Part shown: positions 1-62,279 of the stretch, piece after piece
Position numbering within the stretch: the stretch's first letter is position 1
Layout of the letters: the number at the start of each line of letters is the position of its first letter
Assembly: GCA_036399815.1 (NCBI GenBank)
Contig: DASWMK010000043.1
Coordinates: 1-62,279, forward strand
Direction of reading: 5' to 3'
Source: Acidimicrobiales bacterium
GTDB lineage: Bacteria > Actinomycetota > Acidimicrobiia > Acidimicrobiales > DASWMK01
Length of the DNA: 62,279 bases
Notes under the pieces: generated by a model
Databases searched by the model: none
What the model was told of the DNA's origin: nothing
What the model saw: the letters and a program-made list of their open reading frames with translations, nothing else
Position numbers and translations under genes: made by a program

Positions 1-185
1 CGCCGGTCCTCCGGCCCAGCGGGCTGCGGCCCGGGTCCCGAGGGCGGGCGGCGGAGGCTGGCCCGCGCCGGCCCGGCGTCGCGAGGCCGGCGGCGCAGGC
101 CGGCCCGTGTCGGCCCTCGGCCCGGCGGGCTGCCGGCCAGCGTCGCGAGGCCGGCGGCGAGGGCCCACCTCGCCCGCCCTTCCGG

Positions 186-617
186 TTGCCCACCCGCGGC
201 TTCGGGCCCGGGCGCTGGCACGCTGGGGGTGTGGGGGAGCGGCTGCTCGTGCTGGGAGCGGTGGTCGCGGGGCTGGTCGTGCTCGGGTGGGTGCTGCTGG
301 CCGTCGCCGCCCGCCGCCTGCCGCCCGGTCCCCTGCGGGACGCGGCGATCGTCGTGCCGGCCGCCCTCGTGACGGTCCGGCGCCTCGCCCGGCACCCCGA
401 CGTGCCCCGGCGGGCGAAGGTCGTCGTCGCCCTCGCCGCACTCTGGGTGGCCTCGCCGATCGACCTCGTGCCGGAGTTCATCCCGGTGCTCGGGCCCCTC
501 GACGACCTGGTCGTGGTGGCCCTCGCGCTGCGGTGGGCGGCCCGCCGCATCCCGAGGTCCGTACTGGAAGCGGCCTGGCCGGGCGATTCCGGCCTCCTCG
601 ACCGGGTCATCGGGTGA
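186..617 (+). CDS. DUF1232/YkvA-family small membrane protein
   Basis: 143-aa ORF with hydrophobic helices. It carries the motif SPIDLVPEFIPVLGPLDDLVVV, typical of DUF1232. Codon position 3 is G/C-rich. Confidence 0.7.
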   Translation: MPTRGFGPGRWHAGGVGERLLVLGAVVAGLVVLGWVLLAVAARRLPPGPLRDAAIVVPAALVTVRRLARHPDVPRRAKVVVALAALWVASPIDLVPEFIPVLGPLDDLVVVALALRWAARRIPRSVLEAAWPGDSGLLDRVIG

Positions 618-629
618 CACACTGGTCCC

Positions 630-800
630 GTGGCACCCCTCCGCCGCCGGCGCGACGACGAGTTCGACTTCAAGCGGTCGGCCGCCGAGCTGAAGGACGT
701 GAACGCGGAGCCGTGGTTCCTGGCCGAGGACGCGGCCGACGAGGAGGCCGAGATCGTGGCGGGCCGGTCGGCCCGCTTCGACGGGGACGGGGGAGCCTGA
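630..800 (+). CDS. small acidic hypothetical protein (56 aa, not in supplied ORF track)
   Basis: GTG at 630, TGA at 798-800. Translation: VAPLRRRRDDEFDFKRSAAELKDVNAEPWFLAEDAADEEAEIVAGRSARFDGDGGA. Codon position 3 is almost uniformly G/C. It starts 13 nt after the previous stop and ends 8 nt before the next start. No clear SD. Confidence 0.35.
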   Translation: MAPLRRRRDDEFDFKRSAAELKDVNAEPWFLAEDAADEEAEIVAGRSARFDGDGGA

Positions 801-807
801 GGCCGGG

Positions 808-1161
808 ATGAGCCTCGCCCGCCGCCCGTCCGACGACGTCCTCGGCACGCTGCGTGAGGACCTCGTCTCGGCGGCCGACCTCGTGTTCCGGGGCCGCCGG
901 GCCTACGACGGCGACCGCCTGCTGCGCCTCGCCGCCGAGGCCGTGCTCGCCCGTGTCGGGCAGGCCGCCGACACCCTGCCCGACGACGTCGCCTCGGCCG
1001 TGTTCGGCGGCGAGCGGGACGACTGGCTCGACCGGCGCGCCCCCGAGGCGACCGGCGACACCCGGGTCGACCACGACGAGGTCTGGGTGACCCTGAGCGA
1101 GGGCGCTCCCGTCCTCCTCGAGCGCCTCGACGAGCTCGAGGGCGGCCCGGACGACGCCTAG
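808..1161 (+). CDS. hypothetical protein (possible degenerate HEPN/DUF86-like helical protein)
   Basis: 117-aa ORF with high GC3 and an SD-like GGGGGAG upstream. The helical pattern ending ...RVDHDEVWVTL...LLERL loosely recalls DUF86, but no Rx4HxY motif is present. Confidence 0.45.
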   Translation: MSLARRPSDDVLGTLREDLVSAADLVFRGRRAYDGDRLLRLAAEAVLARVGQAADTLPDDVASAVFGGERDDWLDRRAPEATGDTRVDHDEVWVTLSEGAPVLLERLDELEGGPDDA

Positions 1162-1180
1162 CCCGGCCGCCGTCCCCACC

Positions 1181-1349
1181 GCGGGCGCGCCGGGACACTG
1201 CTCGCCGGGCGGTGGCGCGGCGGGACACTGCTCGCCGGGCGGTGGCGCGGCGGGACACCGCTGGCCGGGCGGCGGCGCGCCGGGACACCGCTCACCAACG
1301 GCGGCGCGCCGGGACACTGCTCGCCGACGGGGCGCGCCGGGACACGGCC
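1181..1349. repeat. intergenic tandem repeat, about 5.5 copies of a 28-30 bp unit
   Basis: CGGGACAC(T/C)GCT(C/G)(G/A)CC... recurs at 1191, 1221, 1251, 1281, 1310 and 1338. The first two copies are identical and later ones diverge. It lies between two convergent genes. Confidence 0.85.
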
Positions 1350-1393
1350 CGCCTATGGCTCGGCCGGCCGGCGTGACCGGCCGGGCCGGGAGG

Positions 1394-1924
1394 TCAGCCG
1401 GGGGACCAGCCGGGTGGGCGGTGGCCGGTCTGGCCGTCGATGAGCTCGCGGAGGATGTCCATGTGGCCGGCGTGGCGGGCGGTCTCCTCGATCATGTGGA
1501 CGAGGACCCACCGCAGCGACACGGTGTCGCCCGCCCACGACGCCCCCGTGGCGTCGAGGTCGAGCTCGGTGATGGTCCGGTCGGCGGCGGCGCGGGCCCG
1601 GCCGTAGAAGGCGACGACGTCGGCGACGGTCTCGCCGGGCGCCAGCCGCAGGTCGGCGTCCTCGTCGTCCTCGTCGAAGGGCAGCGGCTCGGTGGGGCGC
1701 CCGAACGTCGTGCAGAACCACGAGTACTCGACGGCGGCCAGGTGCTTCACCATCCCGGCCAGGTTCGTGCCCGACGGCGTCATCGGCCGGCAGGCGTCGT
1801 CGTCGCTCAGCCCGTCCAGCCGCCAGAGCACGATGTCCCGGTGCAGGTTCATCGAGTCGTGGAGGGCCTGCTTCTCACCCGGCGTCCGCGTCATGGGCGC
1901 AGGTGTACCAGGGGGGTGTGACAC
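1394..1924 (-). CDS. DinB/DUF664-family (mycothiol-dependent-enzyme-like) protein
   Basis: 176-aa ORF. Contains LWRLDGLSDDD...GTNLAGMVKHLAAVE...LVHMIEETARHAGHMDILRE, typical of DUF664/DinB_2. The start may be the internal Met at 1894. Confidence 0.8.
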   Translation of the reverse strand: MSHPPGTPAPMTRTPGEKQALHDSMNLHRDIVLWRLDGLSDDDACRPMTPSGTNLAGMVKHLAAVEYSWFCTTFGRPTEPLPFDEDDEDADLRLAPGETVADVVAFYGRARAAADRTITELDLDATGASWAGDTVSLRWVLVHMIEETARHAGHMDILRELIDGQTGHRPPGWSPG

Positions 1925-2092
1925 CGAAGGGCCGCCGAGCGCCCGGTCGCACGATCAACTTTACGTAACGAGGATTCTGGGCGGTCAGGGCGGAGACGCG
2001 GGACGACACGACGAGGGCGGCGCCCCGTGCGGGAACGCCGCCCCTTCGTCGAGGACCTGGCCGCCGCCCGGTGCGCCGAGCGGCGGACGGGA

Positions 2093-2230
2093 CTAGCGGG
2101 TTCGCAGGCGGCGGCCCAGGCGGCGCTGGGCGGCCTGGCGCTGGTCGTCGGTGCCGCCCTTGCGGCGCAGGAGCCGCTCGGCGGCCCGGCGCATGCGTCC
2201 CTTCATCGGCTTGGCGCTGCTCATCGGCAT
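2093..2230 (-). CDS. small strongly basic protein (45 aa, not in supplied track)
   Basis: Translation: MPMSSAKPMKGRMRRAAERLLRRKGGTDDQRQAAQRRLGRRLRTR. GAGGAG SD lies 7-8 nt upstream. High GC3. It lies 22 nt downstream of the preceding small gene. Confidence 0.45.
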   Translation of the reverse strand: MPMSSAKPMKGRMRRAAERLLRRKGGTDDQRQAAQRRLGRRLRTR

Positions 2231-2252
2231 GTCGTCGTCTCCTCGTGTTCGG

Positions 2253-2438
2253 TCAACCGCCGGCCATTCCGTCGTCGTCGCCGGCGCCGTCGCCGGGCCG
2301 GACGTCGCCGCCCATCGAGGCGCCCGCCCCCTCGTCGGGCGCCAGCGCCTCGTCGGGCGACACGTCCACCAGCGACGGGTCCTCCGGCAGCCGGACCTCC
2401 GCCGGGTCGGCGGTGCTCGGGGTGTCGGCGTCGGACAT
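2253..2438 (-). CDS. small acidic disordered protein (61 aa), paralogue 2
   Basis: Begins MSDADTP..., contains SMGGDV, is D/E/P/G-rich, and has high GC3. Its ATG shares a base with the upstream TGA (TGATG). Confidence 0.5.
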   Translation of the reverse strand: MSDADTPSTADPAEVRLPEDPSLVDVSPDEALAPDEGAGASMGGDVRPGDGAGDDDGMAGG

Positions 2439-2623
2439 CAGCTGCGGCCCTCGCGGGGCTCGCCGGCGTCGACGTCGTCGCCGCCCATCGACGGGTCGCC
2501 GGCCGGCTGGCTGAGGTCGGCGTCGCCGGTGCCCTCGAGGCCCGTGTTCGAGCCGCCCGACCCCATCGCCGGGTCGAGGCCCGGTTGGCTCTGCTCGGGA
2601 TCGCCCGTGGTCTGGTCGCTCAT
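2438..2623 (-). CDS. small acidic disordered protein (61 aa), paralogue 1
   Basis: Begins MSDQTTG..., contains SMGGDDV, is D/E/P/G-rich, and has high GC3. It starts 10 nt after the yjbQ-like stop. Confidence 0.5.
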   Translation of the reverse strand: MSDQTTGDPEQSQPGLDPAMGSGGSNTGLEGTGDADLSQPAGDPSMGGDDVDAGEPREGRS

Positions 2624-2633
2624 GCCCGATGCC

Positions 2634-3044
2634 CTACCCGGCGAGGAACCCGAGCAGTACCCGTCGGCGGGGGTTGTCCCGGTTGCGGTCGACGAGGACG
2701 ACCCGCTGCCAGGTCCCGAGCAGCGGCCGGCCCCCCTGCACGGGCACCGTCAGCGAGGGTGCGACGAGCACGGGCAGGAGGTGGTCCCCGCCGTGGCCCG
2801 GTGAGCCGTGGCGGTGCCGGTAGCGGTCGTCGCGCGGCAGCAGGCGGTCGAGCAGGTCGGGCAGGTCCTCGTCCGAGCCCGACCCCGTCTCCATGATCGC
2901 CACGCCCGCCGTGGCGTGCGGTGCGAACACCGACAGCAGCCCGTCGCCCCGTCCCCGGCAGAACTCCTCGGCGTCGCCGGTGAGGTCGACGACCTCCCGG
3001 CCGGTCGTGTCGACATGCAACTCGGTCAGGTCCACGCCGTCCAT
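2634..3044 (-). CDS. YjbQ/UPF0047-family protein (secondary thiamine-phosphate synthase-like)
   Basis: 136 aa. Contains LLSVFAPHATAGVAIME...D...HGSPGHGGDHLLP...GTWQRVVLVD, characteristic of UPF0047. Confidence 0.85.
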   Translation of the reverse strand: MDGVDLTELHVDTTGREVVDLTGDAEEFCRGRGDGLLSVFAPHATAGVAIMETGSGSDEDLPDLLDRLLPRDDRYRHRHGSPGHGGDHLLPVLVAPSLTVPVQGGRPLLGTWQRVVLVDRNRDNPRRRVLLGFLAG

Positions 3045-3413
3045 CCTGTCCGCCCCTCTCGCCGCTCTCCGCCGCGCCGGGGCTTTGGTGCCCTTCTAGG
3101 TTGCGATCGTGTGACGATTCGGTCGCCGCCATTGCCGGGGCCGCCGATTCGGTGCCGAGAATGGCCCCGGACGTTGCGTCGTGTCGCCGTCACGACGGGT
3201 GGGAAAGGGCAGGGGACGGCGTTCGGAAGAGCGGAAGGGATCGGAGCAACTCCGGGTCCGGAGGCGGTGTCGGCGGCAGGCGGGCGTTTCGTGCGTCCAT
3301 CGGTTCGTCGGTCCCCCCTTCGCGGCCGGCATTGACACCTCGGTAGTGGCGAATGATCGCTCCTTCGCGCGCCCCAACCGCGCGTCCATGGAGCTTTCGG
3401 GGGGGATTCGAGC

Positions 3414-5006
3414 GTGCCCATATACGGTCAGCGGACCGATCAGGCGACGGAGCCCGTCGCCCATCGGAGCTTCGAGCTCCATGCGGAGCGCGCGCCGAAA
3501 CGGCTCGCGGTCACCTGCGGGGAACGGGCCTTCACCTACGGTCAGTTGAACGAGCGGGCCAACCAGCTCGCCCACTTCCTCGTCGCCAACGGCGTCGGTC
3601 CCGGGTCGGTCGTCGGCGTCTGCCTCGACCGCTCCCCCGAGCTCGTCGCCAGCATCCTCGGCATCCTGAAGGCGGGCGCGGCCTACTCCCCGCTCGACAC
3701 GACGTACCCGGACGAGCGGCTGGCGCTGATGACCGCCCAGCTCGACACGATGGAGTGGGTCGTCGCCTCGACGCGGACCCGGTCCCTCGTCGACCGGGCC
3801 GAGGCGCAGGTCCTCGACGTCGACGCCGTGGCGCCCGGCCTGGCGACGTTCCCGACGACCAACCCGCAGCGCCGGGTCACCGGCGACGACCTCTGCTACG
3901 TCGTGTTCACGTCCGGGTCGACGGGGCCGCCCAAGGCGACCGCCGTGCGCCACGCCGGCTGGCACAACCTGCTCAGCTGGCTGCGGGCCGACTTCGGCCT
4001 CGACGACTGGTCGAGCAACCTCCACATCAGCTCGATGGGCTTCGACATCAGCCAGCGCAGCCTCATGACGCCGCTGTTCACCGGCGCCACGCTCCACCTG
4101 CTGCCCAGCCGCAACTTCGACGCCATGCTGGCCAACCGGCTGGTCGCCCGGCTCGGGATCCGGACCCTGCACTGCGCGCCGAGCGCCCTCTACCTGATGA
4201 TGGAGCGCGAGGCGTCCCACGACACGGGCGCGCTCGACACCGTCCAGTACGTGTTCGTCGGCGGCGAGCCGCTCTCGGCCCGCCGGGTGCGGGACTGGCC
4301 GAACCGGCCGGAGCGCCAGGGCAGGCTCGTGAACGTCTACGGCGTGGCCGAGTGCAGCGACGTGTCGACGTTCCACGTGCTCGAGGACTTCGCCGGCTAC
4401 ACCGAGACCGGCGTGCCCATCGGCCGCCCGATCCACAACACCGACATCCACCTCCTCGACGAGGACCTGCAGCCCGTCGCCCACGGCGACGTCGGCGAGA
4501 TCTGCATCGCCGGGGCGGGGGTCGGCGCCGGCTACCTCAACGCCGAGGCGCTGACCCGCACCCGCTTCGTGCCGGCGCCGGCCGTCGGCGTCGAGCGCCT
4601 CTACCGCACGGGCGACCTGGGCCGGCTCCGCCCCGACGGCGCCATCGCCTGCATCGGCCGGGTCGACGACCAGGTGAAGGTGCGCGGGATGCGCATCGAC
4701 CTCGGCGACGTCGAGACCACCCTGCGCCGCAGCGAGCGCATCCACGACGCCGTCGTCGTCGCCGTCAAGGACGAGCAGGGCGAGACCGACCTGGTCGCCC
4801 ACGTCATCCTGTCGGCCACCTACGACGGCGAGTCCGACGAGCCGGCCCTGCGGGCCGAGGCCGCCGCCCTGCTCCCCCGGCACATGGTCCCCCGCTCCTT
4901 CGTCGTGGTCGACCGCTTCCCGCTCACCCCGAACGGCAAGGTCGACCGCGCCGCCCTGTCCCGCACGCCCGCCACCCGGGCCCCGATCGGCGCCTCCGCG
5001 TCGTGA
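3414..5006 (+). CDS. stand-alone NRPS-type adenylation enzyme (amino acid adenylation domain, no carrier domain)
   Basis: 530 aa. A-domain core motifs FTYGQL, LKAGAAYSPLD, FTSGSTGPPKA, FDIS, NVYGVAE, YRTGDL, GRVDDQVKVRG, PNGKVDR. The ORF ends about 20 aa after A10. Confidence 0.9.
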   Translation: MPIYGQRTDQATEPVAHRSFELHAERAPKRLAVTCGERAFTYGQLNERANQLAHFLVANGVGPGSVVGVCLDRSPELVASILGILKAGAAYSPLDTTYPDERLALMTAQLDTMEWVVASTRTRSLVDRAEAQVLDVDAVAPGLATFPTTNPQRRVTGDDLCYVVFTSGSTGPPKATAVRHAGWHNLLSWLRADFGLDDWSSNLHISSMGFDISQRSLMTPLFTGATLHLLPSRNFDAMLANRLVARLGIRTLHCAPSALYLMMEREASHDTGALDTVQYVFVGGEPLSARRVRDWPNRPERQGRLVNVYGVAECSDVSTFHVLEDFAGYTETGVPIGRPIHNTDIHLLDEDLQPVAHGDVGEICIAGAGVGAGYLNAEALTRTRFVPAPAVGVERLYRTGDLGRLRPDGAIACIGRVDDQVKVRGMRIDLGDVETTLRRSERIHDAVVVAVKDEQGETDLVAHVILSATYDGESDEPALRAEAAALLPRHMVPRSFVVVDRFPLTPNGKVDRAALSRTPATRAPIGASAS

Positions 5007-5050
5007 CGGCCGCCCGACCGACGACCACCACCTCAGGAATCGAGGACGAG

Positions 5051-6007
5051 ATGACCGACGCTGCCCAGCTGCCCGCACCCACGCCCCACGTCGCCCGCGA
5101 CGCCGTCGTCGACGACGACATCCGCGACGACATCGCCCGGTTCGAGGCCGACGGCTTCCTGGGGCCGATCAAGCTCTACGAGCCGGACGAGGCGACGGAG
5201 ATGATCCGCGAGATCCGGGTGCAGAACCAGCGGCGGGAGAACGCGCTCTACCACAACAGCGTCAACTACGACCGCCACTTCGACATCTCGCTGCTGTCCC
5301 GCCACGTCTGCCACCCGACCATCGCCCGGTACCTCCAGGGCATCCTCGGGCCCGACGTGCTCCTGTGGCGCACCGAGTTCTTCCCGAAGTTCCCGGGCTC
5401 GGAGGGCACGGAGTGGCACCAGGTGCGGGACTACAGCTACGCTAACGGCAACCCGCAGCTGCTGCCCACCGAGACCGAGTGGAACGCGTTCATCGACATC
5501 ACGGTGTGGACGACGTTCACGCCGGCGACGCTCGAGACCGGCTGCATGCGGTTCATGCGCGGGTCGCACAAGCACTGGTACTTCGACGAGCGCAAGGCGA
5601 CGGCGAGGGGCCGCACCGGCGAGTACGACGTCAACGAGGTCGACACCCAGTTCTTCGGCTACGAGTTCTCGGACTTCAAGATCGACCCGTCCTGGGTGCC
5701 GCCGGACGAGGACGTCGTCAACCTCGTGATGGAGCCGGGCGAGGCCGTGATCTTCACCGCCAACTGCGTCCACGGCTCGCTCCCCAACCGCACCGAGCGC
5801 CAGACCCGGTTCGCCATCGCCGGGCGGTACGTGCCGACCCACGTCCGCGTCTACCCGGAGCAGGACTGGTTCACGGCCCACGGCGCCCGCTTCGACCTGA
5901 GCAACTACGGGAGCGTGCTGGTCGCCGGCCGCAACGACTACGACCACAACCGGATCAGGACCCACAACAACCTCGGCGAGCCGTTCACCACGAACTTCCC
6001 GCGCTGA
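5051..6007 (+). CDS. SyrB2/CmaB-like non-heme Fe(II)/2-oxoglutarate enzyme (carrier-protein-dependent halogenase type) with His-x-Val
   Basis: 318 aa. [48 protein letters not shown] and CVHGS align along the whole length with my recollection of SyrB2. The AGGA/GAGGA SD is present. Only the 3' third of track ORF 3353..6007 is real. Confidence 0.85.
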   Translation: [318 protein letters not shown]

Positions 6008-6094
6008 GCGGCGCGGCCCGCCCCGACGATCGAGAGCGGTGACGGCCGCCGCCCGCCAGCCGGCGCGGCGGCCCCGCTCGGAAAGGACCCCGAC

Positions 6095-6319
6095 ATGGTG
6101 GCCGACACCATCCGCAGCATCTGGCGCAAGGAGCTCGACCTCGGCGAGTTCTCCGACGACGACGACTTCTTCGACCTGGGCGGCCACTCGCTGGTGATGG
6201 CGAGGATCCAGACCCGCATCAGCGAGGAGCTCGGCGTCGAGGTGCCGATGGACGACCTGTTCCGGCACTCGACCGTCGCCGGCATCTCGGGCTACCTCGA
6301 GCACGCGGCGGCGAAGTAG
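6095..6319 (+). CDS. free-standing peptidyl/aminoacyl carrier protein
   Basis: 74 aa. Phosphopantetheine site FFDLGGHSLVMARI. GGAAAGGA SD upstream. Confidence 0.85.
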   Translation: MVADTIRSIWRKELDLGEFSDDDDFFDLGGHSLVMARIQTRISEELGVEVPMDDLFRHSTVAGISGYLEHAAAK

Positions 6320-6349
6320 CCGGCGCGGCGAGCCGAGGCGGCGACGGGG

Positions 6350-7615
6350 ATGGCGCTGCTGTCGCTCTGCGGAGCGAAGATGACGAGCCCGTCGGGGCTC
6401 CGGGCGATCATGCAGGACGTCGCCACGACGATCACCGACCCGCTCGACCGTGAGTGGCTCAACCTGAGCATCGGCAACCCGGCGGCGATCCCCGAGGTGA
6501 TCGCCATGTGGCGGCGGCTGACGGCCGACGCGCTGGCCTCGAAGTTCGAGGCGGTCAGCTGCCAGTACGGGCCGTCGCGGGGGGCCGAGGCGCTCCTCGA
6601 CGCCATCGTCCGCTACTTCGACGACCGCTACCGGTGGGGGCTGCTCCCCGACAACGTCGTCGTCGGGCCGGGCAGCCAGATGCTCTGCTTCGTCGCGGCC
6701 GCGCTGTACGCGGGGCCGAGCGACGCCGGCCTGCGCCGCATCGTGCTGCCCGTCGTGCCCGACTACACCGGCTACCAGGGCGTGTGCATGCACGCCGGCG
6801 GCATCGTCGGCGTCCCGCCGAGGATCGAGACCGACGGCGACCGCGGCTTCCGCTACGTCGTCGACCTCGACGCGCTCGAGCGGGTCGAGGACGTCGGCAT
6901 GTTCCTGCTGTCGACGCCGAGCAACCCGACGGGCCGGGCGGCCGACCCCGAGGAGCTCGACGCCATCGTCCGCATCGCCGAGGCGAGGGGCGTGCCCGTC
7001 GTCGTCGACAACGCCTACGGCGAGCCGTTCCCGCAGGTGGCGGCCACGCCGTCCCCGCCCGTGTGGCACCCCAACGTCATCAACCTGTTCACGATGTCGA
7101 AGGCGGGGATGCCGGGCGAGCGGATCGGCTTCGCCGTGGGCGCGGCCGAGTACACGACGGCGATGACGTCGTTCATCGCCAACTCGGCCCTGCACGCGCC
7201 CCAGCTCTCCCAGATCGTGCTGGCCAACGCGCTCGCCTCGGGCGACCTGGACCACACGGTCGGGTCCGTCATCACGCCGTACTACGCGAGCAAGCGCCGG
7301 ACGGCCGAGAAGCTGCTCGCCGAGCGGCTGCCGGAGTGGGTGGACTGGCGGCTGCACACGAGCGACGGCGGCATGTTCTGCTGGCTGTGGTTCGACCACG
7401 ACTGGTTCGACGACGCCGACTTCTACCGGCGGATGAAGGCCCGCAAGGTGTTCGTCGTCCCCGGCCGGCACTTCTTCGTCGACCCCGCCTCGGTCGGCCC
7501 GCACGGCACCCACTGCATCCGCATCAGCCTGAGCTCGGACGAGGCGATCCTCGCCGAGGGCATCGACCGGATGGCCGACGAGCTGGAGGAGCTGGGTCGT
7601 GGCGCTGGCCGTTGA
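6350..7615 (+). CDS. PLP-dependent class-I aminotransferase (valine-pyruvate/AvtA-like)
   Basis: 421 aa. Contains LSIGNPA, STPSNPTGR, NAYGEPFP and the SKAGMPGERIGF Lys motif. The start may be a few codons downstream. Confidence 0.85.
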   Translation: MALLSLCGAKMTSPSGLRAIMQDVATTITDPLDREWLNLSIGNPAAIPEVIAMWRRLTADALASKFEAVSCQYGPSRGAEALLDAIVRYFDDRYRWGLLPDNVVVGPGSQMLCFVAAALYAGPSDAGLRRIVLPVVPDYTGYQGVCMHAGGIVGVPPRIETDGDRGFRYVVDLDALERVEDVGMFLLSTPSNPTGRAADPEELDAIVRIAEARGVPVVVDNAYGEPFPQVAATPSPPVWHPNVINLFTMSKAGMPGERIGFAVGAAEYTTAMTSFIANSALHAPQLSQIVLANALASGDLDHTVGSVITPYYASKRRTAEKLLAERLPEWVDWRLHTSDGGMFCWLWFDHDWFDDADFYRRMKARKVFVVPGRHFFVDPASVGPHGTHCIRISLSSDEAILAEGIDRMADELEELGRGAGR

Positions 7616-8453
7616 CACCGTCCGGTCGGGCGGGACGGCGCTGACGGTCGGCTCGACGGCGGTCGACCCGGGCCGGCCGAGCCTGCTGTTCGTCAACGCC
7701 GTCGGCATGGAGGCGCCCCTGCTCGACGGGGTGGCCGCGCACGTCGAGGACGCCGGCCTCAACTTCCTCACCTGGGAGCTGCGGGGCAGTCCCGGGCCGG
7801 CCGACACCGGCGGTCCCGGCGACTTCTCGGTCGAGGCCCACGCCGCCGACGGGGTCGCCGTGCTCGACGCCTTCGGCGTGGACGACGCGGTCGTCGCCGG
7901 CTGGTGCACCGGCGCCACGATCGGGCTGTTCCTGGCGGCCGAGCTCGGCCCCCGGGCGACGGCGTTCGCGTCGATCGACGGCGCCTTCCTCTTCGAGGGC
8001 GCGCCCGGCGGGTCGGTCGGGAACTCCGTCTACGCGATGTGCGCGGCGATCGACGCCGACGAGGCGCTCGCCCCCGAGTACCATCACCTGCTCACCCTGC
8101 GGGGCGGCGACACGACGATCCCCGGGCTCGACGCCGACCCGGCGCTGATCCGCCGGCTCACCGCGCCCTACCGGACGGGCGACGGCCTGCTGCGGTTCGC
8201 GCGCGCCACCCGGGGCGCCTGCGCCTACGACCCCGCCGCCGTGCTCGCCACGCTCGCCTGCCCCACCTGGTTCGCGGCGCGCGTCGACGACACGATGGTC
8301 TCCTACCGCAAGAGCGAGACGGCCGCGGGCCTGGCCAGGGACGCCCGCCTGGTCGTCTACCCGTCGGGCGGCCACTGGGCCCTGTTCACCGAGCGACAGG
8401 TGCTCGACGACCTCACCGCCTTCGCGACCTCGGTGGTGGGCGCCCGCCGGTGA
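7599..8453 (+). CDS. alpha/beta-hydrolase-fold protein with Cys nucleophile (SyrC/CmaE-like aminoacyl transferase candidate)
   Basis: 284 aa. The nucleophile elbow is VAGWCTGATIG (Cys codon 7905-7907), with a later Asp (RVDDTMV) and His (SGGHWALF). It overlaps the aminotransferase by 17 nt. Confidence 0.75.
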   Translation: MALAVDTVRSGGTALTVGSTAVDPGRPSLLFVNAVGMEAPLLDGVAAHVEDAGLNFLTWELRGSPGPADTGGPGDFSVEAHAADGVAVLDAFGVDDAVVAGWCTGATIGLFLAAELGPRATAFASIDGAFLFEGAPGGSVGNSVYAMCAAIDADEALAPEYHHLLTLRGGDTTIPGLDADPALIRRLTAPYRTGDGLLRFARATRGACAYDPAAVLATLACPTWFAARVDDTMVSYRKSETAAGLARDARLVVYPSGGHWALFTERQVLDDLTAFATSVVGARR

Positions 8454-9376
8454 GCGCGCTCGGCATCCTCAGGCCACCGGCCCGGGCCGCCGGGCACGTC
8501 TACCTGGGCAACGTGGCCGCCACCGCCATGCTCAGCGGGATCTTCGTGTTCGGCGCCCGCAGCGTCCGCACGTCGGCGCCCGTCGAGGTCGCCGCCCAGC
8601 GCTTCACCCTGGCGACGCTCGTGTTCGGCCTGCTCTTCGTCGCCCGGGTCATCCGCCCGGTGCGCATCCGGCGGGCGTCGACCGGCGTCTACCTGCTGAT
8701 CGCCTCGTCGGCGGGGGTGTTCCTCTACAACGTCCTGTTCTTCGCCGGGCTCGACCTGTCGCTGGCGTCGAGCGGCGGGTTGATCATCGCCACCATCCCG
8801 GTGTGGACGTCGCTGCTCGAGTCGGCCGTCCTCGGCACCCGCCTGACCCTCCGCAAGGTGGTCGGCTCGCTCGTGTCGTTCAGCGGCGTCGCCTACCTGT
8901 TCCTCGCCTCGCTCGACTCCTCGGCCGGCCTGCTCGACTCGGACAACCTCGTCGGCGACCTCCTCTTCCTCGCCGCCGCCGTGTGCTGGGCCGTCTACTC
9001 GATCGCCATGAAGAAGGTGGTCGCCGAGGTCGAGCCCCGGGTGGCGACGGCCTACTCGGTCGGGATCGGGTCGGTGCTGCTCGTCGTCTGGAGCTTCCTC
9101 AGCAACGGCCACTCGCCCCTCAATGGCGAGATGCTCCACATCCCGATCATCTACATGGCGACGTTCGGCACGGTGTTCGCGCTGATGCTGTGGTTCCACA
9201 GCATCCAGGAGATCGGGCCGACCCGGACGAGCGTGTTCCTGAACCTCGTACCCGTCTATACCGTCGTGCTGGCCGCGGTGTTCTTGGACGAGTCGCTCGG
9301 ATTGTCCGTGCTCGTGGCGCTGTGCATCATCATCGCCGGCGTCCTCGTCGTGCAGACCGACCCGGCCCGCGCCTGA
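8450..9376 (+). CDS. EamA/DMT-family transporter
   Basis: About 308 aa and about 10 hydrophobic helices in two repeats. The GTG at 8450 overlaps the upstream TGA (GTGA). The 5' part of track ORF 7904..9376 is out of frame with the real gene. Confidence 0.8.
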   Translation: MSALGILRPPARAAGHVYLGNVAATAMLSGIFVFGARSVRTSAPVEVAAQRFTLATLVFGLLFVARVIRPVRIRRASTGVYLLIASSAGVFLYNVLFFAGLDLSLASSGGLIIATIPVWTSLLESAVLGTRLTLRKVVGSLVSFSGVAYLFLASLDSSAGLLDSDNLVGDLLFLAAAVCWAVYSIAMKKVVAEVEPRVATAYSVGIGSVLLVVWSFLSNGHSPLNGEMLHIPIIYMATFGTVFALMLWFHSIQEIGPTRTSVFLNLVPVYTVVLAAVFLDESLGLSVLVALCIIIAGVLVVQTDPARA

Positions 9377-9429
9377 CGCACTATGACCGGCGAAGGGGCC
9401 GGTGTGAACGGCGAGGTAGGGTCGTGACA

Positions 9430-10866
9430 ATGACCAAGATCACCTGTCTGGACGACGTCGACGACTCGCCGGCCAGCGTGGCGACGACCCGGCGGTGCCG
9501 CGTCGTGGCCGGGTTCCTCGCCCGCACGGACGGGCGGGAGATCGTCGAGCCGGCCGAGGCCGACCTCGCCACCGTCGTCGCCGCCCTGGCCGACCGGGGC
9601 GTGCTGCACTTCCGGCCGACCGGGGAGCCGGGGGTGGTCGCCGTCGACCACGTGCCGTCCGAGGCGGTCGTCCGCACGGCCACGGACGGGCTGAAGGAGT
9701 GGCCGTCGTCGGTCGCCAACCGCATGGCCAAGTCGGCGCGGCGGTCGGCCGGCGCGCTGTTCACGTTCCCGGACGAGTTGGGCGACGACGCCATCGAGGT
9801 GTTCATCACGGACTGGAGCCCGTGCCCCGGCGCGTGCGCCGTCGCCGTCCACCACGGCCACCCGTACGTCCGCGGGCGGGTGCCGTGGGACGACCGGCCC
9901 TCCTGGTTCACCGGCCTCTACGTGCGCCACCCGCTCACCGGCGACCTGCTCCCCGTGTGGGTGGCGGACTGGGTGAAGCCGGACTTCGGCACCGGCGCCG
10001 TCCTCGTCAACCCGGCCCACGACGCGGTCGACCTCGAGTTCGGCCGGTCGGTGGGCATGCCCATCCGGTTCGCGCTGATGCCGACGGGCGCGTCGGACAG
10101 CCCGGAGTCCTGGCCGGCACCACCGGTCATCAAGCAGGGCACGGCGATCAAGACGGGCCGGTGGGACGGCATGAACGTCGCCGACGCCCGCACCGCCTAC
10201 CGGGAGACGCTCGGCGAGCGGGGCCTGGCCAAGGACCACACCGACGTCCGCCTCCCCGGCTACCGCATCGGCACGCTCACCATGGACGACGCCGGGCCCT
10301 GGCGGTGGACGCCCGAGGACGGCCGGCTGGCGCCCGCGGGCGACGGCGACGGCGGCGGGCGGCGGGCCCGGCTGGAGCCGGCGCCGGTGCTGGCCGCGGC
10401 GGCCGCCGTGGTCGGCGGGGCGGAGGTCGTGATGATGGGGGCGACGGCGGTGAAGTCGGCCGCTCCCCTGCTCGTCACCCTGCTGAAGGACGGCGGGGTC
10501 GAGCGCATGCCCGCCGTGCAGGTCACCCAGACGGCGGACTACGGCGGGTCGCGCGAGTACGACGACGCGCTGCGCCTCGCCTACCTCGTCGCCGGCGACC
10601 CGAACCAGCCGGCGACGGTCAAGGAGGCCCTGCTCGAGCAGACCGAGCGGTTCCTCGCGGGGCTCGGCGAGATGAAGGAGCGGCTGGCGGAGGTGGGCGA
10701 GGCGCCCCCCAAGGGCGTCGCCTCGGCGCTCGACCGGGGCGACCCGGTCGCCCTGTTCCGCGAGCTGTACCGGTGGCAGAAGGACACGCTCAAGTCGGGC
10801 AAGCCCGTCGAGGAGCGGTCGTACCGGGCAGCGGTCAGCGCGCTGCTCGGCGACACCGGCTTCTGA
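9430..10866 (+). CDS. degenerate, shortened leucyl-tRNA-synthetase paralogue retaining the CP1 editing region (pseudo-synthetase)
   Basis: 478 aa. VFITDWSPCPGACAVAVHHGHPYV, HPLTGDLLPVWVADWVKPDFGTGAVLVNPAHDAVDLEFGRSVGMPI, and YDDALRLAYLVAGDPNQPATVKEALLEQTERFL parallel E. coli LeuRS segments (TTRPDT...AAGHPL; HPLTGEEIPVW...GTGAVMAVPGHDQRD; GADTVRLFMMF...ANRFL). No HIGH or KMSKS is visible. Very high GC3. Confidence 0.65.
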   Translation: MTKITCLDDVDDSPASVATTRRCRVVAGFLARTDGREIVEPAEADLATVVAALADRGVLHFRPTGEPGVVAVDHVPSEAVVRTATDGLKEWPSSVANRMAKSARRSAGALFTFPDELGDDAIEVFITDWSPCPGACAVAVHHGHPYVRGRVPWDDRPSWFTGLYVRHPLTGDLLPVWVADWVKPDFGTGAVLVNPAHDAVDLEFGRSVGMPIRFALMPTGASDSPESWPAPPVIKQGTAIKTGRWDGMNVADARTAYRETLGERGLAKDHTDVRLPGYRIGTLTMDDAGPWRWTPEDGRLAPAGDGDGGGRRARLEPAPVLAAAAAVVGGAEVVMMGATAVKSAAPLLVTLLKDGGVERMPAVQVTQTADYGGSREYDDALRLAYLVAGDPNQPATVKEALLEQTERFLAGLGEMKERLAEVGEAPPKGVASALDRGDPVALFRELYRWQKDTLKSGKPVEERSYRAAVSALLGDTGF

Positions 10867-10939
10867 CAAGGAAATCCCTGGCGGCGGGGCGCCCTCCACC
10901 CGTGTGGGCGCCCGATCCACGGCGAGTAGGTTGGCGATC

Positions 10940-13267
10940 ATGGCGCGCAGGATCGAGGTCGAGCTCACGAGCGAGCGCGACGACAACACGTGGACCTGGC
11001 GCGCCGCCGGCGCCCGCCAGCCGAAGGGCGTCCTCGACGGCTCGATCCTGTACCCGGGGGCGAAGGTCGGCGACGTCGTGCGGGCCGAGGCGGAGTTCGA
11101 CGTCGACGGGATCACCGTCGTCTCCGTGGTGCCGCCCAAGGAGGACCGCAAGGGGCCCGAGCGGCTGGAGCTGATCTCCTCTGGCCGGGACTTCGAGCCG
11201 GTCACCACCACGTTGGCGCCCCGGGGCCGCGGCGACCGCGACCGGCGGCGCGAGCGGCGCGACGGCGACCGCGACGGCCGGCCCGGGCGTCCCGGCGACC
11301 GCGACGCCGACCGGCGGCCGCGGGGCGACCGGCCCCACCGCCCGGGCGGCGACCGCCCGGGGGGCGAGCGGGGCCCCGGCGGCGACCGGCGGGAGCGGGG
11401 GGATCGCGGTGATCGCGCCGACCGCGGCGACCGAGCCGACCGCGGGGCCAGGCCGGACCGGCCGGGACGGGGCGCGGGTGCGCCGGTCGGCGCCGGCGAG
11501 CGTGGTCCGGGTGAGCGGCGGGGCCGCCCGCCGGGTGGCGAGCGCCGCCCCCGGCCGGAGCGCCCGGCGCCCGAGCCGAAGCCCAAGCCCAAGCGCCTGC
11601 GGGCCGGCCGCACGCACCGCAACGCCGTGCTGGCCGACCTGCCGCCCGAGCAGCGGCCGGTCGCCGAGCAGCTGCTGAGCGGCGGCATCCCGGCGGTCCG
11701 CCAGGCCCTCGAGCGCCAGAACGAGCAGCTGCGGTCGGAGGGCAAGCCGGAGGTCAAGGCCGACGCGCTGCTGGCCATGGCCGAGGAGCTGCACCCGCGG
11801 CTTCGGTCGGCCGAGTGGCGGGACCGGGCCGAGGCGGCGCTCGCCGAGGTGGACGAGGTCGACCTGCGGGACCTGCGGTCGGTGGTCGTCGCCGCCGACG
11901 ACGCGGCCCGGGACGAGGAGAGCCGGGAGCTGGCCTCCCGCCTGCGGGACTCGCTCAACACGAGGGTGGACCGGGAGCACGCCGAGTGGCAGGCCGAGCT
12001 GGCCGCCACCCTGGCCGACGGCCGGATCGTGCGGGCGCTGCGCCTGAGCAGCCGGCCGCCCAAGGCCGGTGTGCCGCTCCCCCCCGAGGTCGTCGCCCAG
12101 CTCACCGAGCAGGCGAACGCGGCGCTGACCGCCGAGGTCAGCCAGGACCGGTGGGCGGCGGTGCTCGACGCCATCGCCTACTCACCGGTGCGGCGGACGG
12201 TCGAGCCCGCCGGCGTGCCGCCCGAGCCGGGCGCCGAGCTGCTCGCCGCCGTGCGGAAGATCGCCGACCGGGTGCCCCAGATCGCCAGCCGGTTCGGGAT
12301 CGAGGCGCCGGCCCGCCCGGCCCGTCCCACCCGCCCGGGCCGGCCGCCCCAGCGCCCCGCCGGCGGACCCGGCCAGCCCCGCCGCCGCCCGCCGGGCAGC
12401 AACGGCGACACCCCCCGCCCCGCTCCCCCGGCCCGGGCCAACGGCGAGTCCGCCGGCGGCCCGCCCAGGACCCCGGCGCCCACGTCCGGCCCCGGCGCTC
12501 CGCCCGAGACGACCGACGCACCCGCAGACGCGTCGACCGAGACCGCCGACGCACCCGCCGACGCCGCGCCCGCGACCGCAGACGCGCCGCCCGAGAAGAC
12601 CGACGCATCCGCAGACGCGTCGCCGGAGACCGCCGACGCGCCCCTCGAGACCGCGCCGGCTGCGGCGTCGGCGGCTCCGGCCGCCGAGTCCGCCGGGTCG
12701 CCGTCCCCGGGTTCGGGCGAGCCCGCCGACACGACGGCCGCCGGGTCGGAGGGTGCGACCCCGGAGACCGACGGCGCACCGAGCGGGGGTGAGGCTCACA
12801 CCGCCGACGCGCCGGACGCCGCCGATGCCCGATGGGTTCAGGGCGCCGACGCAGCGCTCGGCGACGCCGCCGAGCCCGGTCCTCGGGCGGGCGACGCGAT
12901 GGACACCGGGTCGGCTCCGACCGGCCCGACGCCGGCTGCGGAGACCGCCGAGGCACCCGCCGCGGAGCCGGATCCGGCGTCGGCCGAGTCCGCCGACGCC
13001 CCGGCCGCAGGGTCGGCACCGGGCGCCCATCCGTCGGACGCCAGCACGGCCGCGACCGCCGACGCGCCGGTCGCGGAGTCCGCACCGAAGGCGGACCGGA
13101 CCGGCGAGCCGGCGGCCGCGGGGGCGGCGACGGCGTCGGCCGGGTCCGGCGACGCGCCGGCCGACGGGGGCGATCCCGCCGGCGCTGCCGCGTCGTCCGA
13201 GAGCGCCGGTGAGGCGAGCCCGCGCGGCGAGCCGGCGGACGGCGGGGACGAGCGGGGCGAGGGGTAG
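10940..13267 (+). CDS. conserved actinobacterial protein with R/G/D-rich and A/P/T/D-rich low-complexity regions
   Basis: 775 aa from ATG 10940. A folded N-terminus (MARRIEVELTSERDDNTWTWRAAG...) is followed by an RGDR-rich tract, a helical central domain, and a long acidic Ala/Pro/Thr tail with (E/K)T(A/T)DA(P/S)ADA repeats. Confidence 0.6.
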   Translation: MARRIEVELTSERDDNTWTWRAAGARQPKGVLDGSILYPGAKVGDVVRAEAEFDVDGITVVSVVPPKEDRKGPERLELISSGRDFEPVTTTLAPRGRGDRDRRRERRDGDRDGRPGRPGDRDADRRPRGDRPHRPGGDRPGGERGPGGDRRERGDRGDRADRGDRADRGARPDRPGRGAGAPVGAGERGPGERRGRPPGGERRPRPERPAPEPKPKPKRLRAGRTHRNAVLADLPPEQRPVAEQLLSGGIPAVRQALERQNEQLRSEGKPEVKADALLAMAEELHPRLRSAEWRDRAEAALAEVDEVDLRDLRSVVVAADDAARDEESRELASRLRDSLNTRVDREHAEWQAELAATLADGRIVRALRLSSRPPKAGVPLPPEVVAQLTEQANAALTAEVSQDRWAAVLDAIAYSPVRRTVEPAGVPPEPGAELLAAVRKIADRVPQIASRFGIEAPARPARPTRPGRPPQRPAGGPGQPRRRPPGSNGDTPRPAPPARANGESAGGPPRTPAPTSGPGAPPETTDAPADASTETADAPADAAPATADAPPEKTDASADASPETADAPLETAPAAASAAPAAESAGSPSPGSGEPADTTAAGSEGATPETDGAPSGGEAHTADAPDAADARWVQGADAALGDAAEPGPRAGDAMDTGSAPTGPTPAAETAEAPAAEPDPASAESADAPAAGSAPGAHPSDASTAATADAPVAESAPKADRTGEPAAAGAATASAGSGDAPADGGDPAGAAASSESAGEASPRGEPADGGDERGEG

Positions 13268-13277
13268 CGGCCGTCCC

Positions 13278-14042
13278 GTGGCCGTCGAGTACGAGGTCAG
13301 GGGGCGGGTCGGGGTCATCCGGCTGAACCGGCCGGAGGCCCGCAACGCCGTGAACGGCGACGTCGCCCAGGGGGTCGAGGCCGCGCTCGACCGGCTCGAG
13401 GGCGACGACGACGTGTGGGTCGGCGTGCTCACCGGCGAGGGGCCGGTGTTCAGCGCCGGCGCCGACCTCAAGGCCATCGCCGCCGGGCAGGGCTCGTCGC
13501 TCGGCACCACCCGGGGCGGGTTCGCCGGGCTCGTCCGGCGGGAGCGGGCCAAGCCGCTGATCGCCGCCGTCGACGGGCCGGCCCTCGCCGGCGGGTGCGA
13601 GATCGCCATCGCCTGCGACCTGATCGTCGCCTCCACGGCGGCCCGCTTCGGGCTGCCCGAGGTGAAGCGGTCGCTCGTCGCCGCGGCCGGCGGCCTGTTC
13701 CGCCTCCCGCGCCTCCTGCCCCGGACCCTGGCCATGGAGATGGTCCTCACCGGCGACCCGATCTCCGCCGAGCGGGCCCACGCCGCCGGCCTCGTCAACC
13801 AGCTGTGCGAGCCGGGCACCGCCCTCGACAACGCACTCGCCCTCGCGGAGCGGATCTGCGCCAACGCCCCCCTCGCCGTCCGGGAGAGCCGCCGCGTGCT
13901 GCTCGCCGCCGTGGACCAGGACGAGGCGGTCGGCTGGCGCATGTCGGCCGAGGCGATGGTCGCCCTGTCGGCCACCGAGGACTACGCCGAGGGGCCGCTG
14001 GCCTTCATCGAGAAGCGGGCCCCGCAGTGGAAGGGCCGCTGA
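13278..14042 (+). CDS. enoyl-CoA hydratase/isomerase (crotonase family)
   Basis: 254 aa from GTG 13278. Contains RLNRPEARNAV, TGEGPVFSAGADLK, PLIAAVDGPALAGGCEIA and EGPLAFIEKR. Confidence 0.85.
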   Translation: MAVEYEVRGRVGVIRLNRPEARNAVNGDVAQGVEAALDRLEGDDDVWVGVLTGEGPVFSAGADLKAIAAGQGSSLGTTRGGFAGLVRRERAKPLIAAVDGPALAGGCEIAIACDLIVASTAARFGLPEVKRSLVAAAGGLFRLPRLLPRTLAMEMVLTGDPISAERAHAAGLVNQLCEPGTALDNALALAERICANAPLAVRESRRVLLAAVDQDEAVGWRMSAEAMVALSATEDYAEGPLAFIEKRAPQWKGR

Positions 14043-14045
14043 CCG

Positions 14046-14453
14046 CTACACGATCGTCGGGATGACGCCGTGCTCGTGGAGGAACTCGGCCAGGCCGTCC
14101 ACGAGCGGCTGCTCGGCCACCTCGTCGAGCGGCACCCAGGCGGCCTCGGCGGCGTCGTGGCCGGCCACCGGCGCTCCCGAGTCGAGCAGGGTGACGGCGA
14201 AATCGAGGATCACGAAGTGGTGGTCCTCGCCGATGCGCTCCACCCAGCCGACCAGCCGGTCGCACACCCCCTCCAGGCCGGTCTCCTCGGCCAGCTCTCG
14301 CACCACCGCCTCGGCCAGGGTCTCGCCCGCCTCGACCCGGCCGCCGGGGATCGACCACGACCCCGCGGCCGGCCCGTGGCCCCGGCGGATCAAGAGCAGC
14401 CGGCCGTCGTCGACGACCACCGCCCCGACGCACACCTCAGGTCTCGCCGTCAC
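14046..14453 (-). CDS. NUDIX hydrolase
   Basis: 135 aa. Nudix box [28 protein letters not shown] overlap with the upstream GNAT gene. Confidence 0.85.
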
Positions 14454-14935
14454 CCGTCCTCCCCGGTCGTGCCCAGCGGGCGGTGGACGACGATCGCCCG
14501 TGCCACCAGCCCGAACCGTTCGAAGAAGTTCTTGGTCGCCCGCATGCCGGGCAGCGCCACGCTGTCGACGCCGACGCAGCCCCGCCCCTCGCACCAGGCG
14601 ATCAGCGCGTCCATCACCGCCTCGCCGAGGCCGATCCCCCTCGCCCCCGGCTCGACGTACAGGTCGGTGACCACGCCGAGGAGGTCGCCGTCCCGCAGGC
14701 GCTCCGCCCTCACGACGCCGTAGCCCATCACGGCGTCGCCGATGCAGCCGGCGACCACGTGGTGGTCGGGGTCGTCGAGGGCGGCGGCCAGCCCCGGCCC
14801 GACCGGCTCGGCCCGGGCCTCCCGCCGGCGCCACACGACCCCGCCCTTCTCGACGGCCAGCTCGGCGATCGCCTCGGCCGCCAGCTGGGCGACGCGGTCC
14901 AGGTCCTCGGCCCGAGCGGGCCGGGCGCTCTCCAC
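14450..14935 (-). CDS. GNAT-family N-acetyltransferase
   Basis: 161 aa. Contains [28 protein letters not shown] (acetyl-CoA binding motif A). Starts 1 nt after the upstream stop. Confidence 0.85.
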
Positions 14936-14936
14936 G

Positions 14937-15473
14937 TCAGCGCTGGAGCTGGGCGATGCGGTTGAGGATCGTCTTGCGACCCCTGGTCTCCGCCTCGTAG
15001 GCCCCGACCGCCTCGAGCTCGTCGGGCGACAGGCCGGCCAGGCGGGGCACGACCTGGGACGCCGACAGGCTGTCGTAGTCCGGGATGGCGAGCTGGCCGA
15101 CGGCGGGCGCCGACCGGGTCACCACCGGCGGCTCGGCCGGGGGCGGCGGCTCGGCCGCCGGCGCGCCCTCGTCGGCCCGCCCCGCGGGCGCCGGGGCCGG
15201 CGCCGCCGCAGGGGCGGGGGCGGCGCCGTCGCGGCCGAGGAGGCCCTCGGCCTGCTCCCACACGGTCGCCAGCCGCTTCTCCGCCTCCACCCGGCCCTGC
15301 TGGACGGCGAACTGGCCGACGACCTTCGCCATCGTCACCTGCCCGGTGACCTGCTGGCGGCCCCGCTCGACCAGGCGGGGCAGCAGCGACCGGGCTTCGA
15401 GCGCGAGGCCGAGCGGCGCGTACACGAGGAGGTCGAGCGCCCAGTCCACCGGCGTCTTGCTGTCGTCGTTCAC
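14937..15473 (-). CDS. conserved actinobacterial protein (amphipathic N-terminus, Pro/Ala linker, Rho_N/SAP-like C-terminal motif)
   Basis: 178 aa from GTG 15473. The C-terminus is IPDYDSLSASQVVPRLAGLSPDELEAVGAYEAETRGRKTILNRI. The rest of track ORF 14937..16295 is out-of-frame read-through. Confidence 0.6.
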   Translation of the reverse strand: MNDDSKTPVDWALDLLVYAPLGLALEARSLLPRLVERGRQQVTGQVTMAKVVGQFAVQQGRVEAEKRLATVWEQAEGLLGRDGAAPAPAAAPAPAPAGRADEGAPAAEPPPPAEPPVVTRSAPAVGQLAIPDYDSLSASQVVPRLAGLSPDELEAVGAYEAETRGRKTILNRIAQLQR

Positions 15474-15517
15474 GGCCGACCATCCTGGCGCGGCCCGGGC
15501 CCGGTTCCCAACGTGGG

Positions 15518-15961
15518 CTACGGCGCGGTGTGGACGACGAGCACGTCGCAGGGCGCGTGGTGGGACACGGCGCCGGCGACGCTGCCGAGGAGGAAGCGGG
15601 TGGCCGGGGTGCCGAGCCCCTTCGAGCCGACGACGACGAGGTCGGCGTCGAACTCCTCGGCGGTGGCGACGATCACGTCGGCCGGGTCGCCGGGCTCGGC
15701 CCGCACGACCACGTCGGCGACCCCGAGCTCGGCGGCGAGCGCCCGGGCCCTCCTCGCCTCGGCCTCGGCCGTCGCCCGGTCGCCGACCATCCAACGGAGG
15801 TCCTCGGGGGCCACCTCGCCGTCGCCGTCGCCGTGCGGGTGGTAGGCGGTGACGGCGACCAGGCGGGCGCCGGCCCGGGCGGCCAGCTCGCCGGCGTGGC
15901 GGACGGCCTCCTCGGCCGTGGACGAGCCGTCGGTCCCGACGACGACCGTTCGGTAGGTCAC
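15518..15961 (-). CDS. universal stress protein (UspA family)
   Basis: 147 aa. Contains VVVGTDGSSTAEEAV and the nucleotide-binding VGSKGLGTPATRFLLGSVAGAVSHHAPCDVLVV. The GTG at 15961 overlaps the cyclase stop (GTGA). Confidence 0.85.
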   Translation of the reverse strand: MTYRTVVVGTDGSSTAEEAVRHAGELAARAGARLVAVTAYHPHGDGDGEVAPEDLRWMVGDRATAEAEARRARALAAELGVADVVVRAEPGDPADVIVATAEEFDADLVVVGSKGLGTPATRFLLGSVAGAVSHHAPCDVLVVHTAP

Positions 15962-18900
15962 GGTGCTCCCTTCGCCATCGACCGGGCGCCTCCCTGTTCG
16001 GACGCGGCGGCGACCGCGGCCGACAGCGCGGCCGCCGCGAGGTCGCGGGTCTCGGCGCTCTCCTCGGAGCCGTCCGCCGCCTCGGCGGCGAGGGCGAGCG
16101 CCCTGGCGCCGTCGCCGCCGTCCGCCTCCAGCAGGGCGAGCGCAGCGGCCGCGTGGCGCCACGCCGTCGTCGCCGGGCCGTCGCCCCGCAGCCCGACCGC
16201 CTCCTCGAGCAGGAGGCGGGCGTCGTCGGTCCCCTCCCCCACCGCCCGGGCCAGCGCGACGAGCGCCCGGACCTCGCTCTCCCGCTCCCCGCCACCGCCC
16301 CGCACGACGGCGAGCGCCGCCCTCGCCGCCCTGGCCGCCTCGTCCCGCTCGCCGGCGTCGGCCGCCACGGCGGCGATCTCGGCCAGGAGCCTCGCCTCCT
16401 CGGCGGCCGCCCCGACCCGCCTGGCCCGGTCGAGCCCGGCCGCCAGCCACCGCCGGGCCTCGGCCCGGTCGCCGGCCGCCCGGGCCACCGTCCCCTTGAG
16501 CCGCAGGGCGGCGGCCTCGCCCCACGGGTCGCCCAGCTCGGCGAACAGCCGGTCGGCGTCGTCGGCCCGTTGGCGGGCCTCGGCGAGGTCGCCGGCCTCG
16601 GCCGCGCTGGCGGCCAGCAGCAGCGAGCAGATCCCCTCGGCCCACGGGTCGCCCTGGGAGCGGGCCTGGGCCCGCAGGCTGGCGCCGATGTCGGCGGCCT
16701 GCGCCACCCGGCCCTCCTGGAGCAGGGTGAACCCGAGGATGGCGAGGCACCAGCCGATGCCGGCCGGGTCGCCCCGCTCGGCGAAGCGGCCGGCCGCCCG
16801 CCACAGGTGGCCCCTCGCGGCGGGCACCGAGCCGAGCTGGAACTCGCACCACCCGAGGGACTGGAGGGTCTCGGCCGTCTCCTCGCCGGCCGATCGCTCG
16901 AGGTCGAGGGCCCGGAGCAGCCGGGGCAGGGCGAACCGGGACCGGCCGGCCAGCACCTCGACCCAGCCCTGGAGGCGCAGGGTGGCGGCCTCGCCGAGCG
17001 GGTCGCCGATGGCCCGCCACCGGGCTTGGGCGTCCTCGAAGCGGGACCGGCTGCGGCCGACGTCGCCCCGCAGACGGTCGACGGCCCCGAGGCGGGCGAT
17101 GGCCTCGGCCGTCATCGGCCCGCCGTCGCCGTCCCTGGCCAGCACCTCCTCGAAGGCCGCTGCGGCGGCGTCGAGGCGGCGCAGCCCGACGAGCACGACG
17201 CCGTGCTCGAGCGCCACCCTGGCCGGGTGGGGGGCGTCGCGGCCGGCGGGCAGGGCGCCGAGGTCGCGCGCCCGCTGGTACCAGCCGTCCGCGTCCCGGA
17301 GGGCGTCCCTGGCGTGGGCGTCCCTGGCCGCCCGCACGAGGTGGTCGACGGCGGTGGCGGCCAACCCGTGGTCGGTGTGGCCGAGCTGGAGGTCGAGGGC
17401 GACGGCCCGCTCGTAGTGGTGGGCGACGAGGCCGAGCACCGCCGCCTCGCCCTCCGGCCCCCACCGGTTCCGGAGCCAGGCGGCCACCCTGGCGTGCTTG
17501 CGGGCCCGCTCGCCGAGGGGGACGGCCGCGTAGGCCACCTCGCTTGTGAGCCCGTGGCGGAAGGCGAGGTCGCCGGCCGGGTCGTCGGCGGCGTGAGGCT
17601 CGATGACGCCCCTCGTGACGAGGGCGTCGACCGTGCCGTCGACGTCGGCGTGGTCGTCGAGGGCGGCGACCGCCTCCCGCCAGAACGACCGGCCGACGAT
17701 CGCCGCGTCCTGGAGGAACCGGCGCTGGTGGAGGGGCAGGGCGTCGAGGCGGGCGCCGATCAGGGAGCGGACGCCGTCGGGCAAGCCGACGGTGGCGAGG
17801 TTGGTCGCCGCCAGCCACCGGCCACCCACCTCGGTGATGGCGCCGGTCTCCGACAGCCACCGCACGAGCTCCTCGAGCAGCAGCGGGTTGCCGCCGCCGG
17901 CGTCGAGGAGGCGGCGCTCGGCGGCGGGGCCGATGGCGCCCACCCCGGCCGGGTCGCCGGGCCCGGCGAGCAGGCCGTGGAGGAGGCGGGCGGCGGCCTC
18001 CCGGTCGAGCGGGGCGAGGGCGAGGGCGGGGCCGGGCCAGTCGGCGGCCGCCGGCAGCTCCCTGGCCAGGGCGACGGCCAGCAGCGGGCGGCCCGGCCCC
18101 CGGCCGGCCAGCTGGCGGAGGAGCCCGAGGACGGCGTCGTCGGCCCACTGGAGGTCGTCGAACACGACGAGCACGGGCCGGGTGGCGGCCAGCCCCTCGA
18201 GCACGATGCGGACGGCGCCCACCAGCTCGTCGGCCACCCTGGCCCGCGCCGGGAGCCCGCCGTCGGCCGCGCCCCGGCCCGGCTCGGCGAGGCCGAGAAG
18301 CTGGGCGATCCGCGCCGTCAGGACGGCGACGTCGGCGCCCACGGCCGCCGCCACCGGCCCGAGCCCCTCGGCCAGGCGGTGGTGCTGGGCCGGGCGCGGG
18401 TCGCCGGTCTCGACCCCGAACGCCGAGCGGACGAGGTCGGCCAGCGGGTCGAGCGCGCCGGCCCCGCCGTAGGGGTCGCAGCCGGCCCACAGCAGCTCGC
18501 ACTCGGGGCGCGACCGCCACAGGGTGATGGCGAGCTCGAGGGCGAGGCGGGTCTTGCCGAGCCCGGCCTCGCCGGTGACGGCGACGACGCCGGCCCGGCC
18601 CTCGGCGAAGGCCCGCTCGGCCTCGGCCGCCAGCACGGCCAGCTCGTCGTCCCGGCCGACGAGCGGCGCGCCGAGCCCGAGCGCGCCCCGGCCCGGGCCC
18701 CGGCGGGTGCCGACCGCGGCCCAGGCCCGCACCGGGGCCGACTTGCCCCGCAGGTGGTACGCGGGCCTCGCCTCGTAGGCGATGGCGTCGACGGTGGCCG
18801 CCCAGGTCCGCTCGCCCACCAGCACCTCGCCCGGCCGGGCCACCGACACCAGGCGGTGGGCCGTGTTCACGGTGTCGCCGGTGACCGTGTAGGCGCCGCC

Positions 18901-19347
18901 CGGCCCGACCGGCCCGGCCAGCACCTCGCCGGTGTTGATCCCGACCCGCAGGACGAGCCCCGGCCCGGGCGCCTCGAGGGCGGCGGCGAGGCCGAGCGCC
19001 GACCGCACGGCCCGCTCGGCGTCGTCCTCGTGGGCCACCGGCGCGCCGAACACGGCCATCAGCTCGTCGCCGATGATCTTGTCCACGTGGCCGCCGTGGC
19101 CCTCGACCACGGGGACGAGCGCGCCGAAGCACCGGTCCAGCAGCTCTTTGACGGCCTCCGGGTCGCGGCCCTCGGCCAGGGTGGTGAACCCGGCGAGGTC
19201 GGCGAACACGACCGTCACCACGCGGCGCTCCTCGACGGCGGCCCCGAGCGACGGCGCCGCCGCCGCCACGGCCGTGCCGCAGGCCGGGCAGAAGCGGGCG
19301 CCGTCCGGGAGCACCGACGAGCAGGACGGGCAGCGCACGCCCGTCAC
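15958..19347 (-). CDS. zinc-ribbon / class III adenylate(guanylate) cyclase / P-loop ATPase / TPR multidomain protein
   Basis: 1129 aa. Zinc ribbon CPSCSSVLPDGARFCPACG. Cyclase motifs VVFADLAGFT, IGDELMAVFG, INTGEV, GDTVNTAHRL. Walker A VTGEAGLGKTRLA. Long Ala/Leu/Arg-rich TPR-like C-terminus. Confidence 0.85.
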   Translation of the reverse strand: MTGVRCPSCSSVLPDGARFCPACGTAVAAAAPSLGAAVEERRVVTVVFADLAGFTTLAEGRDPEAVKELLDRCFGALVPVVEGHGGHVDKIIGDELMAVFGAPVAHEDDAERAVRSALGLAAALEAPGPGLVLRVGINTGEVLAGPVGPGGAYTVTGDTVNTAHRLVSVARPGEVLVGERTWAATVDAIAYEARPAYHLRGKSAPVRAWAAVGTRRGPGRGALGLGAPLVGRDDELAVLAAEAERAFAEGRAGVVAVTGEAGLGKTRLALELAITLWRSRPECELLWAGCDPYGGAGALDPLADLVRSAFGVETGDPRPAQHHRLAEGLGPVAAAVGADVAVLTARIAQLLGLAEPGRGAADGGLPARARVADELVGAVRIVLEGLAATRPVLVVFDDLQWADDAVLGLLRQLAGRGPGRPLLAVALARELPAAADWPGPALALAPLDREAAARLLHGLLAGPGDPAGVGAIGPAAERRLLDAGGGNPLLLEELVRWLSETGAITEVGGRWLAATNLATVGLPDGVRSLIGARLDALPLHQRRFLQDAAIVGRSFWREAVAALDDHADVDGTVDALVTRGVIEPHAADDPAGDLAFRHGLTSEVAYAAVPLGERARKHARVAAWLRNRWGPEGEAAVLGLVAHHYERAVALDLQLGHTDHGLAATAVDHLVRAARDAHARDALRDADGWYQRARDLGALPAGRDAPHPARVALEHGVVLVGLRRLDAAAAAFEEVLARDGDGGPMTAEAIARLGAVDRLRGDVGRSRSRFEDAQARWRAIGDPLGEAATLRLQGWVEVLAGRSRFALPRLLRALDLERSAGEETAETLQSLGWCEFQLGSVPAARGHLWRAAGRFAERGDPAGIGWCLAILGFTLLQEGRVAQAADIGASLRAQARSQGDPWAEGICSLLLAASAAEAGDLAEARQRADDADRLFAELGDPWGEAAALRLKGTVARAAGDRAEARRWLAAGLDRARRVGAAAEEARLLAEIAAVAADAGERDEAARAARAALAVVRGGGGERESEVRALVALARAVGEGTDDARLLLEEAVGLRGDGPATTAWRHAAAALALLEADGGDGARALALAAEAADGSEESAETRDLAAAALSAAVAAASEQGGARSMAKGAP

Positions 19348-19426
19348 CTACCACCCGGCGCCCGTCGCGCCCAAAGTTCCACCCCGACCCGGCCGCAGGC
19401 GGCGGGGCCGGCGGGTCAGGGACGGG

Positions 19427-19954
19427 TCAGACGCAGTCGGCGCAGAGCTGGTGCTCCCGGTCGGCGAGCTGGCTCGGGTGCTTCAGCAGGAAACAGGACT
19501 GGCAGACGAACTCGCCGGGGCGGCGGGGCAGGATCCGGTTGGCCGCCTCGCTGCGGTCCTCGGTGTCGACGGCCTCGTCCTCGTCGTCCTCGTCGTCGTC
19601 GGTGGCCGCGATGCGGTCCTTGAGGATGGTGTCCAGGTCGGCCTCGACGTCGTCGGGGTCGACCTCCTCCTCCTCGTCGTCCTCGGACTCCGTCTCGTCC
19701 TCGGCCGTCTTCGTGGCCGTGCGGGGGCGCGTCGCCGTCGCTGCCGCGGCGGGGTCCGCGACCTCGTCCTCCTCCTCGTCGAGCACCTCGTCGAGGGGGT
19801 CGGCGAGGTCGTCGCCGAAGTCCTCCTCGTCGACCAGGTCGGCCTCGAGGTCGTCCTCCTCGAAGTCGTCCTCGGCCGGCTCCTCCTCGGTGCTCTCGGC
19901 CTCGAAGTCGTCGTCCTCGAGCAGCTCGTCGTCAGCCATCGCTCCCTCGGCCAC
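19427..19954 (-). CDS. DUF4193-family acidic protein with C-terminal Cys cluster
   Basis: 175 aa. Extremely D/E-rich, ending FVCQSCFLLKHPSQLADREHQLCADCV, as in actinobacterial DUF4193. Confidence 0.75.
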   Translation of the reverse strand: MAEGAMADDELLEDDDFEAESTEEEPAEDDFEEDDLEADLVDEEDFGDDLADPLDEVLDEEEDEVADPAAAATATRPRTATKTAEDETESEDDEEEEVDPDDVEADLDTILKDRIAATDDDEDDEDEAVDTEDRSEAANRILPRRPGEFVCQSCFLLKHPSQLADREHQLCADCV

Positions 19955-20034
19955 CGCCTGACGCGACCCCGGCTGGTCGCGGGCGGGCAGCCTACTGACC
20001 GGCTACCCGATCGCAACCCGGCTCAGTCGGGCGC

Positions 20035-20679
20035 TCAGTCGTCCGAGGAGGGCTGGCCCTCGCCGCCCGCCGCCTGGGCGGCGACGCTGTCGAGGGGGGC
20101 CTGGAGGACCTTCACGTCGTAGACCATCCACGACCCACCGGAGCGCTGGAGCCCGAGGTCGAGGCGGAGCTCGTCGGCCTGGGGGGCGGGGAAGCGGTTG
20201 TTGGCGATGGTCTGGTCGACGACCGCGAACACCCGGCCCCGGTCGCCGGTGAAGTCCTGCACGTAGAGCGAGCGGATCTCGCCCCGGCTGGCCGCCTGCA
20301 CCTCCTTCAGGGCCGCCCGCACGTCGGACCCGAAGAAGCGGTCGGCCTCGGCGGCGAAGTCGCCGGTGGCGTAGCCCACGATGGCGTCGAAGTCCCGGTC
20401 GACGGTGGCCCCGTCGAAGTTCGTGAGGGCGACGAGGAAGTCGCGCGCCGTGCTGGCCATGCCGGCCCGGGCGGCGTCGTCGGCGCGCTCGCCGTTCCAG
20501 GCCCAGGCGAACCCGGCCGTGCCGACCAGGCCGAGGGCGGCCACGACGGCCAGCAGCGGCACCAGCAGGCGGCGCCGCCCGGGCCCGGACGGCGGGGCGA
20601 CGGCCGGCTCGGCGTCGTCGCGATCGGGGTCGACGGTGGGCTCGGGGTCGGCGGTGCGGTGGCGGACGGCGGCGGTCAC
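20035..20679 (-). CDS. Mce-associated membrane protein (Mas-like)
   Basis: 214 aa from GTG 20679 (GTGA overlap with the last mce gene). One TM helix, then a SnoaL-like domain (ARDFLVALTNFDGATVDRDFDAIVGYATGDF). Confidence 0.65.
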   Translation of the reverse strand: MTAAVRHRTADPEPTVDPDRDDAEPAVAPPSGPGRRRLLVPLLAVVAALGLVGTAGFAWAWNGERADDAARAGMASTARDFLVALTNFDGATVDRDFDAIVGYATGDFAAEADRFFGSDVRAALKEVQAASRGEIRSLYVQDFTGDRGRVFAVVDQTIANNRFPAPQADELRLDLGLQRSGGSWMVYDVKVLQAPLDSVAAQAAGGEGQPSSDD

Positions 20680-22019
20680 GGTTGCCTCCTGGTGCGGCGG
20701 ACGCCCGCCCGCCACCCACCGAACGGGAGGGCCAGCAGGGCGATGGCGCCGAGGACGACGAGCGGCACGCTCGTAGGGTTCGCCGTCCGGGTGTCGGATG
20801 CCTGCCGGGCCGAGGAGACGTCGGCGCCAGGGCCGTCGGCCGGGCCGGCGGCCGCCGCCGCCTCCTCCTGGCCGGGGGGATCGAGCTCGCCACCCTCGAG
20901 GGGCGGCACGGGGTCGACCTGGCTGGCCGCCGGCACGCCCGGCCCGAACTCGCTCACGCACGCCGCTCCCGGCTTGGTGTCGGGGGTCTGGCGCTTCGGC
21001 TCGTACGGGATGGCCGGGGGCTCGCCCGGCGGCACGAGGGTCCGCACCCGCAGCCAGGTCTGGTCGTTCCTGGCCGGGGCGCCGAGGCCGACGTCGATCG
21101 CCGGGCCCTCGGGCGCGATGAGGTCGACCGGGCCGAAGAACTGGCGGTTGAGGGCGAGGCTCTCGTCCAGGTCGGCCAGCTGGTCGCCGCTGTCCATGAA
21201 CGCCGACAGGTCGGCGAGGTCGGACAGGAGGCACCCCAGGTTGGGCAGCTCGGCGTCGAGGAAGGCGCCGGCCTGCTCGCCGAGGTCGGCGCCGCTCTGC
21301 ATCAGGTGGACGAGGTCGAAGCGGCGCTCGGCCAGCACCTCGGAGAGCACCCGCGTGTTGGCGAGGGCGGACCGCAGCTCGGGCCCGACGGCGGCGACGG
21401 CGTCGAGCACCGGAGGGGCGGCGGCCAGCAGGCGGCGGAAGTCGGCCTCGTTGGCCACCAGCTCCCGGTTGAACACGTCGGTGTTCGCCGTCAGCGAGCG
21501 GAGGTCGTCGGCCCGGTCCCGCACGGCCGTCGCCGCCTCGTGGACGACGGTGTTCAGGTCCTCGGTGGGGATGGCCTCGACGAGGTCGACGACCACCCGC
21601 AGCACGTCGCTCAGCTCGGGCGGGGTGTGGTCGGCGGCGGCGGGCACCTCGTCGCCGTCGCCGAGCGGCGGGGCGGTCCCGCCGGCCGTCGGGGTCAGCT
21701 CCAGGCGCTGCTCGCCGACGGCGCTGGCCCGCACCACGGTGGCCTCCACGTCGCCCGGGACGACGACGCCGTCGTCCAGGGCCACGGTCACCCGCACGCC
21801 GTCCTGGTCGAGCTCGATGTCGTCGACCACGCCGACGACCACCCCGTCGAGGTCCACGCTGAACCCCTCGCGGAGGCCGGAGGCGTCGCTCAGCACCGTG
21901 CTGATGCGGCGGGGGTCGTCGAGCGGGTTGCCGAGGAGGGTGAACGCCCCGTAGCCGATGAGCACGCCGGTGAGGACGAGGAAGGCGACCAGGTTGACGA
22001 TCACCCGGCGGCCGATCAT
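20676..22019 (-). CDS. MCE-family protein (6th, MceF-like)
   Basis: 447 aa. N-terminal TM helix plus MlaD/Mce domain (DASGLREGFSVDLDGVVVGVVDDIEL). Pro-rich C-terminal tail with a final TM helix. Confidence 0.85.
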   Translation of the reverse strand: MIGRRVIVNLVAFLVLTGVLIGYGAFTLLGNPLDDPRRISTVLSDASGLREGFSVDLDGVVVGVVDDIELDQDGVRVTVALDDGVVVPGDVEATVVRASAVGEQRLELTPTAGGTAPPLGDGDEVPAAADHTPPELSDVLRVVVDLVEAIPTEDLNTVVHEAATAVRDRADDLRSLTANTDVFNRELVANEADFRRLLAAAPPVLDAVAAVGPELRSALANTRVLSEVLAERRFDLVHLMQSGADLGEQAGAFLDAELPNLGCLLSDLADLSAFMDSGDQLADLDESLALNRQFFGPVDLIAPEGPAIDVGLGAPARNDQTWLRVRTLVPPGEPPAIPYEPKRQTPDTKPGAACVSEFGPGVPAASQVDPVPPLEGGELDPPGQEEAAAAAGPADGPGADVSSARQASDTRTANPTSVPLVVLGAIALLALPFGGWRAGVRRTRRQP

Positions 22020-23026
22020 CGCCCGTCCCCCTGGGCCGTCGGGACGTACGAGCAGCTGTTCAGCGGCGACGACGGGTCCTCGCCGCCGCCGGGGAGCCCG
22101 CAGATCACGAAGTCGTTCAGCACCTGCACGAAGTCGTCCTTCACGCCCCGCTCCAGCGCCTCGTTGTGGGCGGGCGTGAACTCGAGGAGGTCGCCGAGGG
22201 CCTGCTGCTCGGCGGCGAGGGCGCTCGTCACCGACCGCAGCCCGTCGATCTGGACGGCCATCTCGTCGAGGTGCTCGTCGAGGATGCTGCCGCCCTCGAC
22301 GGCCAGCCGGTTCAGCGACCGGATCAGGTCGAAGAGCCGGTCGTCCTGCTCGTCGAGGATCCGCGTGGTCTCGGCCAGGTGCTCGATGGAGGTGGCGTTG
22401 GCCTCGGCCGCCGGCCCGGTGGCGGCGGCCAGCTCGTCGATGGCGTCGATCAGCTGCTCGATCGTCCTGGTCCGACCGGCGTAGCCCTCGACCACGGTGC
22501 CGAGGTCGCCGAGCAGCTCGCGGAGCTGCTTGCCCTTGCCGCCGAACGCCTCTGCCCCCTCGTCGAGGAGGATGGCGATCTCCGAGGCGCTGAGCGCGGC
22601 GAACAGGTCGGTGCCCGAGGCGATCAGCTGCTCCACGTCCGGCACCACCTCGGTGCGGACGACGGTGGTCCCGTCGGCCAGGGCCTCGCCCTCGTCGACG
22701 TCGCCGAGCGGCCGCAGGTCGACGAACTTCTCGCCGAGCGGGGTCGTCCGCCGCACCCGGGCCTCGACGTTGGCCGGCACGTCGGCGTCCCGGTCCACCT
22801 CGAGGACGAGCTCGGCCCTGGTGCCGGTCCGGTCGAGGCGGATGTCGGTGACGTGGCCGACGAGCACGTCGGCGTAGTGGACGGGCGCGCCGTTGGCGAG
22901 GTCGGCGACGTCGTCGAAGGTGGCGTGGACGGTCACGGTGTCGCCGCCGCCGCCGACCATCCCGCAGGACGGCAGCAGCAGCGACGCGGCGACGACCAGG
23001 GCGGGCAGGCGCAGGCGAGGGCGCAC
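22016..23026 (-). CDS. MCE-family lipoprotein (5th, MceE-like)
   Basis: 336 aa. Lipobox LLLPSCG. Mce domain ANGAPVHYADVLVGHVTDIRL. Confidence 0.85.
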   Translation of the reverse strand: MRPRLRLPALVVAASLLLPSCGMVGGGGDTVTVHATFDDVADLANGAPVHYADVLVGHVTDIRLDRTGTRAELVLEVDRDADVPANVEARVRRTTPLGEKFVDLRPLGDVDEGEALADGTTVVRTEVVPDVEQLIASGTDLFAALSASEIAILLDEGAEAFGGKGKQLRELLGDLGTVVEGYAGRTRTIEQLIDAIDELAAATGPAAEANATSIEHLAETTRILDEQDDRLFDLIRSLNRLAVEGGSILDEHLDEMAVQIDGLRSVTSALAAEQQALGDLLEFTPAHNEALERGVKDDFVQVLNDFVICGLPGGGEDPSSPLNSCSYVPTAQGDGR

Positions 23027-23027
23027 G

Positions 23028-24515
23028 TCAGCCTCCTGGCAGCGGGGGGAGGAGGGTCTGGTCGAGCAGGTCCGACGGGTCGAGCGTCCCGGCGATCAGG
23101 TTGTCGACGGCCTCGGCGAGCTGGTCGGGGTCGACGGACCGCAGCGCGGCCAGCTGCTCGGGGGTCAGCCGGGCCAGGGCCTGGAGCTGGTCGGGGGTCA
23201 GCTCGTCGATGGCGTCGAGGAGCTCGGGGTCGAGCCCGTCGAGGGCGACCACCTGGTCGGGGCCGAGGAGGGAGCGGAGCAGGTCGAGGCCGCGGAGCAG
23301 GGCCTCGGCCGGCGGGACGGTGACGGGCGGCAGGGTGACGGCCGGCGCGCCGGGCACGGTCGGCGCGGGCGAGGCCGGGGGCGCGGCCGCCGGCGGGGCG
23401 GCCTCGGGGCCGGGCAGCTCGGGCGGGGGCGGCGGGCCGTTGCCGAGCAGGCCGAGGATCCGGTCGAAGAACCCCGACGTGGTGTCGCCGCACAGCAGCA
23501 GCTCGGCCGGGGCGGCGGCGCCCATGTTGGCGGCCAGGCGCCGGCAGATGCCGGCCAGCCGGTCCCGGATGCGGAACAGGTACAGCTGGCTGGTGACGGT
23601 CGGCTCGGTCTGGTTGTTGAGCGGCAGCCAGTTGTGGACCGGGTCGTAGGCCCGGCCGGCCGCCGCGAACAGCCGGGGGGTGGCCTCGAGCAGCCGGTCG
23701 AGGCTGTCGAGGTTGCGGACCAGGGTGCGGCCGACGGTGGTGAGGACCTCGACGTCGTCCTGGAGGGGCTCCCGGTGGCGGGTGAGCAGGTCGGCCAGCT
23801 CGACGGCGGCCCGGTCGAGCTCGGTGACGAACGCGTCGATCGAGCCCCGGTTCTCGGCCAGGGCCCCGGACAGCACGTCGTAGCTGCGGACGAGGGCCTG
23901 CACCACCTCGGTGCGGCTGCCGAGGGTCTCGGTGAGGTCGGCCAGCGAGTCGACGATCGAGCTCAGCTCGTCGCTCTTGTCGGCCAGGAGCTCGAAGGTG
24001 CCGGCGGCGTTCTCGATCAGCCGGTTGAGGCTCTCGCCCTGGCCCTCGAGCAGGCGGGCCAGGTTGGTGACCAGCTCGCTGGCGTTGGCCGGCTCGATGG
24101 CGCCCAGGTAGTCCTGGAGCCCGCGGAGCAGCTCGTCGATCTCGGCCGGCACCGACGTGCGCTCGACGGGGATGGTCGAGCCCGGCTCGAGGGTCGGGCC
24201 GCCGTCGTACACCGGCGCCAGCTGCACGTAGCGCTCGCCGAGGACGGAGACCGGGACGATCGTGGCCGTGGCGTCGGCGGGCAGGGTGGTGTCCTGGTCG
24301 ACGTCCATGGTCACGATCACCCGGTCCTCGACCGGCTCGACGTCGGTGATGCTGCCGACGTCGATGCCGAGCACCCGCACCGCCGCCCCGGGGTAGACGC
24401 CGACCGCCCTCGTGAACTCGGCCTTGACCCGGTAGTCGCCGCCGTTGTTGGCGCACGAGGCCAGCCCGCCGGCGGCCAGCGCGGCGGCGACGAGGAGGGC
24501 GAGCGGGCGCCTCAC
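23028..24515 (-). CDS. MCE-family lipoprotein (4th, MceD-like) with Pro-rich and PxQL-repeat tail
   Basis: 495 aa from GTG 24515 (GTGA overlap). Signal/lipobox LAAGGLASC. Mce domain GAAVRVLGIDVGSITDVE. The tail contains LTPDQLQALARLTPEQLAALRSVDPDQLAEA. Confidence 0.8.
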   Translation of the reverse strand: MRRPLALLVAAALAAGGLASCANNGGDYRVKAEFTRAVGVYPGAAVRVLGIDVGSITDVEPVEDRVIVTMDVDQDTTLPADATATIVPVSVLGERYVQLAPVYDGGPTLEPGSTIPVERTSVPAEIDELLRGLQDYLGAIEPANASELVTNLARLLEGQGESLNRLIENAAGTFELLADKSDELSSIVDSLADLTETLGSRTEVVQALVRSYDVLSGALAENRGSIDAFVTELDRAAVELADLLTRHREPLQDDVEVLTTVGRTLVRNLDSLDRLLEATPRLFAAAGRAYDPVHNWLPLNNQTEPTVTSQLYLFRIRDRLAGICRRLAANMGAAAPAELLLCGDTTSGFFDRILGLLGNGPPPPPELPGPEAAPPAAAPPASPAPTVPGAPAVTLPPVTVPPAEALLRGLDLLRSLLGPDQVVALDGLDPELLDAIDELTPDQLQALARLTPEQLAALRSVDPDQLAEAVDNLIAGTLDPSDLLDQTLLPPLPGG

Positions 24516-25732
24516 GGCCGCTCCCCCCCGAGCAGCGGGGCCATCAGCACGTCGAGGGACTGCTGGAGCTCGGTGCGGGGCGGGGCGGCGGCCGGGGCCG
24601 AGCCCGAGGCGCCGGCCGGCGGGTCGCCCGCCGGGTCGGCCGGGCCGGGGCCCGTGTCCTCGCCGGGCAGCGGGCCGGTGCGCTCCGAGCACGGCAGGGG
24701 GTCGGGGCCGAGGGCGAGGTCGAGGGCGTCGTCGACCAGCCCGCACGACCCGAAGAGGGCGTCGGGCCCGAGGGGGCCGATGAGCTGGGTGAAGATGTTG
24801 GCCCACTCGTTGGGGGTCTCCTCGGGGCCCGAGTAGCCGATCGAGGCGAAGCCCTCGACGGCGACCCCCAGGTAGGCGATCGACTCGGCCAGGTCGACCT
24901 GGTGGCGGCCGACGATCTGCAGGTCGGCGTGGAGCTCGTCGAGCACGGCGTCGAGGCGCTCGCGGTTGTCGCCCACGAGGTCGGCGGTGGCGCCGGCGGC
25001 CGCCGCGGTCGCGTCGAGCAGGCGGACCAGCTCGGTGCGGCGCTCGGCCAGCGAGCCGACGACGACGTTCAGGTTGTCGATGGCGTTCAGCAGGTCGGCG
25101 TCCCGCTCGGCGAGGGTCGACCCGAGCACGGCCGCCGAGTCGATGAGGCTGCGGGCCTCCGCCTGCCGCTCGTTGACCGCCGACGTCAGCCGGTCGAGCC
25201 CCTCGATGATCTGGCGGACCTGCTCGCGCTTGCCCTCGGTGACGTCGGACAAGCTGCGCATCAGGTCGTTCAGGGCCTGGCCGTCGCTCTCCTCGAGCAG
25301 CGGGGTGCCGACGTTCTGGAGGTCGAGCACCTCGGTCGGCGTCCTCGTGTCGGTGATTACGTCGCCGTCGGCGAGGGGGTGGGCCCAGTCGTCCCCCGTG
25401 GTGAGGCGCACGTACTTCTGGCCGAGCAGCGTCTCGACCACGATCGCCGCCCGGGTGTCGCCCGACAGCTCGACCCCCTCGTCGACCTCGAGCTCGACCT
25501 CGACCGCGCCGTCCTGCTGGTGGATGCCGCCGACCTCGCCGGACGGCACGCCCGCCACCCGCACCTTGTCGCCCGCCTTCAGGCCGGCCGTGTCCTCGAA
25601 GCGGGCGAGGACCGTGTAGCGGTGGGCGAACAGGCCGGCGTCGAGGGCGACGGCGGCCAGGGTGGCGCCGGCGATCAGGCTGACGACCACGATCCCGATG
25701 ACGACGGGGTTGCGCTCGGTGAAGGCCTTCAC
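24512..25732 (-). CDS. MCE-family protein (3rd, MceC-like)
   Basis: 406 aa from GTG 25732 (GTGA overlap). TM helix plus GLKAGDKVRVAGVPSGEVGGI. Confidence 0.85.
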   Translation of the reverse strand: MKAFTERNPVVIGIVVVSLIAGATLAAVALDAGLFAHRYTVLARFEDTAGLKAGDKVRVAGVPSGEVGGIHQQDGAVEVELEVDEGVELSGDTRAAIVVETLLGQKYVRLTTGDDWAHPLADGDVITDTRTPTEVLDLQNVGTPLLEESDGQALNDLMRSLSDVTEGKREQVRQIIEGLDRLTSAVNERQAEARSLIDSAAVLGSTLAERDADLLNAIDNLNVVVGSLAERRTELVRLLDATAAAAGATADLVGDNRERLDAVLDELHADLQIVGRHQVDLAESIAYLGVAVEGFASIGYSGPEETPNEWANIFTQLIGPLGPDALFGSCGLVDDALDLALGPDPLPCSERTGPLPGEDTGPGPADPAGDPPAGASGSAPAAAPPRTELQQSLDVLMAPLLGGERP

Positions 25733-26838
25733 CCGCTGCCCCCCGCCAGCGCGAAGCCGACGACGTCGGCCACGGTCGGCCCGCCGGCGTTGCCGGTGTC
25801 GGCGCCGGGCAGGGCGCCGCTCGTGGCGTCCTCCCTGGTGCACGAGGACTGGTTGGCCAGGCAGACCACGATGGCCCGCACCTGGAACCACTGGCCGTAC
25901 GAGGAGATCTGGTGGTACGGGATCAGGCCGGTCGGCAGGGTCGACAGGCCGGCCTCCAGGTCGTCGCGGTGCTCGGCCAGGACGTCGGTGATCTCCTGGA
26001 GGTTGGCGATGGCCGTGTCGAGGTCGCCCCGGTTGGACTCGACCAGCTCCTGGAGCTGGGACTGGACGTCGGCGAAGTTGACGACCAGCGACTCCAGCGC
26101 GTCGTTGTTGGCGGCCAGGGTGTCCGACAGCGACGAGAGGTTGCGGATGGTGGCGTCCACCGCCTCGTCGCGGTCGGCGAGCGCGGACAGCACGTCCTCC
26201 ATGTTCTCGATGACCCGCCCGACCTCCTCGTCGAGCCCGCCGACGGTCTGGGACACGACGGCGGCGTCGTCGATCAGGCCCCTCACGTTGGACTCGTTGC
26301 CCTGGAGGGCCTGCATGACGGCCTCGACGAAGGCGTTGGCGTCGGCCGGGTCGATGGCCTGGAGGACCGGGCCGACGGCGTTCAGGAAGTCGCCGACGTC
26401 GGCCGACGGCACGGCCTGCTCGATCGGCAGGCGGTCGCCCGGCTGGAGGACGTCGCCCTCGTCGCCCGGGTAGAGGTAGAGGTACTTCTGGCCGAAGATG
26501 TTCCGCCAGCGGACCCCGACCCTGGTCGAGTCCCGCAGCGCCACCTCGTCGTCCACTTCGAAGCGGACGACCGCCACCCCGCGCTCGACGGAGATGCCGG
26601 TGACCTTGCCGACCGGCACGCCGGCGATCTTCACCTCGTCGTTCACGAGCAGGCCGGTGACGTCGTCGACCTCGGCCTCGTAGCCGGTCTGGTCGGCGAA
26701 GAAGTCGACGTTGCCGATCAGCGACACGAGCTTGGCCAGGGTGGCGAGGCAGGCGAGCGAGTAGAGGGTGAGCTTCAGGACCGTGCGGCCCCGCTTGCCG
26801 CGGGCGCCCTTGAACAGGCGGGAGACGAGCCGCTTCAC
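25729..26838 (-). CDS. MCE-family protein (2nd, MceB-like)
   Basis: 369 aa from GTG 26838 (GTGA overlap). TM helix plus GLLVNDEVKIAGVPVGKVTGI. Confidence 0.85.
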   Translation of the reverse strand: MKRLVSRLFKGARGKRGRTVLKLTLYSLACLATLAKLVSLIGNVDFFADQTGYEAEVDDVTGLLVNDEVKIAGVPVGKVTGISVERGVAVVRFEVDDEVALRDSTRVGVRWRNIFGQKYLYLYPGDEGDVLQPGDRLPIEQAVPSADVGDFLNAVGPVLQAIDPADANAFVEAVMQALQGNESNVRGLIDDAAVVSQTVGGLDEEVGRVIENMEDVLSALADRDEAVDATIRNLSSLSDTLAANNDALESLVVNFADVQSQLQELVESNRGDLDTAIANLQEITDVLAEHRDDLEAGLSTLPTGLIPYHQISSYGQWFQVRAIVVCLANQSSCTREDATSGALPGADTGNAGGPTVADVVGFALAGGSG

Positions 26839-28130
26839 CGGTCGCTCCCGAGGATGCGGTCCACCAGCACCTCGACCGTCGCCGGCTGCGACGTGTCGAC
26901 CGCGCCGATGCCGGCGCCCAGGTCGTCGACGAGGTCCTGCACGGCGCCCGGCGCCCCCGCCTGGGCCTGGGGGGCGGCCGGCTGGCCGGCGGCCGGCGGG
27001 TCCGGGAGCCCGGGCAGCTCGGGCGTGCCCGGGCCGTCGGTCGGCGGCGACTCGGCGTAGCCGGCGCAGTCCATGACGCTGCCCGAGCCGAGCAGCGCGT
27101 CCCGCAGGGCGGCCAGCTCCGGCGGGGCGCCCTCCGGCGGGGCCAGCGCCTCGCACAGCGCCCGCTCGATGTCGTCGAAGAGGATGAAGTTCTTGAAGTA
27201 GGCGAACTTCGTGCCGTCGGGCAGGGTCTCGGCGCTCGACGCCGTCCCCAGCTTGAGCACGTAGCGCGACAGCCCGTAGATGGTCTCGGACACCTCCCGC
27301 TCCCTCGCGAGCAGGACGCGCACGACGTTCTCGCCCCGGTCGAGCATCGTGTCGATGTCCGGCCGGTAGGTGGCGAGCAGGTCGGCGAGGTCGTCGGCGA
27401 ACGGCTTCACGGTGGTGAGCACCCGCTGGAAGTCGGCCTCGTGGGCGTTGAACTCGGGCAGGGACAGGTTCGAGTTGGCGCTGATGGCGTTCAGGTCGGG
27501 GCCGATCGAGCGGATGGCCTCCTGGAAGGCGGCCCACGAGTCGAGCGCCGCCAGCTGCTGGTCGATCGTGTCGGCCAGCACGTCGGTGGCCGCGGCAGCG
27601 CTGTCGAGGGAGCGGGCCACGTCGTCGCCCTGCCCGGCGGCCGCCTCGGTGAGCTCGCTCAGCAGGGTGGCCAGCTCGGTCTCGTCGATGCCCTCGAACA
27701 GCGGGGTCAGGCCGGCGACCATCTCCTCCACCTCGGTGGCCGCGCCCGCCTCGGCGATCTCGTCGCCGTCGGCGAGGAACGGCCCGCCGGCCCCGTCGGT
27801 GAACTCGAGGTCGACGAACTTCTCCCCGAACAGGGTCTTCGGCTTGACGGTGGCGGTGACGTCGGTGGGGATGCGGACGTCGTCGTCGATCTCCATCGTG
27901 ATCCGCACCCGCCGGTCCTCCAGGCGGATCCCGCTCACCTCGCCGACGTTGACGCCCCGCACCTTCACGTCAGCGCCCGGCCGCATGGCCTCGCCGGCCC
28001 TCGGGAACAGCGCGGAGACCTCGTAGGTGTCGGCGAACTCGCCGTAGGCGGCCCGCACGGCGACCACGCAGGCCGACAGGACCAGCAACAGGATGGCGAC
28101 GGAGCCGACGGCGCGGTGGGCCTTCGTCAT
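26835..28130 (-). CDS. MCE-family protein (1st, MceA-like)
   Basis: 431 aa. TM helix plus MRPGADVKVRGVNVGEVSGIRL. Confidence 0.85.
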   Translation of the reverse strand: MTKAHRAVGSVAILLLVLSACVVAVRAAYGEFADTYEVSALFPRAGEAMRPGADVKVRGVNVGEVSGIRLEDRRVRITMEIDDDVRIPTDVTATVKPKTLFGEKFVDLEFTDGAGGPFLADGDEIAEAGAATEVEEMVAGLTPLFEGIDETELATLLSELTEAAAGQGDDVARSLDSAAAATDVLADTIDQQLAALDSWAAFQEAIRSIGPDLNAISANSNLSLPEFNAHEADFQRVLTTVKPFADDLADLLATYRPDIDTMLDRGENVVRVLLAREREVSETIYGLSRYVLKLGTASSAETLPDGTKFAYFKNFILFDDIERALCEALAPPEGAPPELAALRDALLGSGSVMDCAGYAESPPTDGPGTPELPGLPDPPAAGQPAAPQAQAGAPGAVQDLVDDLGAGIGAVDTSQPATVEVLVDRILGSDR

Positions 28131-28139
28131 CCCCGCCCC

Positions 28140-29012
28140 TCAGCCCACGATCCTCGCCGTGTCCTGGCCGCCGTAGAACAGCAGCGAGAACAGGAGGTTC
28201 AACAGGACGACGACGATCAGCGACACCCGGATGGCCTTGCCGGCCGCCTCCCCCACCCCGGCCGGCCCGCCGCTCGCGTAGTAGCCGTAGTAGCAGTGGA
28301 TGAGGGTGACGGCGACGGCGAAGACCAGCGCCTTCACGAACGAGTAGAAGATGTCGACCGGCGGCAGGAACAGCCGGAAGTAGTGCTGGTAGACGCCGGG
28401 CGACAGGGTGAAGAACTTCGTGACGATCAGCTCGGTGGCCAGGTAGCTCGAGAACAGGGCGGCCAGGTAGAGCGGGATCATCGTGATCAGCGCGGCCCAC
28501 ACCCTGGTGGTGACGAGGTAGACGAAGCTGTCGACGCCCATCACCTCGAGGGCGTCGATCTCGTCGCTGATCCGCATGGCGCCGATCTGGGCCGTGAACC
28601 CGGCGCCGATCTGGGCGGCCAGGGCCACGCCGGCGATCAGGGGGGTGATCTCGCGGGTGTTGGCGACCGAGGAGATGATCCCGGTGAACGCCTCGGCGCC
28701 GATCTGCTCGAGGGCCTGGAAGCCCTGGAGGCCGACCTCGGTGCCGGTGAAGAAGCTGAGCGTGAAGATCACGAAGAACATGCCGCCGCCGAGGACGAGG
28801 GCCCCGGCGCCGACGGTGATGTCGGAGACGAGGGCGACGATCTCCTTGCGGTAGTGCAGGGCCGACGGCATGCCCCGGAGGATCCGGGCCGAGAACCGGA
28901 ACTGGTCGAACAGCTGGGCGAACGGCCCGAGGCCGGCGCCGATGGGCCTGGCCGCGAGGCGGGTGACGGGTCCGTGGTCGGTGCGGGCGGCGGTCGGGAC
29001 GGCCACGGTCAC
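28140..29012 (-). CDS. YrbE/MlaE-family ABC permease (YrbEB-like)
   Basis: 290 aa from GTG 29012 (GTGA overlap). Contains TREITPLIAGVALAAQIGAGFTAQIGAMRISDEIDALEVMGV. Confidence 0.85.
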   Translation of the reverse strand: MTVAVPTAARTDHGPVTRLAARPIGAGLGPFAQLFDQFRFSARILRGMPSALHYRKEIVALVSDITVGAGALVLGGGMFFVIFTLSFFTGTEVGLQGFQALEQIGAEAFTGIISSVANTREITPLIAGVALAAQIGAGFTAQIGAMRISDEIDALEVMGVDSFVYLVTTRVWAALITMIPLYLAALFSSYLATELIVTKFFTLSPGVYQHYFRLFLPPVDIFYSFVKALVFAVAVTLIHCYYGYYASGGPAGVGEAAGKAIRVSLIVVVLLNLLFSLLFYGGQDTARIVG

Positions 29013-29800
29013 ACCTTCTGGGGGACGAAGTTGAAGTAGATGGTCGTGAGCACGTAGTTCACGAAGAACAGCAGGATGAACGTGATCACGACGGCCTGGT
29101 TGACGGCGTCGCCCACGCCCTTCGGGCCGCCCTTGACCGACATGCCCTTGTAGCAGGCGACCACGCCGGCGATGAACCCGAAGATGGCCGCCTTGGTGAG
29201 CGCCAGCCACAGGTCGGACAGCTGGCTGAGCTCGTTGAACGAGGCGAAGAAGCTCGACGAGGTCACGTCGTTCACCTGGGTGGCGAAGAACCACCCCCCG
29301 GTGAGGCCGGCGGCCGTGACGACGGCGTCGAGCAGGATGGCGAGGACGGTGGCGGCCAGGATGCGGGGCAGGACCAGCCGCTGGACCGGGTTGACGGCCA
29401 TGACCTCCATGGCCGAGATCTCGTCCCGGATGCGGCGGGCGCCGAGGTCGGCGCACATGGCCGACCCGCCGGCCCCGGCGATCAGCAGCGCCGTGGCGAT
29501 CGGCGCCTGCTCCCGGACGACGGCGAGCACGAGCGCCGACCCGGTGTGGGCCTCGGCCCCGAGCTGGCGGGTGAGGGCGCCGACCTGGAGGACGATGACG
29601 ATCCCGAACGGGATCGAGATGAGGATGACGGGGATGGTCGTCACCTTGGCGATGAACCAGCACTGGTCGACGAACTCGCCGACCGGCCAGGGACGGGAGA
29701 AGACCCGCCGCATGGCCTCCATGCCGAGGGCGGCCATGCTCCCGGTCTCCCGGAACAGGGTGGTCGCCTTGCCGACGAGCGGGATGCGGACGGCGGCCAT
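29009..29800 (-). CDS. YrbE/MlaE-family ABC permease (YrbEA-like)
   Basis: 263 aa. Contains VVREQAPIATALLIAGAGGSAMCADLGARRIRDEISAMEVMAV. Confidence 0.85.
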   Translation of the reverse strand: MAAVRIPLVGKATTLFRETGSMAALGMEAMRRVFSRPWPVGEFVDQCWFIAKVTTIPVILISIPFGIVIVLQVGALTRQLGAEAHTGSALVLAVVREQAPIATALLIAGAGGSAMCADLGARRIRDEISAMEVMAVNPVQRLVLPRILAATVLAILLDAVVTAAGLTGGWFFATQVNDVTSSSFFASFNELSQLSDLWLALTKAAIFGFIAGVVACYKGMSVKGGPKGVGDAVNQAVVITFILLFFVNYVLTTIYFNFVPQKV

Positions 29801-29849
29801 CAGCGGGCGCTCCCCGGGCGGCGGGCGGCAGTGACGGTCGGGCCGGCCA

Positions 29850-30917
29850 TCAGACGGTCATGACCTCGGGCTCGCGCTGGCCCTGGGCCCGGTCGCGGGC
29901 CAGGCGGGCCTCCTCCCGGGCCACCAGCTCCCGCTCGATCTCGCTCTCCTCCTCGGCGAGCTCGTCGATCCCGATCGGGCCCTTGGCCCGGCCGGCGAGG
30001 AACTGGCGGATGATCGGGTCGTCCGAGGCCACCATCTCGTCCCTGGCCGCGAAGCGGACGAGCCCCGACCGGTAGAGGACCCCGACGTAGTCGGCGGTCC
30101 GCATGACCGACGGGATGTTGTGGGTGATGATGAAGAACGTCGCCCCGGTCTCCTCCTGGGTCTTCTTCACCAGCTCGTCGAGGTAGGAGACGCGGACGGG
30201 GTCGAGGCCGGAGTCGGGCTCGTCGAACAGGACGATCTCGGGGTCCATGGCGAGCGCCCGGGCCAGCCCGGCCCGCTTCTTCATGCCGCCCGACACCTCG
30301 CCCGGCGCCTTCTTCAGGTGGTCGAGCAGGCCCACCAGCTCGGCCTTCTCGTGGACGATGCGGCGGATCTCGCGCTCGGACTTCGTCGTGTGCTCGCGGA
30401 GGGGGAAGGCGATGTTGTCGTAGAGGCTCATCGAGCCGAACAGGGCGCCGTCCTGGAACAGCACGCCGAACTTGCGCCGGACCCGGTAGAGGTCCCGGTC
30501 CCGCATGCGGACGGTCTCCTCGCCGTCCACCCAGATCTCGCCGGCGTCCGGGCGGAGCAGGCCGATGATGTTCTTCAGCAGCACCGACTTGCCCGTCCCC
30601 GACGGGCCCATGATGGCGCTGATCTTGCCCTTCGGGATGTCGAAGGTGATGTCCTTCAGCACCGTGTGGGAGCCGAAGGACTTGGTGACGCCCCGCAGGG
30701 AGATGATCGCGTCCAGGGTGGGCCCCCTTCCCGGGTTCGGCGACGGTCGGCGACGTGGGCGGCTCGTGCCCGGCGCCTTCCTTCGCCGTCGGGGGCCTCG
30801 GACCCTTCTCGGTCCCGACGAGAGCAGCGCGATCCGGCGAGGGTTGTTTGGGGAGGGGCCCGACCCGCCGTTGGCACCGTCACCGGTGCACCGGCGCCGG
30901 GGACCCGGCACGGGCAC
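29850..30917 (-). CDS. mkl: Mce-system ABC ATPase (Mkl/MceG/MlaF-like); start codon uncertain
   Basis: Walker A GPSGTGKS, signature SGGMKKRAGLARA, Walker B LFDEPDSGLD. The conserved part begins about 30716. The only canonical in-frame start is GTG 30917, which adds a 67-aa R/P-rich N-terminus with poorer codon usage. Confidence 0.8.
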   Translation of the reverse strand: MPVPGPRRRCTGDGANGGSGPSPNNPRRIALLSSGPRRVRGPRRRRKAPGTSRPRRRPSPNPGRGPTLDAIISLRGVTKSFGSHTVLKDITFDIPKGKISAIMGPSGTGKSVLLKNIIGLLRPDAGEIWVDGEETVRMRDRDLYRVRRKFGVLFQDGALFGSMSLYDNIAFPLREHTTKSEREIRRIVHEKAELVGLLDHLKKAPGEVSGGMKKRAGLARALAMDPEIVLFDEPDSGLDPVRVSYLDELVKKTQEETGATFFIITHNIPSVMRTADYVGVLYRSGLVRFAARDEMVASDDPIIRQFLAGRAKGPIGIDELAEEESEIERELVAREEARLARDRAQGQREPEVMTV

Positions 30918-30964
30918 ACCGAAGCGTTCTCTACTTGGCGACCCGGGCCCCTCGCACCCGTTCC

Positions 30965-31014
30965 CACCCTCGAGAGGGTGCCCAGATGTTGACGGCGGAC
31001 GCCCGGCCTGTCAA
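30965..31014 (-). promoter_or_regulatory. candidate sigmaA-type promoter plus inverted-repeat operator upstream of the mce operon
   Basis: On the minus strand: TTGACA (31014-31009), 17 nt, CAACAT (30991-30986). It is followed immediately by the inverted repeat CACCCTC-tc-GAGGGTG (30980-30965). Confidence 0.3.
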
Positions 31015-31073
31015 GCGGCCGCGCGACGCCCTGACCAGGGCTTTCTCGCGTCTGCGCTGGTCAGCCGTCGTGT

Positions 31074-32060
31074 TCAGAATCGGGCGCGAAGGGACAGCAC
31101 CAGCTCGACGTAGTCGGCGGTCCCGGCGTACGGCCCGACCGTGCGGACCGAGGCCAGCCCCTGGTAGTAGGCGGCCACCGACGTCGCCACGTCGCCGCCG
31201 GTCTGGTCGAGCAGCCAGCGCAGGTAGCGGGCGGAGAGGCGCACGTTGTCGGCCGCGTCCCAGGGGTCGAGGTCCTCGCCGATCAGCCCCTCGACGAAGG
31301 CGACGGTCTCGGGGAGCAGCTGGCCGACGCCGATGGCGCCCGCCGACGAGCGCAGCCCGGCCTGCCAGCCCGACTCGAGCCAGGTCATCGCCTGGAGGAG
31401 GTCGGCGGGGACGCCGTAGGCCGCCGCCCACCGGTCGAACTCGGGGTCGAGGGCGGCCCGGGCCGGGTCGGCGGCGATCCGCTCGGCGATCGAGGGGGGC
31501 TCGGGGATGCGCAGGGTGCGGCCGGCGACGACGAGGCCGGCGTCGGCGATTCCGTTCTCGGCGGCCACGGCGGCCACCGACACGCCGAAGCGCCCGGCGA
31601 TGCCCGAGAGCGTGTCGCCGGGCTGCACGGTGTAGGCGGCGGCCGCCCCCGGGGTGGTCGCCGCGACGGCCGGCGCTGCCGCCGGCGCCGCTCCCCCGCC
31701 GGCCGGGATCGTCAGCACCGTGCCCACCGGGACCAGGTTGGGGTCGGCCAGCCCATTGGCGGCGACCAGGTCGGCGAGCGCCACCCCGTGGGCGGCGGCG
31801 ACCGAGGACAGCGTGTCGCCGGCGGCCACCCGGTAGGGGCGGGCGGGGAGGCGCAGGACCGTGCCGGCGACCACGTGGTCCGGGTCGGCGATGCCGTTGG
31901 CGGCGGCCAGGTCGGCGAGGGCCACCCCGTGGGCGGCGGCGACCGACGAGAGGGTCTCCCCCGGCCGGACGACGACGTCGGCCGCCGCGGGCGCGGCGAC
32001 GAGGGCGACCAGCGCGGCGGCGATCGCGACCAGGCGGTGGACGGGTGCACGACAGGGCAC
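31074..32060 (-). CDS. secreted 3x LysM + lytic transglycosylase (SLT) domain protein
   Basis: 328 aa. Signal peptide. Three LysM repeats (GETLSSVAAAHGV..., GDTLSSVAAAHGV..., GDTLSGIAGRFGV...). SLT motifs MTWLESGW, GAIGVGQL, AAYYQG. Confidence 0.85.
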   Translation of the reverse strand: MPCRAPVHRLVAIAAALVALVAAPAAADVVVRPGETLSSVAAAHGVALADLAAANGIADPDHVVAGTVLRLPARPYRVAAGDTLSSVAAAHGVALADLVAANGLADPNLVPVGTVLTIPAGGGAAPAAAPAVAATTPGAAAAYTVQPGDTLSGIAGRFGVSVAAVAAENGIADAGLVVAGRTLRIPEPPSIAERIAADPARAALDPEFDRWAAAYGVPADLLQAMTWLESGWQAGLRSSAGAIGVGQLLPETVAFVEGLIGEDLDPWDAADNVRLSARYLRWLLDQTGGDVATSVAAYYQGLASVRTVGPYAGTADYVELVLSLRARF

Positions 32061-32179
32061 GGCTCGGGACCTCCACGGCCCCCGGGCTCCACCCGCCGTG
32101 GCCGGAACGGTACGGAACGCCGCCCTCCGCTGTCAACCTCGACCGGCCTCGACCTCCCGTGGAGGTCGAACCTCGACCT

Positions 32180-33787
32180 CTAGTCGAGGGTCGGGCGGCG
32201 GCGCTCGGCCCGGCGCTCGGACTCGAGGCGCTCGAGGTCGGGCTCGGGCGAGTGGTCGGCGAAGCGCATCATCTCCGCCACCGCCGGGTGGCCGGCCTCC
32301 TCCTCGATGAGGCGGTGCATCTCCTGGCCGATGCGGCGGTAGGCGGGGTGGCCCTGGGTGGTGGTGCGCAGCTCGATCAGGTGCATGGCCTCGCGGGCGT
32401 TGAGCTGGATGCTGAACCGCACCCGGTAGGCCAGGCACACGACGTAGGCGGCCTGCTCGGGGAAGCGCTCGGCCAGCGCCTCGTACAGGGCGGCCGAGCG
32501 GTCCATGGCCTCGTCGAAGGGCCCGTCCAGCCCGGCGGCGTCCACGGCGGCGGGACGGTCGTAGCCGTGCCGGGGGCTGAGCGCCTGCCACTCGATGGTC
32601 AGCATGCGGTGGCGCTGGAGGTCCCGGAAGGCGCCGTAGTCGGCGAGGACGTCGAAGCGGTAGGCCACCCGCTCGAGCGCCCGGCCCGGCTTGTGGCGCC
32701 GGTTGGCCCGCTCCCCCACGTAGGCCCGCACGACGGCCAAGCGCTCGTCGGCGCCCATCCCCCGCACCCGCTTCTCGACCTGGTCCTCGGGCAGGGTCGT
32801 GTACGGGTAGAGCATCGCCGTCACGAGCTTGGTCTCGGCCTCGGGGTCGTGGTCGACCAGGCGGACCTCGGGCGACGGCGCCGGCTCCTCCCCGGCGAAC
32901 AGCTCGGCGGCCAGGCCCGCCATCGCCTCCCTGGTCGAGGCCAGGTAGGCCGACCAGGCCCCGCCCCGGTCGGCCAGGTCGACCCGCTTGAGGAACGACG
33001 GGATGACCTTGCGCAGCTCGGTGAGCATCAGGTCGGCGTAGGCCCTGGCCTCGGGCAGCGGGTGGGCCCGCATGCGCAGCAGGAGCTGCTCGTAGCCCTG
33101 CCCCGTGCCGTAGATCCCGACGTTGGACAGCGAGGCCGCCGGCAGCACCCCGCGGGCCGCGTCCAGCGCCTTGGCCCGCACCGCCTGGCGGTAGACGAGG
33201 TCGGAGTCGCCGGCCTGCTTCGGCGTGCAGACCCTGAACCAGTCCTGGAGGGCCGGGACGAGGCCGGCGTAGGCGTCGAACAGCCGGTCCATGTCGCCCA
33301 CGTAGCGGGTGCCGAGCGGCGACGAGCAGACCTCCGGGTCCCGGTAGAAGCGGTAGCGCCCGCCGAGCCTCGTGTCGTAGGCGATGTACCTGGTCGACTG
33401 CTCCAGGTAGGACATCAGCCGGCCCCACTCGAGCACCTTGGTGAGCAGGTTCGAGGCCTGCTCGCAGGCGAGGTGGACCCCGCCGAGCTGGGCCACCGAG
33501 TCGTCCCCGTAGGCGAAGAAGACCCGGTCGTAGAGCTCCTCGGCCCGCCGCAGCCCCACGGTGGCGTCGATGCCGGCGTCGCCGGTGACGTCGAGGTCCC
33601 CCACGAACTCGTCGAGGAAGAGCCGGCGCAGGCTCTTCGGCGACCGGGAGTAGCGGGCGAACAGCGCCCCCTTCACCACCTCGGGCAGGTTCACCAGGGC
33701 GAACACCGGGCCGTCGAGGTTCGTGAAGTAGCGGCGGAGGACGTCCTCCTCGTCGTCGGTGAACTCCTCGGCGACGTACAGGGTCAC
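32180..33787 (-). CDS. ThyX-domain protein (long, double-domain FAD-dependent thymidylate synthase-like)
   Basis: 535 aa. Contains ALFARYSRS and the RHR motif FRDLQRHRMLT. Its length fits the tandem ThyX-like architecture. Confidence 0.65.
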   Translation of the reverse strand: MTLYVAEEFTDDEEDVLRRYFTNLDGPVFALVNLPEVVKGALFARYSRSPKSLRRLFLDEFVGDLDVTGDAGIDATVGLRRAEELYDRVFFAYGDDSVAQLGGVHLACEQASNLLTKVLEWGRLMSYLEQSTRYIAYDTRLGGRYRFYRDPEVCSSPLGTRYVGDMDRLFDAYAGLVPALQDWFRVCTPKQAGDSDLVYRQAVRAKALDAARGVLPAASLSNVGIYGTGQGYEQLLLRMRAHPLPEARAYADLMLTELRKVIPSFLKRVDLADRGGAWSAYLASTREAMAGLAAELFAGEEPAPSPEVRLVDHDPEAETKLVTAMLYPYTTLPEDQVEKRVRGMGADERLAVVRAYVGERANRRHKPGRALERVAYRFDVLADYGAFRDLQRHRMLTIEWQALSPRHGYDRPAAVDAAGLDGPFDEAMDRSAALYEALAERFPEQAAYVVCLAYRVRFSIQLNAREAMHLIELRTTTQGHPAYRRIGQEMHRLIEEEAGHPAVAEMMRFADHSPEPDLERLESERRAERRRPTLD

Positions 33788-33842
33788 GGCGGGCGACTCT
33801 ACGGTCGCCCCCGCGGCAGATCGCGGACCCCGGCCGTGCGGG

Positions 33843-35030
33843 TCACGACTTCTCCGCCGCCGCGAACTCCGCCTTGGCGGCGTCGAGCACGTCGGGCCGG
33901 AGCCACAGGTCGGCGATGGTCATGGCCAGCATCTTGGCCCCGTCGAGCACGGCGAGGTCGCCGTCGGGCGACCCGGCGAACGCGGTGAACTCGGGCGAGT
34001 GGATGGGGATGTCGGGCGGCGACACCTGGATCATCGGGTGGATCGACGGCACCCGGTGGCTCACGTTGCCCATGTCCGTGCTGCCGACGACGCCGGGCCG
34101 GCCCACGCTCGGGTCGACCGGCTCCCGGCCGACCCGGCGGGCGTTGTCCACCCAGGCGGCCACCATCGGGCCGTTGTCGATCATGTCGAAGTACATCGGG
34201 TCCTTCCACTCCGCCGACATCGTGCAGCCGGCGGCGGCCGCGCCCGCCTCCAGGCAGGCGTGCACCCTGGCCTTCAGCTCCTCCAGGCTGGCCACCTTGG
34301 GCGAGCGCACGTACCATTGGGCGGCGGCGTGCTCGGGGACGATGTTCGGCTTCTCCCCGGCCTTGGTGAAGATCCCGTGGACCCGCTCGTCGGGCCGGAT
34401 GTGCTGGCGCAGGGCGGCGACGTTGACGTAGCCGAGGACGGCGGCGTCGAGGGCGTTGCGGCCCTTGAACGGGAAGGCGGCGGCGTGGGCGGCCTTGCCG
34501 TGGTAGTCGACCCACAGCTGCTGGATGGCGATGGCGTTCATCGCCGTGAGGTCCCGGTTGGCCGGGTGGACCATCAGCGCGGCGTCGACCCCGTCGAGCG
34601 CGCCCCGGTCGGCCATGAACACCTTGCCGCCGCCGCCCTCCTCGGCCGGCGTGCCGAGGATCACGACCCGGCCGCCGACCTCGTCGGCCAGCGCCGCGGC
34701 GGCGAGCCCGGCGCCCAGGCCGGCGGTGCCGATGATGTTGTGTCCGCAGGCGTGGCCGATGCCGGGGAGGGCGTCGTACTCGCAGAGCACGGCGATGGTC
34801 GGCCCGTCGCCGCTCCCGGCCCTGGCCGCGAACGCCGTCTCCAGGTCGTAGGCGCCGAGGTTGGGCTCCAGCCCGTCGGCGTCGAGGAGCGACGCCAGCA
34901 GGTCGGCGGCGAAGTGCTCCTCGTAGCAGAGCTCCGGCCGGGCGTGGATCTGGTGGGAGGCGTCCACGAGCGCCTCGGCCCGGCGGTCCACCTCGTCGCA
35001 CAGCCGCTGCTTCAGCTCGTCCAGTTGCAC
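33843..35030 (-). CDS. M20-family amidohydrolase/peptidase (AbgB/hippurate hydrolase-like)
   Basis: 395 aa. Contains IHARPELCYEE and CEYDALPGIGHACGHNIIG. Confidence 0.8.
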   Translation of the reverse strand: MQLDELKQRLCDEVDRRAEALVDASHQIHARPELCYEEHFAADLLASLLDADGLEPNLGAYDLETAFAARAGSGDGPTIAVLCEYDALPGIGHACGHNIIGTAGLGAGLAAAALADEVGGRVVILGTPAEEGGGGKVFMADRGALDGVDAALMVHPANRDLTAMNAIAIQQLWVDYHGKAAHAAAFPFKGRNALDAAVLGYVNVAALRQHIRPDERVHGIFTKAGEKPNIVPEHAAAQWYVRSPKVASLEELKARVHACLEAGAAAAGCTMSAEWKDPMYFDMIDNGPMVAAWVDNARRVGREPVDPSVGRPGVVGSTDMGNVSHRVPSIHPMIQVSPPDIPIHSPEFTAFAGSPDGDLAVLDGAKMLAMTIADLWLRPDVLDAAKAEFAAAEKS

Positions 35031-35073
35031 ACCGTGAGCCTACGAGGCGGGGGTCACACCCCGGGCCGGCACG

Positions 35074-36060
35074 TCAGTCGTGGCGCAGGACGATCTTCCC
35101 CATCTGCTCGCCCCTGGCCAGACGGTCGAGGGCGGCCGGGTAGGCGTCGATCGGCTCGACGACGTCGACCTGGACGGGCAGCCCGGCGGCGACCAGGCGG
35201 GTCACCTCGTCGAACTCGCCGTAGGAGCCCATCGTCGACCCGATCACCTCGTGCTGGGAGAACCAGAGGCGGGGCAGGTTCAGCTCGACCTTGGTGCCCG
35301 ACGTGCCGCCGCAGAGCACCAGCCGGCCGCCCTTCTCCAGGCTGCGCACCGACTGGGCCCAGGTGGCCGCGCCCACGCTCTCGACGACCACGTCGGCCTT
35401 CACGTCCCACCGGTCGGCGGACGAGTCGACGGCGGCGTCGGCGCCGAGGGCCAGGGCCCGCTCCCGCTTGCCGGCGTCCCTGGACGTGACGACGACCGTC
35501 GCCCCCGACCACTTGGCCAGGGCGAGGGCGGCCATGGCCACGCCGCCGCCGATGCCGACGACGAGGACGGTCTCGCCGGCCGCCAGCCGGGCCCGGCGCA
35601 GCATCCGCCAGGCGGTCAGCGTGGCGAGCGGGTAGGCCGCGCACTCCTCCCACGACCGCCCCGCCGGCCGGGGGACCACGTTGGCGGCCGGGACGACGAC
35701 CCCCTCGGCGTGCCCGCCCCAGCCCTCCTCGCCGAGGATGGCGAACTCGTCGCAGTAGGGCGACTCGCCGGCCAGGCACCAGTGGCAGCGCCGGCACGAG
35801 ACCGACGGGTTGACGACGACCTCGTCGCCCTCCGCCACCCCGACCACCCCCTCGCCGACGGCGTCGACCACCCCGGCCACGTCGCAGCCGGGCACGTGGG
35901 GCAGGTCCGGCTTGGGCAGGCCCTTCGTCAGCCAGACGTCCATGTGGTTGAGGGCCGACGCCACCGGCCGCACCCGCACCTCGTCCCGCCCGGGCTCCGG
36001 GGTGTCGATCTCGCCCCAGCGGTAGCTGCCGGGCGACTCGTCGAGGATCCAGGCGCGCAT
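35074..36060 (-). CDS. zinc-type alcohol dehydrogenase / quinone oxidoreductase family protein
   Basis: 328 aa from ATG 36060. Contains LNHMDVW, PHVPGCDVAGVV and the Rossmann motif VLVVGIGGGVAMAALALAK. Confidence 0.8.
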   Translation of the reverse strand: MRAWILDESPGSYRWGEIDTPEPGRDEVRVRPVASALNHMDVWLTKGLPKPDLPHVPGCDVAGVVDAVGEGVVGVAEGDEVVVNPSVSCRRCHWCLAGESPYCDEFAILGEEGWGGHAEGVVVPAANVVPRPAGRSWEECAAYPLATLTAWRMLRRARLAAGETVLVVGIGGGVAMAALALAKWSGATVVVTSRDAGKRERALALGADAAVDSSADRWDVKADVVVESVGAATWAQSVRSLEKGGRLVLCGGTSGTKVELNLPRLWFSQHEVIGSTMGSYGEFDEVTRLVAAGLPVQVDVVEPIDAYPAALDRLARGEQMGKIVLRHD

Positions 36061-36089
36061 CGGCCCGACCGTAGCGGCGGGCCCGCCGC

Positions 36090-36707
36090 TCAGACGACGA
36101 CGAGCAGCGCGTCCGGCTCCAGCCGCACCGAGACGTGGCGGACGGCGCCGACGGGGCGGCCGTCGAGCCACACCGGCAGGGGCGGGTCGAACGTGGCCTG
36201 GACGGCGGCGGCCCGCTGCTGGCGGATGCCCGGGTGGGGCACGTGGGTGCCGGACGGCAGCCGCCGCCACGCCTTCCACCGGTCGCCGGGGCCGAGGGCG
36301 GGGACGTCGAGCACGTCGAGCAGCCCGTCGCCCGGGTGGGCCCGGGGGGCCACGTCCCAGCGGCCGAGCCACTGGGCGTTCATCGCCGCGAACAGCCGGC
36401 CCCGCCACCACGACCGGCGGGCCACCAGGTGGGCGACGAACCAGTGCAGCCGGCCGTCGAGGAGGGCGGCGCCGAGGTCGCACGGCAGGCGGACGCTCCC
36501 GCCGCCGGGCGCCAGCCGGGCCTCGTCGCCCCGCCCGCCGACCGTCCGGCACAGGTCGCCGCCGAGCAGGCCGAGCGCCGGCACCTCCTCCCCTGCCCGC
36601 CGGGCCCGGGTCACCGCGTCGGCCGCCTCGGCGTCGGAGCGGACGAGCACGCCGCCGGCCGGCAGGTCGCCCGGCTCGCCCCACGGCCGGCCCTTCTCGA
36701 CGGGCAC
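36090..36707 (-). CDS. conserved hypothetical protein (weak DAG-kinase/NAD-kinase C-terminal-like pattern)
   Basis: 205-aa ORF with high GC3. Contains NAQWLGRWDVAPRAHPGDGLLDV. Confidence 0.45.
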   Translation of the reverse strand: MPVEKGRPWGEPGDLPAGGVLVRSDAEAADAVTRARRAGEEVPALGLLGGDLCRTVGGRGDEARLAPGGGSVRLPCDLGAALLDGRLHWFVAHLVARRSWWRGRLFAAMNAQWLGRWDVAPRAHPGDGLLDVLDVPALGPGDRWKAWRRLPSGTHVPHPGIRQQRAAAVQATFDPPLPVWLDGRPVGAVRHVSVRLEPDALLVVV

Positions 36708-36803
36708 GCCCCGCTCAGCGCTCCCCGGCGCCCGCCGCCGCCGCTCGCCCGGCGACCGGGCCGGCGCCGGCGGGCCGGCCCGTCGGGCCCGGCCGGGCGG
36801 GGC

Positions 36804-39497
36804 TCACGGCTGGTCGACGGGGCGGCCGGCCGGGACCTCGCGGGGCGCGTCGTCGTCGACGGCGTCGGCCACCGTCGACGAGGCCGCGACGACGCCCCGG
36901 TGGAGGGCCTCGGCCGCCCGGCGGGCCGACCGGCCGGTGGCCTCGTCGCCGGCCACGTCGCCGACCTGGCGCAGGAGGTCCACGAGCTGCTTCACGTTGC
37001 GGACGAAGTCGCCGCCGGAGAGGTCCTCGTCCTCCAGCACCTCGTCGAGGGCCTCGCCGGCCGCCCAGGCGTGGGCCAGCGCCGCGAACGTCGGGTCGGG
37101 CGCCCTCGTGAGGGTCAGCCCGGCCTCGTCCTCGTCGGTGTTCAGCTCGGCGGCGATCTCCTCCAGCGCCTCGAAGCGCGACCGCACCCTCGGCGACGGG
37201 AACCAGGGCGGCGGCGGCGGGGTCGGGCTGCGGTGCTCGTAGGTGAAGCACGAGACCATGGCCGCCATGGCCGCCGGGTCGAGGCCGTCGAGCAGCCCGG
37301 TCTCGAGCGCCTCGGCCACCAGCAGGTCGCACTCGTGGTAGATGCGGGCGAGGCGCCGGCCCCGCCCGGTGAGCGCCCACCCGTCGAGGTAGCCCCAGGC
37401 CTCGAGGAGGCGCAACACCCGGTCGAAGCGGCGGGCCAGCGACTCGGTCCTCCCCCGCACCCGCTCCTCGATGTCGTCGATCTCCCTGCCCAGCCGCTCG
37501 GCCGTCGCCGCCGCCCGCACGTGCTCCTCGGCGTCCGGGCAGCCCGCCACCGGGTGGGCGGCCGCCGCCGCCTCCGCCTCGGCCACCGGGTCGCCGGCCC
37601 CGTCGCCGTCGAGGTCGTCGCGGCGCGACCCCCGGGGCGGGCCGAGCTTGGCCCGCCGGAGGGCGGCCGCCACCTCCTGCTGGAAGGCGTGGTTGTTCGG
37701 CGCGTAGGGGGTCGGGAGCTCGACGTGGCCGATGGGGATGGGCGGCTCGGTGAACTCGCCGACGTCGAGGTTGATGACCCGGCGGTGCGGGCTGACGACC
37801 CTGACCCTGGCCGCCCCGCCCCGGCGCCACGACACCGACAGGACCGCCCCCCGGCCGGCCGAGCGCCGGTGGTGGAGCGGGATGACGTCGCCCGGGCGCA
37901 GCCGCTCGACGGCGGCGTCGATGGCGCCCCTGGACGGCCGGGCGGCCCGCCGGCGGGCGTGGACCTCGGCCACCAGCCGGCGGTACTCGGCGACGTCGCC
38001 CCGGTCGCAGGTCGCGGCCTCCCTCGCCCGCCGCAGCGCGGCCTCGCGCTGTTCGAGCCGCGCCTCCATGCGGACCACGGCCCGGTCCGCCTGGTACTGC
38101 GCGAACGACAGGTTCAGCAGGTGGTGGGCCGTGTCGGCGGCGTAGCGGGCGACGAGGTTGGCCGCCATGTTGTAGGTCGGCCGGAAGGCGGAGGTGAGCG
38201 CGAACGTCCGGCTCGACGCCAGGCCGGCCACCTGGTCGAAGGGCACGAACGGCGACCACAGCACGACCGCGTAGCCCACCCGGTCGATGCCCCGCCGCCC
38301 GGCCCGCCCGGTCAGCTGGGTGTACTCGCCGGGGGTGAGGAACTCGTGGCGCTCGCCCTGGAACTTGCTCAGCTTCTCGATGACCACCGAGCGGGCCGGC
38401 ATGTTGATGCCGAGGGCGAGGGTCTCGGTGGCGAACACGACCTTGACGAGCCCCTCGGCGAAGCAGGCCTCGACCGCCTCCTTGAACGGCGGCACCATCC
38501 CGGCGTGGTGGGCGGCGATGCCGGCCTCGAGGCCGGCCACCCAGCGCTGGTAGCCGAGGACGTGCAGGTCGTCGTCGGACAGCGCCGCCGTGCGGTCCTC
38601 GACGATGGTCCGGATGCGCTCCCGCTCGGGCGACGACGTCAGCCGCAACCCGCCGTCGAGGCAGGCGGCGACGGCGTCGTCGCAGGCCGCCCGGCTGAAG
38701 ATGAAGTAGATGGCCGGGAGCATCTCCTCGGCGGCCAGCCGGTCGACGACCTCGAGCCGGCGGGGCGTGTAGAGGCGGTGGCGGCGCCGGCCCCGCGGCG
38801 GCGCCGGGCGGCGCAGGGACTCGGCGTCGAGCCGGTCGGCCTCCGGGTTGGGGCGGCCGTCGACCAGGGTGGGCAGCAGGTGGGGCTCGGTCGCCGCCCG
38901 GTCGCCGACCAGGTACAGGTTCCGCAGCTCGACCGGCCGGCGCTCCTCGATCACCGTCGTCGTCGGGCCCCGCACGGTGGTGATCCAGTCGGCCAGCTCC
39001 TCGGCGTTCGACACGGTCGCCGACAGGCACACCAGCCGCACCTCGGGCGGGGCGTGGATGATGACCTCCTCCCACACCGGCCCCCGGTAGGCGTCCTGCA
39101 GGTAGTGCACCTCGTCGAGCACCACGAAGCGCAGGCCGTCGAGGGCCGGCGACCCCGCGTAGATCATGTTGCGGAGGACCTCGGTGGTCATCACGACGAC
39201 GGGGGCGTCGCCGTTGATGGCGTTGTCGCCGGTGAGCAGGCCGACCCGGTCGGGGCCGTGCCGGCGGACGAGGTCGCCGTACTTCTGGTTCGACAGCGCC
39301 TTGATGGGCGTCGTGTAGAACGCCTTGCCGCCCTCGTGCAGCGCCCTGGCGACGGCGTACTCGGCGACGACGGTCTTGCCCGACCCGGTCGGCGCGGCGA
39401 CGAGGACCGAGCGGCCGGCGTCGAGCGCGTCGATGGCCCGGAGCTGGAAGTCGTCGAGGTCGAAGTCGTAGTGGGCGAGCAGCGCCGGGTCAGCCAT
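36804..39497 (-). CDS. helY: Ski2-like DEAD/DEAH-box helicase HelY
   Basis: 897 aa. Contains AAPTGSGKT, TPIKALSNQK, DEVHYL, SAT, FATETLALGINMPA and the C-terminal DSHCT-like region. Syntenic next to tatC. Confidence 0.9.
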   Translation of the reverse strand: MADPALLAHYDFDLDDFQLRAIDALDAGRSVLVAAPTGSGKTVVAEYAVARALHEGGKAFYTTPIKALSNQKYGDLVRRHGPDRVGLLTGDNAINGDAPVVVMTTEVLRNMIYAGSPALDGLRFVVLDEVHYLQDAYRGPVWEEVIIHAPPEVRLVCLSATVSNAEELADWITTVRGPTTTVIEERRPVELRNLYLVGDRAATEPHLLPTLVDGRPNPEADRLDAESLRRPAPPRGRRRHRLYTPRRLEVVDRLAAEEMLPAIYFIFSRAACDDAVAACLDGGLRLTSSPERERIRTIVEDRTAALSDDDLHVLGYQRWVAGLEAGIAAHHAGMVPPFKEAVEACFAEGLVKVVFATETLALGINMPARSVVIEKLSKFQGERHEFLTPGEYTQLTGRAGRRGIDRVGYAVVLWSPFVPFDQVAGLASSRTFALTSAFRPTYNMAANLVARYAADTAHHLLNLSFAQYQADRAVVRMEARLEQREAALRRAREAATCDRGDVAEYRRLVAEVHARRRAARPSRGAIDAAVERLRPGDVIPLHHRRSAGRGAVLSVSWRRGGAARVRVVSPHRRVINLDVGEFTEPPIPIGHVELPTPYAPNNHAFQQEVAAALRRAKLGPPRGSRRDDLDGDGAGDPVAEAEAAAAAHPVAGCPDAEEHVRAAATAERLGREIDDIEERVRGRTESLARRFDRVLRLLEAWGYLDGWALTGRGRRLARIYHECDLLVAEALETGLLDGLDPAAMAAMVSCFTYEHRSPTPPPPPWFPSPRVRSRFEALEEIAAELNTDEDEAGLTLTRAPDPTFAALAHAWAAGEALDEVLEDEDLSGGDFVRNVKQLVDLLRQVGDVAGDEATGRSARRAAEALHRGVVAASSTVADAVDDDAPREVPAGRPVDQP

Positions 39498-40269
39498 CGG
39501 GCCGCCGGCGGGCGATCAGCCACCCCACGAGGATCGACCCCTCGTAGAACAGGTACATCGGGACCGACAGGATGGCGAGGCTGTAGGGGTCGCCGCTCGG
39601 GGTGATGACGGCGACGAGCACGACGATCCCGACGATGGCGTAGCGGCGCCAGGACCGCAGGGTCCGGCTCTCGATGATGCCGGCCATCTGGAGGAAGATC
39701 AGCAGGATCGGGAACTCGAAGCCGATCCCGAAGGCCAGCATCATGTAGGTGATCAGCGAGAGGTACTTGCCCGGCGTGTAGAACTGCTCGAGCTCCTCGC
39801 CGCCGATCGAGGCGAGGAAGCCGAGGGCCTTCGGCAGGGTCCAGTAGGCGAGGCCGGCGCCCAGCGCGAAGAGGGCGACGGCCGACGCCACGAACGGGAT
39901 GGCGTACCGCTTCTCCTTCGGGTACAGGCCGGGGGTCACGAACCGCCAGAGCTGCCAGAGGATCACCGGCATGGCGAGGGCGAGGCCGCCGTAGCCGGCG
40001 ATCTTCATGCGGACGGCGAAGCCCTCGAGCGGGTCGGTCTGGAGCAGTCGGCACTCGCCGTCGGCGGACACCGCGCAGTACGGGTCGACCAGCACGTCGA
40101 AGATCGCCGGGTAGAAGACGAAGGCCACCACGCCGCCGAGGACGACGGCGACGACGGACTTGACCAGCCGCGACCGCAGCTCGGCCAGGTGCTCGACGAG
40201 GGTCATCCGCCCCGATTCGAGGGGGTCGGGGAGGTCCTCGTCGGTGGGGTCGGAGGGCGCGACGGCCAC
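39490..40269 (-). CDS. tatC: twin-arginine translocase subunit TatC
   Basis: 259 aa with six TM segments. Begins MTLVEHLAELRSRL. Overlaps helY by 8 nt. Confidence 0.9.
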   Translation of the reverse strand: MAVAPSDPTDEDLPDPLESGRMTLVEHLAELRSRLVKSVVAVVLGGVVAFVFYPAIFDVLVDPYCAVSADGECRLLQTDPLEGFAVRMKIAGYGGLALAMPVILWQLWRFVTPGLYPKEKRYAIPFVASAVALFALGAGLAYWTLPKALGFLASIGGEELEQFYTPGKYLSLITYMMLAFGIGFEFPILLIFLQMAGIIESRTLRSWRRYAIVGIVVLVAVITPSGDPYSLAILSVPMYLFYEGSILVGWLIARRRPDG

Positions 40270-40278
40270 CGGCCGGCC

Positions 40279-40782
40279 CTAGCCGACGGCCCGCTCGCCG
40301 CCCTGGGCGTCGGGCGCCTCGGGGGCGGCGACGACGGGGCCGGTGGCGGCGGTCGGGTCGGCCGCCTCCTCGGGCTCGGGCGCCTCCGGGGCGTCGGGCG
40401 CCGCCCCGACCGGGCCGGAGCTGGCCGTCGGGTCGGCCTCGGGCTCGGCGACAGCGGGCTCGGCGGTCGGCACCGCGGCGGTGGTGGTGGCGGTGGCGTC
40501 CACGGGCGGGCGGGCCTGGTGGTCGACGCCGGCGGCCGGGCGGAGCTGGGCCTGGCGCGACGGCGCCCGGCGGCGGTGCTGCCAGCCGGGGTCCGGCTCG
40601 GTGGTGTCGAGCGGCTCCTCCAGCGCGTCGCGCAGCTCCTGCTGGAAGCCGCTCGACAGGCGCCGCAGCTCGCCCATGAACTGGCCGACCTGGCGGGCGG
40701 CGGAGGGGAGCCGGTTCGGGCCGAGGACGATCAGGGCCACGAGGAGGATCACCAGCAGCTCGCCGCCGCCGATGTTGAACAT
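40279..40782 (-). CDS. tatA: twin-arginine translocase TatA/TatB-family protein
   Basis: 167 aa. Begins MFNIGGGELLVILLVALIVLGPNRLP, followed by an amphipathic helix and a long Pro/Ala/Glu tail. Confidence 0.85.
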   Translation of the reverse strand: MFNIGGGELLVILLVALIVLGPNRLPSAARQVGQFMGELRRLSSGFQQELRDALEEPLDTTEPDPGWQHRRRAPSRQAQLRPAAGVDHQARPPVDATATTTAAVPTAEPAVAEPEADPTASSGPVGAAPDAPEAPEPEEAADPTAATGPVVAAPEAPDAQGGERAVG

Positions 40783-40791
40783 GGCGGCAGT

Positions 40792-40998
40792 CTACCGATG
40801 GCCCTCGTCGGCCCCGGGGGCCGCCGGCCGGCGCTCGAGGTCGGCCCGCAGGGCGGCCACCGCCTGGCGCACGCCGGCCGTCCTCGACAGCTCCACCCGC
40901 AGGGCCCGCACCTCGCCGGCGACCTCCCGCAGCAGGTAGGCGATCGGCGCGGCGCCGAGGACGAGCAGCACGACGGGCACGGCCCACAGGGGGTCCAC
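40792..40998 (-). CDS. small single-pass membrane protein
   Basis: 68 aa. One TM helix followed by a charged helix. High GC3. Confidence 0.45.
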   Translation of the reverse strand: MDPLWAVPVVLLVLGAAPIAYLLREVAGEVRALRVELSRTAGVRQAVAALRADLERRPAAPGADEGHR

Positions 40999-41023
40999 GC
41001 CCGCAGAGCCTAGGGCGCGGCGG

Positions 41024-41353
41024 TCAGCGGACCATGGACGACACCTGGGCGAACCAGCGGTCGTCGCGGTGCAGCAGCTCGTGGAAGTCCAGCAGGTCGT
41101 CGTGGGTGATCGGCGCGCCCGACCGCGGCTCGGCCAGCTCGGCCGGCAGCTTCCACATCGACATCGGCACGCCCGAGGCGACGAGCAGGTCGACGATCCT
41201 CGGCTCGGCCGGCTTCACGACCGCCATGTGGCAGCGCGGGCACCGGAACGAGTACGAGCCGGAGTTGTCCGCCTCGCACACGCGCACGTGCACATCTCTC
41301 GTCGTCAGCTCGACGTCTCCGCAGTCCGCGCAGCTCGCCCGAATCGTCGCCAC
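41024..41353 (-). CDS. small zinc-ribbon protein (CxxC...CxxC)
   Basis: 109 aa from GTG 41353, with a GGAGAGGGAGG SD. Contains CADCGD...CPRCH. Confidence 0.55.
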   Translation of the reverse strand: MATIRASCADCGDVELTTRDVHVRVCEADNSGSYSFRCPRCHMAVVKPAEPRIVDLLVASGVPMSMWKLPAELAEPRSGAPITHDDLLDFHELLHRDDRWFAQVSSMVR

Positions 41354-41457
41354 GGCACCGGCCTCCCTCTCCAGCCTTGCTCGGCCAAGCCATCGGCAGT
41401 GCCGTACGACCCCTTGAGGCGAATGGGTCGCGCGGCCTACCCCTCCCGGGCGCAAGG

Positions 41458-42189
41458 ATGGCAGGGATGCCCCCCCGTCTGCCATCGCTCCTCCGCCCTC
41501 CGGTCACGTTCGCGCATCGGGGGGCCAGGGCGCACGCCCCCGAGAACACCCTCGAGGCGTTCCGGCTGGGCCTCCGGCTCGGGGCCAGCGGCCTCGAGAG
41601 CGACGTGTGGCTGACCGCCGACGGGGTGGCCGTCCTCGACCACGACGGGGTGGTGCGGACCGGGCGGCGCAAGCGCCAGATCGCCGACGTCGACCGCGCC
41701 GCCCTGCCGGCCCACGTGCCGTCCCTCGGCGACCTCTACGCCGAGTGCGGCACGGACTTCGAGCTGTCCCTCGACGTGAAGGAGCCGGCGGCCGCCCGCG
41801 CCGTCGTCGCCGTGGCCGGGGCGGCGGGCGGGAGCGCCGTCGAGCGGCTGTGGCTGTGCCATCCCGACCTGGACGTGCTCGTCGGCTTCCGCATGCTGGG
41901 CGACGGGTTCCGCCTGGTCGACTCGACCCGGCTGCGCCGCATCAAGGAGGGGCCCGAGAAGCGGGCGGCCCGGCTGGCCGAGCTCGGCATCGACGCCGTC
42001 AACCTCCACCACACGGACTGGACGGGCGGGCTCACCACCCTGTTCCACCGGTTCGGCCGCCTGGCCCTCGGCTGGGACGCCCAGCACGAGCGCATCCTCC
42101 ACGAGCTGCTCGACATGGGGATCGACGGCGTGTACTCCGACCACGTCGACCGAATGGTCGACGCCATGGCCGCCGTCGGCTACGCGTAG
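41458..42189 (+). CDS. glycerophosphodiester phosphodiesterase (GDPD) family protein
   Basis: 243 aa. Contains FAHRGARAHAPENTLEAF and GLESDVWLTADGVAVLDHD. Confidence 0.8.
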   Translation: MAGMPPRLPSLLRPPVTFAHRGARAHAPENTLEAFRLGLRLGASGLESDVWLTADGVAVLDHDGVVRTGRRKRQIADVDRAALPAHVPSLGDLYAECGTDFELSLDVKEPAAARAVVAVAGAAGGSAVERLWLCHPDLDVLVGFRMLGDGFRLVDSTRLRRIKEGPEKRAARLAELGIDAVNLHHTDWTGGLTTLFHRFGRLALGWDAQHERILHELLDMGIDGVYSDHVDRMVDAMAAVGYA

Positions 42190-42828
42190 CTAGAGCAGGC
42201 TCAGGTCGTCGAGGGGCCAGACGCGCACGAAGGCGCGGCCGACGATCAGCGACTGGTCGATGGCCCCGAAGACGCGGCTGTCCTCGGAGTTGGTGCGGTT
42301 GTCGCCCATGACGAACACGTGGCCCTCGGGCACCTCCTGGGCCGGGAGGTTGTCGGTGGGCACCCCGTCGGTCAGGTACGGCTCGACCAGGCGCCGGCCG
42401 TCGATGTAGACGACCCCGTCGCGGGCCTCGATCGTCTCCCCCGGCAGACCGACGACCCGCTTGATGAGGTCCTCGGTGGCCGAGGGGCCGAAGGCCGGGT
42501 CGCTGGCCGGGCGCTCGAACACGACGAGGTCGCCCCGGTTCACGTCGTGGGCGTCGTAGCTCAGCTTGTTGACGAGGACCCGGTCGCCGACGTCGAGGGT
42601 CGGCTCCATCGACTCCGACGGGATGTAGAACGCCTGGAACAGGAACGTCTTGACCACGAAGGCGACGAGGAGGGCGCCGACCACGACCACGCCCCACTCG
42701 ACGGCCGAGCGCAGGGTGGACGGGCCCGTCCGGCGCTCCTCCCCGGTCGCCTCGTCCTCGTCCTCGACCGGCTCGGTGCCGGTGACGCCGGCCGCGCCGG
42801 CGCGCCCGTCCCCCTCGGTGAGGTCCAC
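42190..42828 (-). CDS. lepB: signal peptidase I
   Basis: 212 aa. TM helix, IPSESMEPTL (Ser), GDRVLVNK (Lys), and GDNRTNSEDSR. Confidence 0.9.
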   Translation of the reverse strand: MDLTEGDGRAGAAGVTGTEPVEDEDEATGEERRTGPSTLRSAVEWGVVVVGALLVAFVVKTFLFQAFYIPSESMEPTLDVGDRVLVNKLSYDAHDVNRGDLVVFERPASDPAFGPSATEDLIKRVVGLPGETIEARDGVVYIDGRRLVEPYLTDGVPTDNLPAQEVPEGHVFVMGDNRTNSEDSRVFGAIDQSLIVGRAFVRVWPLDDLSLL

Positions 42829-42857
42829 GGGCGGACGCTACCCCCGGCCCCGCCTGG

Positions 42858-43814
42858 TCAGGCGTCACCGCCGCGGTAGCGGGCGAGGACCCGGCAGGCG
42901 GCGTCCCCGGCGAGGTCGCGGGGCCCTCCGCCGTCCCAGTCGACGACGGTGGCGTCGGGCCCGAGCCGCAGCAGCAGCCGCTCCAGCCAGGGCACGGCAC
43001 TGACCGCCAGGGTCACCCGGCAGCCGCCGCCCTCCCGCTCCTCGAAGCGCTCGAGCGGGTACTGCTCGACCACCCAGCGGGCGCCGGGCGCGAGGTCGAG
43101 CACGACCCTCGGGTCCTCCGGCCGGGGCCGGTAGGCGCCGAGGTCGGGCTGGTCGGCCGGCGGGTCGAAGGTCGACGCGAGCAGGGTGGCCGACGAGATG
43201 CGGTCGACCCGGAACACGCGCTCGCCGTCGCGAAGGTGGTCCCAGCCGGCGACGTACCACTGGCCCTGGTCGGCGTAGACCCGGTACGGGTCGACCACTC
43301 GCCTGGCCCGCTCGTCCCGGCCGAACGCGTAGTAGTCGAGCTCGACCTGGCGGCTCGCCCGCACCGCCTCCTGGAGGAGCTCGAGGGTCTCCTCGGCGGC
43401 CGTCCCGAGCGACACCTCCAGCGCCTCGTCGGGGGCCACGCCGAGCACGGCGGCCAGCTTGGCGAGGCCCCGGGCCAGCGGCCCCTCCGGGTCGGCGCCG
43501 GGCGCGGCGAGCAGGCTGGCCCCGGCGGCGACGAGGGCGAGGGCCTGCTCGGGGGTGAGGCGCAGGGGACGGGCGAAGAACTCCGCGTAGCGGATCCACA
43601 CCCGGTCCTCCTCGACCACCACCTCCACAAGCTCGTCGGGGGTGTACGGGTACAGGCCGCACAGGAAGACGACGTCGAGGTCGGCGAGCAGCTGCTCCCT
43701 CGTCAGGCCGAAGCGGCGGCACACCTCGTCGACGGTCGGCCCGTCGTGGGCGGCCACCCACGGCACCAGCGAGAGCAGGCGCTGGAGGCGGCCGTTGGCG
43801 CTCAGCCGGGGCAC
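42858..43814 (-). CDS. pafC: WYL-domain transcriptional regulator PafC
   Basis: 318 aa from GTG 43814, overlapping the pafB end. RLQRLLSLVPWVAAHDGPTVDEVCRRFGLTREQLLADLDVVFLCGL parallels M. tuberculosis PafC. Contains a WYL region. Confidence 0.8.
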   Translation of the reverse strand: MPRLSANGRLQRLLSLVPWVAAHDGPTVDEVCRRFGLTREQLLADLDVVFLCGLYPYTPDELVEVVVEEDRVWIRYAEFFARPLRLTPEQALALVAAGASLLAAPGADPEGPLARGLAKLAAVLGVAPDEALEVSLGTAAEETLELLQEAVRASRQVELDYYAFGRDERARRVVDPYRVYADQGQWYVAGWDHLRDGERVFRVDRISSATLLASTFDPPADQPDLGAYRPRPEDPRVVLDLAPGARWVVEQYPLERFEEREGGGCRVTLAVSAVPWLERLLLRLGPDATVVDWDGGGPRDLAGDAACRVLARYRGGDA

Positions 43815-44725
43815 ATGGCCTCCAGCCAGGCGACGACCTCGTCGCGCAGCTCGGGCGGGCCGAGCACCTCGGCGTGGTCGAGGAACGTGAGGACGAACGA
43901 CCGGAACGCCGGCCGGTTGCTGACCGGGACGGCGAGCTCCACCGAGCCGTCCCCGTGGCGGGCCACGACGGCGTCGGCGCCGACGTGGTGGGTGGCCCAC
44001 GGCGCCTGGTCGGCGTCGACCAGCAGGCGGGCCACGACGGGCTCGCCCTCCCCCAGCTGCCAGGGCTGCACCCGGGCGCCGGGGACCGCCGTCGACGGCC
44101 GCTCGTAGCTCCCGGGCTCGCCGAGCTCGACGGGGCCGTCGATGCGGTCGAGGCGGAACTGGCGCTCGTCCTCCCGCAGGTGGTCGTAGCCGGACACGTA
44201 CCAGCGGCCCCTGGCGAAGTCGAGGCGGTAGGGGTCGACCTCCCGCTCCTCGCCGTGGTAGCGGAACCGGGCCGGCCGGCGCTCGGCGACGGCGGCGAAC
44301 AGGGCCGGCAGGGCGGGCGAGGTCGGCAGGGAGGCGACGGCCGGGCGGGCCGGGCCGTCGTCGCCCACCACCCCGCCGAGCTTCCAGAGCGCCTCGATGC
44401 CCTCCAGCCCGTCGAGGCGGACGGCCGAGGCGGCGAGGTGCAGGGCGGCCAGCTCGTCGGGGGCGAGGCCGGGGTCGCGCAGGTAGTACTCGTCCTTCGG
44501 GATGCGGTAGCCCTCGATGGGCGGATCGGTGCCCGGCCGCTCCTCGACGAGGAGGGGGACGCCCATCTCCCGCAGGTCCTCCTTGTCCCGCTCGAAGGCC
44601 CGGCGGAAGGCGGTCGTGCCCTCCGGGTAGCCCGGGACCCGGCGGCGGATCTCCTCGGCGGTCAGCAGGCGGGGGGTCTCGAGCAGCGCGGCGGTCAGGT
44701 TGAGCAGCCGCTCCAGCTTCGACAC
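43802..44725 (-). CDS. pafB: WYL-domain transcriptional regulator PafB
   Basis: (V)SKLERLLNLTAALLETPRLLTAEEIRRRV... matches the PafB N-terminal HTH. GTG 44725 has an AGGA SD overlapping the upstream TAG. The track start at 44758 would overlap the upstream gene by 23 nt. Confidence 0.8.
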   Translation of the reverse strand: MSKLERLLNLTAALLETPRLLTAEEIRRRVPGYPEGTTAFRRAFERDKEDLREMGVPLLVEERPGTDPPIEGYRIPKDEYYLRDPGLAPDELAALHLAASAVRLDGLEGIEALWKLGGVVGDDGPARPAVASLPTSPALPALFAAVAERRPARFRYHGEEREVDPYRLDFARGRWYVSGYDHLREDERQFRLDRIDGPVELGEPGSYERPSTAVPGARVQPWQLGEGEPVVARLLVDADQAPWATHHVGADAVVARHGDGSVELAVPVSNRPAFRSFVLTFLDHAEVLGPPELRDEVVAWLEAMCPG

Positions 44726-44735
44726 CGCGCCGATC

Positions 44736-45803
44736 CTACGGGCGGGCCCCTTCCCCACCGCGGAGCAGCAGGGCGGCGACCACGCCGGCGGCGCCGGCCG
44801 CCGCGTAGAACGCGGGGTCCTCGTCCGGCCCCCGGCCCATGGAGGTCACCCGCAGGCCGGCCTCGGCGAGCAGGGCGGGCACGTCGGGGACGTCGACGCC
44901 GAGCAGTCGGTGGCGCAGGGCCGTGCCGTCGGCGTCGAGGTCGCCCCTGATCCGCTCCTCGTACCGGCCCCGGGGGACGGCGACCGTGCACCGGTTGACC
45001 GTCCCGAGCCGCAGCGCCGTCCTCGTGTGGTGGCTGACGCCCTGGTGGCGCAGCCGGGGGTCGGCCATCGAGACCCGCAGGCAGGCCACCGGCCGGCCGC
45101 CGAGGAGGGCGGCGGCGTCGAGCACCGGGCCGACCTCCATGGCGCTGAACCCGAGGCGGGTGGCGGTGCCGACCACGCCGGGGCCCATGCCGACGACGAC
45201 GGCGTCGGCCCCGGCCACCAGGCGGGCGACCAGCAGGGCCGACGGCACGCCCACGGCCTCCAGGTCGCCGCCGAAGGCCTGCCCGGCGGTCACCGTCGTC
45301 GCCACCAGGCCCGACGACCGCAGGCCGGCGACGAGGTCGGACAGGGCGGCGGGCAGGGCGGCGCCGTCGGTCATCACGTAGGCCAGGCGGGCGCCGGGGG
45401 CGGCGGCCCGGAAGGCGGCGGCCACGCACGGCACCTGGCTGTGGAGGCCGCAGGCGACGACCGGCATGCCCTCCAGGTCGTCGGCCTCGGCCAGCACCCC
45501 GCCCTCCAGCTCCTCGGCGCAGCCGGTGTCGGCCTGGAGGCTCGTGTAGCGGAGCTTCATGACGTGGCCCGGCCCCTCCGCCGACCAGCCGTCCCGCGCC
45601 AGGTTCCAGTGGACGACGTGCCAGCCGCCGGTGCCGAGCCCGAGGTCGACGGCCGTGGTGTTGACGACGACCCGGTCGCCCTCGGCCACCGGCCCGGTCA
45701 GCTCGGTCAGCACGTAGGCCCGCTCGCCGTCGACGGTCACCCGCTGGAGGCCGGCCCGCTCCGACAGGACGGCGTCGACGACCCCGGTGCGGAACGACGG
45801 CAT
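44736..45803 (-). CDS. conserved protein of unknown function (DUF3866-like)
   Basis: 355 aa with high GC3. Contains VVNTTAVDLGLGTGGWHVV and HSQVPCVAAA. The family assignment is from memory only. Confidence 0.6.
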   Translation of the reverse strand: MPSFRTGVVDAVLSERAGLQRVTVDGERAYVLTELTGPVAEGDRVVVNTTAVDLGLGTGGWHVVHWNLARDGWSAEGPGHVMKLRYTSLQADTGCAEELEGGVLAEADDLEGMPVVACGLHSQVPCVAAAFRAAAPGARLAYVMTDGAALPAALSDLVAGLRSSGLVATTVTAGQAFGGDLEAVGVPSALLVARLVAGADAVVVGMGPGVVGTATRLGFSAMEVGPVLDAAALLGGRPVACLRVSMADPRLRHQGVSHHTRTALRLGTVNRCTVAVPRGRYEERIRGDLDADGTALRHRLLGVDVPDVPALLAEAGLRVTSMGRGPDEDPAFYAAAGAAGVVAALLLRGGEGARP

Positions 45804-45849
45804 GGGCCGGACCGTACCCGGGGGGCCGCCGCGCCCGCCGCCCGGCCGG

Positions 45850-46446
45850 TCACTCGGTCGTGAGGCCCACGCACTCGTGCTCGGTGGCGAACGCCTCGTC
45901 CAGCTCCTCGGTGGCCTCCGGGTGGTCGGTGGCCACCTCGCCGACGGCGGCGGTGATCCGGTCGAGGGCCTCGCCGAAGGTCGTGCCGACCTCCTCGACG
46001 GCGTCGGCCGCCGCCGCCTCGTCGCCCTCGGGCACGGCCTCGAGGTCGTCCACGATCCCGTGCACCACGCCGGCCATGTCCTCGTAGGCGGCCACCACGG
46101 CCGCCTTGATCTCCTCGCCGCCCTCGACGGCCGGCGCCGGTGTCGTGCGGACCTGCCCGACCAGCCCGTCGACCACCGTCGCCATGCGGCCGTACGTCTC
46201 GACCAGCGCGTCGACGGTCTCGCCGGGGTCGTCGCTCACCTCCAGGGCCTCGTTCAGCGCTCTGGCCTGGCCGGAGAACGTGGTGATGGCCCCGCACACC
46301 CCGGACGCGAACGCCTCGGTCGAGGCCTGCGGCGGGGCGCTCGTGGCCGCCGTGGACGGCTCGGTGACCGTCACCTCCGCGTCGTCGTCGCCACCGCACC
46401 CCGCCAGGAGCACGGCCGTCACCACCAGGGCCGCCGCTCGTCGCAC
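45850..46446 (-). CDS. lipoprotein, paralogue A (flanks pafA)
   Basis: 198 aa. Lipobox LLAGCGGDDD. Conserved Cys near the N-terminus (GVCGAI) and C-terminus (HECVG). Confidence 0.7.
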   Translation of the reverse strand: MRRAAALVVTAVLLAGCGGDDDAEVTVTEPSTAATSAPPQASTEAFASGVCGAITTFSGQARALNEALEVSDDPGETVDALVETYGRMATVVDGLVGQVRTTPAPAVEGGEEIKAAVVAAYEDMAGVVHGIVDDLEAVPEGDEAAAADAVEEVGTTFGEALDRITAAVGEVATDHPEATEELDEAFATEHECVGLTTE

Positions 46447-46456
46447 GGCCGGGAGG

Positions 46457-47815
46457 CTAGAGGCTGGCGATCAGCTTCTCGACCCGCTCGTCGCGGGCCT
46501 TGAACGGGTCCTTGCAGAGGACGGTGCGCTGGGCCTGGTCGTTGAGCTTCAGGTGCACCCAGTCCACCGTGTAGTCCCGCTTGCGCTCCTTGGCCCGGCG
46601 GATGAACTCGCCCCGCAGCCTGGCCCGCGTCGTCTGGGGCGGCTGCTCCATGGCCGTGTCGATCTCGTCGTCGGTGCAGGTGCGCTCGACCAGGTCGCGC
46701 TGCTGCATCCGGTAGAACAGGCCCCGCTCCCGGTTGACGTCGTGGTACTGCAGGTCCATCAGCGCCACCTTGGGGTGGGTGAGCGGCAGCCCGTGGCGGT
46801 CCCGGTAGGCCTCGATCAGGTGGTGCTTGATGACCCAGTCGCACTCCCTCGTGAGCGACAGCGGGTCCTTCTCGAGCGCCGTGAGCGTGTGCTGCCACAT
46901 GTCGAGGGCCCGCTGCTCGAGCGGGCTCAGGCCCTTGGTCTCCGCGTAGCGCACGGCCCGGCCCAGGTACTCGCCCTGGATGTCGAGGGCGCTCGCCTCC
47001 CGCCCGTTGGCCAGGCGCACCCTGCGGGTGCAGGTCGTGTCGTGGCTGATCTCGCGGATGGCCCTGATCGGGTTCTCGAGGGTCATGTCGCGCAGCACCA
47101 CCGACGGGTCCTCGAGCATGCGCAGCAGGATGCTGGTCGCCCCGACCTTGAGGAACGTGGCGTACTCGCTCATGTTCGAGTCGCCGACGATCACGTGGAG
47201 CCGGCGGTAGCGCTCGGCGTCGGCGTGGGGCTCGTCCCTGGTGTTGATGATCGGCCGCGACCGGGTGGTGGCGCTCGAGACGCCCTCCCAGATGTGCTCG
47301 GCCCGCTGGCTGATGCAGTACATGGCGCCGCGGGCGGTCTGGAGGACCTTGCCGGCGCCGGCGTAGATCTGGCGGCTGACGAAGAACGGGATCAGCACCT
47401 CGGCGTAGTGGCCGAAGTCGTCCCGCCGGCTGGTCAGGTAGTTCTCGTGGCAGCCGTAGCTGTTGCCGGCCGAGTCGGTGTTGTTCTTGAACAGGTAGAT
47501 GACCCCGCGGATGCCCTCCTCGCGGAGGCGCTGCTCGGCGCTGCCGAGGAGCTGCTCGAGGATGCGCTCGCCGGCCTTGTCGTGGACGACGAGGTCGTGG
47601 ATCGAGTCGCACTCGGGGGTGGCGTACTCCGGGTGGGAGCCGACGTCGAGGTACAACCGGGCCCCGTTGGCCAGGAACACGTTGCTGCTCCTGCCCCAGG
47701 AGACGACCCGCCGGAACAGGTACCGGGCCACCTCGTCCGGGCTCAGCCGGCGCTGGCCCCGCAGCGTGCAGGTGACCCCGTACTCGTTCTCGAGGCCGAA
47801 GATGCGCCGGTCCAT
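46457..47815 (-). CDS. pafA: Pup-protein ligase PafA
   Basis: 452 aa. Begins [14 protein letters not shown], with [24 protein letters not shown]. Confidence 0.95.
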
Positions 47816-47836
47816 CGCGCGGAGGCTACGCCGTGC

Positions 47837-48523
47837 TCAGCCGATCACCCCCGCGCAGGCGGGCTCGGCCTGGAACGCGGCCTGGAGCTGCTGGGACTGC
47901 TCGGGGTACTGCTCGTCCACCTGGCTGAACGCCTCGCTCGTCTTCTCGGCGCTCGCCTGGAACTGGGTGGTCACCTCGGTGAGGGCCTGGGTGAAGGCCG
48001 TCGGGTCGTCCTCGGGCACGGCGGCGATGTCGGTCTGGAGCTGGTCGAACAGGGCGGACAGGGCGTTCAGCCCGTTGACCAGGGTGCCGTGGATCTCGTC
48101 GCCGGCGTCGACGGCCGGCGGGCCGGCGTCGGTGACCGACTGCACCATCTGGTCGGTGACCGAGGCCATGTCCGCCACGAAGTCGATCAGCACGTCCTTG
48201 CCGGTGGACGGGTCGGTGGGCGGGTTGGCCTGGAGGTCGCCGGCCAGGCCCTGCAGGTCGGACTGCCAGGTCGACATGGCCGTGCAGACGCCGTTGGCGT
48301 ACTCGTCGAGCGACGCCCCCTCGCCGGTGGCGCCGGTGGTCTCGGTGGTGGCCTCGCTCGTCGTCGTCTCGGCCTCGGTCGACCCGGTGGTCGCCTCGGT
48401 GCCGGAGGTGGACGACGAGGCGGCCTCGTCGCCGCTCCCGCCGTCGTCGTCGTCCCCGCCGCAGGCGGCGAGGAGGACGGTGGCGGCGAGCAGGACGACG
48501 GCGAGCCGGTGGCGACGGGTCAC
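47837..48523 (-). CDS. lipoprotein, paralogue B (flanks pafA)
   Basis: 228 aa from GTG 48523 (GAGGAG SD). Lipobox LLAACGGDDDD, then GVCTAM ... AVPEDD ... PACAG, matching paralogue A. Confidence 0.65.
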   Translation of the reverse strand: MTRRHRLAVVLLAATVLLAACGGDDDDGGSGDEAASSSTSGTEATTGSTEAETTTSEATTETTGATGEGASLDEYANGVCTAMSTWQSDLQGLAGDLQANPPTDPSTGKDVLIDFVADMASVTDQMVQSVTDAGPPAVDAGDEIHGTLVNGLNALSALFDQLQTDIAAVPEDDPTAFTQALTEVTTQFQASAEKTSEAFSQVDEQYPEQSQQLQAAFQAEPACAGVIG

Positions 48524-48569
48524 GGAGGGCTCCTCTGCCTCGGGTGGTGCCGAACGGTAGCGTGGGCCC

Positions 48570-48896
48570 GTGGGCGAGCTCCGGATGGTGCCGGTCGCCG
48601 TCACCCGCGACCAGTTCGAGGCCCGCGTGATCGCCGCCCGCCTCGGCTCGGAGGGCATCGTCTGGGAGCTGCGGGGCAACGCCGGCGGGCCCTACCCGCT
48701 CGGCCAGGTGCAGGTCCTCGTGGAGGAGGCCTGCGTGGAGGCCGCCCGCGAGGTGCTCGGCTCGGCCGGCGCGGAGGACGCCGCCGGGGACCCGGTGGCG
48801 GCCGGCGACGGCGCCGGCCGGGTGTGGATGGCCGTCCTCGTCATCGCCGCCATGGTCGCGGCCGGCCTGCTCCGCGTGATCGTGGCGATGGGCTGA
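48570..48896 (+). CDS. DUF2007-like small protein with C-terminal TM helix
   Basis: 108 aa with very high GC3. VTRDQFEARVIAARLGSEGIVWEL...VQVLVEEACVEAAREVL resembles the DUF2007 fold. Hydrophobic C-terminus. Confidence 0.55.
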   Translation: MGELRMVPVAVTRDQFEARVIAARLGSEGIVWELRGNAGGPYPLGQVQVLVEEACVEAAREVLGSAGAEDAAGDPVAAGDGAGRVWMAVLVIAAMVAAGLLRVIVAMG

Positions 48897-48931
48897 GGCC
48901 GGGCGGGGCGGCCGGTCAGCGGCGGGGTCGG

Positions 48932-49702
48932 TCAGGGCGCGGCCGGGGGCGGGCCCTCGTGGCCCGGGCCGCCGCCCTCGTCCTCGACCGGGGGCCGCTC
49001 GGAGCTGGTCCCCTCGCCGGCACCGGCCGGCAGCAGGGCGGCGAGCGCCTCGTCCTCCAGGCGCCGGAACGCCCGGCGGCCGTTGCTCCTCGCCAGCACG
49101 GCGACCTCGAGGTCGTCCGGGGCGAGGAGGCGGTCGGGGCCGGCCAGCGCCCGGCTGGCGACGTGGACGGCCTCGCCCAGCGGGAGGCCCTCGCGCCACG
49201 ACTCCTCGAGCCGGCTGATGATCGTGTCCGAGTCGCCGCCGAGGACCGTGTAGCCCTTCTCGTCGAACACGGTGCCGTCGTAGAGGATGTGGAAGAGCCG
49301 GTCGCCGGCGACGTCGGTGCCCACCTCGGCGACGAGGATCTCCACCTCCATCGGCTTCATCTCGTGGGTGAAGATCTGGCCGAGGATGCCGGCGTAGGCG
49401 TTGGCCAGGCTGCGGGCGTCCACGTCCTCCCGGCTGTAGGAGTAGCCCTTCAGGTCGGCGTGGCGGACCCCGGCGATGCGCAGCTGGTCGAACTCGTTGT
49501 AGCGGCCGACCCCGGCGAACGCGATCCGGTCGTAGATCTCGCTGACCTTGCGGAGCGTGTTGCTCGGGTTCTCGGCGCAGATGGCGATCCCGTCCTCGTA
49601 GGTGACGGCGGCCAGGCTGCGGCCCCTCGCGATCCCCTTCCGGGCGTAGTCCGCCCGGTCCTTCATCACCTGCTCGGGCGCGACGTAGAACGGCATGCTC
49701 AT
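48932..49702 (-). CDS. prcA: proteasome alpha subunit PrcA
   Basis: 256 aa. Begins MSMPFYVAPEQVMKDRADYARKGIARGRS, with IAFAGVGRYNEF. Confidence 0.95.
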   Translation of the reverse strand: MSMPFYVAPEQVMKDRADYARKGIARGRSLAAVTYEDGIAICAENPSNTLRKVSEIYDRIAFAGVGRYNEFDQLRIAGVRHADLKGYSYSREDVDARSLANAYAGILGQIFTHEMKPMEVEILVAEVGTDVAGDRLFHILYDGTVFDEKGYTVLGGDSDTIISRLEESWREGLPLGEAVHVASRALAGPDRLLAPDDLEVAVLARSNGRRAFRRLEDEALAALLPAGAGEGTSSERPPVEDEGGGPGHEGPPPAAP

Positions 49703-50544
49703 GCCGGCGCCCTCCCGATCGTCGGGGGCGCCCCGGCGTCGGCCGACGCGCTCTCGGGCGTGCTCATCCGGGAGACGAGGTCGCGGAAGCGCTCGGCCAC
49801 CTCGTCCTCGGGCACCCGCTCGAAGCCGTCGGCGGTGATCGTCGCCATCGTCGGGTAGATGCCCCGGACGAGGTCGGGCCCGCCGGTGGCCGAGTCCTCG
49901 TCGGCCGCCTGGAACAGCGCGGTGATGGCCAGCTCCAGGGTGGCGGCCCGGTCCATGTCCTCCCGGTAGCCCATCTTGACGACGGTGCCGGCGTGGAGGC
50001 TGCCCGACCCGGTGGCCGAGAAGTCGCTCTCCTCGTAGCGCCCGCCGGTGACGTCGTACTGGAACAGCCGCCCCGCCCGCCGCCGCACGTCGTAGCCGGC
50101 GAACAGGGGCACGACGGCCAGGCCCTGCATGGCCGCCGGCAGGTGGTTGCGCACCATCTGGCCGAGCTGGTTGGCCTTGCCCTCGAGCGACAGGGCCGAC
50201 CCCTCGACCTTCTCGTAGTGCTCCAGCTGGAGCTGGAACAGCTTCACCATCTCCATGGCCGGCCCGGCCGCGCCGGCGATGGCGACGCCGGAGTGGCGGT
50301 CGGCCGGGAACACCTTCTCGATGCTCCGGTGGCTGATCAGGTGCCCGGAGGTCGCCCGGCGGTCGCCGGCCATGACCACGCCGTCGGCGTAGCGGATGGC
50401 GACCACGGTGGTGCCGTGGGGCACGCGGAGCGGCTCGCCCACGGGCGCGTCGGGAGCCGGCGGCACGAGGCCGGACCGCCGGAGGAGCTCGCTGAAGCTG
50501 GGCCCCGGGTCCTTCCCGGGGTCGAACCGGGGAAGCAGCGTCAC
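49699..50544 (-). CDS. prcB: proteasome beta subunit PrcB
   Basis: 281 aa. A propeptide is followed by HGTTVVAIRYADGVVMAGDRRAT (catalytic Thr). Confidence 0.95.
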   Translation of the reverse strand: MTLLPRFDPGKDPGPSFSELLRRSGLVPPAPDAPVGEPLRVPHGTTVVAIRYADGVVMAGDRRATSGHLISHRSIEKVFPADRHSGVAIAGAAGPAMEMVKLFQLQLEHYEKVEGSALSLEGKANQLGQMVRNHLPAAMQGLAVVPLFAGYDVRRRAGRLFQYDVTGGRYEESDFSATGSGSLHAGTVVKMGYREDMDRAATLELAITALFQAADEDSATGGPDLVRGIYPTMATITADGFERVPEDEVAERFRDLVSRMSTPESASADAGAPPTIGRAPA

Positions 50545-50735
50545 TCCCCGCCCTTCTGCACGTAGCCGCGCACGAAGTCCTCGGCGTTGGACTCGAGCAC
50601 CTCGTCGATCTCGTCGAGGAGGTCGTCGAGCTCCGCCTTCAGCTTCTCGCCGGTCTCCGACGACGCGGGTGCCTCGACCACCTCCTCGTCGTCCCTGCGG
50701 GCCGGGGCCCGCCGCTTCTGTTCCCGTTCGGCCAT
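50541..50735 (-). CDS. pup: prokaryotic ubiquitin-like protein Pup (C-terminal GGE)
   Basis: 64 aa from ATG 50735 (GAGGAGG SD). Ends ...LDDLLDEIDEVLESNAEDFVRGYVQKGGE. The longer 95-aa track ORF is rejected. Confidence 0.9.
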   Translation of the reverse strand: MAEREQKRRAPARRDDEEVVEAPASSETGEKLKAELDDLLDEIDEVLESNAEDFVRGYVQKGGE

Positions 50736-50748
50736 CAGTCCGTCCTCC

Positions 50749-52260
50749 TCACGACCCCAGCCGCTCGACCAGCTCGGCCGGCGTCGAGCACTCCTCCAAC
50801 AACGTAGCGACGTGGGCCCTGGTGCCACGCATCGGTTCCATCATCGGCACGCGACGCAGCGGATCGCTGCCGACGTCGAAGACGAGCGAGTCCCAGTTGG
50901 CGGCGACGATGCTCGACGCCCACCGCTGGAGGCACTTGCCCCGGAAGTAGGCCCTGGTGTCCTCGGGCGGCTCCGACACCGCCGCCTCGACCTCGGCGTC
51001 GTCGACCAGGCGCTCCAGGCCCACCCGGGCGGCGAGCGACTTGCCCGGCCGCAGGTCGTGGTACTGGAGGTCCATGGCGGCCAGGCGGGCGTCGTCCCAG
51101 CGCAGCCCGTGGCGCTGCCGGTAGCCCTCGAGCAGGCGGCGCTTGGCCACCCAGTCCACCTGGTCGGCCACCCGCATCGGGTCGACCTCGAGCGCCGTGA
51201 GCACGGCCTCCCAGCGCCGCAGCAGGTCGGCGCCGACCTCCTCGCCCACCGACTCCAGCCCGACCTCCTCGGCGTACTTGCGGGCCCGGTCGAGGTACTC
51301 CCACTGCACGTCGAGCGGGCTGATCGACCCGCCGGCGGCCAGCTCCAGCGGGCGCCGGCACGTGAGGTCGTAGCTGACGTGGCGCAGGGCGGCCACCGGC
51401 GCGGACAGCACCAGCTCGCGGGGCAGGAAGTCGTCCTCGATCATCGACAGGACGACGGCCGTGGTGCCCACCTTCAGGTAGGTGGCGACCTCGGACAGGT
51501 TGGCGTCGCCCAGGATCACGTGCAGGCGGCGGTACTTCTGGGTGTCGGCGTGGGGCTCGTCGCGGGTGTTGACGATCGGCCGCTTGAGCGTCGTCTCGAG
51601 CCCGACCTCCTCCTCGAAGAAGTCGGCCCGCTGGCTGATCTGGAAGGTGACGTCGCCCCGTGACGTGCCGGCCGCCTCGCAGCCGACCTTGCCGGCGCCG
51701 GTGAAGATCTGGCGGGTGACGAAGAACGGCAGCACGTGGGTGACGATGCGGCCGAACGGCACGGCCCGGTCCATCAGGTAGTTCTCGTGGCAGCCGTAGC
51801 TGTTGCCCTTGCCGTCCGAGTTGTTCTTGTAGACGACGATCTCCTGGCCGGGCGGCAGGGTGCGCTCCGCCGCCTCCATGGAGCGCTGGAGGATCAGCTC
51901 GGCGGCCCGGTCGTAGCGGACGACGGCCATGGCGTCGGCGCACTCGGGGGTCGACAGCTCGGGGTGGGCGTGGTCGACGTAGTAGCGGGCGCCGTTGGTG
52001 AGCACGGCGTTGACGAGGTGGGTCTCGATCTCGGGGGCGAGCGTGCCCTCCGGCGAGAACCCGCGGGCGTCGTTGCCGGGCGACTCGTCCTCGAAGTCCC
52101 AGCCGACCTTCGGGCCACCCTCGCCGGCCGCCGTCCTGGCCAGCTCGTTCACGTACGCGTTGATCAGGACCGACGACGCCGCGATGGGGTTGGACTCGCC
52201 CGCGCCCCGCAGCTGGATGCCGTACTCGGTCTCGATCCCGCACACCTTGCGGATGGCCAC
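50749..52260 (-). CDS. dop: Pup deamidase/depupylase Dop
   Basis: 503 aa. Contains VCGIETEYGI, NGARYYVDHAHPELSTPEC, and a Dop-type insertion relative to PafA. Confidence 0.9.
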   Translation of the reverse strand: MAIRKVCGIETEYGIQLRGAGESNPIAASSVLINAYVNELARTAAGEGGPKVGWDFEDESPGNDARGFSPEGTLAPEIETHLVNAVLTNGARYYVDHAHPELSTPECADAMAVVRYDRAAELILQRSMEAAERTLPPGQEIVVYKNNSDGKGNSYGCHENYLMDRAVPFGRIVTHVLPFFVTRQIFTGAGKVGCEAAGTSRGDVTFQISQRADFFEEEVGLETTLKRPIVNTRDEPHADTQKYRRLHVILGDANLSEVATYLKVGTTAVVLSMIEDDFLPRELVLSAPVAALRHVSYDLTCRRPLELAAGGSISPLDVQWEYLDRARKYAEEVGLESVGEEVGADLLRRWEAVLTALEVDPMRVADQVDWVAKRRLLEGYRQRHGLRWDDARLAAMDLQYHDLRPGKSLAARVGLERLVDDAEVEAAVSEPPEDTRAYFRGKCLQRWASSIVAANWDSLVFDVGSDPLRRVPMMEPMRGTRAHVATLLEECSTPAELVERLGS

Positions 52261-52296
52261 GGCGCGACCCTACCGCCCGGTCCCTTGATCGACGCC

Positions 52297-53433
52297 CTAC
52301 CGCTCGACCGACCCGCGGTCGCAGCGGCCCACCCCGTCGCCGTCGCCGTCGGCCGGCCGCGGCGCCCCCCGCTGGTCCCTCGACGGGCACGGGAACCCGC
52401 CGACGAGCGAGTCGACGGCAGGGCTGCCCGCCGCCGGCACGTGCACCGGCGTGGGCCCGCCGGCGTAGGTCAGCGGGCCGAGGCGCGGCTCGACCCCCAC
52501 CCGGTCGCCCTGCGCCTTCAGGTGGCACGAGGCGTCGGCGGCCAGGTTGCCCCCGCCCGAGCGGACCGGCCGGTCGCAGTCGGGCGCCGGCCCGGCCCCG
52601 GCCACCACGCTCGCCGCCAGCCGCACGGCCGCGCCCTCGTCGGCCGTGATCGTCGACCCGGCGAGCGGCGCGCCGTTCCCGGCGAAGGTGGAGAAGGCCA
52701 CGTCGAGGCGGGCGGTCGGCAGGGCCCGCACGGCGCCGCCCCGCCCGGCGCCGCCGCCGAAGGACTCGAGGACGCGGTTGTGGCTGAACGTCGACTGCAC
52801 GACCGTGGTCGGCCCGGCGACGGTCATGCCGGCGCCGCTGTTGCCGGCCGTGTTCCCGGCGACCGTGGTCCGCTCCAGTCGCACGAGGCCGGCGCCGGAG
52901 AAGATGCCGCCGCCGTCGCCGACCGCGTGGTTGCCGGCGACGAGCACGTCGACGAGGGTCAGGTCGCCGTCGTTCAGCACGCCGGCGCCGCTGCCGTCGA
53001 CGGACGCGTCCCGGATCGTGAGCCGCTCGACCGTGCCGCTCCCACCGGGGACGACGTGGAGGACGCGGTCGACCTCGCTCGTCACCACGGTGCCCCGGCC
53101 GGCGCCCCGGATCGTGACGAAGGTGGCGAGGTCGAGGTCGCCGGTGGCCGAGGCGTCCTCGTCCTGGCCGGGCACGGTCAGCACGAACGTGCCCTCCGGC
53201 ACCCGGACCACGGTCGGCTCGCCGCCGGCGCTCGCCTCCTGCACGGCGGCCCGCAGGGTGCAGGTGCCCGCCGCCGTCCGGCAAGCGCCGTCGGCCGGGG
53301 CCTCGTCGGGCAGGTCGGCGCGGTCGTCAACGGTGAGGACGAGGGGCGGAGCGGCGGCGGCCCCCGCCGTCGCGTCCGGGTAGGCCGCGCCGAACAGCAG
53401 CGCCGCGATCGCGACCGCACGGTGACCGGTCAT
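52297..53433 (-). CDS. secreted right-handed parallel beta-helix protein (CSLREA / choice-of-anchor-Q-like)
   Basis: 378 aa. Signal peptide, CTLRAAVQEA motif, repeated G-rich beta-helix turns (NHAVGDGGGIF, GNTAGNSGAGM), and C-terminal Cys pairs. Confidence 0.65.
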   Translation of the reverse strand: MTGHRAVAIAALLFGAAYPDATAGAAAAPPLVLTVDDRADLPDEAPADGACRTAAGTCTLRAAVQEASAGGEPTVVRVPEGTFVLTVPGQDEDASATGDLDLATFVTIRGAGRGTVVTSEVDRVLHVVPGGSGTVERLTIRDASVDGSGAGVLNDGDLTLVDVLVAGNHAVGDGGGIFSGAGLVRLERTTVAGNTAGNSGAGMTVAGPTTVVQSTFSHNRVLESFGGGAGRGGAVRALPTARLDVAFSTFAGNGAPLAGSTITADEGAAVRLAASVVAGAGPAPDCDRPVRSGGGNLAADASCHLKAQGDRVGVEPRLGPLTYAGGPTPVHVPAAGSPAVDSLVGGFPCPSRDQRGAPRPADGDGDGVGRCDRGSVER

Positions 53434-53465
53434 GGGCCGACCTCCCCCGTCGGAGGCCGACGAGC

Positions 53466-55313
53466 CTACAGGTACTGGCCCGTCGCCACCCGCTCGATGG
53501 CCCGGCCGCCGGCCGCCGCCTCGGCGTCCGAGGAGATGAGCGTGCGCACGTAGACGATGCGCTCGCCCTTCTTGCCGGAGATCTTCGCCCAGTCGTCCGG
53601 GTTGGTGGTGTTCGGGAGGTCCTCGTGCTCCTTGTACTCCTGGTGGATCGAGGCGATCAGGTCCTCGGTCCCCACGCCGGGCGTGCCGGCCGCGATCTCC
53701 CGCTTGATGGCGAGCTTCTTCGCCCGCCGCACGATGTTCTCGATCATGGCTCCGGACGAGAAGTCCTTGAAGTACATGATCTCCTTGTCACCGTTCTGGT
53801 AGGTGACCTCGAGGAAGCGGTTCTTCTCGTCGGCCCGGTACATCTCGGCCACGGTCCGCTCGATCATCACCTCCACGGCCTTCCCGCGGTCCCCGCCGCC
53901 CAGGCGCCGCACCTCGTCCTCGTCGAGGGGGAGGTCGGTCGTCAGGTAGCGGGAGAAGATCTGGGCGGCGGCGTCCTCGTCCGGCCGCTCGATCTTGATC
54001 TTCACGTCGAGGCGACCGGGGCGCAGGATGGCCGGGTCGATCAGGTCCTCGCGGTTCGAGGCGCCGATCACGATGACGTTCTTCAGGGTCTCGACGCCGT
54101 CGATCTCGGCCAGCAGCTGCGGGACGATCGTCGACTCCATGTCCGAGCTGATCCCGGTGCCGCGGGTGCGGAACAGCGAGTCCATCTCGTCGAAGAAGAC
54201 GATGACCGGCCAGCCCTCCTCGGACTTCTCCCTCGCCCGCTGGAACACGAGGCGGATCTGGCGCTCGGTCTCCCCGACGTACTTGTTGAGGAGCTCGGGG
54301 CCCTTGATGTTGAGGAAGTAGGAGCGGGCCTCCTTGTCCCCCGACACCTCGGCCACCTTCTTCGCCAGGCTGTTGGCGACGGCCTTGGCGATGAGGGTCT
54401 TGCCGCAGCCCGGCGGGCCGTACAGGAGGATGCCCTTCGGCGCCGGCAGCTTGTAGCGGGAGAACAGGCGCTGGTGGACGAACGGGAGCTCGACCGCGTC
54501 CATGATCTGCTCGATCTGGTTGTCGAGGCCGCCGACGTCCGCGTAGGAGATGTCCGGCACCTCCTCGAGCACCAGCTCCTCGACCTCCGGCCGGGGCAGG
54601 CGCTCGAGCAGCAGGCCGGAGCGGGCGTCCATGAGCACGGTGTCGCCGGCCCTGAGGTGCTCGTCGCGCAGCTCGTCGGCCAGCTCGACCACCCGCTCCT
54701 CGTCGGCCCGGCCGACGATCAGCGCCCGCTGGCCGTCCTCCAGCAGCTCCTTCAGCGTGACGACCTCGCCGGAGATCTCCCGGCCGCGGGCCATGACGAC
54801 GTTCAGCGACTCGTTGAGGACCACCTCGGCGCCCCGGATCAGCTCCTCCGCCTCGATCTCGGGGTGGACGGCGACGCGCATCTTGCGGCCGCCGGAGAAC
54901 ACGTCGACGGTGCCGTCCTCGTTGCGGCCGAGCAGGGTGCCGTACGCCGACGGCGGCTGGGTGAGCTTCTCGACCTCCTCGCGGAGGGCGGCGATGTGCT
55001 CCCGCGCCTCGCGGAGGGTGTAGGTCAGCTTCTCGTTCTGGGACACGGCCTGGGCCAGCTGCCCCTTGGTCTCCAGCAGCCGCTCCTCGAGGGTGCGCAC
55101 CCGCTTCGGCGCGTCCTGGAGGCGGCGCCGGAGGGCGATCACCTCTTCCTCCAACGCCTTGGACTGCTCGCGGAGCTCGGCCATCTCCGACTCGTAGGCG
55201 CTGAGCCGGCGCTCGTACTCGGCCTGGTTGACGGCGACCACCTCCCTTCGTCGGTCGGACGATACACCGGCCCCTCCGCAACCGCGCGGAGCGGGCGGTG
55301 TCTCGCAGGTCAC
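53466..55313 (-). CDS. mpa: proteasome-associated AAA ATPase Mpa/ARC
   Basis: 615 aa. Coiled coil, OB domains, Walker A GPPGCGKT, Walker [10 protein letters not shown]. The C-terminus is ...ATGQYL (proteasome-docking GQYL). The exact start is uncertain. Confidence 0.95.
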
Positions 55314-55406
55314 GGTTTAGCGTGCCGTTGGTGCTCGTTTCGCGCGCCCTTGGGGGGGCGGGTGCGACGGTGGGCGGCGGACGTCGGATGAGCCGAGGGA
55401 GCAGCC

Positions 55407-55640
55407 GTGAAGGTGTGGATCGATCAGGACCTGTGCACGGGGGCGGGGATCTGCGAGGACCTCGCGCCGGGGATCATCGCCATGGGCGAGGACGGCCTCG
55501 CGTACGTCGTGGCGGACGGGCAGGTGCTCACCACCCCGGGCGGGCAGGCGAGCATGGCCGTCGTGCCGGCCGGGCAGGAGGAAGCGGTGATCGAGGCCGC
55601 CGAGCAGTGCCCGGCGGAGTGCATCTACCTCGAGCTCTGA
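55407..55640 (+). CDS. small ferredoxin (single-cluster Cx2Gx2C...CP type), copy 1
   Basis: 77 aa. Begins MKVWIDQDLCTGAGICEDLAP and ends EQCPAECIYLEL. GAGGGAG SD. Confidence 0.85.
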   Translation: MKVWIDQDLCTGAGICEDLAPGIIAMGEDGLAYVVADGQVLTTPGGQASMAVVPAGQEEAVIEAAEQCPAECIYLEL

Positions 55641-55728
55641 CTTTCACCGGTCGCTGCCGGGTTTATTGGTCTCGGCTGCTAGCCTGGTCGGCGATCGCCC
55701 ACCACGCTCACGGAAGGCGCACCAGGAC

Positions 55729-55965
55729 ATGAAGGTCTGGATCGACCAGGATCTCTGCACCGGCGACGGCCTCTGCGAGGAGATCGCCCCCGACGTGTTC
55801 ACCCTGCTCGACGACGGCCTCGCCTACGTCAAGGAGGGGGCCAAGGTCTTCTCCGACCCGGGCGGCGCCGAGGGCCTGGCCGTCGTTCCCGCCGGCCAGG
55901 AGGAGGCGGTCATCGAGGCCGCCGAGGAGTGCCCCGGCGAGTGCATCTTCATCGAGGTCGAGTAG
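55729..55965 (+). CDS. small ferredoxin, copy 2 (tandem paralogue)
   Basis: 78 aa from ATG 55729. Begins MKVWIDQDLCTGDGLCEEIAP and ends EECPGECIFIEVE. Confidence 0.85.
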   Translation: MKVWIDQDLCTGDGLCEEIAPDVFTLLDDGLAYVKEGAKVFSDPGGAEGLAVVPAGQEEAVIEAAEECPGECIFIEVE

Positions 55966-55999
55966 CACCCGAGCGCTGACCCGGCGCGAGGACGCCGAC

Positions 56000-56023
56000 G
56001 GGGCCCGCCGCGAGGCGGGCCTC
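56000..56023. terminator. candidate bidirectional stem-loop terminator between convergent genes
   Basis: GGGCCCGCC-GCGA-GGCGGGCCT: 9-11 bp G/C stem with a GNRA tetraloop and no U-tract. It lies between the ferredoxin 2 stop and the MarP-like stop. Confidence 0.35.
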
Positions 56024-56060
56024 GCCGCGTCCGGGCCGGGTGGCGGCGCGGTGAGGCGGG

Positions 56061-57227
56061 TCAGGCGAGGCAGCTGCCGGTCTCGACCGGCGTGCCGGCG
56101 TTGGCGGAGAGGACCTCGCGGAGCTCGCCGGTGGTGAGCGCGTAGGCCACGCCGGGCTGGTCGGGGGCGATGGCGAAGGCCACGCCGACGACCTCGCCGG
56201 CGGGGTCGACGAGGGCGGCGCCCGAGTCGCCGGGGCGGAGGCGGGCGGCGAGGAACAGCACGTCCCGGGTCGTGCGGCGCTGGCCGTAGATGTCCCGGCC
56301 GGTCGCCGTCACCTGGCGGCCGACCTCGAAGGGGGTCAGGGCCAGCGGGCCGCCGCCGGGGTGGCCGAACACGGCGCCCCGGTCGCCCACCTCGGCGTCG
56401 CCGATGGGCAGCGCCGGCCGGTCGAGGCCCGGTGCGAACAGCAGGGCGAGGTCCCGCTCGGCGTCGAAGGCGACCACCTCGGCGTCCACCATCGTGCCGT
56501 CGTTGCGCTCGACGGTCGTCTCGTCCTCGCCCGCCACGACGTGGGCGTTGGTGGCCACCAGCTGGTCGCCGACCACGAACCCGCTGCCGTCCTGGATGCG
56601 GGCGCAGGCCACGCCCTCGACCTTCACCGTCGACGCGCTCACCGCCAGCGCCAGCTGCTCGCTCAGCCCGCTCTCCGACGGCGGCGGGCCGAGGTCGGGG
56701 GTCGGGCGGAGGGCGTCGAAGACCTGCGGGAAGCGGTCGTCGTCGACCAGCTGGCGGAGGGTCTGGAGGGCGTCGGGGGCGGGCGGCAGCACGCCGTCCA
56801 CCACCCGGCCGAGCACCGAGTTCCTCGCCTGCTCGGCCGGCCACTCGGGGATGTCGGCCATGGCCGGCAGCAGCAGCCACACGGCCGCGGCCACGCCGAC
56901 CAGCCCGGCCGCCGCCCCGCCGACCTTGTCGACCGTGCGGGCCGCCCCGCCGGGCAGGGCGAGGTGGAGCCGGTTGCCGACCACGAGCCCGAGGGCCTGG
57001 CCGAGGAAGGCGCCGACGACGAGCACGGCGGCCGCGGCGAGCAGCAGGCGCACGCCGGCGACGTCGGCCCACACCTCGAGCAGCCACGGCAGCACCACCT
57101 GGCTGCCGAGCACCAGGCCGCCGGCCATGCCGAGCCACGACGTCGCCCTCGCCGTGAAGCCGAGGCGCCAGCCGCCGACGGCGGCGCTGACGCCGGTGAG
57201 GGCGATGACGAGGTCGAGGGTGTTCAC
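56061..57227 (-). CDS. CvpA-domain membrane-anchored trypsin-like serine protease (MarP-like)
   Basis: 388 aa from GTG 57227. Four TM helices, then the catalytic triad context TNAHVV, DLALL, GDSGAALV. Confidence 0.8.
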   Translation of the reverse strand: MNTLDLVIALTGVSAAVGGWRLGFTARATSWLGMAGGLVLGSQVVLPWLLEVWADVAGVRLLLAAAAVLVVGAFLGQALGLVVGNRLHLALPGGAARTVDKVGGAAAGLVGVAAAVWLLLPAMADIPEWPAEQARNSVLGRVVDGVLPPAPDALQTLRQLVDDDRFPQVFDALRPTPDLGPPPSESGLSEQLALAVSASTVKVEGVACARIQDGSGFVVGDQLVATNAHVVAGEDETTVERNDGTMVDAEVVAFDAERDLALLFAPGLDRPALPIGDAEVGDRGAVFGHPGGGPLALTPFEVGRQVTATGRDIYGQRRTTRDVLFLAARLRPGDSGAALVDPAGEVVGVAFAIAPDQPGVAYALTTGELREVLSANAGTPVETGSCLA

Positions 57228-57238
57228 ACCGGCCGGCG

Positions 57239-58012
57239 TCAGCCGCCGAGCAGCCGGGCGGAGGTGAGGAAGCCGGTGTGGGCCACCATGCGGTGGTCGG
57301 GGCGGACGGACTGGCCCTCGACGTGCCAGGTGCGCAGCAGCACCTCGACGGTCTCGGCCATGGCGAAGGCGCTGCCGTCGAGGGCCTCCCGCAGCGAGGC
57401 GACCTGGAGGATGGTGGGCGTGTAGGCGACGAGGATGCCGCCCGGGTGCAGCGCCCGCTCGGCGTGCTTGACCACCTGCCACGGCTCGGGCAGGTCGAGG
57501 ACGATCCGGTCGAGGCCCGCCTCCTCGATGCCGGCGTAGGCGTCGCGCACCTCGACGCGGTAGCGGGACAGCGCCTCCTCGCCGAGGAAGGCGGCGACGT
57601 TGGCCGTCGCCCGCGCCGCGAAGTCCTCCCGCAGCTCGTAGCCGACGACGTCGGCGCCGGCCCGCAGGAGGGTCATCGACAGGGCGCCGGACCCGACCCC
57701 CGACTCGAGCACCCGCGCCCCGGGGAACACGTCGGCGAGCAGCAGCAGCGGGCCGAGGTCCTTCGGGTAGATGACCTGCGCGCCCCGCGGCATCTTCAGC
57801 ACGAAGTCCGACAGGGTCGGCCGGAAGGCGGTGAACCGGCTGCCCCTCGTGGAGCGCACCGTCACCCCCTCCTCGCGGCCGATCAGCTCGTCGTGGCCGA
57901 CGACGCCGGTGTGGGAGTGGAACTCGCCGCCGTCGGCCAGGGTGACGAGGTAGCGCCGCTGCTTGGCGTCGAGGAGCAGCACCTTCTCCCCCGCCCGGAA
58001 GGGCCGGCTCAT
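57239..58012 (-). CDS. trmI: tRNA (adenine58-N1)-methyltransferase TrmI
   Basis: 257 aa. SAM motif VLESGVGSGALS plus DLPEPW. ATGA overlap with the upstream gene. Confidence 0.85.
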   Translation of the reverse strand: MSRPFRAGEKVLLLDAKQRRYLVTLADGGEFHSHTGVVGHDELIGREEGVTVRSTRGSRFTAFRPTLSDFVLKMPRGAQVIYPKDLGPLLLLADVFPGARVLESGVGSGALSMTLLRAGADVVGYELREDFAARATANVAAFLGEEALSRYRVEVRDAYAGIEEAGLDRIVLDLPEPWQVVKHAERALHPGGILVAYTPTILQVASLREALDGSAFAMAETVEVLLRTWHVEGQSVRPDHRMVAHTGFLTSARLLGG

Positions 58013-58911
58013 CGCGCCGCCCTGACCACCAGCCGGCAGAACGCGCACACGTCCCCGGTCGTCGGCGACCCGCACGACGAGCACGGCCGCAGGCCCTCCT
58101 GCTCGGCCTCCGCCTCGGCCGTGAACCGGGACGACGCCCTGGCCAGGAAGCCGAAGTAGAACTCGTGCTTGGACCCCGGCGAAGTCGCCTCGATGGCGTT
58201 GAGCGCCTCCTTGTAGCCGAGGTGGCGGTTGCCGGCCGCCATCGGGCACTCCTCGACCTGGTAGTCGATGCCCTTCAGCACGCAGTAGGCGGCGAGCTCG
58301 CGCTCGGCCAGGCGGACGAGCGGCTTCACCTTTCGCACGAACCCCGGCCGGGCCGGCAGCACGGGCAGCTGGCGGCCGAGGTACTCGGTGTTCCAGCGCA
58401 GCACGTTGCCGAGCAGGACGGCGGCCTCGTCGTCGAGGTTGTGGCCGGTGACGACCACGTCGTAGCCGCCGTCGACCGCGGCCGAGTTGAACAGGTGCCG
58501 CTTCGAGAGGCCGCAGGCCGAGCACGGCGCCCGCTTCGCCGCCCGGGAACCGGTCGGGATGTCGAAGCCGTGGTCGACGGGCAGGTCGACCTCGACCAGC
58601 TTCGCCCCCCGCCGGTCGGCGTAGGCCCTGGCGTAGCGCCCCGACTCGTCGCTGTAGTCGCCGATGCCGAGGCCGAGGTAGAGGCCGTCGGCGTCGTGGC
58701 CGAGGTCGAGGAGGATGTCCCAGACGGCCAGGGAGTCCTTGCCCCCCGAGACGGCGACGAGCACCCGCTCCCCCGGCCGGATCATGTCGAAGTCCTCGAC
58801 GGCCCTCGCCACCTGGTCGCGGCACAGGCGCAGGAAGTGCTCGACGCAGAAGTTGGCGTTGTGGCGCCGGACGTCGATGACCGCCGGCTCGCGGCACACC
58901 CGGCACTTCAC
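58009..58911 (-). CDS. ttuA: TtuA/Ncs6-type PP-loop tRNA 2-thiolation enzyme
   Basis: 300 aa from GTG 58911. N-terminal Zn finger CRVC...FCVEH, PP-loop SGGKDS, Fe-S ligand Cys pattern PCSACG...ECP, and C-terminal Zn finger CSSCG...CAFC. Confidence 0.75.
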
Positions 58912-59108
58912 GTCGAGCCCCCCGAGATCACGGGCCGGATCTCGACGGTGTCGCCGTCCTCGAGGGTGGCGTCGCCGGGGACGAGCGTGCCGTCGCGGAT
59001 GACGAGCACGGTCTCCCGGTTGAGCTCGAGCCGGTCGAGGAGGGCCAGCACGCGCACGGGACCGGCGACCTCGAGCTCGCGACGGGGGTTGCGGAGGACG
59101 ACCTTCAC
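58908..59108 (-). CDS. ThiS/MoaD/TtuB-like ubiquitin-fold sulfur-carrier protein ending GG-ST
   Basis: 66 aa. Begins [14 protein letters not shown] and ends [20 protein letters not shown] overlap with the ttuA-like gene. Confidence 0.7.
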
Positions 59109-59157
59109 GGGTCCCCATGATGACGCGGGACGCCGCCCGCGCCGCTTCGCTCGGCCG

Positions 59158-59367
59158 TCAGTCGGTCGGCACCCGCCCGTGGGCGATCACGAGCGTCTCC
59201 CCCGGCTTCAGCTCCTGGGTGAGCAGGGTCTTCGGCGTGGGGTCGGTCAGGCGCTTGAAGATGCGCCAGCCGGTCTGGAGGCCGAACACCGCCATCCAGA
59301 ACCGGCTCCCGCCGAGGAGGCCGCGCTGGACGGCCCGCAGCCGGACGAGCCGGCGCAGGAAGGTCAC
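59158..59367 (-). CDS. small hypothetical protein
   Basis: 69 aa. One hydrophobic segment. Starts 1 nt after the upstream stop. Confidence 0.4.
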
Positions 59368-59368
59368 G

Positions 59369-59599
59369 TCAGAACCGCCGGACCTCGACGATCGTGGTCG
59401 CCTTGCGGCCCCGCCGCTTGCCGGTCCAGAAGGCGAGGCCCACGACGGCCACGGCCACCACGGCGCCGACGGCGATGGCGATCGTCCGCATCGACCCGGC
59501 CGCCTCGTCGACCTCGTCGCGGATCTCCCGGAACTTGGCCTCGATGTCGTCGCGGTCGATCCGCGTGTCGATCTTCCCCGCGCTGGTGCTGCCGGTCAT
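59369..59599 (-). CDS. small C-terminally anchored membrane protein
   Basis: 76 aa from ATG 59599 (ATGA overlap). A charged helix is followed by the TM segment IAIAVGAVVAVAVVGLAFW. Confidence 0.5.
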   Translation of the reverse strand: MTGSTSAGKIDTRIDRDDIEAKFREIRDEVDEAAGSMRTIAIAVGAVVAVAVVGLAFWTGKRRGRKATTIVEVRRF

Positions 59600-59916
59600 G
59601 TCCCGCTCCGCTTCGAGGAGATGGCCCGGACGGCGAGCCCGGCGACGGCGCCGGCGGCCACGAGCACGATCAGGTAGGGGACGAACGACCAGTTGCCGTC
59701 GAACGTGCTGCCCGTCTCCGTCTGAAGGGCCCGGAGGGCGGCGAGCACGAGGAGCGTGACGCCCACGCCGACGAGCAGCGACCCCGCCACCCCGAAGGCG
59801 ACGAAGCGGGCGAGGCCCTTCAGCGGCTCGACCGTCTCCTGGCGGGCGTAGTCGCGCAGCATGAGCCACAGCTCCTGCACGCTGCCCGGGAGGCTCTTCG
59901 ACGAGGTGTCCGGCAC
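59596..59916 (-). CDS. two-TM membrane protein (actinobacterial Holin-X/DUF1469-like)
   Basis: 106 aa with two long hydrophobic helices. Confidence 0.5.
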   Translation of the reverse strand: MPDTSSKSLPGSVQELWLMLRDYARQETVEPLKGLARFVAFGVAGSLLVGVGVTLLVLAALRALQTETGSTFDGNWSFVPYLIVLVAAGAVAGLAVRAISSKRSGT

Positions 59917-59947
59917 CGGCCCTTCCTATAACCGGCGCCTGTTCCGG

Positions 59948-60562
59948 TCAACCTCGGCGAAGCTGCGCGGTCAGCACCTCGGCCTGCTCGACGAGCTGGG
60001 CGGCGAGCAGGTCGAGCCGCTCGCTCGGCCCCGGGGCGGCGAGCAGGCGCTGCCGGTCGGCGGGGCCCACGGGGGCGACGGCGGCGGCCTGGAACGTGGC
60101 CAGGGCCGGGTCGGGCGACAGCTCGACGGTGGCCGGCGCGGCCGGGCGGCCGAGCTCGGCGGCGAGCGCGAGGACCCGCCGGAGGTCCCCGACGACCTCC
60201 CCGAGGCGGCCGTCGAGGTCGCCGCCGGCCGGGCCGTCCTCCCAGTCCTCCACCTCGGCCATCGGGTAGGGGTCGTCGGGCAGCCAGGAGGTGACGCGGA
60301 TGCGGCGGGTGCCGACGGCCGCCAGCACCCAGCGCCCGTCGTCCAGCTCGGACGCCTCGGCGATGCGGGCCACGCAGCCGACGTCGGTGCGGACGTCGCC
60401 GCCGCCGACCTCGGACCCCCGCTCGATGAGCACCACCCCGAACTCCCGGCCGCCGGCCAGGCAGTCCCGGGTCAGCGCCCGGTAGCGGGGCTCGAACACG
60501 TGGAGCGGCAGCACCACGGTCGGGAACAGCACCGTGCCGAGCGGGAACATCGGGAGGGGCAC
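59948..60562 (-). CDS. Lon protease N-terminal (substrate-binding) domain protein
   Basis: 204 aa. Begins MPLPMFPLGTVLFPTVVLPLHVFEPRYRAL. Confidence 0.8.
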   Translation of the reverse strand: MPLPMFPLGTVLFPTVVLPLHVFEPRYRALTRDCLAGGREFGVVLIERGSEVGGGDVRTDVGCVARIAEASELDDGRWVLAAVGTRRIRVTSWLPDDPYPMAEVEDWEDGPAGGDLDGRLGEVVGDLRRVLALAAELGRPAAPATVELSPDPALATFQAAAVAPVGPADRQRLLAAPGPSERLDLLAAQLVEQAEVLTAQLRRG

Positions 60563-60572
60563 GGGGCCGAGG

Positions 60573-62003
60573 CTAGGTGGGCGGGAGCGGAGCGACCTCG
60601 TCCGGCGACGGGCCCTGCGGGAAGGCGGCGAGCAGGGCGCCCAGCTGCTCGAAGAGGGCGTAGCCGCCCTCCTGGTCGAACTCGCCGTTCGACAGGAAGG
60701 CGAACGTGAGGTGGCCGCCGGCCGGGGTGTCGACGAACCCGGTCAGCCCGGTCACGCCGAGGAGCGTGCCGGTCTTGCCCCGCAGCACGCCCGCCGCCGG
60801 CGACCCGGCGAACCGCTCGGTGAGCGTCCCGTCCTCGGCGGCGACGGGCAGCGCCGAGGTGACCGGGGAGTCCGGGCCCTCCTCCTCGAGCAGCGAGACG
60901 AGCGTGGCGCACGTGACCCGGTTGCCCCGGTCGAGCCCCGAGCCGTCGGTGAGCGTCGTGCCGGCCATGGCCACCCCGGCGTCGGCCAGGGTCGCCGTAG
61001 CGGCCTGCACGCCGGCCGCCGTGGTGCCCGAGCCGGCGACCTCTCGGCCGAGCTCCTTCACCAGCAGCTCGGCCGACTCGTTGTCGCTGTCCCGCACCAT
61101 GTGGGCCACGACCTCGCCGAGCGGCAGCGACGGCAGCGTCGCCACCTCGGCCGCCCCGGCCGGCGCCGGGCCGGACGCCGGGTCGCCGGCCACCGTCACC
61201 CCCCGCTGCTCGAGCAGCTCGGTGAGGATGGCGGCCGCCGACCGGGCCGGGTCGGCCGACGGCGCCGGGTAGACCTCGTAGCCGTCGTTCACGGCGACGG
61301 CCGAGAGGGAGCCGACGTCGCCGCTGCCGAGGTAGCGCTCCGGCCAGGTCGGCACCGAGCGCAGGGCGTCGTAGCGGGAGTCGTCGCCCACCACCCGCCC
61401 GTCGATGCGGGTCACCGACTCGGCGATGCGGTCGGCCAGCTGCTCGACGGCCGTCCGGGGCCAGGGCTGGATCTCGAAGCGGGTGACGTAGTCCGGGGTG
61501 GCGAGGAGCGGGTCGCCCCCGCCGACCAGCCACAGGTCGCCGGCGACCACGCCGCCCTGGGGCGGGGCGGCGGCGACGGCCCGCGTGGTGAGCGTGGACG
61601 CCGGGTCGAGCACGTCGAGCACGGCCGCCGCGGTGAGCAGCTTCTGGGTCGACGCCGGGATCAGCGGCAGGTCGGGCTGGTGGGAGACGAGGCGGGGGCC
61701 GCCGGTGCGCTCGACGACGAGGCAGGTGGACGGGGGCGCCGACTGGAGGAACGAGAGGAGGGAGAGCTGGAGGGCGGTGTCGGCGACGGGGTCGACGAGG
61801 AAGCCGGGCACCCGGCGCACGGACAGGACCGGGGTGGCGAGGTGGGCGACGGCCTCGGGGCGCCCGCCGGCCGCGTCCGGCTCGGCCTCGGCCCGCACGG
61901 CGAGCACGGCGGCGACCACGGCCACGACGGCGAGGACGAGGGGAAGGCCGACCCGGCGCACGGCCGGCGAGGTTAGGTGGGCGGCCGCCCCGCCCGGTGG
62001 CAC
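60573..62003 (-). CDS. dacB: D-alanyl-D-alanine carboxypeptidase/endopeptidase (PBP4, S13 family)
   Basis: 476 aa. Signal/TM segment, SxxK (PASTQKLLT), SxN (DSDNESAE), and KTG (GKTGTL). Confidence 0.85.
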   Translation of the reverse strand: MPPGGAAAHLTSPAVRRVGLPLVLAVVAVVAAVLAVRAEAEPDAAGGRPEAVAHLATPVLSVRRVPGFLVDPVADTALQLSLLSFLQSAPPSTCLVVERTGGPRLVSHQPDLPLIPASTQKLLTAAAVLDVLDPASTLTTRAVAAAPPQGGVVAGDLWLVGGGDPLLATPDYVTRFEIQPWPRTAVEQLADRIAESVTRIDGRVVGDDSRYDALRSVPTWPERYLGSGDVGSLSAVAVNDGYEVYPAPSADPARSAAAILTELLEQRGVTVAGDPASGPAPAGAAEVATLPSLPLGEVVAHMVRDSDNESAELLVKELGREVAGSGTTAAGVQAATATLADAGVAMAGTTLTDGSGLDRGNRVTCATLVSLLEEEGPDSPVTSALPVAAEDGTLTERFAGSPAAGVLRGKTGTLLGVTGLTGFVDTPAGGHLTFAFLSNGEFDQEGGYALFEQLGALLAAFPQGPSPDEVAPLPPT

Positions 62004-62059
62004 CGGTCAAGGGACGGCGGGCCGGTGGGGCCGAGCGAGCGGGCCGGGCGGCCGGGGCG

Positions 62060-62279
62060 TCAGAGCGGCAGGCCGCGGCGCTGGCGCCAGCGGGCGTGGC
62101 GCCAGAGGTGGGCGAGGGCGGTGACGGCCCGCTCGGCCGACGGGTGGCACAGGCGGCCGGCGGCCCGGACGGCGGCGGGGCCGGGGTTGTCCGGGTCGGC
62201 CACCGCCAGCTCGGTCGCCACCAGCACGGGCTTCCCGGTCGCCTCGGACGCCGCCACCGCGGCCTCGGCGTAGCGGCGG
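62060..62279 (-). CDS. 3' end of a gene truncated by the window edge (possibly ADP-forming acyl-CoA synthetase/CoA-binding family)
   Basis: The open frame continues to the window end. It reads ...AEAAVAASEATGKPVLVAT...CHPSAERAVTALAHL. The function guess is weak. Confidence 0.35.
   Translation of the reverse strand, partial: RRYAEAAVAASEATGKPVLVATELAVADPDNPGPAAVRAAGRLCHPSAERAVTALAHLWRHARWRQRRGLPL

Follow-up and report, generated by a model that had tools for sequence, protein, structure and literature searches.

The window analysed here, the whole stretch of 62,279 nucleotides of contig DASWMK010000043.1 from an Acidimicrobiales bacterium, encodes an Fe(II)/2-oxoglutarate (2OG) enzyme of the SyrB2/CytC3 lineage that carries valine, within a His-Gln-Val (HQV) motif, at the position of the missing triad carboxylate. 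We found that this Val is not the oddity of a single enzyme that the sequence-only reading had taken it for, but the invariant signature of a broad clade, hereafter designated the HQV clade. In our estimate, the chances are about even that the HQV enzyme is a true carrier-dependent chlorinase, which has a remodelled halide pocket and makes a free leucine mimic such as γ-chloronorvaline. Every radical halogenase reported to 2026 has Ala or Gly at the triad position (PMC13489965, PMC13519999), and no mention of an 'HXV' motif was found in the halogenase literature searched.

The open reading frame runs from an ATG at 5051, with GAGGA about 8 nt upstream, to a stop codon at 6005–6007; its frame is intact and its GC3 is very high. 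This start gives a protein of 318 residues, comparable in length with the homologues (typically 315–320 residues); an alternative database gene call begins at GTG 5003 and gives 334 residues, with residue numbers shifted by 16. The 318-residue protein matches PF05721 (PhyH; E 1e-24) and scores above the cutoff of the TIGR01762 'chlorinating enzyme' profile (302 bits vs 226). The gene and the residues discussed below are as follows.

5051–6007, + strand: Fe(II)/2OG enzyme of the SyrB2/CytC3 lineage and the HQV clade, 318 aa, assigned from PF05721, TIGR01762, phmmer and an AlphaFold2 model
5417–5425, + strand: H123-Q124-V125, of which H123 is the proximal ligand and V125 occupies the missing-carboxylate position, placed by ungapped alignment
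5438–5440, + strand: Y130, Tyr without exception in the HQV clade and specific to it, where SyrB2 has Asn123 and CytC3 has His
5495–5497, + strand: D149, aligned with SyrB2 Thr141, an acidic residue peculiar to the clade, all core HQV members having Asp or Glu here
5759–5761, + strand: A237, which replaces SyrB2 Ser231, Ala in 98% of the HQV clade
5771–5773, + strand: H241, the distal His ligand in CVHGS, aligned with SyrB2 H235 and CytC3 H240
5807–5809, + strand: R253, aligned with the SyrB2 Arg in EMRMGF and predicted to bind the C5 carboxylate of 2OG

In a phmmer search against the PDB, CytC3 was the best sequence match (residues 26–312 aligned, E 6e-72) and SyrB2 was matched over residues 28–312 (E 4e-66), with an identity to both of about 41–42% over nearly the full length. 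Comparison of a structural model with SyrB2, proposed as a check by the sequence-only reading, agreed with this assignment: the AlphaFold2 model of the enzyme (pLDDT 89.4, pTM 0.90) had SyrB2 2fct as its best PDB fold match by Foldseek, with a TM-score of 0.84–0.89. The likeness to SyrB2 stated in that reading was also borne out by phmmer, the 28-residue motif stretch pairing with SyrB2 without a gap. The codons cac-cag-gtg are read in frame at 5417–5425, as had been stated, and H123-Q124-V125 pairs without a gap on SyrB2 H116-Q-A118 and CytC3 H118-Q-A120, placing V125 on A118 and A120 with no carboxylate at the triad position, in line with the same reading. The distal His that it had seen in CVHGS is H241, which is invariant in alignment A1; both His ligands (H123 and H241) are invariant, and the Asp/Glu that would complete a canonical HxD/E...H triad is absent from every member of the HQV clade. 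It had also been allowed that a proper alignment might shift the motif and bring D127, or an Ala/Gly, to the ligand position. No gap interrupts the alignment at this point, and D127 was rejected as a ligand, since its SyrB2 counterpart is T120 and the HQV subclades embedded in NRPSs have N, T, K, A or R instead.

A survey of HxV among homologues, suggested earlier, returned WHQV in all of the 120 closest homologues listed by the database search (55–78% identity) and HQV in 124/124 full-length clade members, the Ala/Gly of the HxA/G motif being found neither in the query nor in any of the latter. In 54 related loci the Val codon is GTC (19), GTG (15), GTA (10) or GTT (10), and this use of four synonymous codons indicates that selection acts on the amino acid. 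The HQV clade is monophyletic, with the HxA clade of SyrB2/CytC3 as its sister, extends over Actinomycetota, Pseudomonadota, Cyanobacteria, Planctomycetota and others, bears the automatic annotation 'chlorinating enzyme', and includes T-Hal fusion proteins (P0086, P0095 and P0116). For one homologue, P0118, the genomic context is a 3.8-kb contig and is uninformative.

The residues E109, K113, T120, T151, W153, R253 and R259 align with the 2OG and second-shell positions of SyrB2 and are all invariant, R253 and R259 both in A1 and in all representatives. The counterpart of R253 is SyrB2 R248 (number counted from the alignment), which we take to be a 2OG-binding residue. The chloride pocket of SyrB2, lined by Ala118, Phe121 and Ser231, differs at all of these positions in the enzyme studied here (V125, Y128 and A237), and the differences are clade-specific. 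Position 237 is Ser in 6/6 close HxA sequences, and at position 130 the close HxA clade has N, H or E. D149 lies two residues before the conserved T151, at a position occupied by Thr in SyrB2 and CytC3 and by Q or N in more distant relatives. The changed pocket (A118→V, F121→Y, S231→A) could mean that chloride is no longer held, and D/E149, which co-occurs with Val, could either take over as a ligand or alter the second sphere. On geometric grounds, Val may turn its Cβ-H toward the halide, so that a clash with chloride need not follow. Loss of the carboxylate is known to be necessary but not sufficient for halogenation, and second-sphere residues decide the rebound partner (bioRxiv 10.1101/2024.09.19.613983).

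The operon has the order A domain, HQV enzyme, PCP, AvtA-like transaminase, Cys-type α/β hydrolase, EamA exporter and LeuRS-type CP1 protein, and the genes besides that of the HQV enzyme are listed here.

3414–5006, + strand: standalone adenylation (A) protein, 530 aa, with AMP-binding and AMP-binding_C domains (TIGR01733, 386 bits)
6095–6319, + strand: standalone peptidyl carrier protein (PCP, T), 74 aa (PF00550, E 4e-19), with the phosphopantetheine-attachment motif LGGHSL
6350–7615, + strand: AvtA-like class I/II aminotransferase, 421 aa (NF006967 valine--pyruvate transaminase, 405.6 bits vs cutoff 402)
7599–8453, + strand: α/β-hydrolase-fold protein, 284 aa, with a GWCTG Cys nucleophile motif (PF00561, E 1e-8)
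8450–9376, + strand: EamA-family exporter, 308 aa (PF00892, E 8e-41, two stretches)
9430–10866, + strand: standalone LeuRS-type CP1 editing-domain protein, 478 aa (PF13603, E 1e-19)

The flanking standalone A protein, the PCP with its GGHSL and the T-Hal fusions provide genomic evidence for partnership with a carrier protein. An accessory gene specific to halogenation is lacking, which counts against chlorination. The 778-aa ORF at 10931–13267 has no match in Pfam or NCBIfam, and homologues of the neighbouring genes of related loci do not map there. In at least 15 actinomycete loci, the T gene is followed by that of a transaminase homologue. The hydrolase, which contains AGWCTGATIG and has a 47%-identical homologue in S. 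gobitricini (locus L004), is a candidate release enzyme or aminoacyl shuttle, and hydrolytic release is as likely as shuttling because the operon has a single carrier protein. It is encoded beside a SyrB2-type enzyme, and its α/β-hydrolase fold and Cys nucleophile elbow are presumably like those of the aminoacyl-shuttling hydrolases CmaE and SyrC.

An A-Hal-T core accompanied by a thioesterase/hydrolase and an exporter recurs in at least 30 loci, the core being found from Streptomyces to Pseudomonas and the exporters of the related loci being of the EamA or LysE type. The specificity code of the A protein, DIRHFGVDV, is kept as DIRHFG[Q/V]DV from Streptomyces to Klebsiella, Pseudomonas and Burkholderia, and this sameness of code across phyla implies one shared substrate. 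Since DIRHFGVDV is not known to match any of the canonical A-domain codes, we infer the substrate; the polar character of the code (R, H, Q/V, D) is unexpected for norvaline and counts against the preferred reading. The core often has precursor-type genes of its own nearby: the Streptomyces versions of the locus add private LeuA, LeuC and LeuD/LeuB genes and the proteobacterial versions add DmpF/DmpG-like genes, and both routes could give a C5 2-oxo acid. S. griseosporeus, a species with a γ-chloronorvaline-producing strain, was absent from the 56 related genome loci obtained by a pattern-limited scan, a further count against the preferred reading.

The CP1 protein matches the LeuRS editing domains 3o0a and 1h3n (E ~1e-16). 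Such a LeuRS-type protein adjoins the cassette in four phyla, its homologues flanking the A-Hal-T core in Streptomyces, Burkholderia, Pseudomonas and Planctomycetota loci. The threonine-rich motif has diverged from TTRPDT to [IV]TDWS[SP], and in the motif GTGAVLVNPAHDAVDLEF the second Asp, at the place of the conserved amino-group-binding Asp, is kept in 12/12 homologues. From its sequence, the protein is predicted to be an aminoacyl-tRNA deacylase for self-protection of the producer. A tRNA deacylase encoded within a cluster is an established sign of a pathway to a non-canonical amino acid (PMC13149037, which also discusses the 4-Cl-Thr and coronamic acid pathways), and neither that article nor a 2024 review of editing factors describes a free-standing CP1 protein. 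Resistance to norvaline is conferred by deregulated isopropylmalate synthase (PMC11057210), and γ-chloronorvaline is mentioned in a passage of a review as a known Streptomyces 'leucine analog' (PMC8659048, ref. 82). No assigned γ-chloronorvaline gene cluster was found in the literature searched, where the compound appears only in that passage, citing the 1980 isolation. Collectively, the operon probably directs the synthesis, release and export of a free amino acid, aliphatic and non-proteinogenic, that is a toxic leucine mimic, and the genomic context favours a chlorinated leucine isostere.

In the pathway proposed, gene functions are family matches, from which we infer the order and chemistry of the steps. 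The AvtA-like transaminase would convert a 2-oxo acid into an L-amino acid, the favoured candidate being norvaline from 2-oxovalerate, and the A protein would load it onto the 74-aa PCP. In the HQV enzyme, Fe would be held by H123 and H241 and 2OG by R253, and chloride would most likely still be bound, in a pocket rebuilt from V125, A237, Y128 and Y130. A ferryl intermediate would then take a side-chain hydrogen from the aminoacyl-S-PCP and chlorine would rebound, giving a chlorinated amino acid, for example 4-chloronorvaline, whose Cl takes the place of a leucine methyl. The product would be freed by the Cys-type α/β hydrolase and exported by the EamA protein, and the standalone CP1 deacylase may clear tRNA-Leu mischarged in the producer with the product or with norvaline. 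Chlorination by the HQV enzyme is supported by its closest solved relatives, the chlorinases CytC3 and SyrB2, to which it is related over nearly the full length, and by the invariance of the 2OG and second-shell residues in a clade with no triad Asp/Glu; the assignment of the product as a leucine mimic is supported by the CP1 neighbour and the private LeuA/C/D/B or DmpF/G genes.

Among known systems, SyrB2 (PDB 2FCT), the syringomycin Thr-S-SyrB1 4-chlorinase, shares with the HQV enzyme the PhyH/DSBH fold, the two His ligands with no triad carboxylate, the 2OG-binding positions and the partnership with an A domain and a carrier protein. They differ at Val125/Ala118, Tyr128/Phe121, Tyr130/Asn123, Asp149/Thr141 and Ala237/Ser231, and the HQV enzyme belongs to a separate monophyletic clade with a partner A code that is DIRHFGVDV, not the Thr code. 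In layout, with A and T proteins that stand alone, an Fe/2OG enzyme and a release enzyme, the operon resembles the cytC1-4 and 4-chlorothreonine cassettes, which make free chlorinated antimetabolites; cytC1-4, with CytC3 (PDB 3GJA), gives free γ,γ-dichloroaminobutyrate (armentomycin). However, CytC3 is an HQA enzyme, the CytC-like loci L053–L055 combine HQA with the Val-type A code DALWLGGTF, and the operon described here has in addition a transaminase, an exporter and a CP1 deacylase. BesD, WelO5, AspX and BtnX likewise have a two-His iron site without a carboxylate, for which ferryl/rebound chemistry is expected (PMC13489965), but they carry HxG/A, act on free substrates instead of a carrier protein and belong to other Fe/2OG lineages. 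The predicted role of the CP1 protein is that of the AlaX-family BesG and the fluorothreonyl-tRNA deacylase, trans-acting self-protection deacylases encoded in BGCs (PMC13149037), whereas its own fold is that of class I LeuRS CP1 with a diverged threonine-rich motif. BolV, the bolagladin 'novel desaturase', was dropped as a characterised relative, since the preprint gives no enzyme family.

The principal alternative to chlorination, to which we assign a clearly smaller probability, is that the HQV clade consists of non-halogenating oxygenases, in which Val fills the former halide site, iron is held by the two His alone or together with the clade-specific Asp/Glu149, and the ferryl species hydroxylates, desaturates or cyclises the PCP-bound amino acid to give, for example, a hydroxy- or dehydro-norvaline or -leucine. 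The invariance of Val, with its two extra methyls, the joint change of the pocket positions (S231→A, F121→Y, N123→Y) and the gain of an acidic residue at 149 throughout the core clade, on the strand adjoining the distal His, are all consistent with such a loss of halide. Moreover, in the wider family the position changed in the clade holds D/E in 23/128 representatives and T/N/S in 27/128, which indicates that the chemistry of this site has been switched repeatedly. As for 149 being a relocated ligand, D and E interchange there, which is atypical of a geometrically strict ligand, and the position is V in basal HxV relatives (P0124) and N in an independent HxV lineage; to our knowledge, no Fe/2OG enzyme with a relocated carboxylate has been described, which also weighs against this role. 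The sister clade and the cassette architecture are, besides, those of chlorinases. LeuRS activates and proofreads hydroxy analogues of leucine, according to a reference cited in PMC11295145, which would fit a hydroxylated product; yet ordinary LeuRS editing should suffice for such a product, and a dedicated CP1 protein with an altered motif would be harder to explain. Tentatively, and with no more weight than the non-halogenating alternative itself, the clade may be a new functional class, in which Val caps the former halide/carboxylate site, Asp/Glu149 and Tyr130 rebuild the iron environment, and PCP-bound amino acids would undergo radical chemistry other than halogenation (desaturation, cyclisation or an unusual hydroxylation) to yield leucine-mimicking toxins, against which the producer would be protected by a free-standing class I (CP1) tRNA-editing protein of a kind not described before.

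It is improbable that the enzyme is instead a halogenase-type radical transferase whose rebuilt pocket has altered the anion, being stricter for chloride over bromide or accepting another small anion. Known halogenases do transfer Br- and N3- when these are supplied (PMC13489965). The pocket appears rebuilt, not degraded, V125, A237, Y128 and Y130 being invariant or nearly so, and the two new Tyr hydroxyls could hydrogen-bond an anion. Against this, no gene of the operon or of the related loci points to provision of an unusual anion, the anion abundant under physiological conditions is chloride, and we know of no natural non-halide transfer in the family. A catalytically dead protein, whether a decayed halogenase or a purely structural partner, is scarcely credible: its sole support is the departure from the HxA/G rule, whereas the reading frame is uninterrupted and of very high GC3, neither the two His ligands nor the 2OG-binding residues vary, Val is kept across phyla through synonymous codon changes, and the gene stays between A and T in dozens of genomes. 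The inactive enzyme that the sequence-only reading had listed among its options is therefore very unlikely, and it was rejected, together with a sequencing oddity, on the clade-wide Val with its synonymous codons and the unchanged 2OG-binding residues.

Radical halogenases are sought as catalysts of C–H functionalisation, and the current search rule is two His plus Ala/Gly. Two 2026 surveys define the halogenase motif as HxA/G (PMC13489965, PMC13519999) and so exclude the HQV clade; the 2026 structure-mining atlas, which kept only Ala/Gly sites, does so by design. The clade is large and unstudied, and it breaks the Ala/Gly rule at the single diagnostic residue. If HQV enzymes chlorinate, the motif must be widened to HxV, and motif- and structure-based atlases overlook an entire clade. 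Should they prove not to chlorinate, the annotation of many database entries is wrong, and the clade is a natural experiment on how the iron-adjacent site steers the fate of a radical. The operon, for its part, points to an uncharacterised leucine-antimetabolite pathway, possibly the missing γ-chloronorvaline route. Its CP1 protein may be the first trans-acting editing factor derived from the CP1 domain of a class I synthetase, and could be used as a query in genome mining, as is already done with AlaX-type deacylases.

The HQV enzyme, so called for its His-Gln-Val motif, lies in an operon in which all genes share one strand with gaps of ≤87 nt or small overlaps, whereas the remainder of the window (15958–62000) is actinobacterial core chromosome. 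On GC3-based gene calls, the features are as follows.

3414–5006, +, standalone adenylation (A) protein (Pfam and NCBIfam domain matches)
5051–6007, +, HQV enzyme (PF05721, TIGR01762, phmmer against PDB)
6095–6319, +, carrier protein (PCP) with LGGHSL (Pfam match, motif)
6350–7615, +, valine-pyruvate (AvtA-like) transaminase (NCBIfam match)
7599–8453, +, α/β hydrolase with GWCTG nucleophile elbow (Pfam match, motif)
8450–9376, +, EamA exporter (Pfam match)
9430–10866, +, CP1 protein, 478 aa, with a LeuRS CP1 editing domain at its centre (Pfam and PDB matches)
15958–19347, adenylate cyclase-AAA-TPR protein
about 20.0–30.7 kb, Mce/MlaD operon
32180–33787, 534-aa ThyX with two Thy1 stretches
36804–39497, DEAD/DSHCT helicase
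46.4–55.3 kb, Pup ligase, deamidase and proteasomal ATPase (Pup-proteasome system)
60573–61961, S13 D-Ala-D-Ala carboxypeptidase

The hydrolase elbow has Cys instead of Ser, in which it resembles the aminoacyl-shuttling enzymes CmaE/SyrC. Most related loci have a PF00975-type thioesterase, which the window lacks. Directly 3′ of the CP1 gene is a 778-aa ORF of high GC3 (10931–13267, +) with no Pfam or NCBIfam match; its frame plot shows irregularities around 11300 and over 12500–13100, so that the gene may be frameshifted or composite.

The segment that the sequence-only reading had matched to SyrB2 indeed pairs with it one to one without gaps, and cac-cag-gtg at 5417–5425 is read in frame as H123-Q124-V125 (ATG 5051 to stop 6005–6007; 318 aa). 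This ATG has GAGGA about 8 nt upstream and gives a length in line with homologues (315–320 aa); in a database, one gene call begins at GTG 5003 instead (334 aa). The protein matched PhyH (PF05721; E 1e-24) and, in NCBIfam, the ‘chlorinating enzyme’ family TIGR01762 (302 bits; cutoff, 226), and in a phmmer search of all PDB chains CytC3 (E 6e-72) and SyrB2 (E 4e-66) stood far above the rest, their alignments spanning residues 26/28–312. There, V125 falls within a gap-free segment on SyrB2 A118 and CytC3 A120, and the distal His proposed in CVHGS, H241, falls on SyrB2 H235 and CytC3 H240. An AlphaFold2 model built with 32 clade members as input (mean pLDDT, 89.4; pTM, 0.90) had SyrB2 as its closest fold (TM-score, 0.84–0.89), followed by CytC3. 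D127, considered earlier as a ligand brought into place by a shifted motif, was rejected, as it pairs with SyrB2 T120 and varies in other HQV subclades.

The HQV and HxA clades have in common E109, K113, T120, T151, W153, R253 and R259, which align with the 2OG and second-shell positions of SyrB2. The HQV clade differs in carrying V125, Y128 (F in some subclades), Y130, A237 and Asp/Glu at 149, versus SyrB2 A118, F121, N123, S231 and T141, respectively. The chloride pocket of SyrB2 is reportedly lined by A118, F121 and S231; if so, the pocket has been altered at all three of its residues together. Position 149 is two residues ahead of conserved T151, on a strand adjoining that of the distal His in the model. 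The enzyme has the fold, two His ligands, absent carboxylate, 2OG site and carrier context of the SyrB2/CytC3 family, to which it is homologous and which it probably resembles in its way of working, but lacks HxA/G.

The Val is shared well beyond this protein. In a search of 5.8 billion proteins, WHQV occurred in 120 of the 120 homologues listed (55–78% identity), and a Klebsiella aerogenes HQV protein (60% identity) also came from the protein search. Across 56 genome loci, HQV was kept to about 48% identity and HQA appeared only at ≤40%. Among the HQV loci are those of Streptomyces, Actinoplanes, Microbispora, Rhodococcus, Mycobacterium, Pseudomonas, Burkholderia, Pandoraea, Xenorhabdus, Pectobacterium, Nostoc, Aquimarina, Planctomycetota and Polyangiaceae. 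All four Val codons are used (GTC in 19 loci, GTG in 15, GTA in 10 and GTT in 10), which means that selection works on the residue itself. In a neighbour-joining tree, all these HQV sequences grouped as a single clade, with the SyrB2/CytC3 HxA clade as its sister. Val ranked second at the third position in the 128 nearest representative clusters (50% identity) in which the first His aligned (A, 51; V, 18; D, 17; T, 15; N, 8; E, 6; G, 5; S, 4; F, 3; Y, 1), and it arose independently in at least one lineage, which consists of LHQV[TSD]D proteins some 400 aa long. The replacement of Ala/Gly by Val described in the sequence-only reading is therefore real, but it is clade-wide and not peculiar to one enzyme, so that its scope had been drawn too narrowly. 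Among representative proteins P0121–P0269 of the wider SyrB2-like family, many of the HxA type have Glu at the SyrB2 Ser231 position (FTERxIHGS), perhaps a carboxylate that has moved there.

The core of A, HQV-enzyme and PCP genes is syntenic in about 30 loci. With a reconstructed GrsA register, the code of the window A protein was read as DIRHFGVDV, and DIRHFG[Q/V]DV(K) was obtained from the A genes of the window and of loci L001–L031 and L057, with DIRHFG[Q/V]DV in Streptomyces, Actinoplanes, Rhodococcus, Klebsiella, Pseudomonas, Burkholderia, Xenorhabdus and Salinisphaera, suggesting that all these A proteins activate the same non-canonical substrate. To our knowledge, no canonical code corresponds to DIRHFG[Q/V]DV(K). 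For an aliphatic substrate, one would not expect its polar residues R239, H278 and D330 (GrsA numbering). In CytC-type HQA loci the code is Val-like (DALWLGGTF). The cassette is joined in many Streptomyces loci by a LeuA-like synthase, LeuC, a LeuD-LeuB fusion and Cupin_2, and also by a type II thioesterase, EamA and a member of the Na+/H+-exchanger family; the actinomycete loci with such private leu-type genes are L006–L013, L015–L018, L031, L057 and L061. The Klebsiella (L001) and Pseudomonas (L060) loci carry DmpF/DmpG-like genes (acetaldehyde dehydrogenase and 4-hydroxy-2-oxovalerate aldolase types), LysE exporters, Cupin_2 and a thioesterase, with an additional Zn-ADH-family reductase in Pseudomonas, and in Actinoplanes a class IV aminotransferase replaces the AvtA type. 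The private genes of these clusters would serve precursor supply or resistance. In Klebsiella as well as in Streptomyces, an AraC regulator with DUF2000 adjoins the cluster. In Pectobacterium betavasculorum (L048, 98-17635), an HQV-clade enzyme stands inside an NRPS line (3268-aa NRPS, HQV enzyme, thioesterase, A-KR-T-T protein, second thioesterase, MATE exporter), which suggests that the clade serves assembly-line products too.

The CP1 protein adjoins the cassette in four phyla and was found beside the core in S. gobitricini, Burkholderia alba, eight Pseudomonas loci and one Planctomycetota genome (homologues of 445–530 aa in L004, L020–L026, L033, L049 and L060). The GTGA/GGGA…PAH-type motif is present in all 12 copies with the second, amino-group-binding Asp conserved, and 11 have [IV]TDWS[SP] at the position of the threonine-rich TTRPDT peptide of LeuRS, where the Planctomycetota copy (L049) deviates. 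No description of free-standing class I editing factors was found in the literature examined, and the CP1 protein probably represents a new kind of trans-editing immunity protein. Pathways to non-canonical amino acids are already recognised by the tRNA deacylases clustered with them, though so far only by those of the AlaX family (PMC13149037).

Family matches and synteny of the standalone A, PCP, Fe/2OG, hydrolase and exporter proteins indicate a free modified amino acid as the product, and the LeuRS editing domain of the immunity-type gene, together with private leucine-pathway enzymes in several versions, points to a leucine mimic. These enzymes could supply a chain-elongated 2-oxo acid and could also raise leucine supply, the means by which deregulated isopropylmalate synthase confers norvaline resistance (PMC11057210). 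A C5 2-oxo acid could be reached both by elongating 2-oxobutyrate in the manner of LeuABCD and by aldol chemistry of the DmpFG type, so that norvaline would be the most economical shared substrate. PMC8659048 gives γ-chloronorvaline, with Cl for a leucine methyl, as a known natural product and ‘leucine analog from Streptomyces’; our literature search found no gene cluster assigned to it. Because ordinary LeuRS editing has to leave leucine alone, a chlorinated isostere would escape it; this would account for a CP1 variant reserved for the purpose, whose specificity motif is altered.

The reading we favour, at about even odds, is that the HQV enzyme is still a chlorinase of the radical type. Its iron would be bound by H123, H241, 2OG and chloride, and the ferryl would take a hydrogen from the side chain of aminoacyl-S-PCP before chlorine rebounds. 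On simple geometric grounds, Val can direct its Cβ-H at the halide and keep its methyls to the sides, in which case V125, A237, Y128 and Y130 would make a tighter pocket, not a blocked one. Two points favour a rival reading: the entire pocket is replaced and an acidic residue gained together with Val, and an absent carboxylate is insufficient for halogenation, second-sphere residues deciding the rebound partner (bioRxiv 10.1101/2024.09.19.613983). Val might instead fill the site while D/E149 ligates or tunes the iron of a non-halogenating oxygenase, leading to hydroxylation, desaturation or cyclisation. We regard this as less likely than a chlorinase; against it, D and E interchange at 149, the position is non-acidic in basal and independent HxV lineages, and the sister clade, like the logic of the cassette, is of the chlorinase type. 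Altered anion selectivity is very improbable, as nothing in the neighbourhood indicates an unusual anion, and an inactive protein, contradicted by conservation, is hardly credible.

A 2026 mining study of the AlphaFold database retained only Ala/Gly sites (PMC13489965), and the 2026 Halogenase DB pipeline gives ‘HxG/A’ as the catalytic triad (PMC13519999). ‘HXV’ had no occurrence in the searchable literature, beyond whose reach lie many subscription papers. By sequence, the HQV enzyme belongs to the SyrB2 superfamily but not demonstrably to the functional class ‘halogenase’, and its Val is a clade-wide, evidently selected departure from the diagnostic motif. The HxA/G motif by itself may both miss and over-call halogenases, and the cassette is probably a conserved small pathway for a leucine antimetabolite.

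Follow-up and report, generated by a model that had tools for sequence, protein, structure and literature searches.

A free-standing leucyl-tRNA synthetase paralogue with a remodelled editing pocket: a putative trans-acting deacylase linked to exporters and unusual-amino-acid gene clusters

Gene content of the locus

The window studied here, i.e. the whole stretch of DNA that was analysed, comprises 62,279 nucleotides of the forward strand of an Acidimicrobiales contig (DASWMK010000043.1, assembly GCA_036399815.1). An earlier note on this DNA had pointed to a gene for a shortened paralogue of leucyl-tRNA synthetase (LeuRS), adjacent to an amino-acid-modifying cassette. The gene (9430..10866, + strand) is translated from ATG to TGA into a protein of 478 residues, carries a GAGG 13 nt 5' of its start codon and has an intact, strongly codon-biased frame with a GC3 of 0.99; we refer to its product as LRSL, for LeuRS-like protein. 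No canonical leuS was found within the window.

The cassette is real, as judged from Pfam matches and a carrier-protein reading frame, and all its genes are read from the same (+) strand. It contains a free-standing NRPS adenylation enzyme of 530 residues (3414..5006; PF00501 and PF13193), the PDB matches of which are NRPS adenylation domains, CytC1 included, and which has orthologues linked to LRSL in Pseudomonas, Burkholderia and actinomycetes. The next gene (5003..6007) encodes a carrier-protein-dependent Fe(II)/2-oxoglutarate enzyme of 334 residues with CytC3 (E 7e-72) and SyrB2 (E 4e-66) as its best PDB matches. The earlier note had called this enzyme a halogenase; the likeness to SyrB2 and CytC3 stands, but the iron motif reads WHQV (WHQVRDYSY is invariant in 16 orthologues) and therefore presents His-x-Val where CytC3/SyrB2-type halogenases have His-x-Ala/Gly and hydroxylases have Asp or Glu, so that halogenation is only putative. 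There follow a stand-alone peptidyl carrier protein of 74 residues (6095..6319), with the phosphopantetheine site LGGHSL and matches to PF00550-annotated proteins in related loci, a class I/II aminotransferase of 421 residues (6350..7615; PF00155, E 2e-34) that is conserved in the cassette at actinomycete loci and at locus L058, and an alpha/beta-hydrolase of 284 residues (7599..8453; PF00561, E 1.4e-8) that is conserved beside the aminotransferase and likely acts as a thioesterase or an aminoacyl shuttle for the carrier protein. Directly 5' of LRSL lies the gene of an EamA-family (DMT) exporter (8450..9376; PF00892, E 8e-41). A scan for promoters and terminators around the operon yielded nothing informative.

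In its gene logic (adenylation, carrier protein, Fe/2-oxoglutarate halogenase, thioesterase) the cassette resembles CytC1-4, SyrB1/SyrB2 and CmaA-T, the products of which are free amino acids that serve as antimetabolites or building blocks, and in which we know of no LeuRS-like gene. A tentative Stachelhaus code of the adenylation enzyme, hand-read at what we take to be the motif positions, is roughly D-I-R-H-F-G-V-D-V-K; as this code includes Arg and Asp, the substrate may be polar, which speaks against a Leu-like one.

LRSL derives from bacterial LeuRS

LRSL is recognisable as a LeuRS relative by sequence in one region only, namely residues 81-281 (9670..10272, + strand), which form a CP1-type editing domain and the linker strands on either side of it. 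CP1 is the sole domain found by Pfam (PF13603, E 1.3e-19; 70.8 bits against a gathering score of 25), and the same match is present in all family members listed. With hhalign, residues 81-281 were aligned to residues 206-434 of true LeuRS (99.8% probability, E 4.9e-30), and with hmmsearch the LRSL family profile matched LeuRS in the PDB (E 1.4e-28), residues 74-274 corresponding to T. thermophilus LeuRS 195-419. CP1 is thus clearly homologous to that of the bacterial enzymes (E. coli, T. thermophilus; 4ARI, 1OBC; E about 1e-28 to 5e-30), with which it shares the motifs HPLTGDLLPVWVA, GTGAV and H-x-x-x-D. The hhalign alignment contains a 23-column gap after LRSL residue 158, and about 23 residues of the LeuRS CP1 helical insert are missing. 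Against the full-length leuS profile (TIGR00396) LRSL scores 59.6 bits, below the cutoff of 548.4, and the aligned part is limited to residues 159-275.

The earlier note had proposed three regions of similarity, of which the CP1 core is fully borne out by the above. The entry to CP1 (VFITDWSP against VYTTRPDT) falls inside the same contiguous alignment but is weak as a single-sequence match (9.0 bits). The segment said to follow KMSKS is not significant at the sequence level (-0.4 bits), though co-linear with T. thermophilus LeuRS 654-734, and retains support only from the modelled fold of residues 265-478. Neither hmmsearch nor hhalign found significant sequence homology to LeuRS in the N-terminal and C-terminal parts, and for these we therefore relied on fold evidence (see below).

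At about 55% of the length of LeuRS, LRSL lacks both signature motifs of the synthetic site, as the earlier note had claimed. HIGH (searched as H[ILMVAT]GH) occurs in none of 151 family members, as compared to 14 of 17 true LeuRS, and the family alignment shows no conserved His in the helix equivalent to the HIGH helix. A KMSKS-like motif was found in 16 of the 17 LeuRS and in a single family member (1/151), the latter being a near-identical twin of the window protein (P0001) with the same chance RMAKS at residue 98, i.e. before CP1, the wrong place for KMSKS. With HIGH and KMSKS both absent, ATP-dependent activation of an amino acid has been lost. LRSL is therefore a free-standing paralogue derived from bacterial LeuRS that has kept the CP1 pocket, is incapable of aminoacylation and is under selection.

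The half-length of the protein and its missing motifs might also suggest a decaying leuS remnant or a mis-called reading frame, but the chance of this is next to nil: the frame is intact with near-maximal GC3, the modelled fold is compact and confident, and full-length homologues of constant size, with an invariant signature of their own and 35-57% identity, occur in several phyla. This family-wide conservation rules the remnant out, and the view of the earlier note that this is a selected gene and not a piece of a disrupted leuS is upheld.

A remodelled editing pocket

The residues of the editing site were placed by aligning LRSL to the tagged E. coli LeuRS chain, the numbering of which is used here. 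The equivalent of the Thr-rich editing motif, VFITDWSPCPGA (9799..9834, + strand), follows from an ungapped alignment to this chain. T247-T248-R-P-D-T252 reads I-T-D-W-S-P in LRSL: T248 (LRSL T127) is kept and invariant in the family, and R249, P250, D251 and T252 are replaced by Asp, Trp, Ser and Pro, respectively. In E. coli LeuRS T252 is the residue of this motif that excludes Leu; the position of its equivalent, P131, varies among Pro, Ser and Gly in the family, and the loss of the Thr is as the earlier note had described. T127, D128, W129 and S130 are invariant across 21 sequences, and TDW[ST] is present in 148 of 151 family members and in none of the 17 LeuRS. The invariant Asp in place of R249 could disfavour binding of a tRNA 3' end.

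The second part of the pocket, comprising the GTG loop and HDxxD (FGTGAVLVNPAHDAVD; 9985..10032, + strand), was located by alignment to E. coli LeuRS and is conserved in all classes of genome context. Its GTG loop and His197 are invariant across phyla. The aspartates of HDxxD had been described as kept, which holds for D201 but not for the first Asp, D198, which is equivalent to D342 and varies between Asp, Asn and Ser in the family. D201 is invariant and corresponds to D345, the universally conserved Asp that anchors the alpha-amino group of the substrate in E. coli LeuRS. V338 is replaced by an invariant Asn (N194), and the other pocket equivalents are L192 for M336 and F186 for Y330. The pocket of LRSL thus shares with LeuRS the equivalents of T248 and D345, and differs from it in a Thr-rich motif rewritten to TDW[ST][PSG], the Asn at V338 and the shortened insert; TDW[ST] together with GTGAVxxNP[AG]H constitutes the signature of the family.

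Predicted structure

The AlphaFold model of LRSL (pLDDT 88, pTM 0.85) is LeuRS-like: the best 49 Foldseek matches in the PDB are all LeuRS (top E 4e-21), the AgnB2 LeuRS (5AH5) is one of the structure matches, and the overall fold is co-linear with that of LeuRS. Together with the hhalign result, this settles in the affirmative the CP1 relationship for which the earlier note had suggested a structural comparison. Outside CP1 the model has the fold of a miniaturised class Ia synthetase body, the evidence for the N- and C-terminal parts being modest (TM 0.4-0.5).

The N-terminal beta-alpha-beta region (residues 1-80; 9430..9669, + strand), delimited by the secondary structure of the model (E3-7, H14-33, H43-55, E59-63, E69-74) and by family conservation, probably represents a degenerate first half of the Rossmann fold, its homology to LeuRS deriving from the co-linear Foldseek alignment only. 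A helix still occupies the place of the HIGH helix but lacks the His, and R22 and R32 are nearly invariant. The C-terminal half (residues 282-478; 10273..10863, + strand) was delimited by a fragment model, its structure matches and a conserved motif, i.e. a FxxLYxxQK helix, and contains no KMSKS. Residues 265-478, modelled alone (pLDDT 91), matched in the PDB only CysRS, LeuRS, MshC, IleRS, MetRS and ValRS (E 4e-5 to 3e-2; CysRS E 4e-5, M. mobile LeuRS E 2.5e-4), and this half appears to combine a degenerate second Rossmann half with a bundle of helices similar to the anticodon-binding region of class Ia enzymes, a likeness that is seen in the model and is undetectable by sequence. LRSL ends at residue 478, after this bundle, and therefore lacks the C-terminal tRNA-binding domain of LeuRS, an absence that weighs against an action on tRNA.

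A rare family in recurring genome contexts

The LRSL family is rare. At 50% identity it forms about 80 clusters in a set of 1.84 billion representatives, members were found in about 40 of 185,579 species genomes, and the homologues are full-length and spread over Actinomycetota, Pseudomonadota, Acidobacteriota and others. Four contexts recur, namely a cluster like that of the window, with an adenylation enzyme, a SyrB2/CytC3-like iron enzyme and a carrier protein (type I); a second carrier-protein cluster (type II), the divergent carrier proteins of which were recovered by iterated profile search; a bare cassette of an AraC regulator, LRSL and an EamA exporter amid housekeeping genes (type III); and a pairing with a gene of unknown kind. 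An EamA or LysE exporter is near LRSL in about 34 of 49 loci and adjoins it in types I, II and III, and AraC regulators are frequent neighbours. The earlier note had asked whether LRSL and the cassette co-occur: this is so for most loci, which have carrier-protein clusters (an adenylation enzyme or a carrier protein is nearby in about 37 of the 49), but a minority have only the regulator and the exporter. The bare cassettes, for instance in Salinarimonas (L057/L009), at L020, in a metagenome (L061, 12 contigs) and in a low-GC genome (L028), have neither an adenylation enzyme nor a carrier protein within 8-10 kb.

The linked pathways of distant phyla contain enzymes that build keto acids (DmpF/DmpG aldolase or a LeuA-like synthase), aminotransferases and amino-acid exporters, a combination that points to a free amino acid as the product, and thioesterase or alpha/beta-hydrolase genes are already present in the clusters. 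They look like amino-acid pathways, and nucleoside or nucleotide biosynthetic genes were not found in them. In one close cluster without LRSL the carrier protein is followed by a GNAT acetyltransferase, and LeuA/LeuCD/LeuB-like genes are present as well; N-acetylation by GNAT enzymes is a known route for the detoxification of amino-acid analogues, and the GNAT gene is a possible non-orthologous replacement of LRSL. Conserved partner proteins of about 311, 372 and 516 residues have no Pfam match.

Three further observations concern the neighbourhood of LRSL and do not sit easily with a role as tRNA deacylase. A small carrier-protein gene lies directly 5' of LRSL in two cluster types, the proteobacterial clusters and the second carrier-protein type. 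The pocket is almost identical between context types with different biosynthetic genes, which would be unexpected if each LRSL edited the product of its own pathway. Finally, there is no linked tRNA gene: no dedicated one was found in the window, and the related loci showed sporadic matches only.

Functional interpretation

The earlier note had offered three roles, namely a trans-editing factor against the pathway product, a binding or regulatory protein and a tRNA-dependent tailoring enzyme. Among these, comparative genomics favours trans-editing and self-protection, as suggested chiefly by the frequent exporter neighbour and by the stand-alone AraC/LRSL/EamA cassettes, which have no carrier protein. 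The location of LRSL beside amino-acid exporters and unusual-amino-acid clusters gives rise to the reading of self-protection from a toxic amino acid, and an editing-only protein is indicated by the CP1 homology (E 1e-19 to 5e-30), the invariance of the D345 and T248 equivalents and of the GTG loop, the lack of HIGH and KMSKS, the GC3 of 0.99 and the LeuRS-like model. We therefore see an even chance that LRSL, a descendant of LeuRS, deacylates aminoacyl-tRNA in trans and would thereby, jointly with the exporter, protect the cell from an amino acid similar to Leu or norvaline that the cassette makes.

According to this proposal, the operon (adenylation enzyme, SyrB2/CytC3-like iron enzyme, carrier protein, aminotransferase and hydrolase) would attach an aliphatic amino acid similar to Leu or norvaline to the carrier protein, modify it there and finally set it free as a non-proteinogenic amino acid. 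The product or an intermediate may be mischarged onto tRNA, most plausibly tRNA-Leu, and LRSL would hydrolyse the mischarged tRNA by means of a pocket that has been remodelled relative to E. coli LeuRS (T252 to Pro/Ser, V338 to an invariant Asn, R249-P250-D251 to D-W-S), after which the adjacent EamA or LysE exporter would clear the freed amino acid. In genomes that lack the pathway, LRSL and the exporter under an AraC regulator would constitute a resistance cassette.

The main alternative, though an unlikely one, is that LRSL is instead a proofreader or release factor of the carrier protein, the CP1 pocket of which hydrolyses the (modified) aminoacyl thioester on the 74-residue carrier protein as a type II thioesterase would. 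The carrier-protein genes immediately 5' of LRSL, the high share of loci with an adenylation enzyme or carrier protein and the NRPS modules that adjoin LRSL at five loci (L018, L023, L025, L031, L040) all agree with such a role, and so does the chemistry of CP1, which is the hydrolysis of an alpha-aminoacyl ester anchored by a conserved Asp. However, the AraC/LRSL/EamA cassettes amid housekeeping genes fit resistance rather than biosynthesis and imply a role that is independent of a carrier protein, and the clusters encode thioesterases or alpha/beta-hydrolases of their own, so that thioester release is already covered, which counts in favour of a deacylase. Furthermore, neither the best 150 representatives nor the about 80 family clusters show LRSL fused to a carrier protein or an NRPS module, and all members measure 450-620 residues; LRSL itself does not have the alpha/beta-hydrolase fold of type II thioesterases (PF00975-type) but a LeuRS-like one, and the CP1 site, as known from LeuRS structures, is built for the ribose ester of adenosine and not for a pantetheine thioester. 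That the CP1 fold was nevertheless repurposed for phosphopantetheinyl thioesters, with LRSL proofreading, unloading or shuttling the aminoacyl group of the carrier protein, possibly to or from tRNA, is doubtful.

Degenerate enzyme paralogues often turn into binding proteins, and LRSL could accordingly be non-catalytic and serve as a sensor, a decoy or a binding protein, by which an amino acid or an aminoacyl-adenosine-like molecule is sequestered, or as a helper of the exporter or regulator. The frequent AraC neighbours and the variable first Asp of HDxxD would suit this, but the residues on which hydrolysis by LeuRS depends (His197, the GTG loop and the counterparts of T248 and D345) are invariant across phyla, a constraint that exceeds the need of simple binding and makes this role quite improbable. 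Very improbable, too, is the cleavage of a small aminoacyl ester or aminoacyl-adenylate-like toxin (a nucleoside- or nucleotide-type synthetase inhibitor) in place of tRNA. LeuRS CP1 binds analogues of both the post-transfer and the pre-transfer (adenylate) substrates in solved structures (titles of 1obc and 1obh), and the regulator and exporter cassettes resemble resistance islands, but the linked clusters look like amino-acid pathways devoid of nucleoside or nucleotide biosynthesis. A tRNA-dependent tailoring enzyme or shuttle between tRNA and a carrier protein or product (e.g. for dipeptide formation or the charging of tRNA with a modified amino acid) might be read from the synthetase scaffold, the carrier-protein neighbours and the loss of the T252 filter, which could admit Leu to the pocket, but is hardly credible given that the stand-alone cassettes offer nothing to tailor, that no dedicated tRNA gene is linked and that no case of CP1 acting as a transferase is known to us.

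Comparison with known systems

Precedents for the deacylase proposed here exist in other folds. Stand-alone tRNA deacylases that act on non-canonical amino acids made by the host are located in the corresponding gene clusters, usually with transporters or regulators, as is the case for the fluorothreonyl-tRNA deacylase, the deacylase of the canavanine cluster and BesG of the AlaX family, and two further clusters, that for coronamic acid and a SyrB2-type one for 4-chlorothreonine, contain putative AlaX deacylases (Millar et al., Nat Chem 2026, PMC13149037). LRSL resembles these proteins in being a stand-alone homologue of an editing domain without a working synthetic site, and in its location in an unusual-amino-acid cluster beside a transporter and often a regulator. 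The fluorothreonyl-tRNA deacylase is reportedly paired with an exporter. However, the earlier deacylases stem from class II-type editing families, whereas LRSL stems from class I CP1 and keeps the whole miniaturised synthetase body; it thus lies outside the families already so used (AlaX and two others of PMC13149037, where LeuRS and CP1 are not mentioned).

In its proposed job, i.e. the hydrolysis in trans of mischarged aminoacyl-tRNA, LRSL would be comparable to AlaXp, YbaK/ProXp of the INS superfamily, DTD/ATD and ThrRS-ed. A 2024 review counts five such families or superfamilies, shows no CP1-derived trans-editing family in its figure, and cites norvaline as the main physiological target of LeuRS CP1 (PMC11295145). 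Other synthetase-derived proteins recruited to biosynthetic clusters, such as the AgnB2 LeuRS and the SerRS-like amino acid:carrier-protein ligases, retain a functional ATP site and serve either to charge tRNA or to load carrier proteins, in contrast to LRSL with its missing activation motifs. Our literature search found no characterised LeuRS-like or CP1-derived protein in biosynthetic clusters.

Implications

A tRNA deacylase activity of LRSL would make it the first free-standing trans-editor known to us that stems from class I CP1, and hence a new structural class. Hidden pathways for unusual amino acids can be spotted by the tRNA deacylases embedded in their clusters (PMC13149037), and LRSL would add a fourth deacylase family to those available for genome mining. 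With TDW[ST] and GTGAVxxNP[AG]H as the search signature, at least two types of uncharacterised cluster can be recognised, as can a portable regulator/LRSL/exporter cassette. The family also draws attention to a conserved SyrB2-like enzyme, the iron site of which, His-x-Val, is unusual and the chemistry of which may be new. Should LRSL act on the carrier protein instead, it would couple an editing module of ribosomal translation to NRPS-type chemistry.

Sequence and predicted fold of the LeuRS-like protein

The LeuRS-like gene (9430-10866, + strand) has an intact frame of 478 codons from ATG to TGA, a GAGG 13 nt 5' of the ATG and, in a window of 72-80% GC, a GC3 of 0.99, in line with the near-maximal GC3 and open frame described in the earlier note. 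The sole Pfam domain of its product is the LeuRS editing domain CP1 (PF13603, E = 1.3e-19, residues 159-258), and the NCBIfam bacterial leuS model, whose cutoff is 548.4 bits, gives it only 59.6; the protein is therefore kin of LeuRS, yet not LeuRS. The activation motifs HIGH and KMSKS, not found on first reading, are indeed absent: a HIGH-like motif occurs in none of the 151 family proteins (versus 14 of 17 true LeuRS) and a KMSKS-like string in one (versus 16 of 17), namely a misplaced RMAKS in P0001, the near-identical twin of the window protein. This RMAKS (window 9721-9735, residues 98-102), seen only in the window protein and its 98% twin, is a chance look-alike upstream of CP1, in the counterpart of the LeuRS segment 'MQRNWIGRS'. 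Measured against LeuRS, the protein thus falls short in HIGH, KMSKS and the leuS model cutoff; as a CP1 domain, it shows all defining features except the Thr-rich motif.

With a profile built from 21 family members, residues 74-274 match T. thermophilus LeuRS 195-419 (E = 1.4e-28). When profiles of the family and of true LeuRS are compared, residues 81-281 pair with LeuRS 206-434 (99.8%, E = 4.9e-30), with some 23 residues of the CP1 helical insert missing. Both segments previously matched to LeuRS as 'entry to CP1' and 'CP1 core' lie inside the latter span. The third match, following KMSKS, stands in its position, co-linear with T. thermophilus LeuRS 654-734, but not in its sequence, which scores -0.4 bits. 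Residue equivalences were taken from an ungapped alignment to an E. coli LeuRS chain, the numbering of which presumes a 20-residue tag in the PDB construct, a presumption that recovers the known positions of T252 and D345. The equivalents of T248 (T127), R249 (D128), P250 (W129), Y330 (F186), V338 (N194), H341 (H197) and D345 (D201) are invariant in the family, that of D251 (S130) is invariant within the 21-sequence alignment, that of M336 (L192) nearly invariant and that of T247 (I126) not conserved. The Leu-excluding T252 is lost, as had been claimed, being Pro in the window protein (P131) and Pro, Ser or Gly across the family. The aspartates of HDxxD, said to be kept, are so only in part: D201 is invariant, but the D342 equivalent (D198) varies between D, N and S.

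The AlphaFold model (pLDDT 88, pTM 0.85) bears out the proposed relationship at the level of fold, the top 49 PDB matches all being bacterial LeuRS (best E = 4e-21, about 700 aligned columns). A separate model of residues 265-478 (pLDDT 91) matches class Ia synthetases and MshC only (CysRS, 4e-5; M. mobile LeuRS, 2.5e-4). As modelled, the protein is a miniaturised LeuRS. Its split Rossmann fold is degenerate whereas its CP1 is intact, and it also has a helical bundle but lacks space for the C-terminal tRNA-binding domain of LeuRS.

Size and distribution of the family

Of 5.8 billion proteins searched, 242 matched. Among the 120 listed, lengths run from 447 to 539 aa, PF13603 is the sole precomputed Pfam domain, and names are 'class I tRNA ligase family protein', 'leucyl-tRNA synthetase' or 'hypothetical'; the closest listed relatives share 98% and then 57% identity, and the others (35-45%) come from Streptomyces, Burkholderia, Pseudomonas, Marinobacter, Salinarimonas and metagenomes. 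When 1.84 billion representatives were searched exhaustively with a profile, just 79 proteins reached E <= 1e-30, none of them fused to other modules; beyond these, scores fall to the level of true LeuRS (~114 bits or less). About 40 of 185,579 species genomes contain a member. The signatures TDW[ST] (148 of 151 members) and GTGAVxxNP[AG]H (137 of 151) are found in none of 17 LeuRS. A gene distributed in this way is under selection and has spread horizontally; a leuS remnant does not fit, as the earlier note had argued from the sequence, and a pseudogene is excluded. In Streptomyces natalensis (L044, 10001-10243) we found only an 81-residue family fragment (residues 158-238, 65% identity), probably a remnant. 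One of the two closest distinct homologues (L001, an ENA contig; 55% identity) stands alone amid several transposase genes, which fits with mobility.

Genomic context

In the window, the gene belongs to a cassette of seven + strand genes with overlapping or close ends, which encode an adenylation enzyme (3414-5006), a SyrB2/CytC3-like iron enzyme (5003-6007), a 74-aa carrier protein with LGGHSL (6095-6319), an aminotransferase (6350-7615), an alpha/beta-hydrolase (7599-8453), an EamA exporter (8450-9376) and the LeuRS-like protein. The flanks (20676-30662 and 42858-55313, - strand) belong to the actinobacterial core, with an mce operon, tatA/tatC, a DEAD/DSHCT helicase, pafB/C-like WYL regulators, two Pup-ligase family genes, the proteasome alpha and beta subunits and the proteasomal ATPase. 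The seven genes thus resemble a small island, apparently inserted into a conserved region. Three further window genes were noted. A 787-aa protein (10904-13267, +) has a conserved-looking N-terminal region of ~90 residues and a very long low-complexity remainder rich in Arg, Asp, Pro, Gly and Ala; it has no Pfam match and was not found beside the LeuRS-like gene in other loci. In a large regulator-like protein of 1129 aa (15958-19347, -), a zinc ribbon and an adenylate/guanylate cyclase domain are joined to an AAA ATPase and TPR repeats. A 535-aa protein (32180-33787, -) has two ThyX (Thy1) matches and about twice the expected ThyX length, and may be a tandem or extended form.

Relatives occur in several contexts. 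Type Ia (Pseudomonas, Burkholderia, metagenomes) has the order DmpF, DmpG, adenylation enzyme, iron enzyme, carrier protein, LeuRS-like gene, LysE, cupin, thioesterase, LysE, (Zn-ADH), AraC. Type Ib, found in L058 and in actinomycetes such as that of the window, runs adenylation enzyme, iron enzyme, carrier protein, aminotransferase, hydrolase, (thioesterase), EamA/LysE, LeuRS-like gene, often with a LeuA- or HMGL-like gene close by. Type II (nine Streptomyces genomes and Marinobacter) comprises asparagine-synthase-like, adenylation(-carrier), FAA-hydrolase-family and HMGL-like genes, a ~500-aa unknown gene, EamA, a short-chain dehydrogenase, a carrier protein and the LeuRS-like gene. Type III consists of AraC, the LeuRS-like gene and EamA amid housekeeping genes, and neither an adenylation enzyme nor a carrier protein is encoded within 8-10 kb (for example Salinarimonas L057/L009, L020, the metagenome locus L061, seen on 12 contigs, and the low-GC genome L028); the Kineosporiaceae genome L016, listed here, has AraC and an amino-acid permease close by. 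In type IV (Acidobacteriota, Lentzea) the gene is coupled to an unknown 311-aa gene, and NRPS or other amino-acid-metabolism genes sometimes adjoin. By hand count, based on our own ORF and profile searches of fetched loci, many of them incomplete, an EamA or LysE exporter is present in ~34 of 49 distinct loci and an adenylation enzyme or carrier protein in ~37 of 49. The suspected link thus extends to carrier-protein clusters in most loci, but not to type III.

Three conserved partner proteins without Pfam matches adjoin the gene in different context types: one of ~311 aa (L060 8069-9004, where it overlaps the LeuRS-like gene start; also L018, L034, L035, L040), one of ~500 aa (L056 6352-7902, L004 5383-6858) and one of ~372 aa (L057 5945-7063). 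Pseudomonas sp. FEN carries the type Ia cluster twice (L010, L011); the adenylation gene of the second copy is broken into several reading frames and therefore looks like a pseudogene, whereas the LeuRS-like gene is intact.

The iron enzyme and the reverse test

The iron-ligand motif of the iron enzyme (5003-6007, +) is WHQV, with Val at the position of Ala/Gly in carrier-protein halogenases and Asp/Glu in hydroxylases. WHQVRDYSY is unchanged in 16 orthologues, and metagenomes commonly contain several further clades with His-x-Val (WHQVANYQY, WHQVETYAV, WHQVERFQY); besides the window, these observations cover L005-L011, L014, L017, L027-L043 and L062-L139. A 2026 metal-coordination paper covers Ala/Gly and Asp/Glu states only (PMC13489965), and we found no description of a His-x-Val iron site in the literature. 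Metagenome loci were also retrieved with the iron enzyme as query. In the closest subfamily (EWHQVRDYSY), the complete type Ia layouts (L077-L080) all have the LeuRS-like gene, as does L066; in L069 (same sequence as L070) it is absent within 10 kb. None of the metagenome loci with more distant His-x-Val clades or canonical His-x-Ala enzymes has a LeuRS-like neighbour. The iron enzyme and the LeuRS-like gene are thus often linked, within one specific subfamily, but not obligatorily so. L069 (6369-13142) encodes LeuA-like (685 aa), aconitase-family and isopropylmalate-dehydrogenase-like proteins, an aminotransferase, a thioesterase and the three core genes, which may indicate a substrate that is chain-elongated and resembles Leu or norvaline; a GNAT acetyltransferase directly after the carrier protein hints at an alternative self-protection gene.

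Proposed function

Our functional statements are based on comparative genomics and homology throughout. The LeuRS-like protein is under selection and travels with exporters and amino-acid pathways; its sequence firmly predicts that it is unable to activate amino acids, and the residues that LeuRS requires for post-transfer hydrolysis are, by alignment, conserved. The aldolase/LeuA-type keto-acid builders, the aminotransferases and the adenylation/carrier/SyrB2-like trio suggest that the pathways make a free, aliphatic, chain-built amino acid.

We consider the chances about even that the protein is a trans-acting aminoacyl-tRNA deacylase. Type III cassettes offer only cellular substrates, the clusters already encode thioesterases, a GNAT possibly replaces the gene in L069, cluster-embedded deacylases have published precedent (PMC13149037), and norvaline and Ile are natural targets of LeuRS CP1, which clears them (PMC11295145). 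With the T252 filter lost and an invariant Asn in place of V338, the pocket seems to have been retuned to a side chain that is larger or polar; it is, however, nearly constant between cluster types. Also against deacylation, tRNA binding is only presumed, the C-terminal tRNA-binding domain is gone, the R249 equivalent is an invariant Asp, and in types Ia and II the gene lies directly 3' of the carrier-protein gene. Hydrolysis of carrier-protein thioesters is the main rival, though rather improbable; non-catalytic binding, detoxification of a small ester and tRNA-dependent transfer share what probability remains.

Predicted to be closest in working are the cluster-embedded deacylases published in 2026, which are usually accompanied by a transporter or regulator and include putative members in SyrB2-type clusters (PMC13149037), but the LeuRS-like protein falls outside all families of that paper, which does not mention LeuRS or CP1. 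None of the five trans-editing families/superfamilies in a 2024 review is shown as CP1-derived (PMC11295145), and we found no paper on the LeuRS-like family. Although cluster-embedded deacylases are a known concept, neither this scaffold nor the family with its clusters has been described. As a deacylase, the LeuRS-like protein would strip the pathway amino acid, or an intermediate, off tRNA, and the exporter would then expel the amino acid so freed.
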